Source: Rebecca billardiae RCC1528 (lineage: Eukaryota; Protista; Haptophyta). Taken from it: a stretch of DNA of 64,000 nt. Made by a program: the position numbers and the translations under genes. How positions within the stretch are numbered: the stretch's first letter is position 1; each line of letters opens with the position of its first letter. The notes under the pieces are model-generated. The model had not been told where the DNA came from and did not search any database. It saw nothing but the letters and a program-made list of their open reading frames with translations. The DNA lies in contig OZ251224.1 of the NCBI GenBank assembly GCA_965240325.2, positions 3,720,001-3,784,000 of the forward strand. Direction: 5' to 3'. This document shows, in pieces, positions 1 to 64,000 of this stretch.

Positions 1-2
1 AG

Positions 3-1313
3 GCGGTCGACACGGCCGGCTTGTACGACGAACCAACTGACCCGTCGGACGCCGCAGTGCGCATGCCCGTCATCCACGCCGCGGCCGAACGGCAGGCGGC
101 GGCCGCGCTCGCAGAAGCAGCCGTCGTCGTGTACGTCGTGGACGGCACGGTGGGTGCTGGCCCGCGCGAGCGTGCGCTGGGCGCGCGGCTGCGCACCCTG
201 GGGAAGCCGATCGTCGTGGCGGTGAACAAGGTCGACGGGCCGCACCGCGCGGATCTTGCCCTCGACTTCTGGTCGCTCGGCCTCGGCGAGCCGGTGGCTC
301 TTTCAGCCGTGCACGGCCTCGGCACGGGCACGCTCCTCTCCGCGGTCGCCGAGCAGCTGGACGCGGTGCAGGCGGCGCGCGAGGCGGCAGGCGAGGAGCT
401 CGGCGATGCGCTCGACGCGCTCCCACGAGCGCGCCCCCTCCACATCGCCATCGTCGGCCGACCCAACGCGGGCAAGTCGACACTGCTCAACCGACTGCTG
501 GGCGCGGAGCGCTCGGTTGTGAGCGAGCTCGCCGGCACGACGCGCGACGCCGTGGTGGCGGAGTGCGAGTGGAACGGGCAGCCGATCGTGCTGCTGGACA
601 CAGCAGGGCTGCAGAAGCGCCCCCGGGATCGCGTCGCCACGGGCACGCCCGACAGCGGCGCGCAGGAGAACGCCCTCCGCGAGCTGTCCAAGTCGACGGT
701 CGCTCTTGTGCTCTTCGACGCGGTGCAGGGCTTCACGCTGCACGACGCGCGCGTTCTGGCGCAGTGCCTCGAGAGCCACCGCAGCTGCGTGCTCGTGGGG
801 AACAAGTGGGACGCGTCGGACGGCGCCTTCTGGCCCGCCGTCGAGGAGGCCGCCCGCCGAATCATCCGCAACCTCGACTACGTGCCCATTCTGCCCATGT
901 CCGCATCGACCGGGGCGGGCGTCTCCGAGGTGCTGGACGAGGCGATGCGCGTGGCGGACGCGCGCAAGGCGCACGTGCCCACCACCGAGCTCCTCGACGC
1001 GATCGAGCACGCGATGCGGCTGCGCTCGCCGCCGCGCGGCACGCGCATCCACCACGCCGTGCAGGCGGACGCGGAGGTGCCCACCTTCGTCCTGTTCGTG
1101 CGCGGGGACATCCCGCCGCGCTCCTACTTGGCCTACCTGGAGGCACGCATCCGCGAGCAGGCGGGCTTCCCCGGCACGCCCCTGCGCATCGTGTGCAAGA
1201 AAGACGCCGTCGACGAGGCGCGTGCGGCCAGGCATGCTCCTCGGCGTGACGATGGGAGGCGCCGCGTGGCTGCGCGTCGCCAGCGTGGCTCGAGCTCTTC
1301 TAAAAGGCGCTGA
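3..1313 (+). CDS. der: Der/EngA double-GTPase ribosome biogenesis factor (organellar), 5'-truncated by window
   Basis: GD1 DTAG (frame from 3) and NKVD; GD2 GRPNAGKSTLLN, GTTRD, DTAG, NKWD; C-terminal KH-like domain with PTFVLF and FPGTPLRI. Confidence 0.9.
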   Translation, partial: AVDTAGLYDEPTDPSDAAVRMPVIHAAAERQAAAALAEAAVVVYVVDGTVGAGPRERALGARLRTLGKPIVVAVNKVDGPHRADLALDFWSLGLGEPVALSAVHGLGTGTLLSAVAEQLDAVQAAREAAGEELGDALDALPRARPLHIAIVGRPNAGKSTLLNRLLGAERSVVSELAGTTRDAVVAECEWNGQPIVLLDTAGLQKRPRDRVATGTPDSGAQENALRELSKSTVALVLFDAVQGFTLHDARVLAQCLESHRSCVLVGNKWDASDGAFWPAVEEAARRIIRNLDYVPILPMSASTGAGVSEVLDEAMRVADARKAHVPTTELLDAIEHAMRLRSPPRGTRIHHAVQADAEVPTFVLFVRGDIPPRSYLAYLEARIREQAGFPGTPLRIVCKKDAVDEARAARHAPRRDDGRRRVAARRQRGSSSSKRR

Positions 1314-2254
1314 GCCCGGCCCTGTCAGCTGGCAGCTGCGGTGCCGTCAGGTACTCGCGACCCGCGGCCTCGTGCCTCGATGATACGACAGACAGGCGGC
1401 TACAGATACGTGACACGTCATGCTCGTCAGAATGCTGCGATGATGCAGTGGGTGCTCGGGCGGTCTGCATGCTCTCTGTGCAAGCCTGCCAGGCTCAGTG
1501 CCGTCAATGGTGCTGGCGCCGCCCGGAGCCTGCTGACGCTGCGCTACTGTCGAGTGTCGGGCTCGTGGCCCTGTCAAACTAGTGGCCCAGTGGGCCAGTG
1601 GCAGTGGCCAGTCGTAGCTCAAGCTGTTTTGGCCGCCATTGGCGCCCGCTGATCCGACGCATCCACTAGACTGCAAGCAGGGGTTGTGCCTCTAAGCAGT
1701 CTACTGTCTAGCTAGACCTCTCAGAGTAGCCGTCGCCGATATCTGCCATCATCATCCGACGGTCCGGACGATATCTCCCGTGCCACTATTGCGCAGTACA
1801 GTGCGCTGTTAACCGGCAGTACTCGGTGACCGTCTGAGTCAGAGTCTGAGTGTTGACTGTGTTGAGTACTCGTAGTGAGTCCGTCAGCAGACTCGGTCAC
1901 TTCAAGTCCGACACAGCGGACTCTGTATTATCATGTATGTAGTAGTCCAGTCGTAGTTACCGTGAGCCACTGACTAGAGTGACTAATATAGACTATATCA
2001 GTATATGCTGTGAGCAGTGGCTTAGTCGTACGAGTACGGATAGTGGCCGTATATTTCGCCTATCGGGCGCCCGGGGCGCGCACTGGCGGGCACTCCACAC
2101 TAGTGGCGGACGGCGCATCGCCATCGGCTACGCAATCAATAATACGCATCGTCGCCGCAGTACGACTACGGCGTCATCAGTGTCATGTCCACGCCAGTTA
2201 GCTTCAGGACCCTACGTACGTCTACGACCGTGACACCTTGACTAATTCTATGAT

Positions 2255-3357
2255 TTAAAGACACAGGCACGAGGGCGCAGCTCTCCTGATTCGTCTGTCG
2301 AAGTACTGAATGGAGTTAATGGAGGATGTCGCTGGAGCGCGTTGGCCGCGGGTGAGGGAGTCGTCGTAACCGATGCTGATCACACGGTCACTGAGGTAGT
2401 AGGCGCCCGGGGATGCCGCTGTTTTGCAGTCGTCGTCGGCCTTGGTCATCATGTAGTTGCCCGCGTCGTCGTCGTCCGAGGCTGTTCAAGTTGATGCCGT
2501 AGTGCGGGTAGTGGATGTGGTCGCCCGGGCCGGTGTGCGCGGCCTAGTGGCCTTGCCGAGTTGAGGGAGTAGTCGCCCTTGCCGTTGAGGAAGTCGTCGT
2601 CCTTGCCGTTGAGGAAGTCGTCGCCCTGGCCGCAGAGGAAGTCGTCGCCCTTGCCGTTGAGGAAGTCGTCGTCCTGGCCGCTGAGGGTGCCTGCGCTGCC
2701 CAACCGGGCGCGTCTGGCGCGCCAGCGCCGCGCGCGGCTCTACGCCAGTGACGGCGGCACGGCGGCAGCCAGGTCACGGGGGGGGTCGGCGAGGGACGCG
2801 GTGCGAGCCTGCTTGGCCGGCTTGGCGTCGCTCCCGCCAGCGGAGGAGGGCCCATCCTCCTCCGCCGGCGTGGACGGCTCGGTCGCCGCGCGCTTGCCGG
2901 CTGCCGCGGCGCCGGGGGGCAGGACCAGGCGGTAGTTGGACTCCCCGAGCGCCGGCCTGGCCTGTTGCACCTCGGGCCCGTCCGACGGCGCGGCCGCGGT
3001 TGGCGGCTGGGGTGGCGGGATGGCATCGTCGGAACCCTCCCCCTCGGGCTCCTCCGCCTCCGGGCCGGCGGGGTCCGCCGCCTGTTGGTCGGCCGGCTGA
3101 GGAGCAGGGCGGCGCGCAGCGGCGGGCGGCGCGGGCGGCACAGGCGGCGCGGGCGGCACGCCCCACAGGTTGTGTGGGACGCGGGCGGCGCCGGCGATGC
3201 GGCGGCTCGGCTTGAGCGGCGCGAAGAAGATGGGGTGCTCGGGGTCGATGGGCATGAAACGGAGGCGGAGGAAGATCAGGTTCACACCGCCGGAGTAGAT
3301 GTTGGTCTCGACGTGCTCACCGTTGGTCACGTACTTGTTGATGTCGGGCACGATCTG
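2255..3357 (-). pseudogene. Decayed coding region of unknown origin (possibly a TE ORF)
   Basis: ORFs 2740-3351 and 2449-2703 share a frame and are separated by one TAG (2740-2742); coding-like codon usage continues through further frameshifts to ~2255; CAG acceptor-like site just above 3351. No family recognised. Confidence 0.35.
2568..2686 (-). repeat. 24-bp minisatellite (~5 copies) encoding G[KQ][GD]DDFL[NC] octapeptides
   Basis: Repeated gaggaagtcgtcg(t/c)cc(t)tg(c/g)cg unit on the plus strand. Confidence 0.85.
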
Positions 3358-4792
3358 CTGCCCCCCAGCCCCGTTTTTGGCCGCACGATTGCGAATCTCA
3401 GAGTTACTTGGCCAGTCAATGTTTAGAGTTTTGAAGAAGGCGAAAGACTATCTGGCGGCCGAAACGAGGGACGGCTGTCCCGATGGCGTTCCGGCCGCGA
3501 AGTCCGCCGGTGCCTTGCACGAGGGCGGCCGATCAGTGGCGCCTAGCCCGGTCGTCCGCGCGGTTGTGTCAGCGCACGCGCCATGTGTGTGCCCCCCGCT
3601 GTCACGGCATGTTGTGCGCCAGCACCGTGGGAGCTCCTCGCCTGTTCCTGTCACTCACGGCTAAGCGACGGTGCAGAGATCTTCAGTCCGAGCCCGCGAC
3701 TGCTGAACTTCTGTGATACGTGTGCGAATCCTTGCAGAAAAGCACGCTCTGCTCCCGCAAATCTACCTGGCGAACGTGCGCTGGTGTCAATGCTTCACGC
3801 AGTGCACAAATGCCATGGCGAATCAGTCTTCCCTGCGTGTCACAGGCCTTGGCGTTTGCACATCGACAAGCTAACGGAGACGAGTCCTGACGAGCTGCGT
3901 ATGGCTGTGGTCGCATGTAGTGTGGGCGTCGAACGCCGGAGAAGGTGGTGGCTGAAGGCGATAGAAGTATGCTCTCCCATCGGGTACAAGCCAGGCTTGG
4001 AAGACGTCTGCTTGCATCACACACACAGCTTACGCCGACCCGTGCGACGTGAAGCGCCTCAAGCGTGACGGAAGCAACCCAAGGTGCGCGCAAGGCGTGA
4101 GGAGCAGGGTGATCTAACCTTACGCGGGCCTGCTCATCTAGCAGCGCACTCAGTAGATCGCCCCCGTCCTCAGGCGCACGATGACCACCGAATCGTGAAT
4201 GTGTAGACGCTGACGCGTGCCAGCTTGCGGCGAGCAGCGACCGTGCCGCGGACTCGGGCCTCGCGCAAGAACAAGCAGGTTTTTTTGGCGCGGAGGACGC
4301 TAGCATGACCTGCACGTACAGCGGGGAGATTGTTTGCAAGGCGTGCCCTACATACAGCTCGCGTGCCCCTCAGATATCCCGCGCGGAGAACGTCAGCAGC
4401 CCAGCATCGCAGTCCGCGCCGCAGCCCCAACCCGACTCAGCTCCGCCCCTCGCCCACCACGAGACGGCGAGATACCGACGAAGTGGAACGGAGCGAGCAT
4501 CTATTTCCTATTGGGGCTCGCGGGAGCCGATGTGATCATTTTTCATTGAGCGAAGCCCGAGCTGGCTTCCCATTGGACGGATTGGCGGCTGCGCTACTCC
4601 GCAAGGCGAAACACTTACAGCGTCACATCCCGAAAATGCAAGTTTGGACAATAGAGTGAGGCACCCTCCTCCAATGAAATTGCTGAAAATCCCGACGAAA
4701 CTTTACTCGCACGTGTGAGTACGCCCGATCTCCGGGAGATGTGGCCATTTCCGCCCACTGGGGCCATTCAAGGTGCAGTGAGCAGCAGCATG

Positions 4793-5005
<213 letters not shown>

Positions 5006-5188
5006 TCGGCCTCCGAGGCGGCGCGGCGGACGCCCGCCCCGACTACGGGCGGACGGCCCGCGGATGCATTTATGATCAGCGCTGCTGCGCTGTGCCTGTA
5101 GTCGTAATTAAATATAGCAGCACTGAGCGCGCAGCATTGATTCGCCGCCTGACTCATCGGCAGGAGTGATCATCATTTACGAGGCCAA

Positions 5189-8100
5189 TCAAACTCGACT
5201 TCTGCCGTTCGAGAGCCCGCTGCTGGGCCTGGGTCCCAGCGCCGCGTGGGTAGCAGGCGGGTGCATGACAGGGGACACCGGCCTCGCGCCGGCCGTAGGC
5301 CTACTCAGCCAAGTGGATGGCCCGGCCGTGGACGAGGCCACCGCCGCCTTCGCCCACGCAGGCAGCTCAGGGACCTCGATGCCGAAGTACGACGTGTTCG
5401 TGGGAGCGACGGAGGGAGCGACGGCCATGCCCGTGGTGCGGGGTCGCTTCTGTGGAGAGCCGCTGTAGCTGTTGCCAGTCGCCGTCCGGGTGAGGACGCG
5501 CATGCTGCGGACGGGCGAGCCGTTGGTGGACGTGGCGACGGTCTCGTTGTCGTCGTCATCGAACTGCAGGCCCTGCCACGCGCCGGTGCGGATGATGCGA
5601 TCCACGAGCTTCGGGTCCTTGCCCTCGATCGACGTGAGCAGCTCGATCGCGCGCGCCGTGTGCGGCACGTAGTAGTAGAGTGCCGGCCCTGCGAGCAGCA
5701 GTGGCAGCGCGTTCTCAACAAAGAAGAGGACCCAGAAGGCGAGCAGGTCGGTGACGAGGGCCTCGGAGAAGTTGAAGCCGGTCGACGCGTCCGAGAGCAG
5801 CAGGAGCAGCGACGCGAAGATGGCGGTCGCGCACACGGCGATCGCGACCGCGTGCCGCCACGCCGTCTGCTGGAAGATGCCCCACGCCCACGCGAGGTTG
5901 CCCACGCCAAAGCTGAAGAGAGAGAGCAGCTCGACGATGATGAGGAGGCGGGTCTGCGTGAGCGAGAGCTTGTCCGCGTTCTGCCCGCGCGCGTACAGGT
6001 GCCACAGCACGCTGTTCCTGTCCTCGCTCAGCGTGTGCAGCGAGTTGGCCGAGGTGGCGAAGATGAGGTACTGGCCGGAGAAGACGAGCTTGGTCCAGCC
6101 GATGGCGAGCGCGGAGAGCATGAACGCGCGCTCGGGCGTGGGGATGGGCGTGCGGTGGCGCAGGCTGGTGTAGATGGACGGGTCGACGCCCAGCCGGCCG
6201 CGCTTCACGCGCTCCACCTCGCGCAGCAGCACCACCTCGAGCACGACGTGCGTGAGCAGCAGCGCGGACGTGACCGCCTCGACGATCCCGATCACGACCA
6301 GCTGCGCGATCGCGGAGATCCGCTCAAACCGGTCGGCCACGTTCGCCTCGACGACGTTCACCTCGTTGAAGGCGACGGCGGAGGCGACGAGCAGCGAGCA
6401 CGCGAGCGGCGCGAGGATCATGATCAGCGTGCGGTGCCCCGAGCGCGACTGCGAGTACGCCACCGACCAGCCGCCCGCGCCCACGATCATGAGCGTGAGG
6501 CCGTACACGGACAGAAGGTACGGCGTGAAGTAATTCGTCTCGTGCTCAAACTGCATGCGGCGGAAGAGGAGCCAGACGCCGAGGGACATGCACGCGGTGC
6601 CGTCGAGCAGCGTGATCACCGCGCAGAGCCGCGCGGAGAGCTGCACGTCCTGTATGCCCTGCACGCGCCACAGCGTCACCTTGCCCTCGCGCTCCTGCCT
6701 CGTGCGGAGCGCGCGCTCGGCGGCGAGCGCCGTGCGGAAGCGATTGGCAACCGTCGTGAGCGCGATGCACATGATGGCGGAGAGCATGGTCGCGACGCCC
6801 CACGCCACGCTGTACACCTGGAGGTGCTCCTGCAGCGCCTCCCGCGACGCGATCCCCGAGGGAAACACCGGCCGGACTGACTCGTACACCGTGCCCACCA
6901 CCTCGGACGCGACGCCAGCGAGCCAAAAGCTGCCGACCGCAAAGCAGAGGAACACTGCGCCGAGCAAGCCCTGCAGCAGCATGTAGCTCTGCGCCAGCGC
7001 GAGCGAGCGTCGACGGCCGCTCACGAAGCCGAGCAGCGAGAGCATCAGCGCGAAGCCGCCGAAGCCGAGCATCGTGACCGGCGCCCACAGCGAGAGCACA
7101 GCGGCCATCCAGGCCAGGTCCTGCGCGGTCGCGCGGCCACAGGCGGTGGCGCGCGGCGCGGCGAGCGCTCGCCGCGGGTGAGACGCAGGCGCTGGCCGCG
7201 CGCGCGGGCCGGGATGCGCGGTCGCGCCGGGGCGGCGGCGGCGCAGCAGACAGGCGACGCGCGCGGGGTCGAGCGCGCACCACCGTGGCGTAGACAGCGA
7301 GCAGCACCAGCCCCATCATCACCGACGCAAACGCCGCGTTCGATCGGTCGAAAGTGGCGCGCACGCGCCTGAAGCGCTCCGCGGCGCGCGCGTCGGCTGC
7401 GTCGACGTCGACGATGGGCACGCTGGGCCCGTAGCGCACGCTGGGGCCCTGCGAGTGCTGCGTCGGCGTGACGCGCATCACCAGCGGGCGCTCCGTGCCC
7501 GTGCTGTCGGACACGCCGTCCACAAAGCCGCCGAGCACGAGAGAGCCAAACGGCAGCGCCCTCCCGCCAAAGTCTTCGGGCAGCTGCTGCTTGCCTACCA
7601 GCTCCTCCAGAAAGGGCCCCCACTCCGCGCGGCCGCCGAAGACCTTGACCTGCACCAGGCCCTCCGGGTCGAGCAGCTTGGTGATCCGCGCCTGCACCGA
7701 CGAGAAGAAGGACGGCGCGTTGATGATCACCATCAGGCCGAGCCGCTCCGCGTAGTGCTTCTGCGCACGGGCGCGGGGGCGGCGCGCGCGGGGCACGGGT
7801 GGGGCGGCGCGGCACGGGGCGCGGCACGTTGGCGGCGGCGGCGGCGGGGGCGGGCGGGCAGGCGTGAGCCTGGGCTCATGCGCGGGCGCGCGTCGCCACC
7901 GCACGCCCAGACCGAGCGCACGCCGCGCCAAGACGCGCCACGCGCCACGCGCCACGCCGCGCCGCGCGCCGCGCGCGCGCGCCTGGTCGAGCAAGCCGAT
8001 CGTCGAGAGGAAGTGGAGCAGGTGCGACGAGAGCATTGAGAGGTGGAAGCCCTCGAGGTCGATGACGACGAGGACCTTGTCCACGATGTGGCCGCGCTGG

Positions 8101-8765
8101 GAGGTCGCGCGGATGAGCTCGTCGGCCACCTGCTCGCTCTCCCACACGTGGTGCCGCGTGATCGCCTCCCAGCTCGTCACCCCGAGCAGTCGCTTCAACT
8201 CAAACTTGCCGTAGAGCGAGTACAGCACCGGCCGGCCGTACCGGTCGCTGCCGTGCCAGAAGTGGGGGAAGAAGCTGAGCGCGAGCTCGGGGTCGCAGCC
8301 GATGGCCTCCGCCGCCGTCATCTCGCGGATCCCGTTCACGTTCATGCGCTCGCGCCACGCGAAGTCGTCGCGCGCGAGCGCGATCGCGCCATCGATGCGG
8401 AAGCGCTTTGTGCGCAGGAAGCGAAGCAGGTACACCTCGACGGTGGCGTCACGGCTGGCTGCGTACTCAAGGTCGAAGCCGCTACGCTCGAGCTGCAAGT
8501 GCATCTGCTCCAGAGCGTGCGCCTGCTCGAAAGTCAGGGAGCCCACGTGGCCTGAGCCGTACAGGCGCTTCAAGGGCTCGGGGTAGCGGAGGGGCTCTCT
8601 GCGCGCGCGTGGGGGGTGCGTTGGCCGCGTGGGTGGAGCGAGCACAGTGAGAAGAGGCGAGATAGGGCGGGGTGCCAGTGACGCAGCCGGCATGCGCGGT
8701 CGGGGGGCGTACTCTTCATCGTCGTTGGCTGCCGTTCTCTTGCCGTCTGGAAGAGGTCCCAGCAT
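5189..8765 (-). CDS. CRAL-TRIO/Sec14 domain + two tetraspanin-like 4-TM repeats + EBP/EXPERA-like domain (fusion); introns ~8599-8712, 7761-7982 (GC-AG), 7121-7280
   Basis: Sec14 motifs YLLRFLR, HGSDRYGRPV, VIDLEG, DQ|KHYAERLG..IINAP..F, LPEDFGG; splice 7280/7120 joins in frame to the 5189-7108 ORF; then two 4-TM units and an EBP-like unit (LWHLYA..AD..VELLS..WRH..FWVLFFVENAL). Confidence 0.8.
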
Positions 8766-9109
8766 GCTGCCACTGGTCAGCCCGCTTTGCGCTTGCACAT
8801 CGTCCCGGCTCCTTGTGAAGACAGTGTGAAGTGTTCGCACGCGCGCCGGTTGGAGGTGGCTAACTATAACGTAAGGTATTCGGAGTATGATATTTCGGGC
8901 GACGAAATGCTTTGATGGCCTGATAGGTGAGCTTGCACCAGACTCATTTGTGCTTCCTATGACGTTACAGTATTTCTCAGTGTCGGCGGGCCGCTGATTG
9001 GTCGGGGTAGCCCATTAGTAGCCCCATCGACCTGACAATCATCGAAAAAGAACCAGCACAGGGTTTTTCCTGCAAGAATTGGGGCCTCTACGGTTTTCTG
9101 CTCGGCGCA

Positions 9110-10021
9110 ATGGCGGCGATTGTCGTGTTCGCGATGGCATCGATGCCGGCGTTCGCCTCCGCTCGGGTTGCCCTTCCGATGGCAAGGGGGATGAGCGCGC
9201 CGCCTCTGCAGTGTGGCGCTGGGCGCGTCGCCGGGCGATTTGCAGCATCGCGCCGCGGGGTCGCATGCGCGCGTGCGAGCGTGCGAGCAGCTGACACGGA
9301 GGAGCCCGACATCGTCGAGAAGATGTTCAAGTTCTTCTTCGGCGAGCAGGAGGCGCGGCCCATGGGCATGGGGCGCACGTCTGGCGCGCCGGACACGTAC
9401 CCGGCGACGCTGACAGAATCTGCGGAGCCGGTGGCTGGCGACTCCCGCGAGGCGGCGGAGCTGCGCCCGCTGCTGAAGAACACCAACCTGGAGACGCGCA
9501 AGCTGAAGGTCGTGTACGACGCGGGCCGGCACGGGTGGAGCGCGCGCGCGTTCCACCAGAAGGTCGACGGCACCGGGCCGTGCATCATGCGCGCGGTGAC
9601 CAAGGGCGGCTGCGTGTGCGGCGCCTACGCGCCCAAGGGCTTTGCCGGGATCGGCGAGTACCGCGGTTCGATCGCCGCCTTCTTGTTCACGTGGCCCGAC
9701 GGTCCGCCTTGCACGTTTGAGCGCGTGATCAAGCTGCAGAAGGCCGGCGGCGCCAGCCTCGCGACGATCGACATCCCCGAATCCGGCCCGCGCTTCGGCG
9801 CGGACGGGCTCGCCGTCCCGCTCGAGGACGGCTCGGCGCGCAAGGCGTTCTGCAAGCTCGGCCCGTACTACAAGAAGATGCCCGATGGCTCGGGCTCGCT
9901 GTTCGGGCCGCGCGACAACCCGCAGGTGACCGAGCTGAAGGAGCTGCGCATGTACGCCGGCGTGTACGCCGAGGACGAGCGCATCCCCTTCTCTGGCGCC
10001 ATCCCGTTCGCGATCGAATGA
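9110..10021 (+). CDS. TLDc-domain (OXR-like) protein, probably plastid-targeted
   Basis: TLDc motifs VYDAGRHGWSARAFHQKVDG, GAY, AFLF, GPRFGADGL; N-terminal signal peptide plus Arg/Ala-rich transit-like peptide. Confidence 0.85.
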   Translation: MAAIVVFAMASMPAFASARVALPMARGMSAPPLQCGAGRVAGRFAASRRGVACARASVRAADTEEPDIVEKMFKFFFGEQEARPMGMGRTSGAPDTYPATLTESAEPVAGDSREAAELRPLLKNTNLETRKLKVVYDAGRHGWSARAFHQKVDGTGPCIMRAVTKGGCVCGAYAPKGFAGIGEYRGSIAAFLFTWPDGPPCTFERVIKLQKAGGASLATIDIPESGPRFGADGLAVPLEDGSARKAFCKLGPYYKKMPDGSGSLFGPRDNPQVTELKELRMYAGVYAEDERIPFSGAIPFAIE

Positions 10022-11382
10022 TTCTGCGGCGCGTTCTCTGAGCTGCTGGGCGCTTCCGCGGCGTGCTGGTCGATGGCGGGGGACTGCCGGCAGCATCCGA
10101 GTAGCCTGCACTCGTGTTCGCTGCCACAGGGAGCGGCGGTGCGCGCGTGTTGCAGCGCCAGAGCGGGCGCCTGCGTGGCGGTTTCCCGGCCCGGAGTGGC
10201 ATCATGGCCGCGCCGCTTTCACAGTCAGGCGCCTGTCACTCATGGATGATGCACATTCAGACTGAGCCCATCGTCATGCCATTATCCGCAATCGTCATCA
10301 TATCATATTATAATAACATGCTCCCGGATGCAGCTTCGCCGCCAAGTGGCTGCTATACTCTGACACTACTGAGTACTGTCTACTGTAGTCTACGGTACTG
10401 TAGCTATCTTATTATAATAAATTATATATATATATAATTATATAATAAAGTACCCGGTGCATGAATCTCTGTGTGCAGCGGTTAGTCTGTCTTAATTCAT
10501 ATGTACATCATTTTTTAATAATAAGCTGCTATATACAGCAGTAACGCGCTGTGAACCGTTTCATATCACGGTGACGGTCTTTTATTAATATGGGTCTCCT
10601 CACTCACAGTCTCACTCCTGGTACCGGACCGTTGACCGGGAGCCGGCGCCAGGCCTCTGCAGTACTCCATACCGTGGGCCCTGATAGGCTTCACTGTCCG
10701 AGTCAGTGACTGTCACTGCTGACAGCTGAGTCAGGCGGTGAGCAGTAAACGACTATAACGAGCTATAACCTAGTCAGCTCGGAACTCAGCGCGGAATAAT
10801 GATGGCAGTGTCTTATTGCCGCGAATTCAGATTTTTATATTTTTGCCATTTATTGTCTTCTGTCTCGGTTATTCTTATTATTCTTAAATGTAACCGGCGT
10901 CGGGCGTGCGGCCGCCCGTGTAGGCTGTACGGTGAGTACCGTGTACGGCTGTTTACTGAATTAGGCTTAGTCGCTTGATTTTAATTTTTAACAGTATCAT
11001 AGCAACTAACACGTACTCTCTGTACCTGGGAGTGAATCAGTGTCTGTGTACAGTCTGCCGAGCCTACGAGTGTGATTCATTTTTGAGTGTGACAGTGAGT
11101 GTAGTCACTGAGTACGGAGTAGCTAGCTCTCATCAGTAAGATGTACTTATTAGAGCTCCTGGCTCAGGCACGAGGTCCCACCGCAGTCCGTCGAAGTGTT
11201 ACGCACAGTACGACGGTTGCGGACTGTACACTGATGTCGTCATGATACAGTCCTAGTCGGTAGACGGTAGTCCGGCAGCCTCACAGCCGGAGGGTAGGTC
11301 CGGGTGCTTCAATGAAATCCGGGCGGGACGCTTCCGGCCCGGCGCGGTTCGCCGCTTCGGCCGTCGCGCCGTTGGTCAAGCA

Positions 11383-13988
11383 ATGGCGCGCTCTGACGCG
11401 CTGCCCCCCGGCGACGACGACGAGGATGAGGAGGGTGACGACGACTGGGTGCCCCGTGGGGAGGAGGACGACGAGGATGAGGATGACGCTGACGAGGGCG
11501 ACGACGGTGACGACGACGACGAGGGCGATGACGGCGACGACGACGAGGATGAGGACGAGGACGCAGACAACGCGGAGGTCGAGGAGGAGGACGACCAAAG
11601 CGAGCGCAGGCCCGCGAGCGGGCCTGCGCAGCATGGCGCCGATAACGCCCCGCGCTCCTCACGCGTGCGCGAACGAGCTGCGCCCGTGACGCCCACCGCG
11701 CCAGGCCGCACGCCCCTGCGCGCGCGCACGCCAGAGCGCTCGGCGCGGCAGGAGTCGTCGCCTGGCGCGATCCCGCCCGGTTCGGATGAGCACATTGGCC
11801 GGCGCACCCGCGCGCATTTCTCGCTCGCGGACAAGCAGATCGCCGAGCTTGAGGCGCTGCTGACCACATCGCCCACCACGTCGCCGCCGCGCTCGCCGTA
11901 CACCGACTTCTTGCGCAGCCTGCACACGATGATGGATGAGGCGGAGGCGGCGCACGCGCCGGCCGGCGCGCAGCTGGACGAGGAGGACGAGGAGGAGGAG
12001 GACGACGACTACGACTACTTGCTCGACCGCGCGGCGAATGGGGACGAGGACGAGGCGGAGGAGGAGTTCGCCGAGCTCGTCGTCGACGAGGACGAGCTCG
12101 TGGCTCTCGTCGAGCCTCCACGCACGGCGCGCGGGCGCAAGCGCAAGGCGGCAGCCGACGAGGCCACCGCACAGGGGCCGCCCGCGGACCCTCCCGCGGC
12201 CCCGGCACAGGCGAGCGTGGATGGCGGAGCGCCGGCGGACACGGCCGTGGCGACGCCCGTGCGGCTGCACGCGCCCCCGCTGCGCCGCACGTCGCCGCGC
12301 CACGTGCCCTCAGGGGCCGTGTGCGCGCAGCCGCCGCCCTCGCAGCCACCGCAGACCGCGGTCACAGCACTTGTGCACACGGCCAGCGCGCGCGCGCCGA
12401 TCGAGCCGCTCGCGCCAGCGAGCGCGCTGGTGGGGTCGGATGCGGGCCCCGTGCCCGCGCGCGGCTGGACCCCCGAGCAGCTGCGCCAGCTGCAGGCCCA
12501 GCTGCACCAGCACCTGCAGGTGCTCGTCCACCTCGTGCTGCACTCGCGCGGGCTGCTGCCAGACAAGGCGCGGCCACAGCTCGCACTCACCGGCCAGCCG
12601 ATCGAGGCGGCGGCGGTGGACATCCTGCAGCTCGGGCGCAACATGCTGCTCGAGCTGCGCGCGCACGCGGAGTGCACGCTCGCCTACAAGCGCCTCCGCG
12701 CACGGCCGTGCTTCGCGACGCCCCTCGTCGCGCCGCCCGGCGAGCGGCTGCTGCTCCCTCGGCGCGCCGGCGCGCCGCCAGACGCGAGCGGCGCGCGCCG
12801 AGGTGCCCGGGGGCCGGCCGCGGCGCCCGCACACGCGCGCGCGCCCCGCACCGCGACGCAGCCCTGGACGGTGTTCGATGTGCCCGGGCTGGAGCACGTA
12901 CAGCGCGTCGTGGGCATGATCGGCCCGATCCCGCCGCCCTCCGCCGGCGTCGATGCCGCCACCATCACGGACAGCCTGCGCGGCCGCCCATTCTGCCATG
13001 CCACGGCGCGGCGCCTGTTCAGCGTGCGCGCCGCACCGGCGCGCCCGCCGCGCGCCCACGTGCGTCCGCCGCGCGGCGCCCTGCGCGCACGAAGCCGAGC
13101 TCGCGTGCCCCCACCCCGCGCGCGCGCGCCCGCCCGCGCCGCGCGCGCACGCTGCAGGCATGCTTCGATCCGCCGTTCGTGCTCCCGCCCACCACTGTGG
13201 ACGGGCGGCAGCCGGCGAGAATCTTCTCGGCGGGCGAGGAGAAGCTTCTCGCGATCGGGCTGCGCCGCTACGGCGCGGGCGCCTTCGAGGAGATCCAGCG
13301 GTACCTGCTGCCGAGCAAGTCGGTGTACCAGCTCAAGGAGCGCGTGCGCCGGGCGACGGGGCCAGGGGCCGACCCGATCTACGAGTGGAAGGCCGAGCGC
13401 GCCGGCGCGCGCTTTGGCGCGCACGAGCGCGCTGTGATCCGCCACGCCGTGCGCGAGCGCGGCGCGGGCGCGGGCACCTGGGAGCACATCTCGATGTGGG
13501 AGCTCAAGGCCTTCTCGGCGCGCGCGATCGAGGACGTGTACACGCTGGTGCTCCAGCACGAGCCGCCGGCGCCGCCGTCCGTCGCGCCCGCAGCGCGGCC
13601 GGCGCCGCCGCCAGCACAGCACCGCCGCGCCGCGGCACCGCCGCCTGGCGGCGCTGCGGCGCGCGGCGCGGTGCCAGTTGGCATGCCGTTCCAGCGCGAG
13701 ACGCTCGCGGAGGAGTCGGACGGCGAGGTCGACGCGCCCGAGGGCGAGCCGCGTCACGCTCCCGCGAATGGGCCTCCAGCCCGCCAGCCGCGTCGCCCAC
13801 CAGGGTACACAGCCGTCGCGGGGCTCGTGCCATCAAGCGCGCCCGGACTCGGAAGTGGGCTGCCCGCTGCTGGCCGCGCGCTCGTAACGGCGGGCACGGG
13901 CTCCGAGGCGGACCGGCTGGCGGCGGACGACGTTGACGACAATGCGGCAGGAGGTGGCGTGGAGTATCTGCAGTCGCTCATCAGCTGA
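11383..13988 (+). CDS. GON4L/YY1AP1/DUO3-like nuclear protein; intron 13024-13157
   Basis: Acidic N-terminus; IGRRTRAHFSL..ELEALL..YTDFL; WTPEQLRQLQAQLHQHLQVL; Myb/SANT-like FSAGEEKLLAIGL..IQRYLLPSKS. All resemble DUO3/GON4L conserved blocks, in the same order. Confidence 0.7.
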
Positions 13989-14392
13989 CGACGACCGTGC
14001 TGCCCGCTGCAGCGGCGGCAGCCGACTACGGAGTATTACTGGCGGTGCTCAGTGGGGCGGGGTCTGAGACTGAGTGACTCAGTCAGTGGTCCCGCACTGC
14101 TCCATGATTGAGCCTTGATTGAGGGCCTGTCAGTGTCAGCTCCATATACTACTACTGGCCAGATGACATATATTGTCATCATACACGCACAAATATATAT
14201 TATTGATGATTATGCTGGACGACAAGCCCGCGAAGCCGGACGCCCGGAGGCCGGAGGCGGAGGCTGGCGCCCGCCCGCGCCCGGCAGCAGACGGCATCCA
14301 GCCTCAAAGCCTTGGCAACGAAGCCTGGCTTTGAGTTCGTCAATGTCGGCGCCAGCCGCGCATCAGCACACTGCACCCTAGGCGGCACGTAT

Positions 14393-15918
14393 TCACGACC
14401 CCGCTGGAGCCCCATCGCTCCCGGCCATGCCCGCCGCGGCGGATCGTCCCAGCCGCGCCTCGACCCACGCCGAGATGTCGCGCACCACGCGGTGCCGCGC
14501 CTCACGTGGCTCGTTGAGGATCTCGTGCTTCAGCCCGGGGTACGTCTTGATCGTCTTGTCGCGGCTCGCGGCGCGCGCGTGGAACTCGACAGAGCCCTGC
14601 GAGCACGCCGCGCCCACGCGCGCGCGCGTGAGAGCCCGCCCGCGCGCGTGGGCGCGCGCCGCGCCGCGCAGCCCGCGGCGCGCGCTCCCGCCCCGGCGCG
14701 CGGTCGCACCTTGAGGCTGATGATGGAGTCCTCCTCGCCGTGCATGATGAGGAAGGGGAAGGTGATCGTCTCGACAGTCGCCTGGATGGCCTCAAGCGCC
14801 TTGAGCGTCTCGAAGCCCCAGCGCACCTGCACGCCGCCGTGGTAGATGAGCGGGTCTGCGCGCGTCCAGAACGGGCGGGGGGGGGGGGGGGGGGGGGGGG
14901 GGGTCGCGGAGGCGTCACGCGCGCACGGTGGCGGGCGGCAACGGCCGTGCGGGCGGCGAGCTCAGCTCGGCAGCTGCGCGCGCCGCGTGCGCCAGCGCGC
15001 ACGCGACCCGGGACAAGCGCGCACGGCAGCCACGGCGCGTGCCGCGCGATGCAGGCGCGCACCCGTGCGGTACAGGTTGTGCACCTGCACGTTCGTCGAG
15101 ATCCCCGACGCCGGCAGCGGCGCCAGCTGGAACTTGGGCAGCAGGTTGGCCAGCGCCTTGCCCACCGCCACCTTGACCGGCGTGCGCACGCCGGGGTCGG
15201 GCACGATGGCAGGCGCGGAGAGGAGGACGCCCGACCAGCTGATGGGCGGGCTGCTCGGGCCCGCCCAGCCCTCGGAGGCGAACGCCGTCGACGCCGTCGT
15301 CGCGTTCGCCGTCAGGATCGAGATTGCGCCGCCGAGCGAGTGCCCGAATAAGAAGCGAGGCAGACGCTCGTACCCAGGGTTGCGCTCCAGAACGGCCGAG
15401 ACGAAGCTCGCGAGGTCGATCACGTAATGGCGGAAGCGCTCGACGTAGCAGCGGTCTCCTTCGCTCGCGCCGTGACCCTGCTGGTCGAGCGAGTACACCG
15501 CGAGCCCGAGCCTCGTCATGCTCGCCGCGAGGAACTCGTACCGGCCCGAGTGCTCGCCCATGCCGGGGACAACGAAGAGAACACCGCGCAGCGGCGCAGT
15601 TGGCAGCCACTCGCGCGTGAAAAGCCACAGGCCGGTGCTCGGCGACGGGAAGTACTGGGGGAACAGCTCTGGGTCGGGCGCCTCGCGCTGGCCGAGGATC
15701 GCCTGCACGTCGGCCGGCAGCCGATGTTTCGCGCTCCACGGCCGGCTGCGCATAAACGTGGCGAGCTGCAGCGCCACGTACGCTAGGGCGAGCTTCTGCA
15801 GCACGTCGAAGGCGGACACGTTCCCAAGCGCGCTGAGCAGCGACTTGAGCAGGTCGAGGAGCTGCGGCCCGATGCCTGACCCCACCGGGCGCCGCGGCCG
15901 CGTTGCGGGCGGCGGCAT
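14393..15918 (-). CDS. Monoacylglycerol lipase / lysophospholipase (alpha/beta hydrolase); introns 14856-15062, 14597-14709; start may be 15994
   Basis: GMGEHSGRY, DQQGHGASEG, nucleophile GHSLGG, HGEED (Asp), KHEILNE (His). Confidence 0.9.
14877..14903 (+). repeat. Poly-G tract (~27 nt) inside lipase intron
   Basis: Homopolymer seen directly. Confidence 0.95.
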
Positions 15919-15992
15919 CCTTTTCCGAGATGAGGCCGGCGAGGCGGCGAGCCGGTGCAGTGCCGTGCAGCCGTGCTCCGATCATATCCAGC

Positions 15993-16718
15993 ATGGCGGC
16001 GGCTCTCGTCGCGCTCGGCGCATGTGGCCTGATCTCGCCAGCTGCGCCGTGGGTGAGCCGGCGAGGCGTCGCGCCTCGTGCGTGCGTCCGCAGTCTGGCA
16101 CAGGTCGCCATACACTGCGTGGGCAAGCGACGCACGGCGAGCAGCTCGGAGGGCTGGGTCGAGCAAGGCGTTGACTCGTACGCCGTGCGGCTGCGGCAGA
16201 GCATCGCACTCAACACGGTGTGGCACAAGGGCGACGCCGAGCTGCTCGCAGCCGTTGAGCGCGAACGCGGCCGTCGTGCAGCGATTGTCTGTCTCGACGA
16301 GAGGGGGCCGACGCTCACGTCCGTCCAGTTCTCGGACTTGCTGTGGCGCTTGCTCGAGGAGGGTGGAAGCAGGTTGTCATTCGTCATTGGCGGCGCGGAG
16401 GGCCTGCCCGCTGAGCTCCGGCCGCGCTCGGCAGGCAGAGGGCTGGAGTACCTCTCACTGGGCCGGATCACGCTCACGCACCAGATGGCGCGACTGATTC
16501 TTGTTGAGCAAGTGTACAGAGGTAGGCCTCGCGCAGCGCCCAGCCATCTTGTGATGGTCGGACTGCCCGGCGCCTGGCGCGCCCTAGCGCGCGACCATGG
16601 TGCCCGGACCATCGTCCATTCATACTGCGTTCGACCCTGCCCGGCGCCGCCCGTTTGCTGCGCCACTTGCGCCACGCCAGCCACGCAGATACGCTCGGGC
16701 ACGCAGTACCACAAATAA
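15993..16718 (+). CDS. rlmH: 23S rRNA pseudouridine-1915 N3-methyltransferase RlmH (SPOUT), probably plastid-targeted; intron 16522-16680
   Basis: LDERG..SVQFS, FVIGGAEG, LSLGRITLTHQMARLILVEQVYR|ATQIRSGTQYHK; signal plus transit-like N-terminus. Confidence 0.92.
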   Translation: MAAALVALGACGLISPAAPWVSRRGVAPRACVRSLAQVAIHCVGKRRTASSSEGWVEQGVDSYAVRLRQSIALNTVWHKGDAELLAAVERERGRRAAIVCLDERGPTLTSVQFSDLLWRLLEEGGSRLSFVIGGAEGLPAELRPRSAGRGLEYLSLGRITLTHQMARLILVEQVYRGRPRAAPSHLVMVGLPGAWRALARDHGARTIVHSYCVRPCPAPPVCCATCATPATQIRSGTQYHK

Positions 16719-17285
16719 ACACCCCGCCGGCCCGCCGCGCTCGGCGCTCCGCGCCGTCCGCGCGGGCCGACCGTGGGCTGGCCTTGCTTGCCCCTTGACT
16801 TTGACTTTTGAGCAGTTACAGCCGACGAACTGGCCAGCAATTCGGAATATGAGAATGTGTCAGTATAGTACTGGGCCGTACTGTCGTATGGCTATAAGCT
16901 ATATATATATATATATATATATATTAAGAGTACGGGCACTCTCTGCCGATTGCCGACTCCGAGCAGTCACTGACTCGATCCGATCGGGAGTGGCTCACTA
17001 GCAGTGAAGAGTACTAGTTATATCTGACCGCGCAGTAGACAGAGTCTCACTCTGGCGGTAGTAGAGTAGTTCCGTAGTGCCCGTGGCACGCCCGGTGCCG
17101 GTGCGGCACGGCCCGACGGACGCGGGCACGGTCCGGCGCACCGGACTGCTGTGACAGTGACTCTGAGCAGATCGATATGAGAATGTCAAACTCTAAATAG
17201 TAAATGACAATGATCATCGCATATGATCAGATGATGCACGCGCCCTGAGAGTACCGAGTACGTGGGGCATCAGCAGCTGCATCGC

Positions 17286-18102
17286 TCAGTCCGACGGGCT
17301 GATCAGATCGCTCTGCACCCACTGCAGTGTCACCGTCCCATCGGCAGCCTTGGTCTGGGTGTAGTACCCCTTGGCCACCAGACCGCCACCAAAGCTGAAC
17401 TCACCGTCTGACGACGGCAGCTGGTTCTCAAATCGGCCGGTGTACTTCAGGCCCGCCTTGTCGGTCCACGTGCCGGTGACGAACAGCCCGCCTTCCCACG
17501 TTCCCTCCACCTCGCCACCCGTCTCCGCGAAGTAGTACGTGCCCGAACCGTGCTTGGACCCATCTGCGCGCACGCACACACGCGCACACGCGCGCAGGAG
17601 TGCGGGCGCGGGGTCACGAGATGCCGGTGTGCGGCACGCGTGCGCGGGGCGATCGCGCGGCACAGCCCGGGACGAGGCGAGGCTCAGCGTGCGCACCTTG
17701 CCACTCGCCCGTGTAGATGTCCTTGTTCGCGTAGTACATCGTGCCCTGCCCCGAGCGCTTGCCACCTGCCCAGTGGCCGTGGTACCGCACGCCTTTCCCG
17801 TACTGCATCTCGCCGAGGCCGTGGCGGAGGCCGGCGCGGAAGCCGCCCGTGTACCTCCAGCCCTTCTCAGCGTATACGTACGTGCCCTGCCCCTCGCGCT
17901 TTCCACCGACGTACTCTCCTGTGTACGTGTCTCCATTCGGGTACGTGGCCTTGCCCTCGCCCTCGCGTGCGCCGAGCAATGTGAATTGCTTTGTGCGCAC
18001 CTTCTCTTCCTCGGTGGTCACGGTCAGGGTCACCTCCTCGCCTGCCGCGCGAGGGCCCTCGTACTGGTACAGGATCTCCTCCTCGTCCTCGTCGTCGGCC
18101 AT
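17286..18102 (-). CDS. MORN-repeat protein, radial spoke head 1/10-like; intron 17564-17696
   Basis: Multiple YxGxWxxGxRxGxG repeats (GEGKATYPNGDTYTGEY..), acidic N-terminus. Confidence 0.85.
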
Positions 18103-18293
18103 GATGCCCCGCCTTGGCGCTAGCCGGGCAAGACACGGGCGGGATGCCTCGACCGCCCTGCTGACGCGCAGCAGTGGTTCGAAACCGACGCACACCCAGG
18201 CCTGAGCTTGGGCGTGAGCACGGCGCGCACGAACGCACGGCAGCCATCGTGGAGATCGGACGCCGGCGCACAAGTGAGGCGAGTACGTGACTG

Positions 18294-20637
18294 ATGAGCG
18301 CGCGGGACGCCCGTGACTACGACGCCGGGCGGCGCGCGCGCTCGCCCGATCGGCGGTACCATCCGCGCTCCCGCTCCCGCAGCCGCAGCCACAGCCGCAG
18401 CCCGCACGACGCACGGCGCCGAGGTCGCGATCACAGAGATGCTCGGCACGCGCGCGGCCGCAGCCGGAGCCATAGCCGGAGCCGGAGCCGCAGCCGCAGC
18501 CGGAGCCCCGGCCGCGGGCGTGGGCGTGAGAGCGACCGTGACTATCGGCGTGGGATGTACGGCCGGCACGAGCGCGCATCGCCGCCTGCCGGGCCAGGCG
18601 TGCCGCCACCGGCCGCGCCTGCGCCGCCAGGCATGCCGCAGCCGCCAGCACCGCACCCACATCCAGCCACCGTGCACGCGCATGACTCGGCACCCTCCGC
18701 TGCCGCGCCGCCTGCCGATCCGAAGGCGGAGCGCGCCGCCAAGTTGGCGGCGTTTCGCGAGCGGATGCGGCAGCAGCAGCAGCCGCAGCCGCAGCCGCAG
18801 CCGCCGCAGCCGGAAGCTGGCGCAGCGGCCGCCACGACGGCCGCGGCAGCCGTCTCGGGCGATGCGGCAGCGGCGGCCGCTGGTGCCGGCAGCGCAGTCC
18901 GCGGGGGGCTCGGCGGTGGCACGAGCGCCCCCCAAGCGGGTGCATGCGCTGGCGTCTCGGCGGCACCGACCGCCGCGCGTGCACTTAGCCAGCCCGCTGC
19001 CGCTGCCGCCACGGCGGCTCTGCCTGTGCTCAGCGTGCACGCGCGCGCGCATGCCGGCGGTGCCGGGGCGACGACACGCGCGCCCCCGAGCGCGAGCTGC
19101 GAGACTGCGGCGGGGAGCTGCCGGCCGTCCGGCTCAGCAAGCGTTCGCGGAGGCGATGGCGCGGCCGGCCCGAACGGCGCGCGCAATGGCGACGCCGGGA
19201 GCGACGCTGGCATCACTGCGGCGGCCGCGGCGGGCGCCGCGAGCGCGGCTGCGCCGGAGGACGGCGCCAATGTCGAGGACGACGACCCTCTCGACGCGTA
19301 CATGCGCACCTCCGGGCTGCTGGCGCAGGCGCAGGCCGACGTGGAGGCGTCCGCGCAGCGCGAGGCGGCCGAGCTCGCGGGCAAGCCCGTCGCGGACATC
19401 AGCCGCGCGGACGCGCTCGACCCGGACTTCAACCCGTTACTGCACTGTTACATCTGCAAGCAGCGCGGGCACACCAAGAAGGACTGCCCGGTGCGCCGCT
19501 GCCGGCACTGCGGGGAGCCGGGGCACCAGCGTGCGGACTGCCCGGCGTTCCAGGAGCAGCTCGAGTCCGAGGCCACGGCGGAGAAGGCCAAGAAGCGGCA
19601 GGCGTTCTACGCGAAGAAGAAGGAGCGCAGGAAGGAGGAGTGGGCGGAGCACCTCAGGGCACAGACCGGTGCGCGCACCGCGCACCGCGCACGGCGCGTC
19701 TCTGCCGGGCGGGACGCCGAGGCGTTGCCCCTCCGACGCACGCACGCACACACGCGCACACACACACCGCGCACGCTCACCGGCCCCGTGCGACGCCGCC
19801 GCGCCCGCCGCGCCCGCCGCCGCCGCCCGTGCGACGCTCCCCGCCCGGCCGATGGCTCCCCGGCCGCTCGGTGTGTGCGTGTGTGTGCGTGTGTGCGTGT
19901 GTGCGTGTGTGCGTGTGTGCGTGTGTGTGCGTGTGTGCGTGTGTGCGTGTGCGCGTGTGCGCGTGTGCGCGTGTGCGCGTGTGTGCGTGTGTGCGTGCGT
20001 GCGTGCGTGCGTGTGTGCGTGCGTGCGTGTGTGCGTGCGTGCGTGCGTGCGTGTGTGCGTGTGTGCGTGTGTGCGTGTGTGCGTGTGTGCGTGTGCGTGC
20101 GTGTGTGCGTGCGTGCGTGTGTGTGGCAGGCATCGAGGGGTTCGAGGTGCTGTACCGCATCCTCGGCCTGCCCGAGCGCCGCCTGGCGACGAAGGCGCAG
20201 ATCACGAAGGCGTACCATAAGCTGTCGCTCAAGTACCACCCGGACAAGACGGCCTCTCTGGGCGAGGAGGAGCGCGAGGCGGTGCGTGCGCGGCGCGTCC
20301 GTCCGCGCGCACGCGCACCGGGCGCCGCGAGCGCCGTGCGCATGCGGGTGCGCGCCGACGCACCTGCCGCCTCCTGCCCGGTGACACGTCCCGTTTGCAC
20401 GCGCCCGCCCCTGCCGCCGCCCCACAGGCGTCGGAGAAGTTCCTCGCGGTCAAGACGGCGTACGACTTGCTCTGCGAGGGCATGGAGAACGGCGGCAAGG
20501 GCTTTGGCGGGGCGGTCTTCTCGGCGGGCGACATCGAGGCGCGCTTCAGCTCCGCGACGGGGGTCGGGCTGAGCGAGCACGCGGAGCGCGCTGCGGCTAG
20601 CTTCGTCGCGCCGGCCCCACCGCAGCCTCCGTCTTAG
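18294..20637 (+). CDS. RS-rich, two CCHC zinc knuckles, C-terminal DnaJ domain protein; introns 19669-20129, 20282-20427
   Basis: RS dipeptides; DDDPLDAYM; CYICKQRGHTKKDC and CRHCGEPGHQRADC; LYRILGL..ITKAYHKLSLKYHPDK..EKFLAVKTAYDLL. Confidence 0.85.
19871..20125. repeat. Compound (GT/GC)n alternating purine-pyrimidine microsatellite in intron
   Basis: gtgtgcgtgtgtgc... for ~255 bp. Confidence 0.95.
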
Positions 20638-20908
20638 CACCGTTTCAAGCTGTACGTAGATTACATGCAGACAGGGATGACGAGTGATGGCCAATGGCCA
20701 GGCCAGTCCGCCAGCTGTCGCGATCGTCGTTTGCCGATGGTTCGTCGCGCGTACTTAGTTATCGTCGCCTCATGCGACTGAGGACGACGATTCCAGAAAA
20801 ACAAAAAAAAGCTAGAGCTTGGCTAGAGCCTCTTGGTGGCGACCGGCCGTCGTCGTGGCGGGCGTGGCGCGCCCTTCATTTATCGGTGGGCCCCGCAACC
20901 TTCCGGCG

Positions 20909-22061
20909 ATGGCGTCGACGGCTTCCATCGCCGAGCTGAGGGACCTCACCGACTACCTCCTGAAGCACTGGCGCAACGAGCTGGACTCACGCGTTGCTAG
21001 CTTCGAAGGCTTTGGAGGCGCGCTTCGACAGGACCTCGCTGAGAGCATCGCGTGGCACGAGGAGCACATCGGGAGGGGTGCGTGCGCAGCGCACCTGCGC
21101 GTGCGGGCGCCACCGCGCGGAGGCACTCACCCGCCGAAAATCCGCCGCCCCGCCCCTCGCAGAGCGCGAGCGCACGCTGCGCGAGCTCGAGGAGCACGTG
21201 GAGCAAGGCCGCGCACAGCGTGAGCGTGCGACGCAGCTCGCATCTGCGCTCGGCGAGGAGCTGGCCGCCACGCGCGCGCAGCTCGATCGCGCACTGGATG
21301 AGTTGAGACCAGCGGTGGGCTCAGCGGCAGCGCAGGTGGTCGGCCTCGACCAGCGCCTCGCCGAGGCGCGCGCCGACGCGGAGCACGCAGCGCGGCGCAT
21401 CGAGCTCGCGCTCGGCGACGCCCGGCGCGCGCTCGAGCGGCTCCAGGGCGATACTCAGCGCTTACTCACGCGGGTAGCCATCTATGAGCAGCGGCAGAAG
21501 GTGCTGGAGACGCAGGTGCGCGCGGTGGTGCGCGCGGTGGTGCGCGAGGTCGCCGCGGCGGAGATCGACGCCGCCCGGGCCGAGGCGCTGGAGGCGGTGC
21601 GCGCCACGGCCACCGAGCTGCGATACGAAGCGAGCGCCGCGCAGCGCACGGCCGAGGCGCGCGTCGCTGCGCTCGACAAGTCGCTCGGCGGGCTGCGCGC
21701 CGAGGTCCGCGCAGCGGTCGCCGCGCGGCAGGACGGGGAGGCGGCCGTGGCCGAGCTTGCGCGACGGCTCGGCGCGCTCACCGACGCGGGCCGCGATGCT
21801 GCAGCCGCCGACGGCAGCGCGGCGGGCGGCGGCGGGCGGCACGGCGCGCCACGCTGGGCGGCGCTCTCGGCGAGCGGCTCGACACTGGCCGAGCTCGAGC
21901 ACGACCTGTATGTGCATGCGCAGGCGCTGGAGCAGCTGAAGCGGCACCGCGTGAGCTGCCCCACCTGCGGCAGCTGGCACACCGTGAGCGACCTCATCCG
22001 CCTCGCCACGGTCGGCCGACCGGCCGGTGGGGCCGGGCCCAGCAGCAGGCGGGCGAGATGA
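20909..22061 (+). CDS. Coiled-coil protein of unknown function with C-terminal CPTC motif; intron 21078-21162
   Basis: Heptad-rich Ala/Glu/Arg/Leu sequence; in-frame splice; CPTCGSWH. Confidence 0.65.
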
Positions 22062-23355
22062 AGTGCTCTGCGCTCTCAGACTAGCTGTCGACATCAGCTG
22101 CCCTGAGGCACGCGCGTGACGCGCACCGCATAGCCGGGCCCTCACGCCGCGTGCTCGGAGCCAGCCTGCCAGGGCCGCAGCGGCACTCGACATTCGAATC
22201 ATCGCCATATATATATAATAATAATATAATTTGGCGCGTCGACGCCGGCCGCAGCCAGTCGTGTGAGTGTGATGGTGCCAGTCCGCCAGTGATGCTGTCG
22301 TAATACTGATAACCATCTGATGCGCACTGATTAGTAACTCGGGCAGCACGGGCTCGTCGACGACGACTGCCTGATATCGCGACGAAACCGTACGCGTGCG
22401 TAGTACTATGATACACTGCGACTAGCTTACTGCGTCTCGGGCTCGGCAACACCGATCTTACGCGCCTCTGTGGCGGCGCCGCGCTGCCGCGGCGCCGTGC
22501 CGCCGCGGGGCGTCTGCCGCCGTGCCCGCGCCATGCTGCCGGTTAGGCGTTAGCGCCATCATTGATCAGCGCGGCGCGCTCTCAACTAATGGGCTCCATC
22601 GAGCTCTCGGACAAGTCTCTAACACTGTCTGTGAAACTGAACCGCGGCGCGAGGCCACGAGAAAACTACTGTCAGCAGGTTTTAGTGAGTCCGATTCAGA
22701 AGAGACAAGAGACATCACATGCAAGAGTGAAGCCTGCAGCATGCTTGACACGCTGCCGTCACAGCAGTATCATTTTTAACAGATGACACACTGCGCAGGG
22801 CAACGACCGATTCGGAATCGCCAATATCGGACTACCGAGTTTCAATTTATCGCGGAGCGTGAGTTTTCTACGCAGTAGTTACTGTGTGTGACAGCACCTG
22901 TAGAGCGTAGCTAGGGAAAATAAACAAGCAGCGTGCTCATGATCACACGTGCTCACGCGCGGCCAGGGCAGGGACAACACTGAACACGCCGACCGGGACG
23001 GCTACGGAGTATAAGTATTCAGCCGTCCGCCTGCTCGGCCTGGATGGGAGGGCTGGGGCCGCCTCGCGGCGCGCTAGCGCCTGTCGTCCTCGCCCCACCG
23101 TCGTCCACAAAACGTCGTCAAAGATGAAGCAGCTCTCCACTGCCGGTCTGCCGCGCCGGCAGGAAATAGGAATCGTCGCGTCAATGTCACAATGACACAA
23201 TGACACAACCGACTACAGAATAACCGTCACACAACTGTCGTACATGTACACAGCATAAGTTCTTCGTGCTGACTTTCAACTTGCAGCTCATGAAGTCATG
23301 AGCCAGTCTTCGGCACCTCGTCCGCGTGGCAACTGGCCGGAGAGCGGCGCGGGCG

Positions 23356-23457
23356 ATGGCGAAGCGTGGTCGGGATGCGCCTGACGCCGTAGAGCCCACG
23401 GGCGACGGCGACGAAGAGGGCGACGACGACGACAGCGAAGACGACAGCGAAGACGAT

Positions 23458-23492
<35 letters not shown>

Positions 23493-24455
23493 GGAGGAGG
23501 AGGACGACGAGGAGATCCGTCTCGACGAGAAAATCAACGACGATGTGATCGACATCGAGTTCGAGTTCTTCGACCCGAGTCCGGACGACTTCCACAGCAC
23601 TCGTGCCTTGCTGAACCAGTCCGACCTGCTCGAGACGATGGCGCTGGACGCATCCGAACTCGCGGACTTGCTCACCGAGCAAGCAGCTGTTGGTGCGCGC
23701 CGCAGCGTCGCGCGCAGCGCGGCACCCGCGAGCGTGGCGGCACGCCTCACGAGCGGCGGCGTGCGCCCGCCCCGGTGGACGCGCGCGCACCAGGCACCGT
23801 GCTCAAATCCGGCGGAAAGGACGAGCCGGCCCTCGCCTTCCTTTCGTGCCTTGTCTTGCAGACGCACCGCGCGAAGAGCAGCATGCGGCAGCTGCAGGGC
23901 CACCTGTTGCAGAGCTGCCCGCATGGCCTCCGGCGGCAGCTCGAGGGCATCCTGACCGGCTCCGCGCCGTGCGCCGTGCTGCTCAACGAGCGGCTGATCA
24001 ACGTGCCCGAGCAACTGCTCGCGCCGCTGCACGAGGCCCTGCACGCGGACCTCGCCTGGGCGCGCGAGAACGAGGGCAGCGCAGCGCTGCGCGCCGCCTA
24101 CGACATTGGCCACTTTGTGTGCGTGGTGCGGTGCGAGCCTGCGGAGGGAGGCGCGGCCGAGCCGAGCGCGCAGCGTGGCGCGAGGGGCGAGGGCAAGCGG
24201 CCAGCCAAGGCGCACACGCGTGAGGGCGCCGTGCCGGGGCTGTGCGCTCTCCGATCAGACGACGAGCTGCTGCGGCAGGCGGCCATGCTGAGCTTCCCGC
24301 TCCACCCGACAGGCGGCAGGCCGGGCGCCCGAGCGCCTCGCGGCAGACAGCCGGCGGGCACGAGCTTCCTCGCGCTCGTGCTCACGGCGCAGGCGTACGC
24401 CGCGCTGCCGAGCAAGCTGCGTGCGATGGCCGACCAGACGAATCGTGACCGCTGA
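23356..24455 (+). CDS. BCCIP: BCP1/BCCIP family protein; intron 23693-23793
   Basis: Acidic N-terminus, IEFEFFDP..DFHS..LL, ELADL..Q..VG|TVLK, LLNERLINVP. Confidence 0.88.
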
Positions 24456-25333
24456 CTGCGGCCTCGGGCTCGGGCCTGCCGGCACCGCAGGGGCCAAGGG
24501 CCGCGGCGGCCACTGGCACTGGCACTGACTACTGAGGGAGTGCAAGGCTGTCTCATGCAGATCGAATGATGAGCAGTACGGTTGACTACTACTAAAATAT
24601 ATATATATAAGAATAAGAGACGCACACATGCAGCTTAGCCTTAGGCCGGCCGAGCGCCTCAGGCGAGATTCGTCATCAAGTGTCGTCACATCGAAATACG
24701 AATTATCAATGTGAGCTGACATTCAGTCTTCCGAGAGAGTCGTGTGCCGCTGTGAATCCGAGTCGCCTGAGCCCTGACAGGCTGAGTCGGTGCCTGCCAG
24801 CGGGCACTGACAGAGCACTGCATGGCTCGTCCAGTCACCAGTGGCATCACTGAGTGAATCGTGACTCCCCGGGGGCATATATATATATATATACTCACAC
24901 TTCATTCGTCTTCACAATGATGTTGGACACATCACTCATCAATGAGGGCATGCACAGGCTTCACAGACACAGGCACACAGCCAGAATTTCGCAGCGCAAC
25001 GAGTGGCAGAGCCAGGCAGCAGCCAGACGACCGTGCCCACGCCATGCAGCATGCAGTCAAAGCCCGCTCACCGGTGCCGAGCACAGGCTGTGACCCGCGT
25101 GGTCCCGCGTGCCATCTCGGGGTGATCTCGCATCTGCCGCCGGTCGATGTGAGAATGACGCCGATCGGAGGACTCTTGCGTCTTCGGCGGAGTGAGCGCG
25201 ATGGCAGTCGTCACGCACGCGGCCTGCGCGCAGTCGCGTTTCAAAGCGGCGCCAGGCTGCCGCCGGCACGTCGCACGGTGGGCGGCGTCCCCGGAGGTGC
25301 AGCCAGCGGTGGGCCAGCGGTGGTGCGCGCCGT

Positions 25334-25592
25334 TTAGATCATCGGCTCATGCCGAGGCTTGACCGCGCGCAGGGCGCGGAGAGCGAGACCGCCCACAGCT
25401 GCGATCAGCGCGAGCACGCCGACCGAAGCGAGGAGGGCCGAGGTCGGGGAGGTCGTGGGGGCGGCGGCCGAGAGCGCAGCCTGCGCCGAGGGCGCAGACT
25501 CCGCGAACAGCGCGCTGCCCTTGGGCGGCGGCGGCGAGGGCGGCGGCAGTGGAGGCGGCGGCGGCGAGGGCGAGGGCGGCGGCGGCGGGAAA

Positions 25593-25624
<32 letters not shown>

Positions 25625-26749
25625 GATGGGCGGCGGTGGCGGCGACGGCGAGGGCGGCGGCGGCGGCGACGGCGGCGGTGGTGGCGGTGGCGGCGGCGGC
25701 GATGGGGGCGGCATCGGAGGGGGCGGCGGCGAGGGCGAGGGCGGCGGCGGCGGGGACGGTGGTGGTGGCGGCGGCGGCGAGGGCGGTGGGACGGGTGGCG
25801 GCGGCGGCGATGGCGAGGGCGGCGGCGGCGGGAACGGCGGCGGTGGCGGCGGTGGCGAGGGCGGTGGGGCAGGCGGCGGCGGCGGCGAGGGCGACGGCGG
25901 TGGCGGCGGGAATGGTGGCGGTGGCGGTGGTGGGCCGGGCGGAGGGGTCGGCAGCGGTGGCGCCGGCGGCGGCGAGGGCGAGGGCGGCGGCGGCGGCGCT
26001 GGTGGCGGCGGCGGCGGCAGCGAGGGCGGCGGGACTGGCGGCGGCGGCGGCCTGGGCAACGGAGGGGGCGGGGGCAACGGTGGTGGCGGCGGCGGCAGCG
26101 AGGGCGGCGGGAGGGGTGGTGGCGGCGGCATGGGCAATGGAGGGGGCGGGGGAAGCGGTGGTGGCAGCATGGGTGGTGGCGGTGACGGCCCCGGAGGCGG
26201 CGGCGGCGGCGGCGGCGACAGCGGTGGCGGCGGCGGCGAGGGCGAGGGCGGCGGTGGCGGGAATGGTGGTGGTGGCGGCGGCGGCGAGGGCGGCGGGGTG
26301 GGCGGCGGCGGCGGCGACGGCGACGGCGGCGGCGGCGGGAACGGCGGTGGTGGCGGCGGCGGCGTCGGCGGCGGGAAGGGCGGCGGCGGCGGCGAGGGCG
26401 AGGGTGGCGGCGGCGGTGGCGGATGCGAGGGCGGCGGCGGCGGCGGCGGCGACGGTGGCGGGAACGGTGGCGGCGGCGGCGAGGGTGAGGGCGGCGGCGG
26501 CGGGGACGGTGGTGGTGGCGGCGGTGGCGAGGGCGGGGGGATGGGGGGCGGCGGCGGCGAGGGCGAGGGCGGCGGCGGCGGGAATGGTGGTGGTGGCGGC
26601 GGCGGCGAGGGCGGCGGGATCGGCGGCGGCGGCGGCGAGGGCGAGGGTGGGGGCGGGGACGTGACCCGCGGCGGCGCAGCAGCAGCCTCAACCACAACTG
26701 GCGCGGCGAGCAGCGCCAATGCGATCAGGCTGACGCGCCCAAACACCAT
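25334..26749 (-). CDS. Extensin-like Ser-Pro(n) membrane-anchored protein, copy 1
   Basis: Signal peptide MVFGRVSLIALALLAAPVVVEA, long SPn repeat region, C-terminal TM and short basic tail ending EPMI. Confidence 0.85.
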
Positions 26750-27932
26750 GGCCGCCGTGGTCTGCAATCAGTGCTGCAGCTCTGCCCTGCCCAGCCTGAA
26801 TGAAGAAGGCGAGGAGACGGTGAGGGCGGCGTGGGCGCGCAGGTGAGCGCGAGGGCGAGGTGGCACGTGGGGCGCATTGCGTGAGCATCGGGGCAGGGCG
26901 ACGACCAGCGTGCCGGCACCACCCCGCGCGCGCTGCGCGTCATCACGGGCCGGCTCGTACCTCTTCGTCCGCCTTCGCCGGGGCCGTTCGAGGACGCACG
27001 TCGAATGCTGAGCGCTTTTCGACTTCCGTCGTCGGGCACTCGGGCGGCTCCCTCGGTCGTCGTCAACCCGGTCTTCTCTTCATCAGGCATTCCCTTATAA
27101 TATTCGTAGGTCAGTAATCATCAGGCTCCGCTCCGGGAGCGGTCGGGAGCTCACGGTCCGGCCGAGATGCCCGTTGGCGGGTGCGACCTCACACGCAATC
27201 GCCCGCGACACTGTTGCAAACGTCTGCGTAAGCCTCGCTGCATCCGCGTGCCGCTTCCGTGGGCTCTGCTGAGGTACTTTGTGGATGCGTTGTGTGAGGG
27301 AGGCTGTAGGACAAGTCACTGGTCCCCTCAGGATAACTGCTAAGGTGCGTCTCGACCAATGCAGGCGTGGGTGTTGACTTGCGTGCGCGACGTATCTGCG
27401 CGCTGTTGTGCCGTGCTATCAAACGGGCGGTACAATCGTCCGTGGCGGCTGCACGGCACCATTCAAAGTGCACCACTACAGTCAGGCGCGGGAGATCTTG
27501 CAGCCGCATGCAGCGCAGTCAACCCATGTGTTGCTGCTGCAGACTGAAGCCGTGGGGCGCCGAAGAATCGTCGGCCGATGGCTCGTCCACGCGGCGAAGC
27601 TCGCCGGCGGTGTGCCGAGCGCCGCCGTGAGTCCACGTCCGACGTTGTCAGTGAGAACAGTCCACGTCTTCCGCGAGCTCTCGACTGCCGGACTGAGTCA
27701 CTCCGGAAGAGCTCCTGGCACTTCTTTATTATTATAAGAATAACTGGGCTGCAGCCGGGCCGCGCCGCTGGAGCGCGCGGCCGGCGCGGGCGGCCGCCAC
27801 GGAACACTGAACAGCTCAGGTGACTATGATCTACCAGTGTTGCATTTCCGTTCGAAGATAGATCATCTGTGTCACGTATGTACATCTAGTGATGCATGAA
27901 GACTTGCACTAGGAATCTGAGACACTAAGTCA

Positions 27933-28190
27933 CTAAATCATGGGCTCCGGCAGCCTGCGTGCGGCACGCAGCGCACGGACGGCGAACGCACCGGCGAACG
28001 CGATCCCCGCGAGCACGCCGACCGAAGCGAGGAGGGCCGAGGTTGTGGACGTCGTGAGCGCGGTGGCCGAGAGCGCAGCCTGCGCCGAGGGCGCCGACTC
28101 CGCGAACAGCGCGCTGCCCTTGGGCGGCGGCGGCGAGGGCGGCGGCATCGGCGGCGGCGGCGGCGAGGGCGAGGGCGGCGGCGGCGGGAA

Positions 28191-28223
<33 letters not shown>

Positions 28224-29381
28224 GATGGGCGGCGGCGGCGGCGAGGGCGAGGGTGGCGGCGGCGGCGACGGCGGCGGTGGTGGCGGTGGCGGCGGCGGCG
28301 ACGGGGGCGGCATCGGAGGGGGCGGCGGCGAGGGCGAGGGCGGCGGCGGCGGGGATGGTGGTGGTGGCGGCGGCGGCGACGGCGGCGGGGTTGGCGGCGG
28401 CGGCGGCGAGGGCGAGGGCGGCGGCGGCGGGGCGGGCGGTGGAGGCGGCGGCGGGGCGGGCGGTGGGAATGGCGGCGGCGGCGGCAAGGGCGACGGCGGC
28501 GGCGGCGGTGACGGTGGTGGTGGCGGCGGCGGGCCGGGGGACGGTGGTGGTGGCGGCGGCGGGCCGGGCGGTGGGGAGGGCAGCGGTGGCAACGGCGGCG
28601 GCGAGGGCGAGGGCGGCGGCGGCTGCGGCGAGGGCGGCGGCGAGGGCGAGGGCGGCGGCGGCAGTGGAGGCGGCGGCGGCGAGGGCGAGGGCGGCGGCGG
28701 CGCTGGCGACGGCGGCGGCGACGGGGATGGCGGAGGCGGCGGCGGCGGCGAGGGCGGCGGGACGGGCGGCGGCGGCGGCGAGGGCGAGGGCGGCGGCGGC
28801 GGTGGCGGCGGCGATGGTGGCGGCGGCGGCGGCGGAGACGGCGGCGGGGTCGGCGGCGGCGGCGGCGAGGGCGAGGGCGGCGGCGGCGGGAATGGTGGTG
28901 GTGGCGGCGGCGGCGAGGGCGGCGGGACGGGTGGCGGCGGCGGCGACGGCGAGGGCGAGGGCGGCGGCGTGGAAGGCGGCGGTGGCGGCGCCTTGGGTGG
29001 CGGGCCGGGCGGCGGCGGCGGCGAGGGCGATGGTGGCGGTGGCGGTGGCGGATGCGAGGGCGGCACCGGCGGCGGCGGCGAGGGCGGCGGGGTCGGCGGC
29101 GGCGGCGGCGACGGTGACGGCGGCGGTGGCGGCGCCGGCGGCGGCGGCGGCGGCGGCGACGGTGGCGGGACGGGCGGCGGCGGCGGCGAGGGCGATGGCG
29201 GCGGTGGCGGGAACGGTGGCGGCGGCGGCGGCGGCGACGGTGGCGGAACGGGCGGCGGCGGCGGCGAGGGCGAGGGTGGGGGCGGGGACCTGGTCCGCCG
29301 ATGCGTCCTGCCCTCAACGAGCGCCGGCGCGGCGAGCAGCGCCAGTGCGATCAGGCCGACGCGACCGAACATGATGGCCAT
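27933..29381 (-). CDS. Extensin-like Ser-Pro(n) membrane-anchored protein, copy 2 (tandem paralog)
   Basis: Signal MAIMFGRVGLIALALLAAPALVEG; same repeat grammar; near-identical KGSALFAESAPSAQAALSA..SALLASVGVLA..EPMI C-terminus. Confidence 0.85.
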
Positions 29382-29786
29382 GGGGCGCCGCGCCGCTCAA
29401 GCTGCGTCGCGCGTGGGCAGAGGGCGGGGCACGCGCAGGGGAGGGCGGCGGCGGAGCGCGCGCAAAGAGTGGGGACCCGGTCACGGGGGAGTGCGTCCGC
29501 GCACAACACGCTCTCGACCGGCACGGTCCGATTCCATGCGTGCGAGCCGCGCGTGCGCGCACCTTGGCGCTATGACCGCAGGCGTCTCCGCGAGTCCCGC
29601 GCGGGATCATTTCCGGGCCGGCTCGCGGCAAAAAGTGAGAGCCCTTTCCCGTTCCGGCAACTCATCAAGCACTAATAATTCCGGGCCGGACCAGCTCATG
29701 GATTCCGGAGGAACCCGCCGGAACCGGAGTCACGCCCCCCCTCACGGTCAAGCCTGCCCCGGCCTGGCCATCCGCCGCGAGGCGGC

Positions 29787-30325
29787 ATGGCTCCGCCGCC
29801 GACTGCGCCGGCGCGAGGCGGCGTGGAGCCGCGCGAGCGGTGGGCGCACGCGGCGAGGCGCGTGATGGGCGCGCTGCGCGCGGAGGCCGAGCCTCGGAGC
29901 CCGGCTGAGGGCGCCCGCCCGCTCACCCGCGTCTCCAGCGGCAACAGCGACTGGACGGAGCACACGACGGCCGATGGCTTCCGATTCGTGCACAACCGGC
30001 GCACGGGCCTCTCGGACTGGGAGCGGCCGCTGGCTGGGCGCGGGCTGGCGCACACGATGCCCGCGCCCGTGCTCTCCCCGCGCGACTCGTACTCCACCGA
30101 CGAGCTCTCCGCCACCGACGGCGACACCGACTCTGGCGGCGAGGACGTCGAGGTGAAGGCGGGTGGCGGCGCGCCCCGTGCAGGCCGCGGCGGGGAGGCG
30201 AACGGCGTGGCGGCGGCGGGGCGCTCGCCGCGCGGGCTCGCGGGCTCGCCCTCGTCCTCCTCCGCTGCGCGAGCCTCGCCCTTCCGCCGCGCGTCCGCCT
30301 CGACGCCCGCCCGCTCCTCGTCGCT

Positions 30326-30356
<31 letters not shown>

Positions 30357-32551
30357 GGCGGCGGCGTTGGGCTGCAGGGCGGGCCAGCGCGGACGACGCC
30401 GCCCTCGCCGCTGCCGCCGCTGCCGCCGCCGCCGCTGCCGCCGCTGCCGCCGCCGATCACGCCGCTGCCCGCCTCGGGCCTGCCCGCGCCCGTCGCCGCT
30501 GCCGCCACCATGCCCACGCCCACGCCGCCGCCCGCCGGCGGCGCGGCCGGCGGCGCGGCCGCCGGCGGCGCGCTCGTGCGAACGGAGGGCGACGGCTGCG
30601 GCAGCGGCGGCGCGCCGCCCGCGCCGGCGGCGGCGAGCTCGGCGGCGGTGGCGGCGGTTGGGCCCGCGTGCGCGTGCGCGCACGCGCCCTCCACCCCCGC
30701 CGCGCACGCCGCCCCCAAGCCGCCCTCCCTGTCGCCCACTCAGCTGGAGGAGCGCGAGCGCGCGCGCCGCACGCGCGGCCGCGTGGCGCTTGAGCTCGTC
30801 GAGTCGGAGCGACGGTACGTGCGTGCGCTGCGCGCGCTGACGAAGCACTTCCAGCCCGCGCTCGAGCACGTCGCGCCGGCGTTCGTCGCGTCCATCTTCT
30901 CCGGGCTCGACGTGATCGCGCACGTGAACGGAGCGCTGCTGGCGCGGATGGAGGCCGTGCTGCCCGCACACGCGATCGGCAGCGCGGCGGCGGCGGCGGC
31001 GGCCGTGCCGCCCGCGGCACTCGGCGCGGCGGCGGGCGCGGCGTGCGGCGGCGGCGGCGGTGGCGGCACTCCGGCGCTGGGCAGCCCTGCGCTCGGGCCG
31101 ACTCCGGGCGCGGGCGCCGCGCCGAGCACGCCCGAGCAGCCCGCAGGCCGGTCATGCGACGAGGCCGCGCCGGCGCCGCCAGCGCGCAACGTGCCCCCGG
31201 CCGCGGCGCGCAGCGCCCCCGCGCCCCCGCCGCTCGGCGGCGGCGCGGCCGCGCCGGCCGCGCGCGGCGGCGCCGGCGGCGCTGCGCCGGCCGCGGCTGC
31301 GGACGCGCCCACCTCCGCGCCCCCCTCTGCCGAGGGCTGGGAGTACGCGCTCGCCGAGCTCTTCACGACGGACACGCTGCAGCAGCTCGTGCCCGCGTAC
31401 AAACACTACATCGGGTGGGCGCACGCGCGCGCGCGTTCGCGTTTTCGCGCGCCGACCGCGCGGCCGCTGTTGCCGCCACCGCGCCGGGCGGCCGGGCGGG
31501 GCGGAGGGCTGTGTGTGACCCACGCAGCGGCCGCCCGCGTGTGCGCTCACGCGCGCACGCACGCGCACCCGCGCGCGCAACCCCCCTCGCCCCCGCCGCC
31601 GCCCGCGCTGCCGCGCGCGCCCGCCGCCCCGCGCGCGCGCTCCGCGGCGGCGCGCGGCCGCAGCCACTACGCCGCGTCCGCGCGCACGCTCGGCGCGTGC
31701 ATGCAGGTGCCGGCATTCGCGGCGGCGGTGCGCGAGGCGGAGGCGGCGCACGCGGCGCGGCACCACGCGGCCGCGGCGCCGGGCTCGGCGACGACGCTGC
31801 CCGACCTGCTCGTCCAGCCAATCCAGCGCGTGCCGCGGTACAAGCTGATGCTCGAGCTTCTCGAGAGAACCTCTGCGCTCGAGGGCAGCGGGCGCGCCGA
31901 GCTCGCGCGCCGCGCGCTCGCGCGCGTGCGCGCGGTCGCGCGCGCGCTGAACGACGCGCTGCGTGACCTCGAGCTGCTGGAGCGCGGGGTGCAGCTGCAG
32001 ACGCGGCTGCGCGGGCGCTCGGCGCCGCTGCTCGACGCGCCGCACCGCCGCTGGGTCGTTGAGACCAGCGCGCAGCGCCTCCAAACCCTGCGCTTCCCGC
32101 CGAGCGGCGCGCTCGCGGAAGGGTCGCCCGCATGGCGGCCGCGCGTGCTTGTTCTGTTCAACGACGTGGTGCTGGTGGCGCGGCAGCCGCGCTCGTCGGC
32201 GGGCGGCGCGGGCGGCGAGCAGCCGCAGCAGCAGCCGCCCGCGCACGCCGCGCGGCGCAGCGACCGCAGCCTCGAGCTCTGCGCCCTCGTGCCCCTCGCC
32301 GGCTGCACCGTGCGCGCGCTCACCGCCGCCGAGGCGGCGCTAGGCACGCTGCGCGCGGCGGACGCGCACGCGGGCGCGCGCGGCGGCGGCGCGGGCGCGG
32401 AGGGCGGAGGGGGCGCGGCGGCGGGCGGGGATGAGGGCGCGCCGCGGTGCGCGGGCGGCCTGCCCGCGCACCGCGCCTCCGGCCGCGCCGTCGTCGACAT
32501 CGGCTCGAGCGACGAGAGCGGAGATGGCGAGGGCGCGGAGGAGGCGGCTGC

Positions 32552-32632
<81 letters not shown>

Positions 32633-34565
32633 CGGTGGCGAGGCGGATGGCGAGGGCGGCGGGGCGTGCGCGCCGCGCGGCGCGCGGGCCTCCGCGCCCA
32701 CCGAGGACGAGCTCCGCGCGCGCTCCCTCGCCCTCGAGCAGCCGCTCGCGCGCGGCGCCACGCGCACCGCCGCAGGCCAGAGGTTCGACTTGGAAGTCGT
32801 GTTGCCCGCGGGCGCGACGCGGTTCGTGCGCGGCCGCAGGCTGACGCTCGAAGGGGTGGACTCGAGCGGGCGGATCGTGAGCTTCGCGCGGCAGCTGCCG
32901 CCGAGCGCGCGCGCGGCGTTCAGGCTGGGCGACCGGCTGGACGTCCGAGCCCTCGAGCCCGAGGCGGCGGCCGAAGGCGAAAGCGGTGGCGGCGGCGATG
33001 GCGGCGGCGATGGCGGCGGCGATGGCGGCGGCGGCAACGGCGGCAACGGCGGCGGCGAGGACGCGCGCGCGCACGCGGCGGCGTCGTCGCCGGGCGTCGG
33101 CGGCGGCGGCGTGGCGCAGCAGCAGCAGCGGCTGCGCGTGCGCGTGCTGCGCGAGCCGCTGCTGCTGCTCTTCGCCACAGCTGCCGAGCGCGACGAGTGG
33201 CGCTCGCGCCTGCTCACCTTGATCGAGGCGGTGCCGGCGCTGGTCGGCGCGGCGGGCGGGCGCGCGCGCGCGGGCTCGGCGGCGTCGGCTGCGCCCGAGC
33301 ACGGCCGTGGCCGCACGCTCTCGCTCGAGTCGAGCCGCTCGTCGCTCGCGGATGGCGGCGGCGGCGGCGGCGGCGGCGCGGCGAACGCGCCGCGCGCGGG
33401 CGCGAACGGGCGCGCCGCCGACGCCGACGCCGCCGACCCGGCCGCGGCCGCGGCCGACGCGGCGGCGGCGCGCGCGCGCGGCGGCGGCGGCGGCGGCGCG
33501 CCGGGCGGCGGCGCGCCGGGGGCGGGCACGATGGGCGAGGGCACGGAGGAGGAGGACGGGGCGAGCTCCGCGGAGGAGGGCCTCAGCGCGTCGGAGCTCG
33601 CCGCCGCGTCGGTGCAGCACTCGCCAGAGCCGATGCGCGCGGGCTGGCTGCTGCTGCGCGGCCAGCGCGCGGCCGGCGGCGCGGCCGGCGGCGCGGCCGG
33701 CGGCGCGGCCGGCGGCGCGGCCGGCGGCGCGGCCGGCGGCGCGGCCGAGGGCTGGCGGCGCGTGTGGGCCGAGCTGGCGCCGAGCGGGCTCGAGCTCGAG
33801 CTGTGGCTCTCGGCGGAGGAGGCGACGGCGGCGGACCGGTGGTGGGACGGCCGCGCGGGCAGCGGAGCAGCGCACGCCGCCGCTTCGCTCCCACTTGAGC
33901 CGCGCGCGCGCTCCGCGTCGGCTGCCGAGCCCGCCGGCGGCGCGCGCCCGCCGCCGCCGCCGCCGCCGCCGCCCGGTGCCGCGGCCAAGCGCCAGCTCTC
34001 GACGGGAGCGCTCGCGGTGTGGGGGCGGCGCTCGAGCGCGGAGCAGGTGGGGTCGGTGGACGGCGCGGCGGCGCGCTCGCCCGCCCTTAGCCCGCCGCCC
34101 GCCGCGCCGCGCGCGCACGCCGCCGCGGCGCCGCAGCCCACTGGGCCGTTAGCAGTGCTGGAGCTGAGGCGATGGCAACACACTGTGACGCACGTGCGCG
34201 CGCCGCGCGGCCCGCCGCGGCCCGCCGCCGCCGAGGGCGGGCCGGCTGTGGAGCGCACGGTGCGCGCGCTGCAATTGTACTGCCCGGCGGAGGGCGAGGT
34301 CGTGCTCCGCGCCGTCGACGACGACGCCGACGACGCCGCCGCGTCGGCGCGGCACCGGCCCGGCGGCGCGGGCGCGGCCGCCGGCGCCGGCATCGACGCG
34401 TGGCTCGGCGCGCTGCGCGACGCGCGCCGCCGCGCCGAAGCGGTTTCGGCCGAGGTCGCCAAGATCACCGAGTTCTCGGGCGCGCGCGCCGCGGGCGGCA
34501 GCGCGCTCGGCGGGCCGCTCGCGCGCTTCGGCTGGCTGCGTGTGCTGCCGGTGCCGGAGGAGGAG

Positions 34566-34597
<32 letters not shown>

Positions 34598-36395
34598 GCC
34601 GCCGCCGCCCGACGCCGCGGCCGCGGCCGCCGCCGCGCTCGGCGGCGGCGCGCGCGGCGCGGCCTCGGCGGAGGCGGCGGCCGCGTGCGCGCCACTCCGT
34701 TGGATTACCCTGTCTGCGGGCGCTGAGCTGCTCGTGCTCGAGTCCCCGCTGGCCACGCGCCCGCTCCTCGCGCTCTCGCTCGCCGAGTGGGAGCCCTCCA
34801 TGGCGGGCGCGCACGGGTTCGACCTCGTCTGCCGCGACGCGCGCAGCCTCGCGCCTCGCCTCGCGCCTCGGCCGGGCTCGGCGCCGGGCAGTGGCGGCGG
34901 CGGCGCGGACGGCGGCGGCGGCGGCGGCGCGCGCGCCGCTGCGGAGCACGCGCTGCGCTTCATCGCCGAGTGTGCGGAGGAGCAGGCGGAGTGGCTCAAG
35001 ACCGTCTCGACGCTGGAGGTGCGGCCCTATCGCACGCAGCCCACAACGGGCGAGCTGCCGCCTCTGACACTCCGCTCGCTCACGCTGCAGCCAGCCGGCG
35101 GCGGCGGCGGGGCCGGTGGTGGTGGTGGCGCGCGCGGCCTCGCGGTGGCGCAGCACGCGGCGCAGCCGCCGCAGCCGCCGCCGCCGCCGCAGCAGCAGCA
35201 GCAGCAGGCCGCGCCCTCGCCCTCGCTGCAGCAGCAGCAGCAGCCGTTCGGCATGACAGTCGGCGAAGTGCTTGGCTTGGCCGTCGTCACCACCGTCGCG
35301 CCCGCCTCCGCCGCGCACGCCAGCGGGCTGCGCGGCGGCGAAGTGATTGTCACGGTGAACGGCCGGTCGTGCGTGTCCGCGGCGCACGCGTTCAACCTGC
35401 TGAGGGAGGCGGCGGCGGCGGGGTCGGCGGTGACGCTGATCCTCTCGGCCGAGCGCGTGTGCGCGCCCACGCCCGCGCCGCGCCCGCCGCGCGGCCCAAG
35501 TCCCGCCGGCGAGCCGTTTGACTCACTCTTCGACACAGCCGAGGGCGGGCGGCCGCTGGACGAGGTGGCCGCGGCGGAGGCGCTGGGCGCGAGCGTGGCG
35601 CGCGTGCGCGCGCTGCGCGCGCACGCGCTGCGGCTCGAGCGGCACTTCCGCGCGTGGCGCGGCGCGGAGGCGGCGCACGCGAGCGCGCTCGCCGCGATCG
35701 GGCCGCCGCCGCTCGACGAGCAAGCTCCGCCGCCCGCCGCCTCGGCCGGCGCCGCGCCGCCGCCGCCGCCCTCGTCGCCGCCGGCCGGCACCGCGACGGT
35801 GGCGGCCGCGGCGCCGCGCGCGCCGACCGACGCCGAGCTGCGCGCCGCGTTCGAGCAGCAGCTGCGCGCGCACCGGCTGCGCGCGGGCGGGCTGGGCACG
35901 CAGGAGCAGGCGCTGCGCGCCGAGGCGGCGCGCGCCGAGCTCGCCCTCACCAAGTGCGAGCGGCGCGGCCGCGACGCGCTCGGCGCTGCGTCGCTGGACC
36001 AGCTGGCCGCGCACGCGCGCGCGCGCTGGCAGGCGGTGGGCCTGGCGAAGCAGCAGCTGCAGCAGGCGAAGATCGACTTCGACCTGGCGGCGCCGCAGCT
36101 GCTCACCTCGCAGCCCGAGCGCCTCTCCGCGCTCGCCGACGGCGTGAGCGACGCACGCCACGGCCTCACGCGCGCGCGCGCCGCCTACGACGACGCCGCG
36201 GCCGCCGTGCACGCCGCGCGCGAGCAGCTGCGCGCAGGGCCGTACGCGCACGCGCTGCGCGAGCTGCTCGACGCGGCGCGCGCGCTCGAGGGCGTGGTGG
36301 CGCGCGCGCGCACGCAGCTCGTCGTGCACGGCGGCGGCGGGCCGCCCGCCGGCGGCGCGGCGGCCGGGGCGGCGGGCCCGGCGGTGCACGTGTAG
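29787..36395 (+). CDS. RhoGEF: WW - DH - PH(s) - PDZ - C-terminal helical/coiled-coil; in-frame intron 31415-31663
   Basis: WW DWTEHTTADG..HNRRTGLSDWERP; DH ELVESERRYV..SIFS..LLVQPIQRVPRYKLML; PH LVLFNDVVL..ERDEW, RAGWL, RFGWL..EEQAEWL; PDZ PFGMTV..VAPASAAHASGLRGGEVIVTVNG. Confidence 0.85.
33668..33747 (+). repeat. 12-bp coding tandem repeat (GCGGCCGGCGGC, ~6 copies; AAGG peptide)
   Basis: Seen directly within the RhoGEF CDS. Confidence 0.9.
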
Positions 36396-36701
36396 CCGGG
36401 CAGCGGTGCCGAGGGCGAGTGTCAGTGTAGACTATGATAGTCCGAGCGCGCGGGCGACCTCACGCTGCCAGAGTCTCATAAGAATCTGCTGTCAGCAGTC
36501 AGCGTTGTAACAGCGCGCGGCGTGTCGATTATAGACTTCAAATGGACAGTCGTAGTGCTGTGTGCGGCGACGACGACGATGCTACTCAGCGCCGGGGCCG
36601 GCATCGTCGTCGTGATACCGCTCGCGTGCCTGACTGACCGACGAGAGTGACGAGACACAGCCGACACTCTCAACTCGGTGAGCGGAACCACTCTCAAGGG
36701 T

Positions 36702-38092
36702 CAAGGGAGTCAAGGGTGCCCGCGCCCCAGTGGCGCGCTCGGCGGATGTTGGGATACAGATTTTTGCCCGGCGCCCTGCGGCGGCGGCGGCGATGGCGTG
36801 CTCCGCTGGCGGGGCGAGCGCACGGGGCACGGCGCTGCGGGCGCGGATGTGCCCGCGAAGCCGGCGCGTGCGGACGGGCTGTTGCGGGAGAGTATCGGGC
36901 GCCCTCCTGCGACGCGCGACTTGCGCCACGCCTCTTTCGCCTCGGCTCAGAGCAGCGCGCACGCACGCGCCGCCTCAAGGCCAGCCTTGCCGCGCCGCAG
37001 CCGACCGCGCGCGCGCCGTGCGCGGCGTGGTCGGGAAGGAACGGGCGCTGCTGCCGGGCGAGATGGCGACGTCATGGGCGCACGCCATGCCGCCCCGCGG
37101 CGCCGCGAAAGAGCACGAGAACGGATCCGCACAGCTGTTGACGAGTGCTGATTTCTTGCCGTGCCTGAAGCCAGACCTGAGCTCGAAGAAGATGATGAAA
37201 GAGCATCAGCGCGAGGAAAGCGTCGCACCCAGCACTTCTACATGACCACGCGGTGATGAACATTCATGTAAGAGTAGCCCGCGTGCCCGTCTGGCACTGT
37301 TCTGTGTCTCAATGATCGTCCCGACAACGGTCACGACCGCGAGGCAGTGCACACCATTTGTGACAAGTCGAAAAGGCGTGCAAACGGACCGACGACACTC
37401 TCGTCAAGGCGTGGCGGGGCGGCATGGCGTGCGCCTATGACGTCGCCATCTCGCCCGGCAGCAGCGCCCGTTCCTTCCGGACCACGCCGCGCACGGCGCG
37501 CGCGCGGTCGGCTGCGGCGCGGCAAGGCTGGCCTTGAGGCGGCGCGTGCGTGCGCGCTGCTCTGAGCCGAGGCGAAAGAGGCGTGGCGCAAGTCGCGCGG
37601 CGCAGGAGGGCGCCAGATGCTCTCCCGCAACAGCCCGTCCGCACGCGCATTTGTGACAAGTCGAAAAGGCGTGCAAACGGACCGACGACACTCTCGTCAA
37701 GGCGTGGCGGGGCGGCATGGCGTGCGCCTATGACGTCGCCATCTCGCCCGGCAGCAGCGCCCGTTCCTTCCGGACCACGCCGCGCACGGCGCGCGCGCGG
37801 TCGGCTGCGGCGCGGCAAGGCTGGCCTTGAGGCGGCGCGTGCGTGCGCGCTGCTCTGAGCCGAGGCGAAAGAGGCGTGGCGCAAGTCGCGCGGCGCAGGA
37901 GGGCGCCAGATGCTCTCCCGCAACAGCCCGTCCGCACGCGCCGGCTTCGCGGGCACATCCGCGCCCGCAGCGCCGTGCCCCGTGCGCTCGCCCCGCCAGC
38001 GGAGCACGCCATCGCCGCCGCCGCCGCAGGGCCGCGGGCAAAAAGGATCCGCCGAGCGCGCCACTGGGGCGCGGGCACCCTTGACTCCCTTG
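36702..38092. mobile_element. Non-autonomous foldback DNA transposon with ~390-bp TIRs and 7-bp TSD (CAAGGGT)
   Basis: 36702-37098 is the near-exact reverse complement of 37707-38092; termini CAAGGGAGTC...GACTCCCTTG; CAAGGGT at 36695-36701 and 38093-38099. Confidence 0.85.
37355..37940. repeat. 293-bp direct tandem duplication inside the foldback element
   Basis: catttgtgacaagtcgaaaagg... starts at 37355 and 37648. Confidence 0.95.
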
Positions 38093-38169
38093 CAAGGGTG
38101 GTCACTGGTCAACCACTGGTGTGGCGAAGTCGCAGCCGGACCCTTCACTCCCCTGCTGGCCGGACAGCG

Positions 38170-40086
38170 ATGGCGGGCGGCGGCGCCGCACCGGCGGGCG
38201 TGCCGCCGCCTTCTGATCCGGGCGACCTGCGAGCCCTCCTCTCGCCTCTGCGCCCGCGCACGTTCTTCGAGCAGTACTACAACCGCCGCGTGCTGCACCT
38301 CCCCGCCACGAGCGAGCGCGGCTTCCTCGCCGCGCGCGTGTACCCCGGGTCCCCGGCGCGCTCGCTCGAGCCGTGGCTGCGCTCGGTGCACGCGCTGCAC
38401 GCGTGGCAGTCCGGCCGGGTGGAGGGCAAGGAGCGCGGCGAGGACGTGGACGTGCCGGAGAGCTTTGCCGCCTTCCGCGCGCGCCTCCGCCGCGGCTCGT
38501 CGTACGTCGCGCACATCCCGTCCGTGCACGCGCTCCGCGCGGCGAGCGCGCGTGCGCCGGGCAGCGCGCATGCGCGCGCGCTCGCGCGCTTCGCGCCGCT
38601 CGCGCGGCTGCGCCACCGGCTGGAGCGCGTGCTGCGCACGCCGATCAGCGCGAACGTGTACATCTCGGGGCCCTCCGCCGTCGCGCTCGCGCCGCACACC
38701 GACACGACCGACACGGTCGTCCTACAGTTGGACGGCACCAAGGCGTGGGCGCTGTGCGTGCCGCCGCTCTCGGCGCACATGCGCGGCGCGGTGCGCGGCG
38801 CGGGGTGGCGCGAGGCGGGGCTGAGCGACGCGGACGTCGCCGAGCTCAAGGAGACCGAGCTCGCGCGCGCGCACGGCTGCACCGCCCACCCGGACGAGGC
38901 GCTCGCGCCCGGCGGCGGTTACAACTGCCGGACTCTGACCCTCCGGACTTTTGAGCTGCTCTGGGTGCCCAAGGGCGTCGTGCACGCGGCGCGCGAGGCG
39001 GGCGGCGGGCGCAACGTCTCCGTGCACCTCACGCTCGGGCTGCAGCGCGCGGGGCAGCAGTACGCCGACTTTGTGCGCCGCGCGCTCGGCGCGCCCATCG
39101 TGCGCGCGCGCATGCACGAGCTCGGCGCGAGCGCGGACGCGCGCTGGCTGGCGGAGGGCGCGGCGGCGACGGCGCGAGCGCGGCCGGAGGCGGGCGCGGG
39201 GCAGCAGACCGAGCCGGCACCGAGCCGGCCGGACGGGGCGGTCGAGCCGGCGGGGAGCGCCGAGTTCTGGGCCGAGCTGCTCGAGGGCGCGCTCGACGAG
39301 CTCGTGGGGGGCGCCGAGGGTATCGTGTGGCGCCGGCCGTTCCCGTCGTGGGCTCTGGCGTGCGCGGAGGAGGAGGCGGCTGGGGCGGGGGCGGGGGCGG
39401 CTCTCGCGCGCGCCGCGCACGCGGCGCTCGACGCGGGTGCGCTGGACAGCTCGGCGCACAACGCGAGCGCGTGGTCGTACTGCGCGCCGGCGCGCGGCTC
39501 GGGTGCGCACAGCGCTCTGCGCACTCTCTTTGACGAAACACTGCGCCCCCAGCTCGAGGCGCGCGTGCTGCGCGCGGTGGGCCGGAGGGCGCGCGAGGGC
39601 GCGCGCGGGTACGGCCGAGCGCCGCTCGTCCGGGCGATGGCGGCGAGCGTGCTGCGCGCGGCAGGCTCGGCTGCGGCGTTCGAACACGCGGTGCACGCGA
39701 CGATGATCGCCCTCGCCCTCGCCCTCGACGAGGAGAACGGCGCCCTCGGCCCGGCCGGCGGCGTGGACGGCGGCGCGGCGCGCGCCCGCCCCGGCTGGGG
39801 CCAGCTGGGCGGCGCGGCTGCCACGGGCGTGGTCCTTGGCCTCGGCGCGGTGCTCGCGCTGATCGGCGCCCTCGAGGCGCTCCGGCGGCGGCGCGCGCGC
39901 GCGCAGACGGCCGCGGTGCGTCAGCTCCTGCGCGACTTCTACGCGCGCCGTGCCCCGGACCGCCTCGCCGACGCGTGCGCCCTCGAGCGAGCCGTGCGCG
40001 CGGCGAGCGCGGTCGGGCTGCGCGCGACGCGGCGCATGCTCGAGGACAAGTATGGCGCCGCGCCACCGCCGGCGGCGGAGTCGTAG
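38170..40086 (+). CDS. JmjC/cupin 2OG-Fe(II) oxygenase (ROXA/NO66/MINA-like) with C-terminal TM and small helical domain
   Basis: LLSPL..TFFEQYY, ANVYIS..LAPHTDTTDTVVLQLDGTKAW, LLWVPKGVVH..SVHLTLG; TM GVVLGLGAVLALIGAL; LRDFYARRAPDRL..LEDKYG. Confidence 0.85.
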   Translation: MAGGGAAPAGVPPPSDPGDLRALLSPLRPRTFFEQYYNRRVLHLPATSERGFLAARVYPGSPARSLEPWLRSVHALHAWQSGRVEGKERGEDVDVPESFAAFRARLRRGSSYVAHIPSVHALRAASARAPGSAHARALARFAPLARLRHRLERVLRTPISANVYISGPSAVALAPHTDTTDTVVLQLDGTKAWALCVPPLSAHMRGAVRGAGWREAGLSDADVAELKETELARAHGCTAHPDEALAPGGGYNCRTLTLRTFELLWVPKGVVHAAREAGGGRNVSVHLTLGLQRAGQQYADFVRRALGAPIVRARMHELGASADARWLAEGAAATARARPEAGAGQQTEPAPSRPDGAVEPAGSAEFWAELLEGALDELVGGAEGIVWRRPFPSWALACAEEEAAGAGAGAALARAAHAALDAGALDSSAHNASAWSYCAPARGSGAHSALRTLFDETLRPQLEARVLRAVGRRAREGARGYGRAPLVRAMAASVLRAAGSAAAFEHAVHATMIALALALDEENGALGPAGGVDGGAARARPGWGQLGGAAATGVVLGLGAVLALIGALEALRRRRARAQTAAVRQLLRDFYARRAPDRLADACALERAVRAASAVGLRATRRMLEDKYGAAPPPAAES

Positions 40087-40444
40087 GTAGGCTGTGCACG
40101 GCCGGCGCATTGGTGACCCGCGCCACGCGGCCACGGCCCCAAAATCATGATGAGACATGACTGGGCTGGGGAGTGCGAATCCCGTCTCGCGCTCGTCAGT
40201 CACCGTCGTGCCACCCAGCGATGACGAGGCCCACAGCCACGCGCTTGATGACCACGACAATGACGAGCGATGACGAGATTGATTTTGTTTTTAATTGGAA
40301 GCTAGCTAGAATTCGTTTTTCATCATCCCGACGCACGCGTGCGTGCGTGACGATGGAAAACAAATAAAGGAAAAAGGGCGAGTCGTAAGTCGTTAGGCGA
40401 ACGGACGATGGCCGCGCGTTGAGGACCTGCGGAGTGTGGGCGCC

Positions 40445-41978
40445 ATGAACGACCGCCGGCGTGCCGAGCGCACGGGGCCCATCCGCTTCCGCACGACCTT
40501 TCGGAACGTGGTCCTCGACGTCCTCCGCGCGCGTAACTGGCGCGAGACCGAGTCGGACACCGACTGGGATGTCGCCTGGATCGACACGGGCTGGATCCGC
40601 GAGTTCTTTGACGGGATGCACCTCGAGGACCACCAGGTGATCAACCACTTCCGCAACCACTACGAGCTCACGCGGAAGGACCTGCTGATCAAGAACCTCA
40701 AGCGCATGCAGCGCGCGCTCGTGCGCGAGGGCCTGGCCGCCGAGGCCGCGCGGTACGACTTCTTCCCGCAGACGTACGTGCTGCCCGCAGACTATGGGCT
40801 GTTCGTCGAGGAGTTCAAGCAGCACCCGGGCGCGTTCTGGATCATGAAGCCGATCGGCAAGGCGCAGGGCAAGGGGATCTTCCTCTTCAACAAGCTCAGC
40901 CAGATCAGCGACTGGAAGAAGGACTCGCGCTGGAAGCCTAACCTCGACGGGCAGCAGGTGCGGCGCGCGCATTCGACTGAGCGGCGGCGCGCGGCGTACG
41001 CGGGCCGACTCCCGCGCCGGGCCGCTCACCGCGCGCGCGCCGCCCGCGTGCGCGCCGCCCTCGCGCAGCCGCAGGCGCCGCAGGCGGAGACGTACGTCGT
41101 GCAGAAGTACCTCGAGAACCCGCTCCTCATCGGCGGCAAGAAGTTCGACCTGCGCATCTACGCTCTCGTCACCTCCTACTCGCCGCTCACGGTGTGCGCG
41201 CGCGCGCGCCGCGCCGCGCCGAGGCCAGGCGCGCGCGAAGGCCGAGCGCGAGGGGGCGCGCGCCCCGCGCCGCCCGGCCCCGCGCTCGCTCATCCGCGCA
41301 CGCGCGGCGGCGTGGCCGTCGTGCCGCCGACGACCGGCGCAGGTGTACCTGTACAGGTCAGGCTTTGCGCGGTTCTCGAGCTCGCGCTACCAGATCACAA
41401 AGTCGACGCTCGGCGACAACTTTGTCCACCTCACCAACGCGGCGATCCAGAAGACGGCGGCGGGGTACGACAAGGAGGTCGGATGCAAGTGGCCGCTGCG
41501 CAACCTCAAGCTGCACCTGATCAGCCAGTTCGGCGCCGACGCGATCGACGAGCTGTTCTTCTCGATCCAGCAGATCGTGACGCACTCGCTGCTCGCCGTG
41601 CAGAAGGTGATCATCAACGACAAGCACTGCTTCGAGCTGTACGGGTACGACATCATGATCGACGACAACCTCAAGCCGTGGCTCATCGAGGTGAACGCGT
41701 CGCCGTCCATCACCGCCGACTCGCAGGCGGACTACGACCTCAAGTACGGCGTGCTCGACGACATCTACACCATCCTCGACCCGGAGGGCCTGCTGGACGA
41801 CGAGCTGTACGAGCAGGTGGGCGGCTTCGACCTCATCTATCACAACGGGCCGGTGAGCAAGCTCGACAGACACAACCAGCAATACACGAGCATGCTTGGC
41901 TGCTTCGACGACCGTGCGCGCAATCTGAAGAAGCTCTTCAAGCAACACAGCAAAGCGCGGGCTGGTGTGTCCTCATAG
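40445..41978 (+). CDS. TTLL9: Tubulin polyglutamylase, TTLL9-like; introns ~40958-41068, 41192-41342
   Basis: INHFRNHYELTRKDLL, WIMKPIGKAQGKGIFL, KFDLRIY, HLTNAAIQK, CFELYGYDIMID..PWLIEVNASPS, QVGGFDL. Confidence 0.9.
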
Positions 41979-43176
41979 GTCATATAGGTCATAGGTCGCA
42001 GGCGGGCCAGACGGGTCTGCGACGGCGGACAGGCTGAATGCTCACAGCTTAGCAGCCGATCGAGTGATGCGCAGCCGCGTGTGAAACTTCCTCAAGCAGT
42101 CACTCTCGCGTTACTCGTGTGCGAGTCGTGATGATGATCGTCCGACTCTCCGCGAGGCAGGCACTGAGTACAGATGTTACAGTCGTCGTAGTCTACACTG
42201 CTCTACAGAGTAACAGCTTCAGAGAGTAGCAGCCATAAGTAGCAGGCAGTGCGGGCCATAACTGCTATACGGCATACTGCTATAAGTTACTGTCATCAGT
42301 CAGTGGCTGAATAATTTCTATAGTTACTCAGTACCGTGTTACTGACGACACAGATGTCTGTGAGATGACAGAGACAGAGTGAGAGTGACTGACAGGCAAG
42401 GCAGTAAGTGCGTACCGTGTCCGTGACAGTGACTGGCAAGGGCCGTACGTACGGTACTAGGCCGGGAAGGTCGGCGGGCGCTTCCCCCCGTGCGGTTACG
42501 AGCGACGCACCGAGAAACGTCCGCGCAGTCGGCAGTCTGAGGGCTGGGGCGGCTGGAATTTACAGGTAACACGTGCATATGTGTGGGCCCGCCACCTGAT
42601 TAGATCGAGACCCTGAATTTGATGGGCTTCTCTGTACCCAAGCTACCCTTGATGAGCATACGCGGTCTCCAGCCCTCCGGAGCCAATCGACATAAATCCA
42701 TCACAAATAGCATGCTTTCTGAATCGTGAGCATCAGTCCTCTCATCAGTGCCATTGCAACAAGCTAAAGATGCGCCAAGGTTCACACAGATTCACAGGGA
42801 TTCTCGCTCCAAACGACCTCTCGCGCGTTCATGAGAATCAGTAGCTACTGTCTGCGGGCCTGAATAGAGTTTTAGGTCTGATGATTGGTCTGCAGGCGTG
42901 CGCGCGCGCGCTTAAGCCGCACTCGCTGAATTCACTATCTATAACTCTACAGTACTAATAATTTACCCTTAGTTCATAATAACGGGCTCTACTGCGCTCA
43001 TCAGATTCATCCAGGCGGAAGGTACCGTACTTGTAGATTGCGCGCCCGACGGGTGCGGACGAGCGGTAAGACTTTGTGGTCTCGCACCGTGCTCGGTCGG
43101 CGACCTGTACCTTCTGCGGGCGTCGTGCCGCCCACACCCCTGCCCAGCAAGGAATCGGAGAACTGCCCCGGGCGCA

Positions 43177-46100
43177 ATGCTCGGCAGTGGTGTCTCGCCG
43201 CGCAGAGCCGGAGCGCCGGCCGACGGCGGCGCGGACGAAGCAGGCCGCGCATCCATCGCGCCCAGCCGGAAGGGCCTGGCTGGGCGGGCTGAGCGACTTG
43301 TCGACAGCGGGCGGGCCATCACGACGAGGCTCGCGGAGAGCGCGGCTGCAGCGCGCGAATCGAAGCACCAGGTCGAGCTGCGTGGCCCGCAGCCCGCGAA
43401 GGTCAAGGGCATCCTCAAGTCCGGCCACGACCGCAGAAGGAAGGACGAACGCGTCAAGTGGCGCACCGTGCTCGCGGGCGAGGAGGCCAACGTGCAGGAC
43501 GACCGCATCAAGCAGGCTCAGGACGTGGAGGAGCGCGAGCGGCGGGCGAGGCTGCTCAACATTGCCAAGCTCGCGCGGCTGCCCACGCTGACGATCGAGG
43601 AGCTGATGATTCCGCTGCGCCTCGCGTTCCCCGAGCTTATCGTGAACAGCCCCGTCGCGATGATCCTCGACATCATCAGCGACTCGTTCGAGCTCTGCTG
43701 GATTGTCAAGACGATCCGCGAGCAGCCGACGCTGGAGGAGGTGCGCAAGATGGATGAGGAGCAGAGCGGGAGCAAGGCGGGCGACGAGCAGTCAAAGATC
43801 GAGCTTTACACCGCCGCGCACGCCGTGCGCGACATTGGCACGGTCCTCTCGCTGCACTTCTCGCGCGGCATCTACATCATCTCGGGCGACGACACGCTGT
43901 GGACGCTCGTGCAGGTGGTGCGCACGGTGCGCGTGCGCGAGCTCGTGGGGTACGTGCAGCAGATCAACAACGACCTGACCACGAACGTCAAGTTCCTCGC
44001 CGTGTACAAGTTCTCGCTCGTGCTCATCTCCGTGCCGCACTGGGTGCGCGCGCGCGCGGCCTGCGCGCGCGCGGCCTGCGACGCGGCACCGCGGCACCGC
44101 CCCGGCACCGCGGCGCGCGACACCCAGCGACCTCTCTGACCGAGCCCTGCCCCGCGCGCGTGGCTGTGCGCGTGCGCCTCGCAGGTGGCGTGCATCTGGT
44201 GGGCCCTCGCCGCGCGCTGGGGCCGCGAGGTGCTCGCGCTGCCGTCATGGCCCGCGCAGGTCCCGCTGCTCACGAGCAACCGGGACCTCAACGCCGCTCA
44301 GATGAGCGACGTCGACAACTACATCATGTCGCTGTACATGGCGTGGATGGGCCTCACGTCGATGGGCTACGGTGCGCGCGGCAGCGATCCGGTCCCCACG
44401 CGTGCGCGCTGCTGCTCGCCGCGCCGCGGCCGCGTGCTCACGTGCGCGCCGCCTCGCGCCCGGCATCGCGCGGCCGTGCACGCGCCCGCCTCCAGGCACG
44501 CTCGTGCTGACGATCCAGCAGGAGGTGATCTTCGCGGCGTTCGTGGCGATGCTGCAGATGGTCTTCTACGCGTTCGTGCTCGGTACCCTCTTCCACTACC
44601 TCGTGCGCACCGACGAGAACACCGTGCACTACAACGAGCTGATGAAGGCGGTGGACGAGTACGTGAGCCACCGCAAGTTGCCCAAGGAGCTCGCCGCCAA
44701 GATCCGCGCGCACTACGCCTTCCAGCACCGCAAGCAGGCGGCGGGCACGGAGCGCATCTTCGGGCAGATGCCGCTGTCGATGCGCACCGAGGTCGCCGTC
44801 TCGCAGCACAGCCGCCAGATGCACGCCACGTGGGTGTTCTGGGCGTGCACGCCGCAGTTCCTCAGCTACGTCGCGCTCTACCTGCGCGAGCGCTTCATGA
44901 TGGTGCGTGCCGCGCGCGCCGCGCGCGCCGTGCGGCTTGCTTCAAGGCGCACCGCGGCCGCGGCTGGCGCGCGCGCGGCGTGCTCACCACACCGCCCCAC
45001 ATCATCGCGCGCGCGCGCCGCCTCGCGACTGCGCAGCCAAGCGAGACCCTCTTCAAGCGCGGCGACGGCGCGGCCGAGCTCCTCTGGTGCGTCGGCGGCT
45101 CGCTGCACGTCGGCAAGGGCGATCAGCACATCACGACGATCCGCTCCGACCTCGGGCCGGGCCAGATCGTGGGCGAGGTCGCGTTCTTCATCGGCATCCA
45201 GCAGCAGTACTCGGTCGTCGCCTCCTCCAAGGGCGAGGTGACGCTGATCGTGCTCACGAGCTCCGCCTTCGAAGAGATCATCGCTTCACACCCCGAGCAG
45301 ACAGACCAGATCACGCAGAACCTGCTGCGCAAGTACGGCCTCGACAAGAACGGCGCCGACCTCACCTCGGGCGGGTTCAACGAGCAGATGGACGAGGACG
45401 AGCAGCGCGAGTACGAGGCGCTTCGCTCGACCATCCGCGCCGCCATCCTCGAGCGCAACGAGGAGCTTTTCGCGCAGATGTCGACGGCGGTGCACTACGG
45501 CGACGTCGAGACGGTGCGCGCGCTCACGGCGCGCGGCTTCGACCTGGGCGCGGGCTCGTACGACATGCGCACGCCGCTCCACCTCGCCTCGATGGAGGGC
45601 CACCGCACGGTCGTGAAGGTGCTGTGCGAGCTCGGCGCCGAGGTGAACACGGTCGACCGCTTCGGCTCGACGCCCATCAAGAACGCGGTCGAGGGGAAGC
45701 ACGGCGCGGTCGCGGACGAGCTGTCGCGCTTCGGCGCGCGGCTCTCGCTGGTCCACCCGGCAGCGAGGCTGCACGCCGCGGCTAAGGCAGGCGACATGCA
45801 CACGATGACGATGCTCGTCGCGCACGGCGTCGACATCAACTCGGTCAACTACGACGGGCGCACCGCGCTGCATGTGTCCTCCTCGGAGGGCAACGCGCGC
45901 GTCTCCGAGTACCTCATCTCCAACATGGCCGACGTGCACGCACGCGACCGCTGGGAGCACTCGCCGCTCGACGACGCGATCGACAATGACAACCCGCTCG
46001 TCGCGCAGATGCTGGTGCGCTCGTCGGCGATGCCGGACATCAAGACGCTGGCCGAGCTGCTGCGAGCATCGGCCGCTGCCGGCGACGCCAATCGCCTCAA

Positions 46101-49100
46101 GTTCCTCCTGTCGTTGGGCGTCGACATCGACGCGGCCGACTACGACGATCGGACTGCGCTGCACTACGCGGTGCGCTCGGGCTCGGTCTCGTCGACGCAC
46201 TCACTCGTGTGCGCGCTCGCGGACGTCAACCTGACTGACCGCTGGCTGCGCCCGCCGCTGCTCGACGCGCTCGAGGTGAGCCCGAGGCTCGCGTCCGTGC
46301 TGCTCCAGGCGGGCGCGCGCGTGCCGGACAGCCACAAGGACGACCCGGAGATCACGGCCAAGGTGCGCGCGGCCGAGGCGTCGGACCTGTACGACGTGAA
46401 CCGCGCGATCAGCGACATGTCCAAGCAGCGCGAGAAGCTGAACGGCGAGCAGCGGAACAAGTCGCGCGAGGTCGAGGTCGCCATCACGGGGCTGGCGGAG
46501 GAGCTGAGCGCGCTCATGCGCGCGCAGCGCGGCCTCTTCCGCCAGGTCTCCAAGCACGCCGACATCTGGATCGCCGAGTACGGCGAGGAGGGCGACTCGG
46601 ACACCGACTCCGACATGGACCCCGAGGACGTGAACCACGACGATGTGGACGACGGCGACGACGAGGAGCACGCTTCGTTCTCGCATGGCGCACGCGCGAC
46701 GTCGAAGCAGTTCATCAAGCTCGTGCTGCAGCTGCCGAAGGCGGAGGCCGGGCTCATCGAGCTGCGCGATCTCTTCTCCAAGCGGATGTCGCCCGACGCG
46801 TTCAAGGGGCTGTCGCCATCGGAGCGCAGCCTCCTCGAGGATTCGGAGCTGTACAGCATGCTCAAAGAGGAGCTCGACATCCAGCCCGATGAGGCAGATC
46901 GCATCGTCGACGACATCTACGCCGAGCTCAAGGCGTACCTTGGCGACGTCGCGCCCGCGCCGCCCGAGCGGCTGCGCACCGACGCTGTCCACAAGATGAA
47001 CGGCTTCCAGCCAGTCGAGGAGGCAGACGAGCGCAGCCCTGCCGAGGCCGAGGGCGCCGCCGTGCCGGGCATCGCGATCGTCGGCGCGACGCCCGACACG
47101 AGCGCTCGCCACGGTGGGGGCTCGGACCGCGTGCGCGCCATGATCCGCCGGGGCTCAGGCACCGGCGCGACGCTGCTCGACCTCTCCAAGCACCTCAACG
47201 ACCAGCAGAGCAGGAGCAGCCCGCCATCGCGCCGCCGCGCGGGCGCTCGACCGTCTCTTCGTGCGCTGGGGCGCAATGCCGCGCCGACGAGCTCCGAAGC
47301 GGCCGACATCGACCCCGTCTTTCTCTCGGACCTTGGCCACGTCGTCCTCTTCTGCTCGCAGCGCTTCATCACAGTGCTGAACGAGCGGTTCGAGTCGACC
47401 GTCCAGCCGGTGCCAGGCACGCCGCACCTGGGCAAGGAGGCGGACGGGGCGCGTGCGGGCACCGACGAGCAGGACAGCCCGGCAGACTGGCTCGGGTCCA
47501 GCCGCAGCCCTTCCAACCGCAACAGGCTCTCGCGGGGCATGCAGCAGGGCATGCAGAACATCATGCGCCTCAGCACGAGCAACGTGGAGTCGCGCGGGTC
47601 GGCGCAGGATGGCGCGCCCGAGGCGCAGCCCGCCACGCCGTACGCCGACGTGGGCCGTGCCTCGTCTGTGATCATGAGCCTCTTCAAGGTCTTCGACACG
47701 GAGCGCCGCGGCAGCATTCGCCTGCGCGACGTGAAGCGGCTGCAGGGCGAGCTGGGCGAGATGGGCTCGCACGAGATCAAGTCGCTGCTGGCGTACCTGA
47801 TGGGCGCGTCGAGCACGCTGCGCGTGACGGCTGAGAGCGAGGAGGACGACGGCACGCCGACCCCGTTCGGCGGCCGCCGCGCCGGAGCGGCGCCCAACGC
47901 CGCGCTCGCGGCGCCCGACGCCGCGCTCGACGCCGAGCTGCGCCGGCGCACGGCCTCTCCGACGCGCCGCTCGCAGCGCATCTCCCTGAGCCTGCACCGT
48001 GGTGGCGACGCGGATGCGAGTGCGAGCGCTGAGTCGAAGGCGGCTAATGTCGCACCGTCGGGCGAGGTGAGCAAGCTCTTGCAGGCGGCGCCCGCTGGCG
48101 AGGACGAGACGGTCACACAGACGTGCAGCAGCAACTCCTCCAGCTCCTCCTCCGATGGGAACGCGCCGTCGAAGCCCGAGCCGGCCGCCGCCGCCGGCGC
48201 CGGAGGTGCCCCCGCGCCAGGCACGAACGGCGGCGCCGCCGCCGCAGCGGGGCTCGGCACGGAGGCGGGTGGCGACGCCGACGCGCAGTCGCGCATGGCG
48301 CGCGAGCGCAAGCCGCAGTCCATGTCGGCCGCGCAGTTCTTCGTCGGCGTCTCCTCCTGGATCCTACTCTCGGTCGCGGACGAGCTGCCGGATGCGGAGG
48401 CCGCCCGCGACGGCGCGCTCGTGCCAAAGCTCGGCAGGCACGAGCAGGACACGGGCGCCAACTCGTTTGTGGCTAAGGCAGCGCTCGCGTCGAACGCCAA
48501 GGCGGCGAAGGCGGAGGCGGCGGCGAAAGAGGCGCGCGAGAAGGCGATCGCGCGCGAGCTCGACGCCGCGCTCAGCTCGGTCGCGGCGTGCGTGCTGCTC
48601 GCGGACAACCTGCAGCAGCGGATCGACACCGGCCGCATCGGCGCGAACGACGCGGCCGAGCCCGCTGTGCTGCTCAAGGCAGTGCTCCACTCCGTGGTCA
48701 TCCCAGAGGGCACGTCCGAGCGCCACCTCGCCGAGTGGGCGGAAGCCCATCTCGAGATCACGTTTGCGAGCGCGTCCGACGCGATCCGTCCGGTCGAGGA
48801 CGATCCGGCGAGCGCGCGCGCCGAGCGGGACAGCGGCGCCGAGCGGCAGCACGCGGAGCAGCACAAGCCGGTGCTCGCCGAGGCTGACGCTGGCGAGGAG
48901 CTGCCCGCCTCGTGGAAGGAGCTGACGAACAAGCTGCGCGAGCGCGGGACGGTGCTGCGCGACGAGGCGGGCGAGACCCTCAACACGCAGGCGGGCAAGA
49001 AGGGCCCGATCACAGCCGTCCTCGAGGCCTTCGGCGTCGGCTCGGCGGCGGTCGTGCCGGTGAGCGACGACAAGTATGGCGACACGGCGAACGAGGGCGG

Positions 49101-52100
49101 CGGCGGCGCGGGCGTCTGGCCGTGGTACATCATGAGCGTGCGCTCGCGGTGGTACTCGTACGTGCACACGCTCTTCCTCGTGCTGGTGGTGTGGGACGCG
49201 CTCTTCGTGCCGATGCAGCTCGCCTACTTTGACGAGGTCGTGCGCATGCCGTGGGTGCTCGGCCTCAACCTCGCATTCGACGTGCTGTACGCGATGCGGA
49301 TCGCCTCGCTCTTCTTCACGACCTACATCAACGAGAAGTCGGTCGAGGTGTTTCGCCCGCGCGAGATTCGGCGGCAGTACCTCGCGGGCGACGCCGGGCT
49401 CGACCTCTTCGCGTGCTGGCCGCACGACCAGGTGCTCTGGGCGCTCGGCGTGCCGACGATGATCCGCTTCGGGCTGCGGCTGCTGCGGCTGATCAACTGC
49501 CGGTACGCGTTTGCGTCGTTTGGCCGCTGGAAGGCCAAGCTGAGCGACTCCGACTTCAGCTCGGGGCTGATCAAGAACCTGACGCCGCTCTTCATCACGA
49601 TCCACTACATGGCGTGCGTGTGGAACGTCCTCGGCTTCTCCGCGGTGGGGCACACCTTCGGCATCCGCACGTGGGCGGACGTGTACCTGCACTCGCAGGA
49701 AGAGGTGGGCTACTCTATGACGATCTACGACTCGTACGAGGAGAAGCTGGTCGACCACTACCTCACGTCGGTCTTCTTCGTGCTCTCGCTGATCTCGGCG
49801 CTGGGCGTGGCGCAGCTGCCGGCCAACATGATCGAGTTCTTCGCCTTCGTCGTGCTTGCGATCCTCAACATGACGATCTACGCGTACTGCGTCGGCGGGA
49901 TCTCCGGCCTCGTGATGAAGCAGGACGACGAGATCGTCGGCAAGCGCGCGCACCTTGAGCTCGTGCACGCGTACGTGCGGCACGTGCACGTGCCGCCCGA
50001 GCTGAAGGACCGCATGACCAAGTTCTTCGTGCAGCGGCTGCAGCACACCTCGCTCTCATCCGTCGACTCGGAGCAGATCTACTCGGGGCTGCCGATGCCG
50101 CTGCAGATGGAGGTGGCGGCGCACACGAACCGCGCGCTCGTGGGCAACTGCGCGCTGCTGCGCGGCTGCTCGACCGGCTTCCTCGACCGGCTCTCCTCGT
50201 CGCTGCGCGAGCGCGAGCTCGAGGCGGAGACGGTGGTCTTCCGCTCGGGCGAGGCGTGCAAGGAGCTGCTGCTGCTCGCGTCCGGCACCATCGAGACGAT
50301 GGAGGAGGGCGAGGGCGCGGACGACTCGGTGGAGACGCTCGGCCCGGGCGACACGGTCGCCGAGGTCGCCTTCGTCTTCCGCATCCGCCACTTCAAGACC
50401 GCGCGCGTCGGGCGGAACGAGAAGGCCTTCGCGTTCACGCTCGCGCTGGAAGCGTGCGCGCCACGCTCGTGCCCCGTGCGGCTGCGCGAGGCAGCGGCTG
50501 TCTTGCGCTCACTCACACGCACACCGCCGCGCGCGCGCCCCTCGCTCACGCGCCGCAGGTACAAGGAGCTGCTCAAGGCCTTCCCCTCGCAGGAGGACAT
50601 CGTCATGGACAACGTGGTCCGGCAGTACGAGGGTGCGTGCGGCGGCCGTGCTCCTGCGGCGCATCGGCTGCGCGCGCACCGCACCGCACCGCACCGCGCC
50701 GCACCGCGCCGCACCGCGCCGCACCGCGCCGCGCCGCGCCGCACCGCACCGCACCGCCGTCGTGTGCGCAGCCGCTGAGCCCTCCACTCCCTCGCCCATC
50801 GGACGCGTGCGTGCGCGTGCGTGCGCGTGCGTGCGCGTGTCCGCAGGCATGACCACCTCGCGCTCGGCGAGGTCCAAGGCGTCGAGCGGCGCGTCGTCGT
50901 CGCCGTCGTCGCACGTGTCGGACAACGTCTCGGTCGGTGGCCGGTCGGACAGGTCCAACGTCCAAGATGTTCAGACGCTGCACAACGTACGCGCGCCGGC
51001 GTGCTCGCCTCGCGTGCACGCGCGCCCGCGCGCGCTCTCCGGCGCGGGGGCGCGCGCGCGGGCGCCGGCCCGTCGCTCCCATCGCGCGCAGCACTGACGC
51101 CGCCCGCGCGGCGCCTGGGGCTCGCGCGCAGACGCTCGCCGAGGCCAAGCGCAAGCGCGAGGAGCTGATGCACGCGCGGCTGTGCATGGCGTGCGCCAAG
51201 GGCGACTACGACAAGGTGCGCCGCATGCTGACGGGCCGCTCGATCGACATCGACCACGGCGACTTTCAGGGGCGGCGCGCGCTGCACCTCGCGGCGTGCG
51301 GCGGCGACAAGCGCGTGATCGAGTTGCTGCTCGCGTCCCGCGCGGACGTGAACATCGAGGACAGCCTGGGCAACACGCCGCTCGACGACGCGCTCCACTC
51401 GGACAACGCCGACGCCGCGGCGCAGCTCGCAAGCCACGGCGGGCTGCACGGCTCGCGCGACGTCGCCGACGAGGTGTGCACGGCGGGCAGCCACGCCGAG
51501 GGCAAGCAGGAGCTGCAGCGGCTCTGCCAGTACGGCGGCAACGTGAACGCGGCCACGCACGAGCAGCGCACGGCGCTGCACATCGCCGCGTCCGAGGGCC
51601 GCGTGGACAACCTCCGGATGCTGCTCGAGAACAAGGCGGACGTGAACGCGCGCGACCGGCGCGGCTCGACACCGCTGCAGGACGCGCTGCTCGGCCGTCA
51701 GGACGAGGCGTGCGAGCTGCTGCTGCAGCACGGCGCGATGCTCGGCGAGTTCGACACGGCGCTGCACATGAACACGGCGGCCGCGCAGAACGACACGCTG
51801 CACCTCGCGCGGCTCGTCAAGTTCCGCTGCTCGATCAACACGCAGGACGAGCTCGGCCGCGCGCCGGTCCACCTCGCCGCGTCCAGGCGCCGGCTCAACG
51901 CGCTCAACTTTCTGCTCGACACGGCCGACATCGACGTCAACATCGAGGACAAGTTCGGGAACACGGCGTACGACGACGTGCTGCGCGACCCCGAGACCGA
52001 GGGCAAGGTACTGCGCGCGCTGCTCGAGACGCGCGGCGCCAAGCGCGGCGGCCACGTCAGCCACGCCGACATCCACGTGCAGCGAGACCTGGAGGCCGAG

Positions 52101-52722
52101 AGCGCGCGCGTGCTCACCGTGGTGCTGGGCGAGCGCGACCGCGTGCTCGAGGAGGCCCAGCTGCTGCGCGAGTGGGTGCGCGAGGAGCGCAGCGCGCTGC
52201 AGACGTTCAAGGGTCAGCTCGAGGTCGCCCTCGCGCTGCAGCGCGAGCGCGGCGCCGTGCTCGCCGACGAGCTGCCCGAGCTGTGGGAGCAGGTGTACGC
52301 GTACGCGGAGGGCTACTTTGACTGGCGCGAGGAGGCGCGCAACTCTGCGGCTGCCACGATCGAGCAGTGGTCGGAGGACAACAAGGACTTTGCGCTCATC
52401 GCGATGCAGAAGCTGCAGTCAAAGGTGCGCCCATCGCATCTGCGGCGCCCCGCGAGCGCGGCCGGTTGCCTGGCGATGTGCACGTGTGGCGCCCTGGCCG
52501 GCACTCGATCACCGGCGTGCCTCCGCCAAAGCTGTGCGCGCGCCACCTGTGGCGCATGCCGTGCGCGCCCTTCATGCCGCTCATTCATCTCCCGCGTGTC
52601 GTCCGTGTCGTGCGTGCGTGCAGTTCAAGGACATCATGGCGCTCGCTGAGACGGATTCCAAGGGCATCGAGAGGTTGTACGAGGTCACGTTCCGCAAGCC
52701 TATGAAAGTGGACGCCAGCTGA
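43177..52722 (+). CDS. Two-repeat cation channel [6TM-pore-C-linker-CNBD-ankyrins-coiled coil] x2 with central EF-hand-like motif, ~2,800 aa; introns 44044-44184, 44372-44495, 44903-45036, 50454-50558, 50633-50846, 50987-51131, 52425-52623
   Basis: Repeat 1 filter LTSMGYG|T, CNBD GPGQIVGEVAF, ankyrins RTPLHLA/RTALHV; FKVFDTERRGSI; repeat 2 S4 LRLLRLI, IHYMACVW, pore LISALGVAQLP, CNBD GPGDTVAEVAF, ankyrins RRALHLAA/RTALHIAA. Repeat-1 CNBD through repeat-2 CNBD lie in one exon. Confidence 0.88.
50677..50757. repeat. (CGCAC/CGCGC)n pentamer microsatellite in channel intron
   Basis: Seen directly. Confidence 0.9.
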
Positions 52723-52988
52723 GAAAGGTTTACGGAAGGCACTAGCCACTAGGCCATTATGTCTGTCCAGACCGTCTGCCGTTCTCCGGTCAAAATAACA
52801 ATTAAGGGTTCTGTCGCGCGCGTGCTCAAGTGATGAAACTGCTTCACGCTTGGCCGAGCACCCGGAGCGCGTGTGTCGTGCTCTAGCTTATTGCCGTTTC
52901 CGCGACGCACGAAGGGCATGGCCAGGGCAGCAGATGGCGCGCCCGCCGGGGGTGGATCGACAGCTTCCGCGACGGTACGGGTGCCCAC

Positions 52989-54165
52989 TTATTTGTCTTT
53001 GGACTTGGTCTCTTGGAGTTTGGCGGTGACGGGTGGCTGGCCATCAGGTAGTGCGGCACTCATCCGTGCCTCTGGACGGGCATTAGCGGTGGCGAGGTCG
53101 CCAAATCGCGTAACGTGGTCCGATAAAAGATATGACCGCGTTCCGCGGTCCTTTTCCGTAGAACCAACGCAGTTGGGGGCCCGCGGCGCAGTGGTTGAGA
53201 ATGAGACCGTGACGTCGTCAATCCGCACGGTCTGGCGTCTGCCTGGCAGTCAGACAGGCCGAGCCGCACCGTCTCGGAGAGTGAGTGAGAGTCAGACCCG
53301 TCCGTCGGACTCGCGGCGCGTGAATGGGCGCGCCGACGGCCAAGGGTGGCACGGGACACCAGCGGACGGGCCGCGCGGGGAAGCGGGGCGGCGCGCGCGC
53401 AGGGCGAGAGGCGCGGACGGGCCGCGCGGGGAAGCGGGGCGGCGCGCGTGCAGGGCGAGAGGCGCCGCGCGGCGCGGGCCGGCGCGTGCGCGCGCGCGCG
53501 CGCACCTGCTAGAGGTGCTCGCGCTGCGCCATGCGCTCGACGAAGGGCCGCTGGTCGCTCAGCCGGCGCGCCTCGGGCCGGCATAGCGAGAGCGCGCGCC
53601 ACTGCTGCCCGCCCACGCTGCGCAGCCACGCGCAGACCGAGCGGAGCTCGGGGTGGGACGAAGCGAGTGGCGTGTCGCGCCCGCCGCCAGGCGCACGCGT
53701 GCCCTGCTCCGCACCGCGCCGCCGTGCTCGCCCGCCGCCTGCTCCGCCGCGTCGGCCTCGAGGATGGCGGCGGCCAGCGGCAGGCTGAGCGGCGCGCGCT
53801 CGCCCACCGTAGCTTCGAGGGCCGTCCACACCTGCTCGAGCTGCTGCAGGGCGTGGACAAGGGCAGCGCGCGCGCCCAGCGCATCCGTGCCGCGTGACGC
53901 AGCGCGTCGAGCTCGGCGTCTCGCTTCGCCAGCTCGGCGCCCAGCGCCTCTGCGCGCACGCGTCGAGCTCGGCGTCGCGCTTTGCCAGCTCGGCGCCCAG
54001 CGCCTTCACGCGCACGTGCTCGTGTATCTGCGCGCGCACGGCCTGCGCGCCGCCGCCCATCTGCGCGCGCAGACTCGGACTCGTCGCGGCTGGCTGCTAG
54101 GGAGTGCTAGGGTGCGCGCCGCGTAGTCGATGGCCAAGGCCTGCAGCCAGCGCGCCTGCACCGAG
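52989..54165 (-). pseudogene. Probable pseudogene of a coiled-coil protein
   Basis: A 56-bp tandem duplication (~53903-54016, ALGAELAKRDAELDA twice) shifts frame; in-frame TAG at 53509-53511 just before a CAG|GTGCGC donor; 51-bp tandem duplication in the following intron. Confidence 0.45.
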
Positions 54166-54655
54166 AAAAGAAGGCGCGGCACGCGCGCTATAACCCAGTC
54201 CACGCAGACACGCGAGCGCGTGCTGGAGCGGCGCGCCGGGGCAACCGTCCACGTCGGCCGCGCGGGAGCCGCAGGTACTCTCGCGTGCCTGCGCGACGCA
54301 GCGCGCACGCACAGCGAAACGGGCGCGGGGTAGAATTCAGGAGAGCGCCGCCGCCCGCGCACCACCCCACCGAGAGTGCGCACATGCGCACGCCACGACA
54401 TGGCACGACATGGCGCACGAGTCGGACGCAACGCCCGACAGACAGAAGCCTTCGAAAATCCGCGCGCGCCCGCAAACGCGGCCGCGCGCGCGGGCGGGCG
54501 CGCGGGCGTGCGTGCGCCACCCGCGCGGGAGGCGCCCGCGGCCGCGCGGGCGGCGCGCGCGCGGCGCGCGCTCCGCGCGGTCGTCCACACCGATGGCGGT
54601 CGATCGAGGGCGACGAGGGCTCGCCCCGTTTTGGAGCGAGCGCGTGCCGCGCGCC

Positions 54656-54904
54656 CCCTGGCCCCCAACTGGGTATGATAATACCCACAATTACCCAAAA
54701 TGACCTTATGCCCCCAACACCGTTAGCGAGCCAATGTACTGATATGATAGACTGAACGAGAGTACCCACAATTACCCAATATACTCCAGTAGTGAATACG
54801 ACCCCGACGAAGCCAATATATATCGGTTGGTTACTTCACTGATCCCGTAAGGACGTGCAAAAATAGCCTCAAAGAAGTGGTGGTTGGTTGGGGGCTGGCC
54901 AGGG
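54656..54904. mobile_element. MITE-like AT-rich island with imperfect TIRs
   Basis: CCCTGGCCCCCAAC ... GTTGGGGG(CTGG)CCAGGG; internal direct repeat TACCCACAATTACCCAA at 54682 and 54763; no clear TSD. Confidence 0.45.
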
Positions 54905-55900
54905 TAGGGCTGGAGGCTTCGGCCGCCAGTCTGATCACCCGGAGCCCGTTATAAAGGGGAATTTAGGAGAAGCTGACGCTTGTATTGGACTTGTAACCGT
55001 CCTACTTCACACAGAAGTGAACTCTCACGCCCGGCCGTCCACGATTGATTAGGGGAATGTCGTGGACGCGGTTTTTTTCTCCGTGATGCATCTGTAGAGA
55101 GGGTCTCAAAATTCGAAACTCGGTCTCCGCCAGCCCTAAAAATCGGCCCCCGCGTCCCTTTTTCTTGATCAAAGATCTTTTTGAAACGTGGTTCCGGCCC
55201 GCTGGTGCGGGCTCCACGCTGCGCGCTCCGCCCTGCACCGCGGGCCATAATTGCCAGCCCTCATCACCTCACTAGCCATGTCGGTCGACGATCGCCCCGC
55301 TGTTGACAGGTGCGCACACGCCAAACGTATTTATGCACGGCAGCCATTTATACGGCGGTCGCACAACTACTGCGCAGCCAACCTTGCTCGTCAGACCCAC
55401 GGCTTGAAGGGTCAGGTGGACCATTTCCAGGCATGCGATGTCGCAGTTCATGCCGAAGAGGTCAGCTTGGCCGTCAGAACGGTGATCCTGCCCCTACTTG
55501 CCCATCCTTCCCATGCGCAGCCTCACCGGCACGCCGGTCGTACGGGGACGTGGACGTGGACGTGAGAGTGATCGAAAGGTCGGAACGGAAGCCGCTGCTC
55601 AGTTCCATGTGCTCGTGCGGGGAGACGCCGACCGGCGTGTGGCACGCCCCCCGGTCCCGGACGTGCCACACGCGCCTTGGATCGCGGTGGGACGGGCATT
55701 CACGCCCGCCATGGCTTCACCTCGAACATACAAGTTTGGTCATTTCTGGGCCGAGAATCCCGAGATCGAAATCTGATCGACATGTTGTGTCATCAGACTG
55801 ATGTCATCAGCCGTGAAGCTTCGGATTCTGGCGCCCGCCGGAGCGCGCAAGGCGAAATTGCTGGTCGCACGTTCCCGTCGGACCCGGGCTCCCACTCCCC

Positions 55901-57145
55901 ATGGCAGCAGCCAGCACCGACCGACTTGGCGATCGTCCAGGCGCGACGGTCGATCAGTCAGGGGCGCAAGAACGAAAGCGCGGCTATTGGGCAACTGCGG
56001 AATACCACGCTGATGCAATATCTTTCCTGGAGGCAGCCAACTCGGCCGAGTATGGGGCAACCGGCGTCGCCAAGTCGCGCAAGCAGATGAGTGCGCTCAC
56101 AGAAGCAGCAGGCGCCCTGCAGGCTGCGAGCATCGCCATGGCAAAGGGCCATTCAGACGGCATCCTCTCTCGTAAAGATGATCCTGTCTTCTTCCTGCCA
56201 ACCGACCCGCGCAACGTCTGGGCGCTCGATGCGCGACTACACGCAGAGCGCCGAATGATCCAACTTCCGCTCGCAGGCTTGGAGCTGAGCCTCAAGCAGG
56301 TGCACTGGTCCGTGGTGAGCACGGCGGAGGACGGCGACGCGTCATTGGAGGGTCATCTCACCGGTGGCATCTGCTGGGACGGCGCTGTGGTGCTCGCGGA
56401 CTTCCTCTGCCACCCGCCGGCTGTGCTTGCTGCCCACCACCCGGGCCTGGCGCGACGGGGCGCCGGCGCGGGCTGCGCCTGGAGCTGGGCGGGCAAGACG
56501 GTGGTTGAGCTGGGCTGCGGCTCGGCCGCGCTGCCGTCGATTGCTGCTGCGTTGCAGGGAGCCTCCGTAGTGCTGGCCACTGACGGCTCCAAAGCGTGCG
56601 TCGAGCTGGCGCGCTCGAACGTCGCGGAGATCGGCCGCCAACATGCACCTGCCCGCAAGGTGAGTGTGTCGCAGCTGGTGTGGGGCCAAGGTGACGAGAC
56701 GCGCCTCCTGGCCGAGCACGGCGTCTTGGCTGCCGAACCAGAGGTGAGCAATCGGCTGACTGCTGACGTGATCCTCTGCGCGGACGTGTTGTACGTGCTC
56801 GCCAACCCCGGATGCTGGGGGGCGCTTCTGCGCACCATGCGCAGCCTGAGCGGGCCTGAGACGATTGTGCTCCTCACGTACACCGAGCGCGGCCACGCCA
56901 AGGGCTTCAAAAAGTTTCTCCGGCGCGCCGGCGAGGCGGGGCTTGCCGCAATCGAGGTGGCACCGCACCTTCTGCATCCAGTACACGCCGTTGGCTGCTC
57001 TCAACGGCTCGAACAGCACGTGGGCAACGTCCAGCTTTTCTGTCTCTCAGCGCTACAGACTACGACTGGCGGCCACTGCTCATCAGACTCAGTCTCAGCA
57101 GATCACCAGATGACCAGTGCGTCCGCCAGTGTGACCAGTGAATAG
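55901..57145 (+). CDS. METTL21/EFM-type (family 16) protein-lysine methyltransferase
   Basis: TGGICWDGAVVLADFL, VVELGCGS, VLATDG, LVWG, DVILCADVLY. The 5' end may include upstream exons from ~55278. Confidence 0.85.
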   Translation: MAAASTDRLGDRPGATVDQSGAQERKRGYWATAEYHADAISFLEAANSAEYGATGVAKSRKQMSALTEAAGALQAASIAMAKGHSDGILSRKDDPVFFLPTDPRNVWALDARLHAERRMIQLPLAGLELSLKQVHWSVVSTAEDGDASLEGHLTGGICWDGAVVLADFLCHPPAVLAAHHPGLARRGAGAGCAWSWAGKTVVELGCGSAALPSIAAALQGASVVLATDGSKACVELARSNVAEIGRQHAPARKVSVSQLVWGQGDETRLLAEHGVLAAEPEVSNRLTADVILCADVLYVLANPGCWGALLRTMRSLSGPETIVLLTYTERGHAKGFKKFLRRAGEAGLAAIEVAPHLLHPVHAVGCSQRLEQHVGNVQLFCLSALQTTTGGHCSSDSVSADHQMTSASASVTSE

Positions 57146-57548
57146 CCTGCGCTGCGCTGATCGTCGTCGTCAGAGTCATCGTGATCACTACTCGGTTATA
57201 CTAGACTGCAAGCAGCTAGCAGCTATCTCTCGCAGAATAAATATCATACTCGTCGTCGCGTCGGCTTCATCAGTAACTCGGCAGACGACGCAGGCAGCAG
57301 CTAACTACAGTTTATACTAAGAATAAGAGACGCACACAGCTCAGGCAGGCACAGTAATCATCAGTATCATCATCAGATATATTAGTAGTAGCCTCCGAGA
57401 CGACGGTCTTAAATCTTATTCACATGTAGCTAGCGTCTCGGTCCGGAGACGACTCTGGCCTCTGGCCTCTGCTCTACTGCTACGACTGGAGTTTGACTCA
57501 TCACAGTGACGACGACACTGTCATGATCAAGTAGTATATATTATTATA

Positions 57549-57590
57549 AGAGAGAGAGAGAGACGAGAGAGAGAGACGAGAGAGAAGAGA
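57549..57590. repeat. (GA)n microsatellite abutting the assembly gap
   Basis: Seen directly. Confidence 0.9.
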
Positions 57591-57690
57591 NNNNNNNNNN
57601 NNNNNNNNNNNNNNNNNNNNNNNNNNNNNNNNNNNNNNNNNNNNNNNNNNNNNNNNNNNNNNNNNNNNNNNNNNNNNNNNNNNNNNNNNN
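57591..57690. other. Assembly gap (100 N)
   Basis: Run of N. Confidence 1.
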
Positions 57691-57904
57691 GCCCGCCATG
57701 GCTTCCTCCGGAGACCTGCCCCTGCCGGCATCCTGATCGCTCCACGCGCGGTCATCTGGAGCTCCCCCTGGTCACTCGGCCGCGGGCGCGCGAGCGCCCC
57801 GTCGAGCGCGTGCTGGGGCCGGCGGCGCGTGGGCTGGTGCACGGGCGTGCGCGCCGCGCGCACAGCCTCGCCTCCCCCGTCGGGCAGGCCGACGGCCATC
57901 GTGG

Positions 57905-59666
57905 ATGTCTCCTCCGACCTGCATTCCGGTCGTCCGCTCGACGAAGCCGAGTACGAGCGCAGGCTCGACCATGTTTGCGCGGTGGCGCGAGAAGCCCAAG
58001 GCGCAGCAGGAGGTGCCGGTGCAGCCCGTCCAGACCACCGTGCAGGTGCACTGGCCGCTCTCCTCGCCGCCGGACACGCCCAAGCGCTGCGCTCTCGTTC
58101 TGTACGGCCTCCCAAAGTTCTTCGCGGCGCGCAGCTTCCCGAGCCTGCAGGCGCGCGTGATCTCGCGGCTGCCCATGCCCGTGGACGTATTCGTGCACAC
58201 GTACGACCTCCACGAGACCACAAACTCGCGAAATGGCGAGGTCGCCTGCCCGCTCGACCCGAGCGAGGTCATGGTCGCCAAGCCGAAGCGCGTCGAAACG
58301 ACTTCGCAGGACATCGCCGACAAGGAGTTTCAGCCGCACTTCTCCGAGCTGAAGCGGTACGGGGACGCGTGGTTCAACCACTTCGTCTCGCTGCGTAACG
58401 TGCTGCGGCAGTACAACTCGCTGCAGCAGGTGCGCGCCCGCCGCGCGCCGCGCGCCGCAAGCGCGCGCGCGCGGCGCCGAGCGCCGACTGAGCGCGCGAT
58501 GCCCCCGATGGGCCGGCCCGCGCCACCGTGTGCCACAGGCGTACGCGCTCGTGGAGGCGGAGCAGAAGCGCTCGGGCGTGCAGTACGCCATCGTGTGCTG
58601 CTCGCGCATGGACGTGCTCTACCTCGACGACCTGCCCTCCGAGGTGGTCGCCGCCCTCGACAGCCTCACCCCCGGCACCCTGTACGCACCCAACTTCCAT
58701 GAGTGGGAGCTGCGGGCTGACAACCTCATCTACCCAACGGGCGGCATGAACGACCGGTTCGCGATCGGCTGCCGGCACGCGATGAGCGTGTACGCGAATA
58801 GGATACCGCACGCGCTGCAGGTGCGCGGGCCGCGCCGCGGGCGCGCGGCGCCTCCCTGCCGCGCGGTGCCGCGCCGACCAGCCGGCCGACTGCATTCCCG
58901 AGCGCGGCGCACTGCGCGCACCCTGCTCACCTGTGCCTGCGCTGCGCGCCCGGCGCGCGCGCGCGGCCCTTCCACGCAGTACTGCCGCACGGTGCGCCGC
59001 ATGTTCCACACCGAGACGTTCCTCAAGTGGCACCTCACGCAGGCGCAGGTCGAGGTGCGCAAGATGCGCTTCCGCTTCCAGCGCATCCGCGCCAACGGCG
59101 AGGTGCACGACACGGACCGCGAGCTGCAGACTGCCGCCGAGCGTGCGGCGGCGCAGGCGGCGGCGCGAGCCGCGCCAAGCCGGCACGCGCTCGCGGCGCA
59201 CACGCCGGCCTGCGCCGCGGCGGGCGGCGCCTCGGCGGTGACGCCGGCCTCGGCGGTGACGCCGGCCTCGGTGGTGACGCCGCTGGTGCCGGTGGCGCGA
59301 GGCACGCCGGTGCCGGCGCGGCAGCCCGCGAGGGCAGCGGCGCCGCCCCCGGTGGCTGGTGCGACCGCAGCCTGCGTTGTCGCTGCACTGCCTGGTGCAG
59401 TCTGCGCCACACTGCCCGGCGCGGTCTGCGCGCCGCCGCAGCGACCCGCTGCTGCCACCTCGCCTGCGCACGGCACATCGAGCAGCGCTGGCAGCTGTGC
59501 GTCTATGAGCACAGCCTCGGCTGCGGCCGCAGCACGCCCGGGCAGGGCTGCGGGCGCGGGCGCGGCACGGCCCGCTCCCGCCCTCTGCCGCGTGCCGTCC
59601 TCGACGACTACCGCGACGACAGCATCGGCAGGGACGACTCGGTCCGCGCGGCGAGGGCCGCAATGA
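57905..59666 (+). CDS. Putative glycosyltransferase-like protein with Ala/Pro/Thr-rich tail; introns 58430-58538, 58821-58979; start uncertain
   Basis: CALVLYGLPK..VDVFVHTY..RQYNSLQQ|AY..YAIVCCSRMD..GGMNDRFAIG..MSVY..ETFLKWHL. Confidence 0.65.
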
Positions 59667-61494
59667 CGCGGCGGCCGGCAGCCGCGGACTGCGGTGCGCG
59701 CTGAGCTCGACGCGGGGGCTCTGCTCGGCGCACGAGACCCCTTCGATGCCACGGCGTCAGGAGGCGCGCTGGTGCTACATCTGCTGAATAAGGCGTTGCG
59801 TACGCCCTGATCCCCCGTGCACCCTTACGTGCATCCCACAGTGGCGTGCCTTGGCAGCAGACGAGTCTGCGGACACAGAGTGCAGTCTGCTGCCCGAGGC
59901 GAGATACTACTACTATATACGAGTTCATCTGTCTAGAGAGTTCGGCGGAACTAGTAGTGACGATCAAGCATCATCGATCCGTGATCCACTACTAACCGCT
60001 ATACTCTGTATAACTCACAATACTGTGATAGCAATACCGTGTCCCGACTGTCCGTCCTCGGTCTCGGACGAGGCTCGCGGTAGGTGGGCCCACAGCCATT
60101 TAATAATGAAAACAAAATCTCTCTAGCTTTTTCGGGCCGCTGCCGTGCTCTTTTTCTCGCGCTGAAGTCCCTTTTTCCAGGCCGCCAAACTCCCTGTCCG
60201 GTCGATCGCGAAAGCGATGACCGGGATCGACCTTGTGCGCGTCGTCAGCACGTTGTCCGCCGCGCTTGCCCGTCTGCCATGCGAGGCACGCTGCGCCGCA
60301 CGCCCGTGGCGTGCTGCGTAGCCCTCTGGAACGAGCCATGCGAACGGTTCATCCTTGGGCCATCTTCCCGGTCCGCCATCTCTCGCCGACAGTCGCGCGT
60401 TCAAACACGGGAACAGCTTTGAGGATTGTAATGCGAGCACAACGCGAGCTTGGGACACCCTTGAACGAACTGGTACACTCCGGAGCGTTACTGGTACAGC
60501 ATCTACATGGTATCCTGGCAAGGCCCAGCTACTTCTGCGGCCCTGCAGAGACCCGCCTCGTCGGTCAGGTCCCCGGAAGTCTGTGCGGTGTGACCGAACG
60601 CTATGGCTGTTCACATGATCGTGGGCGTCTTGGGGAAGGATCTGATGGTCAAACAGCGGTCAAAGTGGATGCGTGTGCCGTCTGTTACCTCCCCGGCCTC
60701 GACTCAACTCTCAGTGCCGACGCACCTCAGGTGTTTGGAAGCTACGAGCCCCTTGGAGGGCCTCGAGCCACACGATTGCACGAGGTCGGGCTGCGCGTCA
60801 AGCCGGGTAGATCGCAGCTGATGCGCTTGTTGAGCCCTGTCGTGGCTCTACGCGTACCTCAAGAGCCCAGCTACTCCCCCGCGCGGCCGCACAGCAGTCG
60901 CCCCGCCTCTGCTTGGTCATCCGCTGTGCGCCGTGCTCGCTGCGGACAGTACAGTTGATCCGTTCACCAGTGATTTGAACCCTTCGTGAGCCTGCCCGAG
61001 CACGTTGGTGGCGCCGCCGACGCCGGTGCACGGTCAGCAGGCGTACCAGCTTGCCTGCGAGCCATGTCTCGCCCTGCTGCCACGCAGGAAGCGGTGATGA
61101 GTGCACATCGCTACGCGCGCGCGTGCACCACGGCGAGCCAGCTCGGCGCTGCGACGAAGCGGCCGTTGCGCACAGTTAGGCAGAGGACGGTCCAGCTGAG
61201 GACAGCTCGGACACAGCTTGGTCGCAGTGTAGAGCAACGGTTAGGTCGGGGCACGAGAAAAGGCGTTCGATGCATAGCAGTGCCTGCCTTGAACGCCACA
61301 GATGAGCTCTCGACGAACCTTGTCCGCCGTGTTTACGCTGCGGGCTGCTGGATGGGCCCGGCGCCGCGTGCACCACTCCTGCTTGCCTTGACCACGGCGG
61401 GCGGGCTGGCGCCGCGACTCGGTGCGGCTCAATCTTTGCCCACGGCTCCTTAAGACTCATCCTTCGAGGGTAGAAGGGTTGGAAAAATTCTTAG

Positions 61495-61880
61495 GTGTCA
61501 CATGCACGCCGTACGGCTGCTACGAGAGCAGTCTGAAACAGTCTGAAATACTATGGCAGCCATGCTGATCAGCATGGCGGTGTATATGTAACGCACGGGT
61601 GTAACGGCCGTTATCCCGTATTCTCACAGTGCCCGTATACGCCGTATATGTGACAATGGGTGTGCATGCTGCTGAAGACCTATGATCAGCTCATGAAAGT
61701 GCTATATCAAAGCGACGTCTGTTGACCCTATATATATCACGTTTAAGACGCCCGTTACATGGCCGTTACATTGGTCACAGGCCATTTCCAATAAGTAAAT
61801 AGGACCACCGTTACTCCCTATATATTTACAGCATGTACCACTGGTTTTTTAACCAGGCAGGCCAGGGGCCATCTCCTGGG
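61495..61880. mobile_element. AT-rich MITE-like relic with inverted TGTAACGG/CCGTTACA motifs
   Basis: tgtaacg and tgtaacggccgtta near 61587-61614 versus cccgttacatggccgttaca near 61751-61770; 20-bp perfect palindrome 61559-61578. Boundaries uncertain. Confidence 0.35.
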
Positions 61881-62051
61881 GCTGGAATCCAGCTCGAGAC
61901 GAAAGTAAACATCGCGCTATGAGCTCGCGCTCTGCGTCACTATAATCACACAGTGGCCAGTGGGCCCACCTAAGTCATATACGCGCAGAGTCGGACGAGT
62001 CGCAGTAGACGCGTATAGCTTGGTCATCATCAGCACTCACGCACGCAGTCG

Positions 62052-64000
62052 TCATCGGAAGGCGACTGATGACGACCGCTGCAGTCCGACGACAGACCTT
62101 CGGCCCAATCTGCTGGGGCTGCGGCTGACGCTGCGCCGGTCGCCGCCGGAGTCGGCGAGAATGGTGTCTTCGGGTGCGAGACCGTCGTCGTTGGCGGCTG
62201 GGTCCCGCTCGTCGTCGACACTGTAGCGCTCCGCCTCTGCCCGCTGCTCGTTGCCATCGTATCCATCCGCCGGCTGGCCCTGCGCCTGCAGCTCGGCGTC
62301 GTACTGCAGGAGCTGCTTGAGGTCGTGCTGGCTGTGCGCCTTGGACAGGCGCGCGCGCGGGAAGCTCGAGTGGCCAATCATCTCCAGCGCGAGGCCGGCA
62401 TGCGTGGCGATGGCTTCCGCGGCCGCGACGTCGGCCGTGCTGAAGAGGAGCAGCCCGCGACCCTCGTCCGCGCTCATCCTGCGCTTGTGGTGCGCGTGCT
62501 GCTCGTGCGCCAGCCTGTCCGTCAGCTGCAACACACCAAAGAGCTCACCGGCGCGCGACTTGATGAGCACCGCGATGCCTCCGCGCGCGCGGTCGAACCT
62601 GAGCATCGCCTCGCGGCGCACGTCCTCGTCCGCGCCGTTGAGGGCGGGCGTGCTGCGCGCGTGCGGCTCGCTGTGCTGCATCGCCGTGTCGCGCGCCTTG
62701 AGCAGCGGCTGCACCACCACCGTCGCGCCGCTCCCAATCGCGTTTGCAGCGAGGACGGCCGTCGAGCTGTCCGACTGCTCGGTGCGCCGCTGCTCGCGCC
62801 GGAGCTCGAAGCCGCTGGCGGTCTGGAGGGCGTCGCCCGGCGAGCTCCGCGCGGCGAGCCGGAGCCTGAGGGTGTCGCCGTCGACGAAGTAGATCGACGC
62901 GGCGCGCACGTGCAGCAGCGCCTCCGCGGCCGCCGCGAGCCGCTGCGCGTACGCGTGCGCGCGCATCGTCACCGAGCCGCGCCCGTTGGGCGCCTCCTCG
63001 AGCAGCGCGGTGCTCGTGAGCAGCAGCTCGTTGCGCATGTGCAGCTCGTTCGCGCGCTGGTCGGCCATCGAGACCGCGCGCATGCTCCGCGCGGCGCGGG
63101 CGAGGCTGAACGTCCGAATCAGCGCGCCGGTCAGCCTCGCCCACCGGTCGACCGTGCGCTTCTGCGCCGCGAGCACTGCGTCCGCGCGCAGAGCGAGCGC
63201 GGCGCTCGCGCCGAGCAGCACGGCCGCGGAGAGCTGCGGCGGTGCTGCGCGCGCCTTGTCCCACAGCGCGGTGCCGAGCGCTCCCGCCGCCGTCGGAGGC
63301 GGCGCCGGGGCGCCCTCCACGTCGAGCGCGACGATCAGCTGCTCGCCCGCCGCGATGTCGTGCGCGCTCACCGCCGCCCATCCGCGAACACCGTCCGCGT
63401 CGCGGAACGGTACGACGCGGCCGGCGCTGCCGCCGTCCAGCGCGCCTAGCACGCGCTGGAGCGCAGGGGGGGCGAGGGCGTGCTGCGGCACGGCGGCAGC
63501 GGGGGTCTCGGAGGGCGGCGGCTCTGCGCCGGCGCGATCGGCCCGCGCGATCGTAGCCACCATCATCTCCTCCGCGCCCCGGCCGTGTGCGGCTGTGGGC
63601 AGCTTGCCGCGCGCGCGCCGCAAAAGCGTCACCCCCTGCACGCCCGCGAGCCCCGCCGCGGCGCGCGCGGCGGCGGCGCACGCGGCCTCGCCGCCGCGGC
63701 TGTCTGCGAGCGCGACGGCGAGGTCACGCACGAGCCCTGCGCTCGCGCTCGCGTGCCGAGCTGCCTCGTCTTGCGCGCGCTCCACGACGGCGCGCGCGCG
63801 CGCGATGCCCTCGAGCCGAGCCTGGATGCTGCGCGCCAGCCAGCCGACGCGCGTCGCGTCAGCCGGCAGCCACGTCAGCGCCGCGCCGGCGGCGGAGCGG
63901 CCGCCGTCCGCGTCCGGCGCGGCGCCCATGGGCGGCGTGGAGGGCTCGCGCGACACGGAGCCCTCCGAGCGCTCCGAGCCCTGGTCGGCGTTGCTCGCCG
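62052..64000 (-). CDS. GAF-domain protein (5' end beyond window)
   Basis: ALLHVRAASIYFVDGDTLRL..AVLIKSRAGELFGVLQLTDR..FSTADVAAAEAIATHAGLAL; frame open to the window edge. Confidence 0.7.
   Translation of the reverse strand, partial: ASNADQGSERSEGSVSREPSTPPMGAAPDADGGRSAAGAALTWLPADATRVGWLARSIQARLEGIARARAVVERAQDEAARHASASAGLVRDLAVALADSRGGEAACAAAARAAAGLAGVQGVTLLRRARGKLPTAAHGRGAEEMMVATIARADRAGAEPPPSETPAAAVPQHALAPPALQRVLGALDGGSAGRVVPFRDADGVRGWAAVSAHDIAAGEQLIVALDVEGAPAPPPTAAGALGTALWDKARAAPPQLSAAVLLGASAALALRADAVLAAQKRTVDRWARLTGALIRTFSLARAARSMRAVSMADQRANELHMRNELLLTSTALLEEAPNGRGSVTMRAHAYAQRLAAAAEALLHVRAASIYFVDGDTLRLRLAARSSPGDALQTASGFELRREQRRTEQSDSSTAVLAANAIGSGATVVVQPLLKARDTAMQHSEPHARSTPALNGADEDVRREAMLRFDRARGGIAVLIKSRAGELFGVLQLTDRLAHEQHAHHKRRMSADEGRGLLLFSTADVAAAEAIATHAGLALEMIGHSSFPRARLSKAHSQHDLKQLLQYDAELQAQGQPADGYDGNEQRAEAERYSVDDERDPAANDDGLAPEDTILADSGGDRRSVSRSPSRLGRRSVVGLQRSSSVAFR

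Follow-up and report, generated by a model that had tools for sequence, protein, structure and literature searches.

Within the window (the whole 64,000-nucleotide stretch of Rebecca billardiae DNA that was analysed), a minus-strand gene at 8765-5189 was identified, which almost certainly is one intact spliced gene. It encodes a single polypeptide in which a Sec14/CRAL-TRIO domain is followed by a linker, two units of four transmembrane (TM) helices (4-TM units 1 and 2) and a 4-TM EXPERA domain. The gene comprises four exons with a total of 3081 nt, corresponding to 1026 codons with one terminal stop. A preliminary description of this DNA had placed the same ATG and stop codon on the minus strand and had proposed an intron at 7121-7280, which is exactly intron C of our gene model. 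Twelve hydrophobic helices were counted in the 1026-residue protein, in line with the dozen or more that had been described. No publication reporting a combination of Sec14, 4-TM, 4-TM and EXPERA domains was found in the literature, nor did a characterised protein of this architecture turn up there, as had been supposed. However, the architecture is not unique to the Rebecca billardiae genome but is that of a small conserved family. The gene is organised as follows.

Start codon: ATG 8765-8763, minus strand.
Exon 1: 8713..8765, minus strand; ATG plus 17.7 codons, N-terminal leader; donor GA/GTACGC (the slash marks the exon boundary, here and below).
Intron A: 8599..8712, minus strand; 114 nt, GT..AG.
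Exon 2: 7983..8598, minus strand; CRAL_TRIO_N region and N-terminal half of the CRAL-TRIO (Sec14) domain.
Sec14/CRAL-TRIO domain: 7533..8537, minus strand; aa 39-299, with intron B inside.
Intron B: 7761..7982, minus strand; 222 nt, GC..AG, 87% GC.
Exon 3: 7281..7760, minus strand; C-terminal half of CRAL-TRIO, linker of about 60 aa, TM1.
4-TM unit 1: 6725..7352, minus strand; aa 360-515, with intron C inside; tetraspanin-like TM1-TM3, then TM4.
TM1, first helix of 4-TM unit 1: 7337-7281, minus strand; end of exon 3, upstream of intron C.
Intron C: 7121..7280, minus strand; 160 nt, GT..AG.
Exon 4: 5189..7120, minus strand; TM2-TM12, C-terminal tail, stop codon.
4-TM unit 2: 6206..6652, minus strand; aa 540-688, weak tetraspanin resemblance.
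EXPERA (EBP-like) 4-TM domain: 5636..6139, minus strand; aa 711-878.
C-terminal tail: 5192..5635, minus strand; aa 879-1026, low complexity, predicted cytosolic, GC3 0.84.
Stop codon: 5191-5189, minus strand.

A codon signal was detected across every exon segment (GC3 0.92 versus GC2 0.47), and in the introns GC was flat by codon position at 0.74-0.87. This held for intron B as well as for intron A, in which codon periodicity was absent (GC of 0.68/0.76/0.76 at the three positions). Exon 4 forms a single reading frame with a GC3 of 0.91-0.97 and appears as a 639-aa ORF at 5189-7108. The edges of intron B were marked by tblastn with the relatives described below, the alignment ending at 7983 and restarting at 7763 with the query residue that follows; the HSPs of P0004, P0006 and P0013 all terminate exactly at 7983. 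The resulting exon 2/3 junction, LLDQ/KHYAERLG, aligns without gaps to DQNHYPERMG of all relatives. The least secure exon is exon 1, as intron A is in frame and free of stops, so that its retention would also leave an open reading frame. The exon 1/2 junction DDEE/EPLRYPEPL resembles AEDLSALPYPAGL of the closest relative, L010, which is without the 38-aa insert. At the other end of the protein, the C-terminal tail is longer than those of the relatives and can be aligned to L010 over its first 60 or so residues only; it may hold an undetected intron, or the protein may end earlier. Two Logan contigs carrying the ORF proved to be genomic, matching the window at 100% identity even across the introns. 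A second copy of the gene was not found within the 64-kb window by tblastn of the relatives, and an Rfam scan of the whole window gave no matches.

Relatives were obtained by exhaustive phmmer and by a search with region 395-930 of P0004, and the metagenome loci were retrieved with a 3-sequence alignment. Word-indexed searches with the 639-aa membrane ORF and with a 7-sequence alignment returned only the query, the candidate list having probably been flooded by hydrophobic words of low complexity. The same domain order was present in at least ten family members, known from one pelagophyte and from contigs of marine metagenomes or transcriptomes. The pelagophyte protein, Chrysophaeum taylorii KAJ8603736.1 (UniRef100_A0AAD7UEG3), has the full architecture; it already exists in the databases under the label 'CRAL-TRIO domain-containing protein' and is uncharacterised. 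It aligns end to end with the window protein at only about 25% identity and, in contrast to the latter, retains His and Asp at the positions of H76 and E80 of EBP and the T..K pair of Sec14, and carries long acidic inserts. End-to-end alignments to the spliced window protein were likewise obtained for P0004, P0013, P0014 and P0006. Intronless ORFs of about 990 aa lie on two metagenome contigs of 34 and 40 kb: L004 and L008 each have one such ORF, of 994 and 991 aa, in which CRAL_TRIO and EBP both exceed the Pfam gathering score. L005 and L006 are collinear, and the P0003 contig contains ORF fragments in the order CRAL_TRIO, Tetraspanin (weak), EBP. L010, the sequence of which contains two frame changes, is collinear with window residues 21-936 and shows 39% identity over the membrane region. 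Divergence is greatest in the window copy, which shares 20-26% identity with most relatives. Since at least ten members share the order, some of them in intronless ORFs, the fusion is judged from these comparisons to be real and not a splicing artefact.

In the predicted topology both termini face the cytosol (N-in/C-in) and the Sec14/Sfh1-type domain is cytosolic. A positive-inside count gave 33 basic residues in the predicted cytosolic loops versus 8 in those of the opposite side, and the topology agrees with those known for tetraspanins and EXPERA domains.

The two 4-TM units had been described as tetraspanin-like repeats without a CCG loop. With unit 1, the Pfam Tetraspanin model (PF00335) was matched at E<=1 by nine of nine family members, and no other family recurred. 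The best match was that of P0002 (2.3e-8, 34.4-35.0 bits against a cut-off of 32.1), the only member to reach the gathering score. A unit 1 profile matched TSPAN15 (9.6e-5) and TSPAN7 (1.8e-4) in the PDB, followed by CD9, CD81, CD53 and UPK1B; the match lists consisted mostly of tetraspanins, in register over TM1-TM3. With unit 2, five of nine members matched the Pfam model at E<=1. The window copy gave E=1.2e-5 over profile region 7-120, its 25.6 bits lying below the cut-off of 32.1, and the unit 2 profile had no significant match in the PDB. TM8 of this unit carries a conserved acidic residue, the E of GIVEAV. As internal duplicates the two units are not claimed, as their comparison by hhalign was not significant (probability 0.9-17%).

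Like the tetraspanins CD81, CD9, TSPAN15 and TSPAN7, the units have four helices, a short first loop and both ends in the cytosol, and unit 1 shares with them an Asn in TM1 (SNAAF, read by eye). Tetraspanins are characterised by a large extracellular loop with conserved cysteines, a CCG motif and disulfide pairs (PMC7105497). All of these are absent from the units, whose TM3-4 and TM7-8 loops of 34 and 15 aa contain zero cysteines, so that the reported lack of a CCG loop was borne out. Furthermore, the Glu in TM3 of CD9 (E103) is unmatched in the alignment, and unlike tetraspanins the units form a tandem pair inside a larger protein. In the tetraspanin fold, TM1/2 and TM3/4 form a cone that encloses a central cavity. 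Structure prediction did not provide a usable fold match for the TM regions. AlphaFold modelled units 1 and 2 of P0004 with a pLDDT of 76.7 and a pTM of 0.65, and Foldseek, which discriminates all-helical membrane bundles poorly, returned a best E of 0.035 against the PDB and TM-scores of about 0.19; none of the 50 matches listed was a tetraspanin. For the membrane ORF of the window (7 sequences) the pLDDT was 53, and Foldseek gave only generic helical proteins with meaningless TM-scores of about 0.12.

It is conceivable, if rather unlikely, that the eight middle helices have nothing to do with tetraspanins but form a lineage-specific scaffold, and that the profile matches are due to chance or to compositional likeness among hydrophobic helices. 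The single member above the gathering score, the missing PDB match of unit 2, the dissimilarity of the two units, the absent Cys-rich loop and the Foldseek result for the P0004 model would fit such a scaffold. Against it stand the in-register tetraspanin lists of unit 1, the nine of nine PF00335 matches and the match of window unit 2 to the same profile region. Tetraspanin likeness is the weakest part of the preliminary description, the sequence matches behind it falling below the threshold save that of P0002. It is partly supported by the profile comparisons, weakly to moderately in the case of unit 1 and marginally in that of unit 2. The proposal of three lipid- or sterol-binding module types in one polypeptide was overstated, since this homology is moderate to marginal and is accompanied neither by the Cys-rich large loop nor by Foldseek support.

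The assignment of the C-terminal unit as EBP/EXPERA-like was corroborated by the family EXPERA profile, which matched human EBP (PDB 6OHT) at E=7.5e-24. When the window domain alone was compared with the PDB, human EBP was the sole match (E=0.0086) and TMEM97 was not returned. The Pfam EBP model (PF05241) did not detect the window protein, and the relatives scored 29.5-43.5 bits against a cut-off of 25.7. The four C-terminal helices are homologous to TM2-TM5 of EBP and share its N-in/C-in orientation; TM1 of EBP has no counterpart. Whereas known EXPERA proteins stand alone (EBP, TMEM97) or occur in tandem (TM6SF1/2), this domain is fused behind a Sec14 domain and eight helices. The following residues occupy key EBP positions, among them those of the catalytic triad His76-Glu80-Glu122 and of Trp196.

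K727: 6091-6089, minus strand; at EBP H76 (WTKLVFSG).
S731: 6079-6077, minus strand; at EBP E80 (WTKLVFSG).
E780: 5932-5930, minus strand; at EBP E122 (VELLS), kept.
N853: 5713-5711, minus strand; at EBP N193 (ENALP), kept.
P856: 5704-5702, minus strand; at EBP W196 (ENALP).

These assignments, made by eye in the preliminary description, held in the alignment to EBP. In addition, W101 and Y104 of EBP are kept in the window domain, the D108 equivalent is D in the family alignment versus Q in the pairwise alignment, and R110 and Y111 are replaced by L and S in the window alone; the luminal loop contains extra insertions. Position 80, Ser in the window, is Asp in eight of nine relatives and Gln in P0003, and His 76 together with Asp 80 is kept in P0006, L004, L008 and L006. 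At E122 most relatives have Val or Asn, and at W196 the other aligned members having this position carry Arg or Gln. Throughout the EXPERA superfamily, positions 80 and 108 (EBP numbering) are conserved as acidic residues (PMC4263179).

An active enzyme, be it a sterol delta8-delta7 isomerase or a related sterol-modifying one, for which the fused Sec14 domain would channel substrate or product, appears improbable. EBP is nearer to the EXPERA domain than any other solved protein, E122, N193, W101 and Y104 are retained, as is D108 in the family alignment, and other family members possess the His/Asp pair. However, the window carries Lys and Ser in place of the proton-relay residues H76 and E80, which makes isomerase activity unlikely, and in EBP the single exchanges H76A and E80A each abolish activity (PMC6549186). 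The cation-pi residue W196 is Pro, and E122 is lost from most relatives. Sigma-2/TMEM97 and TM6SF2 bind cholesterol and are not isomerases although they contain the residues, and the window protein is likely to resemble them in this respect. In principle, lysine and serine might sustain another kind of acid/base chemistry. The domain had been called probably inactive, which is reasonable in the sense of a non-isomerase but not in the sense of decay. Lys, Ser, Glu, Asn and Pro at positions 76, 80, 122, 193 and 196 are all common to the window and L010, and with L010 showing no more than 39% identity in its membrane part, this pattern looks like a conserved subfamily signature and speaks for a site that is changed yet constrained.

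A decaying paralogue, whose residue changes would reflect loss of function in a pseudogene in the making, is very improbable. The window copy is indeed the family outlier, with the private changes at R110 and Y111, the added luminal-loop insertions and no detection by the Pfam EBP model, and its closest relative has two frame disruptions. On the other hand, its 1026 codons contain no internal stop, the splice signals are intact, codon periodicity is strong in every domain, and the changed residues are common to L010 at 39-59% identity, which argues for selection since the two diverged. Some relaxation of constraint in the window copy may have occurred, as it is the outlier and R110L and Y111S are private to it.

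It is scarcely credible that two genes lie head to tail, namely a Sec14 gene (8765 to about 7280) and a membrane-protein gene starting at the ATG at 7108 of the 639-aa ORF, because in relatives one intronless ORF spans all the domains in this order, the intervening gap is just 160 nt bounded by GT..AG, splicing restores the frame, and P0002 and L010 are continuous through the junction. The length of intron C is not a multiple of three, so that its removal is required to join the Sec14 and membrane ORFs, and the exon 3/4 junction VYATV/DLAWMAAVLSLWAP matches the uninterrupted IYVTVDFPWVSELVGWSLWAP of P0002 and L010, the latter having no insert here. A split at intron C would moreover cut through 4-TM unit 1, since TM1, which aligns to the unit-1 TM1 of P0002, P0004, P0013 and P0014, lies upstream of the intron and TM2-4 lie downstream. 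The single spliced gene, in which the Sec14 and membrane parts had been proposed to be joined, is supported both by the gene model and by relatives of the same order.

The CRAL-TRIO domain had been described as complete, and Pfam CRAL_TRIO (PF00650) matched exon 2 over profile positions 7-74 (E=6.7e-8, 32.9 bits) and exon 3 over 90-153 (E=3e-8, 34.1 bits), both over the cut-off, so that the domain is complete once spliced. The family Sec14 profile matched yeast Sfh1 and Sec14 (E=6e-42 to 2e-40), and the complete CRAL_TRIO_N and CRAL-TRIO fold region is closest to those of Sfh1 (YKL091C) and Sec14. The window protein is membrane-anchored as is the Sec14-domain protein MOSPD2, but while Sec14, Sfh1, Sec14-nodulin, Sec14-GOLD and MOSPD2 are soluble or single-pass, its Sec14 domain is fused to a 12-TM region. 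T236 and K239 of Sec14 form a PtdIns-binding barcode that is conserved throughout the superfamily (PMC7199851). In contrast to the PtdIns/PtdCho transfer proteins Sec14 and Sfh1, the window protein has Gly257 (7661-7659) and Gln260 (7652-7650) at these positions, and L010 has Gly and Asn; the remaining family members have T..K or T..R, which limits the loss to these two. That the window and L010, besides their altered EXPERA residues, also lack the PtdIns-headgroup residues of Sec14 is new here. The loss argues against function as a PtdIns transfer protein, though not against the Sec14 fold, and renders the earlier premise of PI/PC binding doubtful in this case. Since the headgroup residues are lost, PtdIns is an improbable ligand of the Sec14 domain in the window subfamily; some other hydrophobic molecule is likelier, perhaps a sterol or isoprenoid. 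The Sec14-domain protein PfSec14-2 is reported to transfer cholesterol (cited in PMC13644383).

To judge from its domains, the most likely role of the window protein is the binding, sensing or hand-over of a lipid, whether a sterol or another. Its Sec14/Sfh1-type domain is joined by the linker of about 60 aa to the two 4-TM units and the EXPERA domain, the last of which would offer a sterol or similar lipid a lateral pocket that faces the membrane. Tethered in this manner, the Sec14 domain would act at the leaflet of this membrane that faces the cytosol and either take up or deliver the lipid held by the membrane part or, alternatively, report the occupancy of the EXPERA pocket. As a whole, an intact gene of an algal family that combines an EXPERA lipid pocket with a Sec14 partner is the best explanation and, on balance, a probable one, whereas the mechanism taken alone is put forward tentatively, as is the sterol sensor or lipid-transfer platform of the preliminary description. 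More speculative still, and doubtful as it stands, is a machine for hand-off or sensing of a sterol or sterol intermediate, in which the EXPERA pocket and tetraspanin-like holders would pass the ligand to, or gate, the Sec14 domain.

The conservation of this fusion across several algal lineages suggests that the two domain types work in one membrane and on a common lipid. If the hand-off or sensing machine is real, it would serve as a 'Rosetta-stone' fusion, predicting a partnership of separate Sec14-like and EXPERA proteins (EBP, TMEM97/sigma-2, TM6SF) elsewhere, including animals. The fusion bears on the roles of non-enzymatic EXPERA proteins such as sigma-2/TMEM97 and TM6SF1/2 and on the choice of a second ligand by Sec14-type domains. 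The proposed machine would also imply two functional subtypes, one H/D and PtdIns-competent and the other K/S and PtdIns-incompetent; with His/Asp and the PtdIns residues kept in one and changed together in the other, these offer a natural comparison for relating structure to function. As a single polypeptide, the protein represents a tractable system for ligand binding, transfer assays and structure determination; it is of no relevance to pathogenicity, and its interest lies in basic cell biology and in algal lipid metabolism.

The genome is eukaryotic and GC-rich (66-77%), and the region 5189-8765 on the minus strand constitutes one gene. From the three minus-strand frames and the junction sequences, the following exons and introns (A to C in 5'-to-3' order) were assigned:

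8765-8713, 8598-7983, 7760-7281 and 7120-5189, minus strand: exons of the Sec14-EXPERA gene
Intron A, minus strand: 114 nt, GT..AG
7761-7982, minus strand: intron B, 222 nt, GC donor (CAG/GCGCGC...GCGCAG/AAG), 87% GC
7121-7280, minus strand: intron C, 160 nt, GT..AG, exactly the interval named in the preliminary description

The spliced coding sequence comprises 3081 nt and 1026 codons, with a sole, terminal stop. This four-exon model is supported by three independent lines of evidence, as codon periodicity is strong in all exon segments (GC3 0.91-0.97, GC2 0.38-0.48) and absent from the introns, tblastn HSPs from three relatives stop exactly at 7983 and restart at 7763 with the same or next query residue, and full-length relatives align with the spliced protein from one end to the other, gap-free at every junction. 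Intron A is the least certain; since it is in frame and stop-free, its retention would merely add 38 residues. Intron B is likewise in frame and stop-free, so that unspliced reading yields a misleading 764-aa ORF (6546-8840). A long C-terminal tail is predicted.

A perfect (AT)103 microsatellite lies at 4798-5003, 185 nt downstream of the stop codon, and Logan contigs of the locus end at this repeat. On the other side, the ORF at 9110-10018 (plus strand) is divergently oriented, encodes a TLDc domain (Pfam E=3e-10) and begins 345 nt away from the ATG of the studied gene; a shared bidirectional promoter may serve both. Farther away on the plus strand, two ORFs run without interruption for about 2200 aa each and encode RhoGEF and PDZ domains (29787-36392) and cyclic-nucleotide-binding, ankyrin-repeat and ion-transport domains (44185-50775), the latter looking like a large cNMP-gated-channel-like protein; ORF 55901-57142 carries a lysine-methyltransferase-like domain (Methyltransf_16, E=1.2e-11).

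Run exhaustively against 1.8 billion cluster representatives with the membrane ORF as query, phmmer returned just six relatives. Two of these, P0004 and P0006 (Chrysophaeum taylorii KAJ8603736.1, from a pelagophyte), are each about 1000 aa long and contain CRAL_TRIO, a weak Tetraspanin match and EBP/EXPERA in Pfam. Later searches added P0013 (1016 aa) and P0014 (988 aa), and a metagenome locus search added six loci. In two of the metagenome contigs, L004 and L008, which are genomic (34 kb and 40 kb), the entire domain order is found in one intronless ORF each (994 and 991 aa), with CRAL_TRIO and EBP both above the Pfam gathering score. The P0003 contigs show the same order (CRAL_TRIO, weak Tetraspanin, EBP) across a string of ORF fragments, and L009, a 3115-nt contig encoding P0013, is essentially a single ORF with short ends and looks transcript-like. 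The closest relative, L010 (holding P0002), is collinear with window residues 21-936, and its reading is continuous at the site of intron C; identity is 59% over the initial part of the Sec14 domain and 39% from unit 2 through the EXPERA domain to the start of the tail. Were the Sec14 and membrane parts separate genes, a structural unit would be halved, since exon 3 encodes the first helix of the four-helix unit 1 and exon 4 its remaining three. Judged by the shared domain order, intronless ORFs included, the single spliced Sec14-membrane polypeptide first read from the sequence is a real fusion. The L010 frame shifts twice (at 600-650 and 1440-1500), and 16 codons equivalent to 'LLDQKHYAERLGLMVI' are missing at the position of intron B; these could reflect an error in assembly, a skipped micro-exon or a pseudogene. 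With about 10 sequences, the family alignment is shallow.

Twelve helices are found. Because basic residues favor the predicted cytosolic loops (33 vs 8), the Sec14 domain and C-terminal tail are predicted to be cytosolic, and the EXPERA TM9-TM10 loop (equivalent to the EBP loop with W101-Y111) to be on the lumenal or outer side, consistent with TMEM97, whose N-in/C-in topology is known.

The preliminary description had proposed two tetraspanin-like units, which held better for unit 1 than for unit 2. Unit 1 matched Pfam Tetraspanin in 9/9 family sequences at E <= 1, with P0002 above threshold, and its PDB matches were mostly tetraspanins (TSPAN15 9.6e-5, TSPAN7 1.8e-4, then CD9, CD81, CD53 and UPK1B). 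The best unit 2 match to Pfam Tetraspanin, that of the window's copy (E = 1.2e-5, 25.6 bits), remained below the cut-off, and no significant match was detected between unit 2 and the PDB or between the two units. Whereas tetraspanins are defined by a cysteine-rich large loop (PMC7105497), neither unit has one, and the lack of a CCG loop had been noted at first reading. In the suggested structural comparison, a reasonable AlphaFold model of both units (pLDDT 76.7) gave no tetraspanin among the 50 Foldseek matches listed. Given these uneven profile matches, the absent loop and the Foldseek result, we regard unit 1 as tetraspanin-like, with moderate support, and unit 2 as a 4-TM unit whose affinity is uncertain. 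TM8 (6316-6218, minus strand), the last helix of unit 2, contains an acidic residue (E in GIVEAV; E or D in the aligned relatives shown), which may bind a lipid headgroup or protons inside the membrane.

The Sec14 family profile matched yeast Sfh1 and Sec14 at E = 6e-42 to 2e-40, with SEC14L2, alpha-TTP and CRALBP well behind. Sec14 T236 and K239 are critical for binding of the PtdIns headgroup and are described as conserved superfamily-wide (PMC7199851). Their equivalents, overlooked at first reading, are G/Q in the window protein (LDPEGLVQV) and G/N in L010; all other family members have T..K or T..R. Because of these changes, PtdIns is an unlikely ligand of the window protein.

The EBP/EXPERA-like unit was recovered by the family profile, which matched TM2-TM5 of human EBP (6OHT, E = 7.5e-24) and nothing else meaningfully. 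By itself, the window domain matched solely EBP (E = 0.0086) and that of L010 matched it at 1.8e-8; the Pfam EBP model missed the window copy and detected the relatives. In EBP, 11 positions largely determine activity (PMC4263179); H76-E80-E122 form a proton relay, W196 stabilizes the carbocation, and either substitution, H76A or E80A, eliminates activity (PMC6549186). In family and pairwise alignments, the window protein retains W101, Y104, E122 and N193 and carries H76K, E80S, R110L, Y111S, T125S and W196P, while D108 aligns with D (family) or Q (pairwise). All residues called by eye (H76K, E80S, W196P, with E122 and N193 kept) were thus correct. Since L010 shares K76, S80, E122, N193 and P196 (GWFKLVFSG, AMETLS, SNVLP), the pattern reads as a conserved subfamily signature rather than random decay. 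No family member has the complete EBP set; pelagophyte-type members have H76, D80, D108, R110 and Y111 and carry E122V and W196R. As the solved EXPERA relatives TMEM97 and TM6SF2 keep the catalytic residues and bind cholesterol, yet are not isomerases, a sterol-binding, non-catalytic role is the most economical interpretation.

The canonical sites of both modules are changed in the window protein and L010, which defines a subtype, and that the same two proteins are altered at both sites suggests that the Sec14 and EXPERA modules are functionally coupled. One family member is already in GenBank and UniRef as an uncharacterized CRAL-TRIO protein, and none of the papers listed by full-text literature searches linked EXPERA or emopamil to Sec14, CRAL-TRIO or tetraspanin. 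Each module is known by itself; what has not been described is the way they are combined, along with the two subtypes. We infer that the window protein would be a membrane-resident lipid-handling or sensing protein, in which the EXPERA pocket, perhaps with the tetraspanin-like units, would hold a sterol-like lipid inside the bilayer, and the tethered Sec14 domain, acting at the cytosolic leaflet of that membrane, would exchange this lipid or report occupancy of the pocket. Precedents for such a mechanism are one Sec14-domain protein reported as cholesterol-transferring (cited in PMC13644383) and the intramembrane cavity of CD81, which senses cholesterol (PMC7863897, PMC7105497).

Follow-up and report, generated by a model that had tools for sequence, protein, structure and literature searches.

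Plant Shaker channels (AKT1, GORK, SKOR) are tetramers of single-unit subunits, in which 6TM and a C-linker are followed by a CNBHD without the Arg of the phosphate-binding cassette (PBC) and then by ankyrin repeats, and TxGYGD is present in all four strands. The canonical selectivity filter reads T-T-V-G-Y-G-D (Shaker numbering). TPC1 carries two non-identical 6TM units per chain and forms a dimeric pseudo-tetramer with two different filters; plant TPC1 has EF-hands in the linker between the repeats, and TPCs contain neither CNBD nor ankyrin. Sperm CNGK, a CNBD K+ channel, has four repeats, K+-type filters and functional CNBDs and is free of ankyrin (PMC7576140). In 2020, two-repeat tandem CNBD channels without ankyrin were described from sequences of dinoflagellates and oomycetes (PMC7576140); none were reported in haptophytes, and ankyrin is not mentioned (0 occurrences). 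The filters of these proteins are mostly TVGY/FG, with rare deviations that are not clade-wide. In their phylogeny, all first repeats group apart from all second repeats and the two clades branch in parallel, a pattern that points to co-evolution and specialisation of the halves (PMC7576140).

We analysed a window of 64,000 nucleotides from the haptophyte Rebecca billardiae RCC1528 (contig OZ251224.1, positions 3,720,001 to 3,784,000), and all positions given here refer to this window. An eight-exon nuclear gene was found on the forward strand (43177-52722), with splice sites read from the DNA and all introns of the GT-AG type. Its product is a single chain of ~2,827 residues consisting of 6TM-CNBD-ankyrin, a conserved cytosolic linker of ~900 residues, and again 6TM-CNBD-ankyrin (Table 1). 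As a whole, we consider it likely that this one gene yields one tandem CNBD channel chain, two of which would form a pseudo-tetrameric, weakly selective pore.

Table 1. Positions of exons and protein features of the tandem channel gene in the window.
Feature	Position	Strand	Content or basis
Exon 1	43177-44043	+	N-terminal tail and repeat 1 S1 to first part of S5; donor CACTGG/GTGCGC; based on tblastn of P0001, P0002, P0014 and alignment
Exon 2	44185-44371	+	End of S5, turret, pore helix, repeat 1 filter; acceptor CGCAG/GTG, donor TACG/GTGCGC
Exon 3	44496-44902	+	Repeat 1 S6 and C-linker
Exon 4	45037-50453	+	CNBD1, ankyrin block 1, whole linker, repeat 2 6TM, C-linker, most of CNBD2
CNBD1 PBC GEVAFFIGIQQQ	45172-45207	+	Canonical Arg replaced by Gln (aligned to MloK1 and other CNBDs; to LliK via orthologue)
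Ankyrin block 1	45454-46326	+	Pfam Ank_2, Ank_4, Ank, E 1e-26 to 1e-30
Pseudo EF-hand (helix-loop-helix)	47641-47814	+	Best-conserved linker island; identity 65% with P0001 and likewise with P0002
EF-like loop DTERRGSIRLRD	47695-47730	+	Reads D-T-E-R-R-G-S-I-R-L-R-D
Hydrophobic helix SMSAAQFFVGVSSWILLS	48319-48378	+	Conserved in 10 relatives; AF2 strand and helix at residues 227-248
Helical pre-S1 cytosolic domain of repeat 2	48470-48760 (approximate limits)	+	Conserved island 48517-48640
Repeat 2 S1-S6	49120-49920	+	Pfam Ion_trans
Repeat 2 S4 IRFGLRLLRLINCRY	49462-49506	+	
Repeat 2 degenerate filter S-A-L-G-V-A-Q	49795-49815	+	Aligns to GORK T-V-G-Y-G-D
CNBD2 PBC AEVAFVFRIRHF	50359-50394	+	His at canonical Arg position, Arg one residue earlier (aligned to PKG, GORK)
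Exon 5	50559-50632	+	C-terminal helix of CNBD2 (YKELLKAFPSQEDIVMDN...); acceptor CGCAG/G, donor GAGG/GTGCGT
Exon 6	50847-50986	+	Ser/Thr-rich spacer (MTTSRSARSKASS...); splice phases fit
Exon 7	51132-52424	+	Ankyrin block 2 (~51190-52130) and conserved coiled-coil-like C-terminal domain
Exon 8	52624-52722	+	Conserved C-terminal tail and TGA stop codon

The first-pass annotation of this DNA had described two 6TM-CNBD-ankyrin subunits in one reading frame with their junction inside a single exon, and open reading frames, Pfam matches and splice sites bore this out. A stop-free frame extends over 44185-50778 (2,197 codons), and exons 4 to 6 provide 1,877 codons without a stop. Exon 4 alone, whose bounds are exact by splice-site reading, comprises 1,805 codons plus 2 bases without a stop codon and holds the junction; its translation matched Pfam cNMP_binding (two stretches), ankyrin and Ion_trans and is 47% identical to Diacronema lutheri KFE25_007711 over 100% of the exon length. 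The limits given for this exon were right, but downstream of 50453 the gene has more exons than had been implied. For exon 3, identity is 84% with Diacronema and 72% with P0014, and the intron 50454-50558 is a gap in the aligned relatives. Exon 6 matches the ...TSRSGKSKSS... segment of P0001, P0002, P0013 and P0014. The second ankyrin block was detected in the translation of 51141-52430 (Pfam 3e-32); exon 7 shares 50-52% identity with P0013/P0014 and 59% with Diacronema genomic DNA, and exon 8 is 62-64% identical to the Diacronema C-terminus.

In each 300-nt block of exon 4, linker included, GC3 was 0.87-1.00 and GC2 0.33-0.69, and the introns showed a flat GC content of 0.72-0.86. The linker is coding, as seen from the GC3 periodicity along exon 4 and from five islands kept in relatives (40-65% conserved in P0001 and P0002). 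A chance open frame was ruled out by codon periodicity and conservation.

High-GC DNA yields long chance open reading frames in other frames, and the MMETSP reading frame P0013 begins within the linker (aligned from 47140). Both would fit two genes or transcripts, with an internal promoter in the linker giving rise to a repeat 2 subunit of its own, and with a frame that is open by chance or only occasionally read through. This is nevertheless very improbable: codon periodicity in the reading frame and conserved islands mark the linker, and P0013 is 5′-truncated, because the JGI contig L008 from the same cluster extends it in the upstream direction, across the post-ankyrin region and into ankyrin block 1. 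A single transcript-type contig, L008, thereby joins ankyrin block 1 to the linker and repeat 2. L005 and L007 are transcript-type contigs with the full-length tandem, and P0002 is an uninterrupted open reading frame of 2,899 residues with the same layout on three independent metagenome contigs. The evidence for transcript continuity over the junction is provided by these transcript-type contigs of relatives. The same layout was also found in close relatives on intron-free MMETSP-type transcript contigs; P0014 (2,704 residues) fills an 8,395-nt contig with a single open reading frame and bridges all introns of the window gene, and P0037 (2,647 residues) is present both as an MMETSP 'complete' transcript and as a JGI contig. 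That the junction stems from a chimeric assembly or from an artefact of recent tandem duplication can be practically dismissed: no support for either was found, the two repeats are only about 22% identical, and the junction recurs in Diacronema genomic DNA and in five or more independent assemblies or transcripts. The tandem is an artefact neither of gene modelling, as the first reading had held, nor of assembly.

The closest matches come from the haptophyte Diacronema lutheri and from MMETSP-type contigs, and the gene is assigned as the orthologue of KFE25_007711. An origin from a green alga was rejected on these grounds. Synteny with the Diacronema locus was not found, TTL, JmjC and methyltransferase genes being present here versus K_trans, Ubie methyltransferase and filamin there. 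The two-repeat architecture, for which a search of algal proteomes had been proposed as a check, is present in several paralogues of Diacronema lutheri and in transcript-type contigs; the Chlamydomonas matches P0004 and P0042 contain only one channel unit each. A phylogeny of each repeat had likewise been proposed. In quick trees, first and second repeats formed separate clades with parallel branching (SH-aLRT 95-98 for repeat 1, 98-99 for repeat 2), and Diacronema 8060 was basal in both. The trees thus portray a multi-paralogue family whose repeat 1 and repeat 2 clades evolve in parallel. The family was separated from Pythium, Symbiodinium and multi-repeat units with SH-aLRT 92-94 (quick trees, long branches), which suggests, with moderate support, that the ankyrin-bearing haptophyte tandem may have originated independently of the dinoflagellate and oomycete tandems. 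The three- and four-repeat relatives P0041 and P0043 clustered away from the ankyrin-tandem family. The placement of P0003_r2 shifted between tree runs, and no conclusion was drawn from it.

Each of the two units has a 6TM Ion_trans domain, a basic S4, a P-loop, a C-linker and a CNBD fold, as is characteristic of the CNBD-channel superfamily. In P0014, repeat 1 matched positions 13-445 of a jackhmmer 6TM-CNBD profile, and repeat 2 matched positions 2-446. In repeat 1, S4 reads VVRTVRVRE and S1 is unusually polar without a hydropathy peak. A phmmer search of the PDB with the repeat 1 orthologue gave LliK, SthK, SKOR and GORK at E ~1e-20. The AF2 model of a repeat 1 proxy (P0014:60-600, 9 rows) was poor, with a mean pLDDT of 52, and was used solely for the order of secondary structures. 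For repeat 2, the corresponding search gave GORK (1.5e-26), followed by hERG, SKOR and AKT1, and its AF2 model (pLDDT 80-92) had GORK, AKT1 and HCN1 as top Foldseek matches with E 1e-18 to 1e-19.

The filters of the two repeats differ, in agreement with the motifs TSMGYG and SALGVAQ noted in the first reading. In repeat 1, T-S-M-G-Y (44356-44370, exon 2) is followed by a Gly whose codon is divided by the intron (G at 44371, GC at 44496-97); since G plus GC encodes Gly, GYG is kept after splicing from exon 2 to exon 3, and with the next residue the filter reads SMGYGT. This GYG is not fixed in the family: the Diacronema orthologue (genomic read) and P0002 have GYA, and therefore even the 'good' filter of repeat 1 is not strictly constrained. 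In repeat 2, GYG is absent, and compared with the canonical filter Thr is replaced by Ala, Tyr by Val, the second Gly by Ala and Asp by Gln. LG[VIL][AN]Q[LV]P is the consensus that most repeat 2 units of the family follow. Across 15 sequences, conservation of the Gly reaches at least 90%, and the Pro and Glu that come shortly behind it do not vary. The filter asymmetry is thus kept across relatives, and the alignments characterise ALGVAQ as a non-potassium motif that is maintained in the family and not decaying.

As the first-pass annotation had stated, both CNBDs lack the PBC Arg that marks functional cNMP binding, with Gln in CNBD1 and His in CNBD2 by alignment. No special meaning can be attached to this absence, because the CNBHDs of plant Shaker and KCNH channels normally lack this Arg too.

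The linker motif had been described as EF-hand-like and as a possible site of Ca2+ regulation. EF-hand_6 and EF-hand_7 were the best Pfam families in 6/6 orthologues tested, all sub-threshold (EF-hand_6 18.5 bits versus a cut-off of 25), and AF2 predicted helix-strand-helix with pLDDT 60-77. A canonical Ca2+-binding EF-hand would offer oxygen ligands at loop positions 1, 3, 5 and 12, the last being Glu, and score above the Pfam threshold. Such a hand was not found here: ligand position 5 of the loop is Arg and position 12 is Asp, and in relatives position 3 is occupied by A, S, T or R and position 5 by R, A, N or K. The motif is best read as EF-derived and devoid of calcium ligands, so the likeness stands but the canonical Ca2+ site does not, and Ca2+ regulation through this loop is unlikely because no close relative keeps ligands at positions 3 and 5. 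The distant relative P0003 has a canonical EF loop above the Pfam threshold. Further downstream, SMSAAQFFVGVSSWILLS probably forms the exit helix of another EF-like hand; it was not predicted as a membrane helix (maximum KD 1.56, borderline). The linker contains three borderline-hydrophobic stretches (KD 1.5-1.6), which leave a small doubt over topology. The pre-S1 domain was modelled by AF2 as helices at residues 278-371 with pLDDT 80-90.

By analogy with TPCs and other two-repeat channels, two chains would probably dimerise to a pseudo-tetramer, in which the P-loops of repeats 1 and 2 would alternate around a central pore. Four non-swapped voltage-sensor-like domains would surround this pore, and four CNBHD-ankyrin modules would form a ring on the cytosolic side. 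The earlier suggestion of a dimer whose filters alternate is a reasonable proposal. Only two of the four strands would contribute the full GYG carbonyl stack, the second Gly of repeat 2 being Ala or Asn, so that the outer K+ sites should be distorted and a weakly selective cation pore (HCN- or NaK-like) would be expected rather than a strictly K+-selective one. Gating by voltage, together with protein partners or phosphorylation acting on ankyrin and linker, appears more likely than gating by cyclic nucleotides or Ca2+, since both PBC Arg residues are missing and the EF loop has no ligands.

Alternatively, the chain may be real with repeat 2 outside the conducting pore. Either four chains would assemble, their repeat 1 units making up a K+ pore and their repeat 2 units a separate twin or non-conducting module, or repeat 2 would be a regulatory pseudo-channel sensing voltage or ligand. 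The filter of repeat 2 without Thr, Tyr and second Gly would fit this, as would P0019, in which a repeat-2-type unit follows LOV-RGS-LOV modules, an arrangement that suggests modularity of the unit. However, P0019 may be a 5′-truncated tandem transcript because its sequence starts in the middle of a LOV domain. Moreover, repeat 2 equals repeat 1 in the conservation of its pore helix, its S6 and the P-loop residues Gly, Pro and Glu, as would be expected for a working strand, and known two-repeat channels such as TPC dimerise. We regard this arrangement, in all its variants, as unlikely and favour the pseudo-tetramer in which both repeats line the pore.

With TPC1, the protein shares two unlike 6TM units per chain and an EF-type motif in the linker, which is degenerate here; specific kinship is not indicated, as no TPC was among the PDB sequence and fold matches listed, all of which are CNBD channels. 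The covalent concatenation of CNBD channel units is shared with CNGK, which differs in having four repeats and no ankyrin. Plant Shakers provide the best solved-structure matches of repeat 2 in sequence and fold, at an identity of only about 20%, and an ankyrin block follows each CNBD as in these channels. Instead of one 6TM unit with TxGYGD, however, two units with SMGYGT and ALGVAQ are present. A KHA-type C-terminal domain (Pfam KHA) as in plant Shakers was not detected in the Pfam scan of the C-terminal regions, which gave ankyrin alone, and a different conserved coiled-coil-like tail is present. The plant-Shaker label of the first reading therefore describes resemblance and not membership, because the nearest relatives are haptophyte proteins. 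Nor is the architecture class new: the two 6TM-CNBD units per polypeptide that define the 2020 tandems (PMC7576140) occur here across a single-exon junction and likewise in P0002 and L005/L007/L008. Both groups are known from sequence and show separate, parallel-branching repeat clades, but here the second filter is degenerate clade-wide, ankyrin is present and the host is a haptophyte. New is the ankyrin-bearing haptophyte branch of a class known since 2020 (PMC7576140).

A more far-reaching reading is put forward tentatively: an obligate two-fold pore with non-K+-type selectivity (Na+/Ca2+-permeable or weakly selective) through the conserved non-GYG second P-loop, a linker serving as sensor slot, and an evolutionary intermediate, all taken together. 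If true, the family would be an independent living intermediate in the evolution from one- to two- to four-domain channels within the CNBD superfamily, and the long linker would be a plug-in slot for sensors, which P0003 fills with a canonical EF-hand, the window gene with a fossil one and relatives such as P0019 with LOV-RGS modules. The window gene also provides a 'plain' reference for the sensor-bearing (LOV-RGS) relatives. Concatenation fixes the order and stoichiometry of subunits and thereby shows how the pseudo-symmetric pores of TPC, NaV and CaV could arise from homotetramers. The family offers a natural CNBD/Shaker-like case in which the K+ signature is retained by one strand and another motif has become conserved in its partner, and it could be used for testing how many GYG strands are needed for K+ selectivity. 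It also adds predicted cation channels to the haptophytes, which are major marine primary producers and whose membrane excitability is poorly understood.

The gene was resolved into eight exons (see table), which were placed by tblastn with relatives and by reading the DNA at every junction; all searches were run with single exons or via natural relatives. Every intron is of the GT-AG type, and the model encodes about 2,827 residues in total. The donor is GTGCG in six of the seven introns and GTACGC after exon 6, and the acceptors read (C)GCAG. In the window (GC content about 70%), the introns are 105–214 nt long and richer in GC than the exons, and several of them are stop-free in frame, so that a raw ORF reading passes through them. 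An ORF of 2,197 codons without stop covers 44185–50778 (+). Its coding-looking part, 45037–50454, contains two stretches of Pfam cNMP_binding, ankyrin repeats and Ion_trans, and a second ankyrin block was detected by Pfam within 51141–52430. Exon 4 as proposed in the first-pass annotation matches the splice sites read from the DNA exactly.

Exons, introns and selectivity filters of the tandem channel gene (coordinates relative to the window)
Feature	Position	Strand	Following intron	Reading or remark
Exon 1	43177–44043	+	44044–44184	
Exon 2	44185–44371	+	44372–44495	
Exon 3	44496–44902	+	44903–45036	
Exon 4	45037–50453	+	50454–50558	
Exon 5	50559–50632	+	50633–50846	
Exon 6	50847–50986	+	50987–51131	
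Exon 7	51132–52424	+	52425–52623	
Exon 8	52624–52722	+		ends in TGA
Repeat 1 filter, window				T-S-M-G-Y + G; Gly from split codon, G at 44371 and GC at 44496–97
Repeat 1 filter, relatives P0014, L006, P0022				GYG
Repeat 1 filter, relative P0002				GYA
Repeat 1 filter, Diacronema orthologue				GYA; from continuous genomic sequence
Repeat 2 filter, window				S-A-L-G-V-A-Q; by alignment to GORK filter T-V-G-Y-G-D

In the surroundings, a 2,202-codon open frame with RhoGEF and PDZ domains at 29787–36392 (+), in DNA of about 82% GC, is apparently a signalling gene of very large size and extremely high GC content. Neighbouring ORFs at 37843–40083, 40436–42034 and 55901–57142 (+) carry JmjC, tubulin-tyrosine-ligase (TTL) and lysine-methyltransferase (Methyltransf_16) domains. 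No synteny was found with the neighbours of the Diacronema lutheri orthologue (K_trans, Ubie methyltransferase, filamin/GEX2).

Codon periodicity, conservation, an intron-free relative and transcript-type contigs agree that the two units are joined inside one exon and not by a gene-model artefact, as had been claimed at first pass. Throughout exon 4, the linker being no exception, GC3 was 0.87–1.00 and GC2 0.33–0.69 in each block of 300 nt, and the seven introns showed a flat GC of 0.72–0.86; because the periodicity runs through the linker, it is read in the frame of exon 4. The exon aligned over 100% of its length with the D. lutheri orthologue KFE25_007711 (P0001; 47% identity), and linker islands at 46477–46600, 46717–46840, 47677–47800, 48277–48400 and 48517–48640 are kept both there and in the more distant P0002. 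The same layout occurs in P0002 as an uninterrupted 2,899-residue ORF on three independent contigs (one Logan, two ENA metagenomes), and since this ORF is intron-free, the layout is not an artefact of the splicing model. An assembly chimera at the junction is extremely improbable.

P0037 (2,647 residues) is represented by an MMETSP transcript ORF with the label 'complete' and also by a JGI contig (L007), which identifies the JGI Ga0186xxx contigs used here as MMETSP-type transcript assemblies. P0014 (2,704 residues) occupies an 8,395-nt contig (L005) with short untranslated ends and is colinear with the window gene across all its intron positions. The MMETSP ORF P0013 has its apparent start within the linker; judged from JGI contig L008 of its 90% cluster, which extends upstream via the post-ankyrin region to ankyrin block 1 with one frameshift, it is a truncated ORF. 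Separate transcripts for repeat 1 and repeat 2 are thus very unlikely, and from the relatives we infer that the mRNA of Rebecca billardiae would be continuous. In L008, the contig of the P0013/P0060 organism, the frameshift at 764–776 separates ankyrin block 1 from the post-ankyrin region; it reflects an assembly error or else a genuine disruption carried by that strain.

Repeat 2 (49042–50454) matched GORK (1.5e-26), hERG, SKOR, AKT1, HCN and CNG in the PDB. An AF2 model of 47641–50453 reached pLDDT values of 80–92 across the channel part, with GORK, AKT1, HCN1 and SKOR as best Foldseek matches (E ~1e-18 to 1e-19). Repeat 1, searched via the orthologue, matched LliK, SthK, SKOR and GORK at ~1e-20 from S4 onward. 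Its S1 is polar without a hydropathy peak, and AF2 gave a poor model for a repeat 1 proxy (mean pLDDT 52). S1–S3 are present, since repeat 1 of P0014 spanned positions 13–445 of the 6TM-CNBD profile once this had been iterated. The two repeats share only about 22% identity.

The asymmetry of the filters, K+-type in repeat 1 and without GYG in repeat 2, was confirmed. LG[VIL][AN]Q[LV]P is found in most of the family's repeat 2 units; a 15-sequence alignment shows 90% conservation or more for the filter Gly and no variation in the Pro and Glu shortly after it, so the repeat 2 filter is not decaying. Pore helix, filter and S6 of repeat 2 share an identity of 0.60–0.80 with the orthologue, similar to repeat 1. 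The main alternative to a pore formed by both units places repeat 2, with its GYG-less filter and conserved pore region, outside the conducting pore, which we consider rather unlikely.

Both CNBDs indeed lack the phosphate-binding Arg, the column being occupied by Gln in CNBD1 and by His in CNBD2, where an Arg lies one residue earlier. Plant Shaker and KCNH CNBD-homology domains (CNBHDs) usually lack the phosphate-binding Arg as well, and its absence was therefore given no special weight. The EF-hand-like linker motif held up in part. Within the linker, conservation is strongest in the DTERRGSIRLRD island (65% identity in two relatives), and EF-hand families were its best Pfam match in all six orthologues tested, but each match was sub-threshold; Arg occupies position 5 of the loop and Asp position 12, and positions 3 and 5 are retained as oxygen ligands in no close relative. 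A canonical loop, D-A-D-D-D-G-V-L-S-R-A-E, passes Pfam thresholds just before the second 6TM of the distant relative P0003. At the motif, AF2 predicted a helix-strand-helix; the conserved SMSAAQFFVGV... helix falls in a second, strand-helix element, which is followed by a confidently predicted helical pre-S1 domain. We read the window motif as a fossil EF-hand retained for structure.

All of the closest proteins come from haptophytes or are of MMETSP type. Diacronema has several paralogues, KFE25_007711, _008060 and _003141, as well as partial models. In quick IQ-TREE trees of 42–44 units, repeat 1 units formed one clade (SH-aLRT 95–98) and repeat 2 units another (98–99) with parallel internal branching; the duplication is therefore older than the paralogue radiation. 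Repeat 2 of the window was sister to that of KFE25_007711 (88–90), and the placement of repeat 2 of P0003 was unstable. The family was split from Pythium, Symbiodinium, three- and four-repeat units and animal KCNH/HCN (92–94), moderate support that the duplication may be independent of known tandems. The NCBI model of KFE25_007711 lacks the S5 end and turret of repeat 1 and the entire second ankyrin block. These parts lie in frame at 6868–7053 and 13949–15247 of its genomic contig (JAGTXO010000003.1), 58–59% identical to the window, so that in Diacronema, too, the true protein has the complete 2x(6TM-CNBD-ankyrin) layout. On this contig, the equivalent of window exons 1–3 is a single continuous exon.

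A jackhmmer profile also retrieved P0041 and P0043 with three or four consecutive 6TM-CNBD units; [Pythium] brassicae P0045, a 2,754-residue model, has four units, and two are present in P0046. Outside animals, CNBD channels with higher-order concatenation seem to be common, and the Pythium four-unit model could be two fused tandem genes. P0019, a relative within the repeat 2 clade on a JGI transcript-type contig of 8,490 nt, carries the order LOV-RGS-LOV twice directly upstream of a repeat-2-type unit (filter LGLAQLP, CNBD, ankyrin). The four LOV domains have the flavin-Cys motif G[QR]NCRFLQG at aa 28, 341, 611 and 924. The ORF starts mid-LOV and aa ~4–500 are repeated exactly at ~587–1085, which points to a possible truncation or mis-assembly of the contig; P0019 is a candidate light-regulated channel relative. 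By Pfam, LOV and RGS domains are absent from the linker of the Rebecca billardiae gene.

Two-repeat tandem CNBD channels were first reported, as sequences only, in dinoflagellates and oomycetes (Pozdnyakov et al. 2020; PMC7576140). That article does not mention ankyrin, has no haptophyte tandem in its list and describes filter deviations as rare and not clade-wide. Our literature search yielded no further report of a two-repeat tandem with CNBD, and none combining haptophyte, potassium channel, ankyrin and cyclic nucleotide. The initial observation of one chain with two channel units and asymmetric filters stands, and its interpretation is upheld in part; the tandem CNBD class was already known.

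The gene encodes one chain of two diverged units, one with a K+-type and one with a conserved non-K+ P-loop; its CNBHDs lack the phosphate-binding Arg, and its EF-hand is degenerate. Two chains would dimerise into a pseudo-tetramer with alternating P-loops, in which a complete GYG carbonyl stack would come from only two strands; in repeat 2, Ala or Asn stands in place of the second Gly. This should distort the outer ion sites and leave the pore only weakly selective for K+. Such a channel would be gated not by cyclic nucleotides or Ca2+ but by voltage, plus partners or phosphorylation acting on the ankyrin and linker domains.
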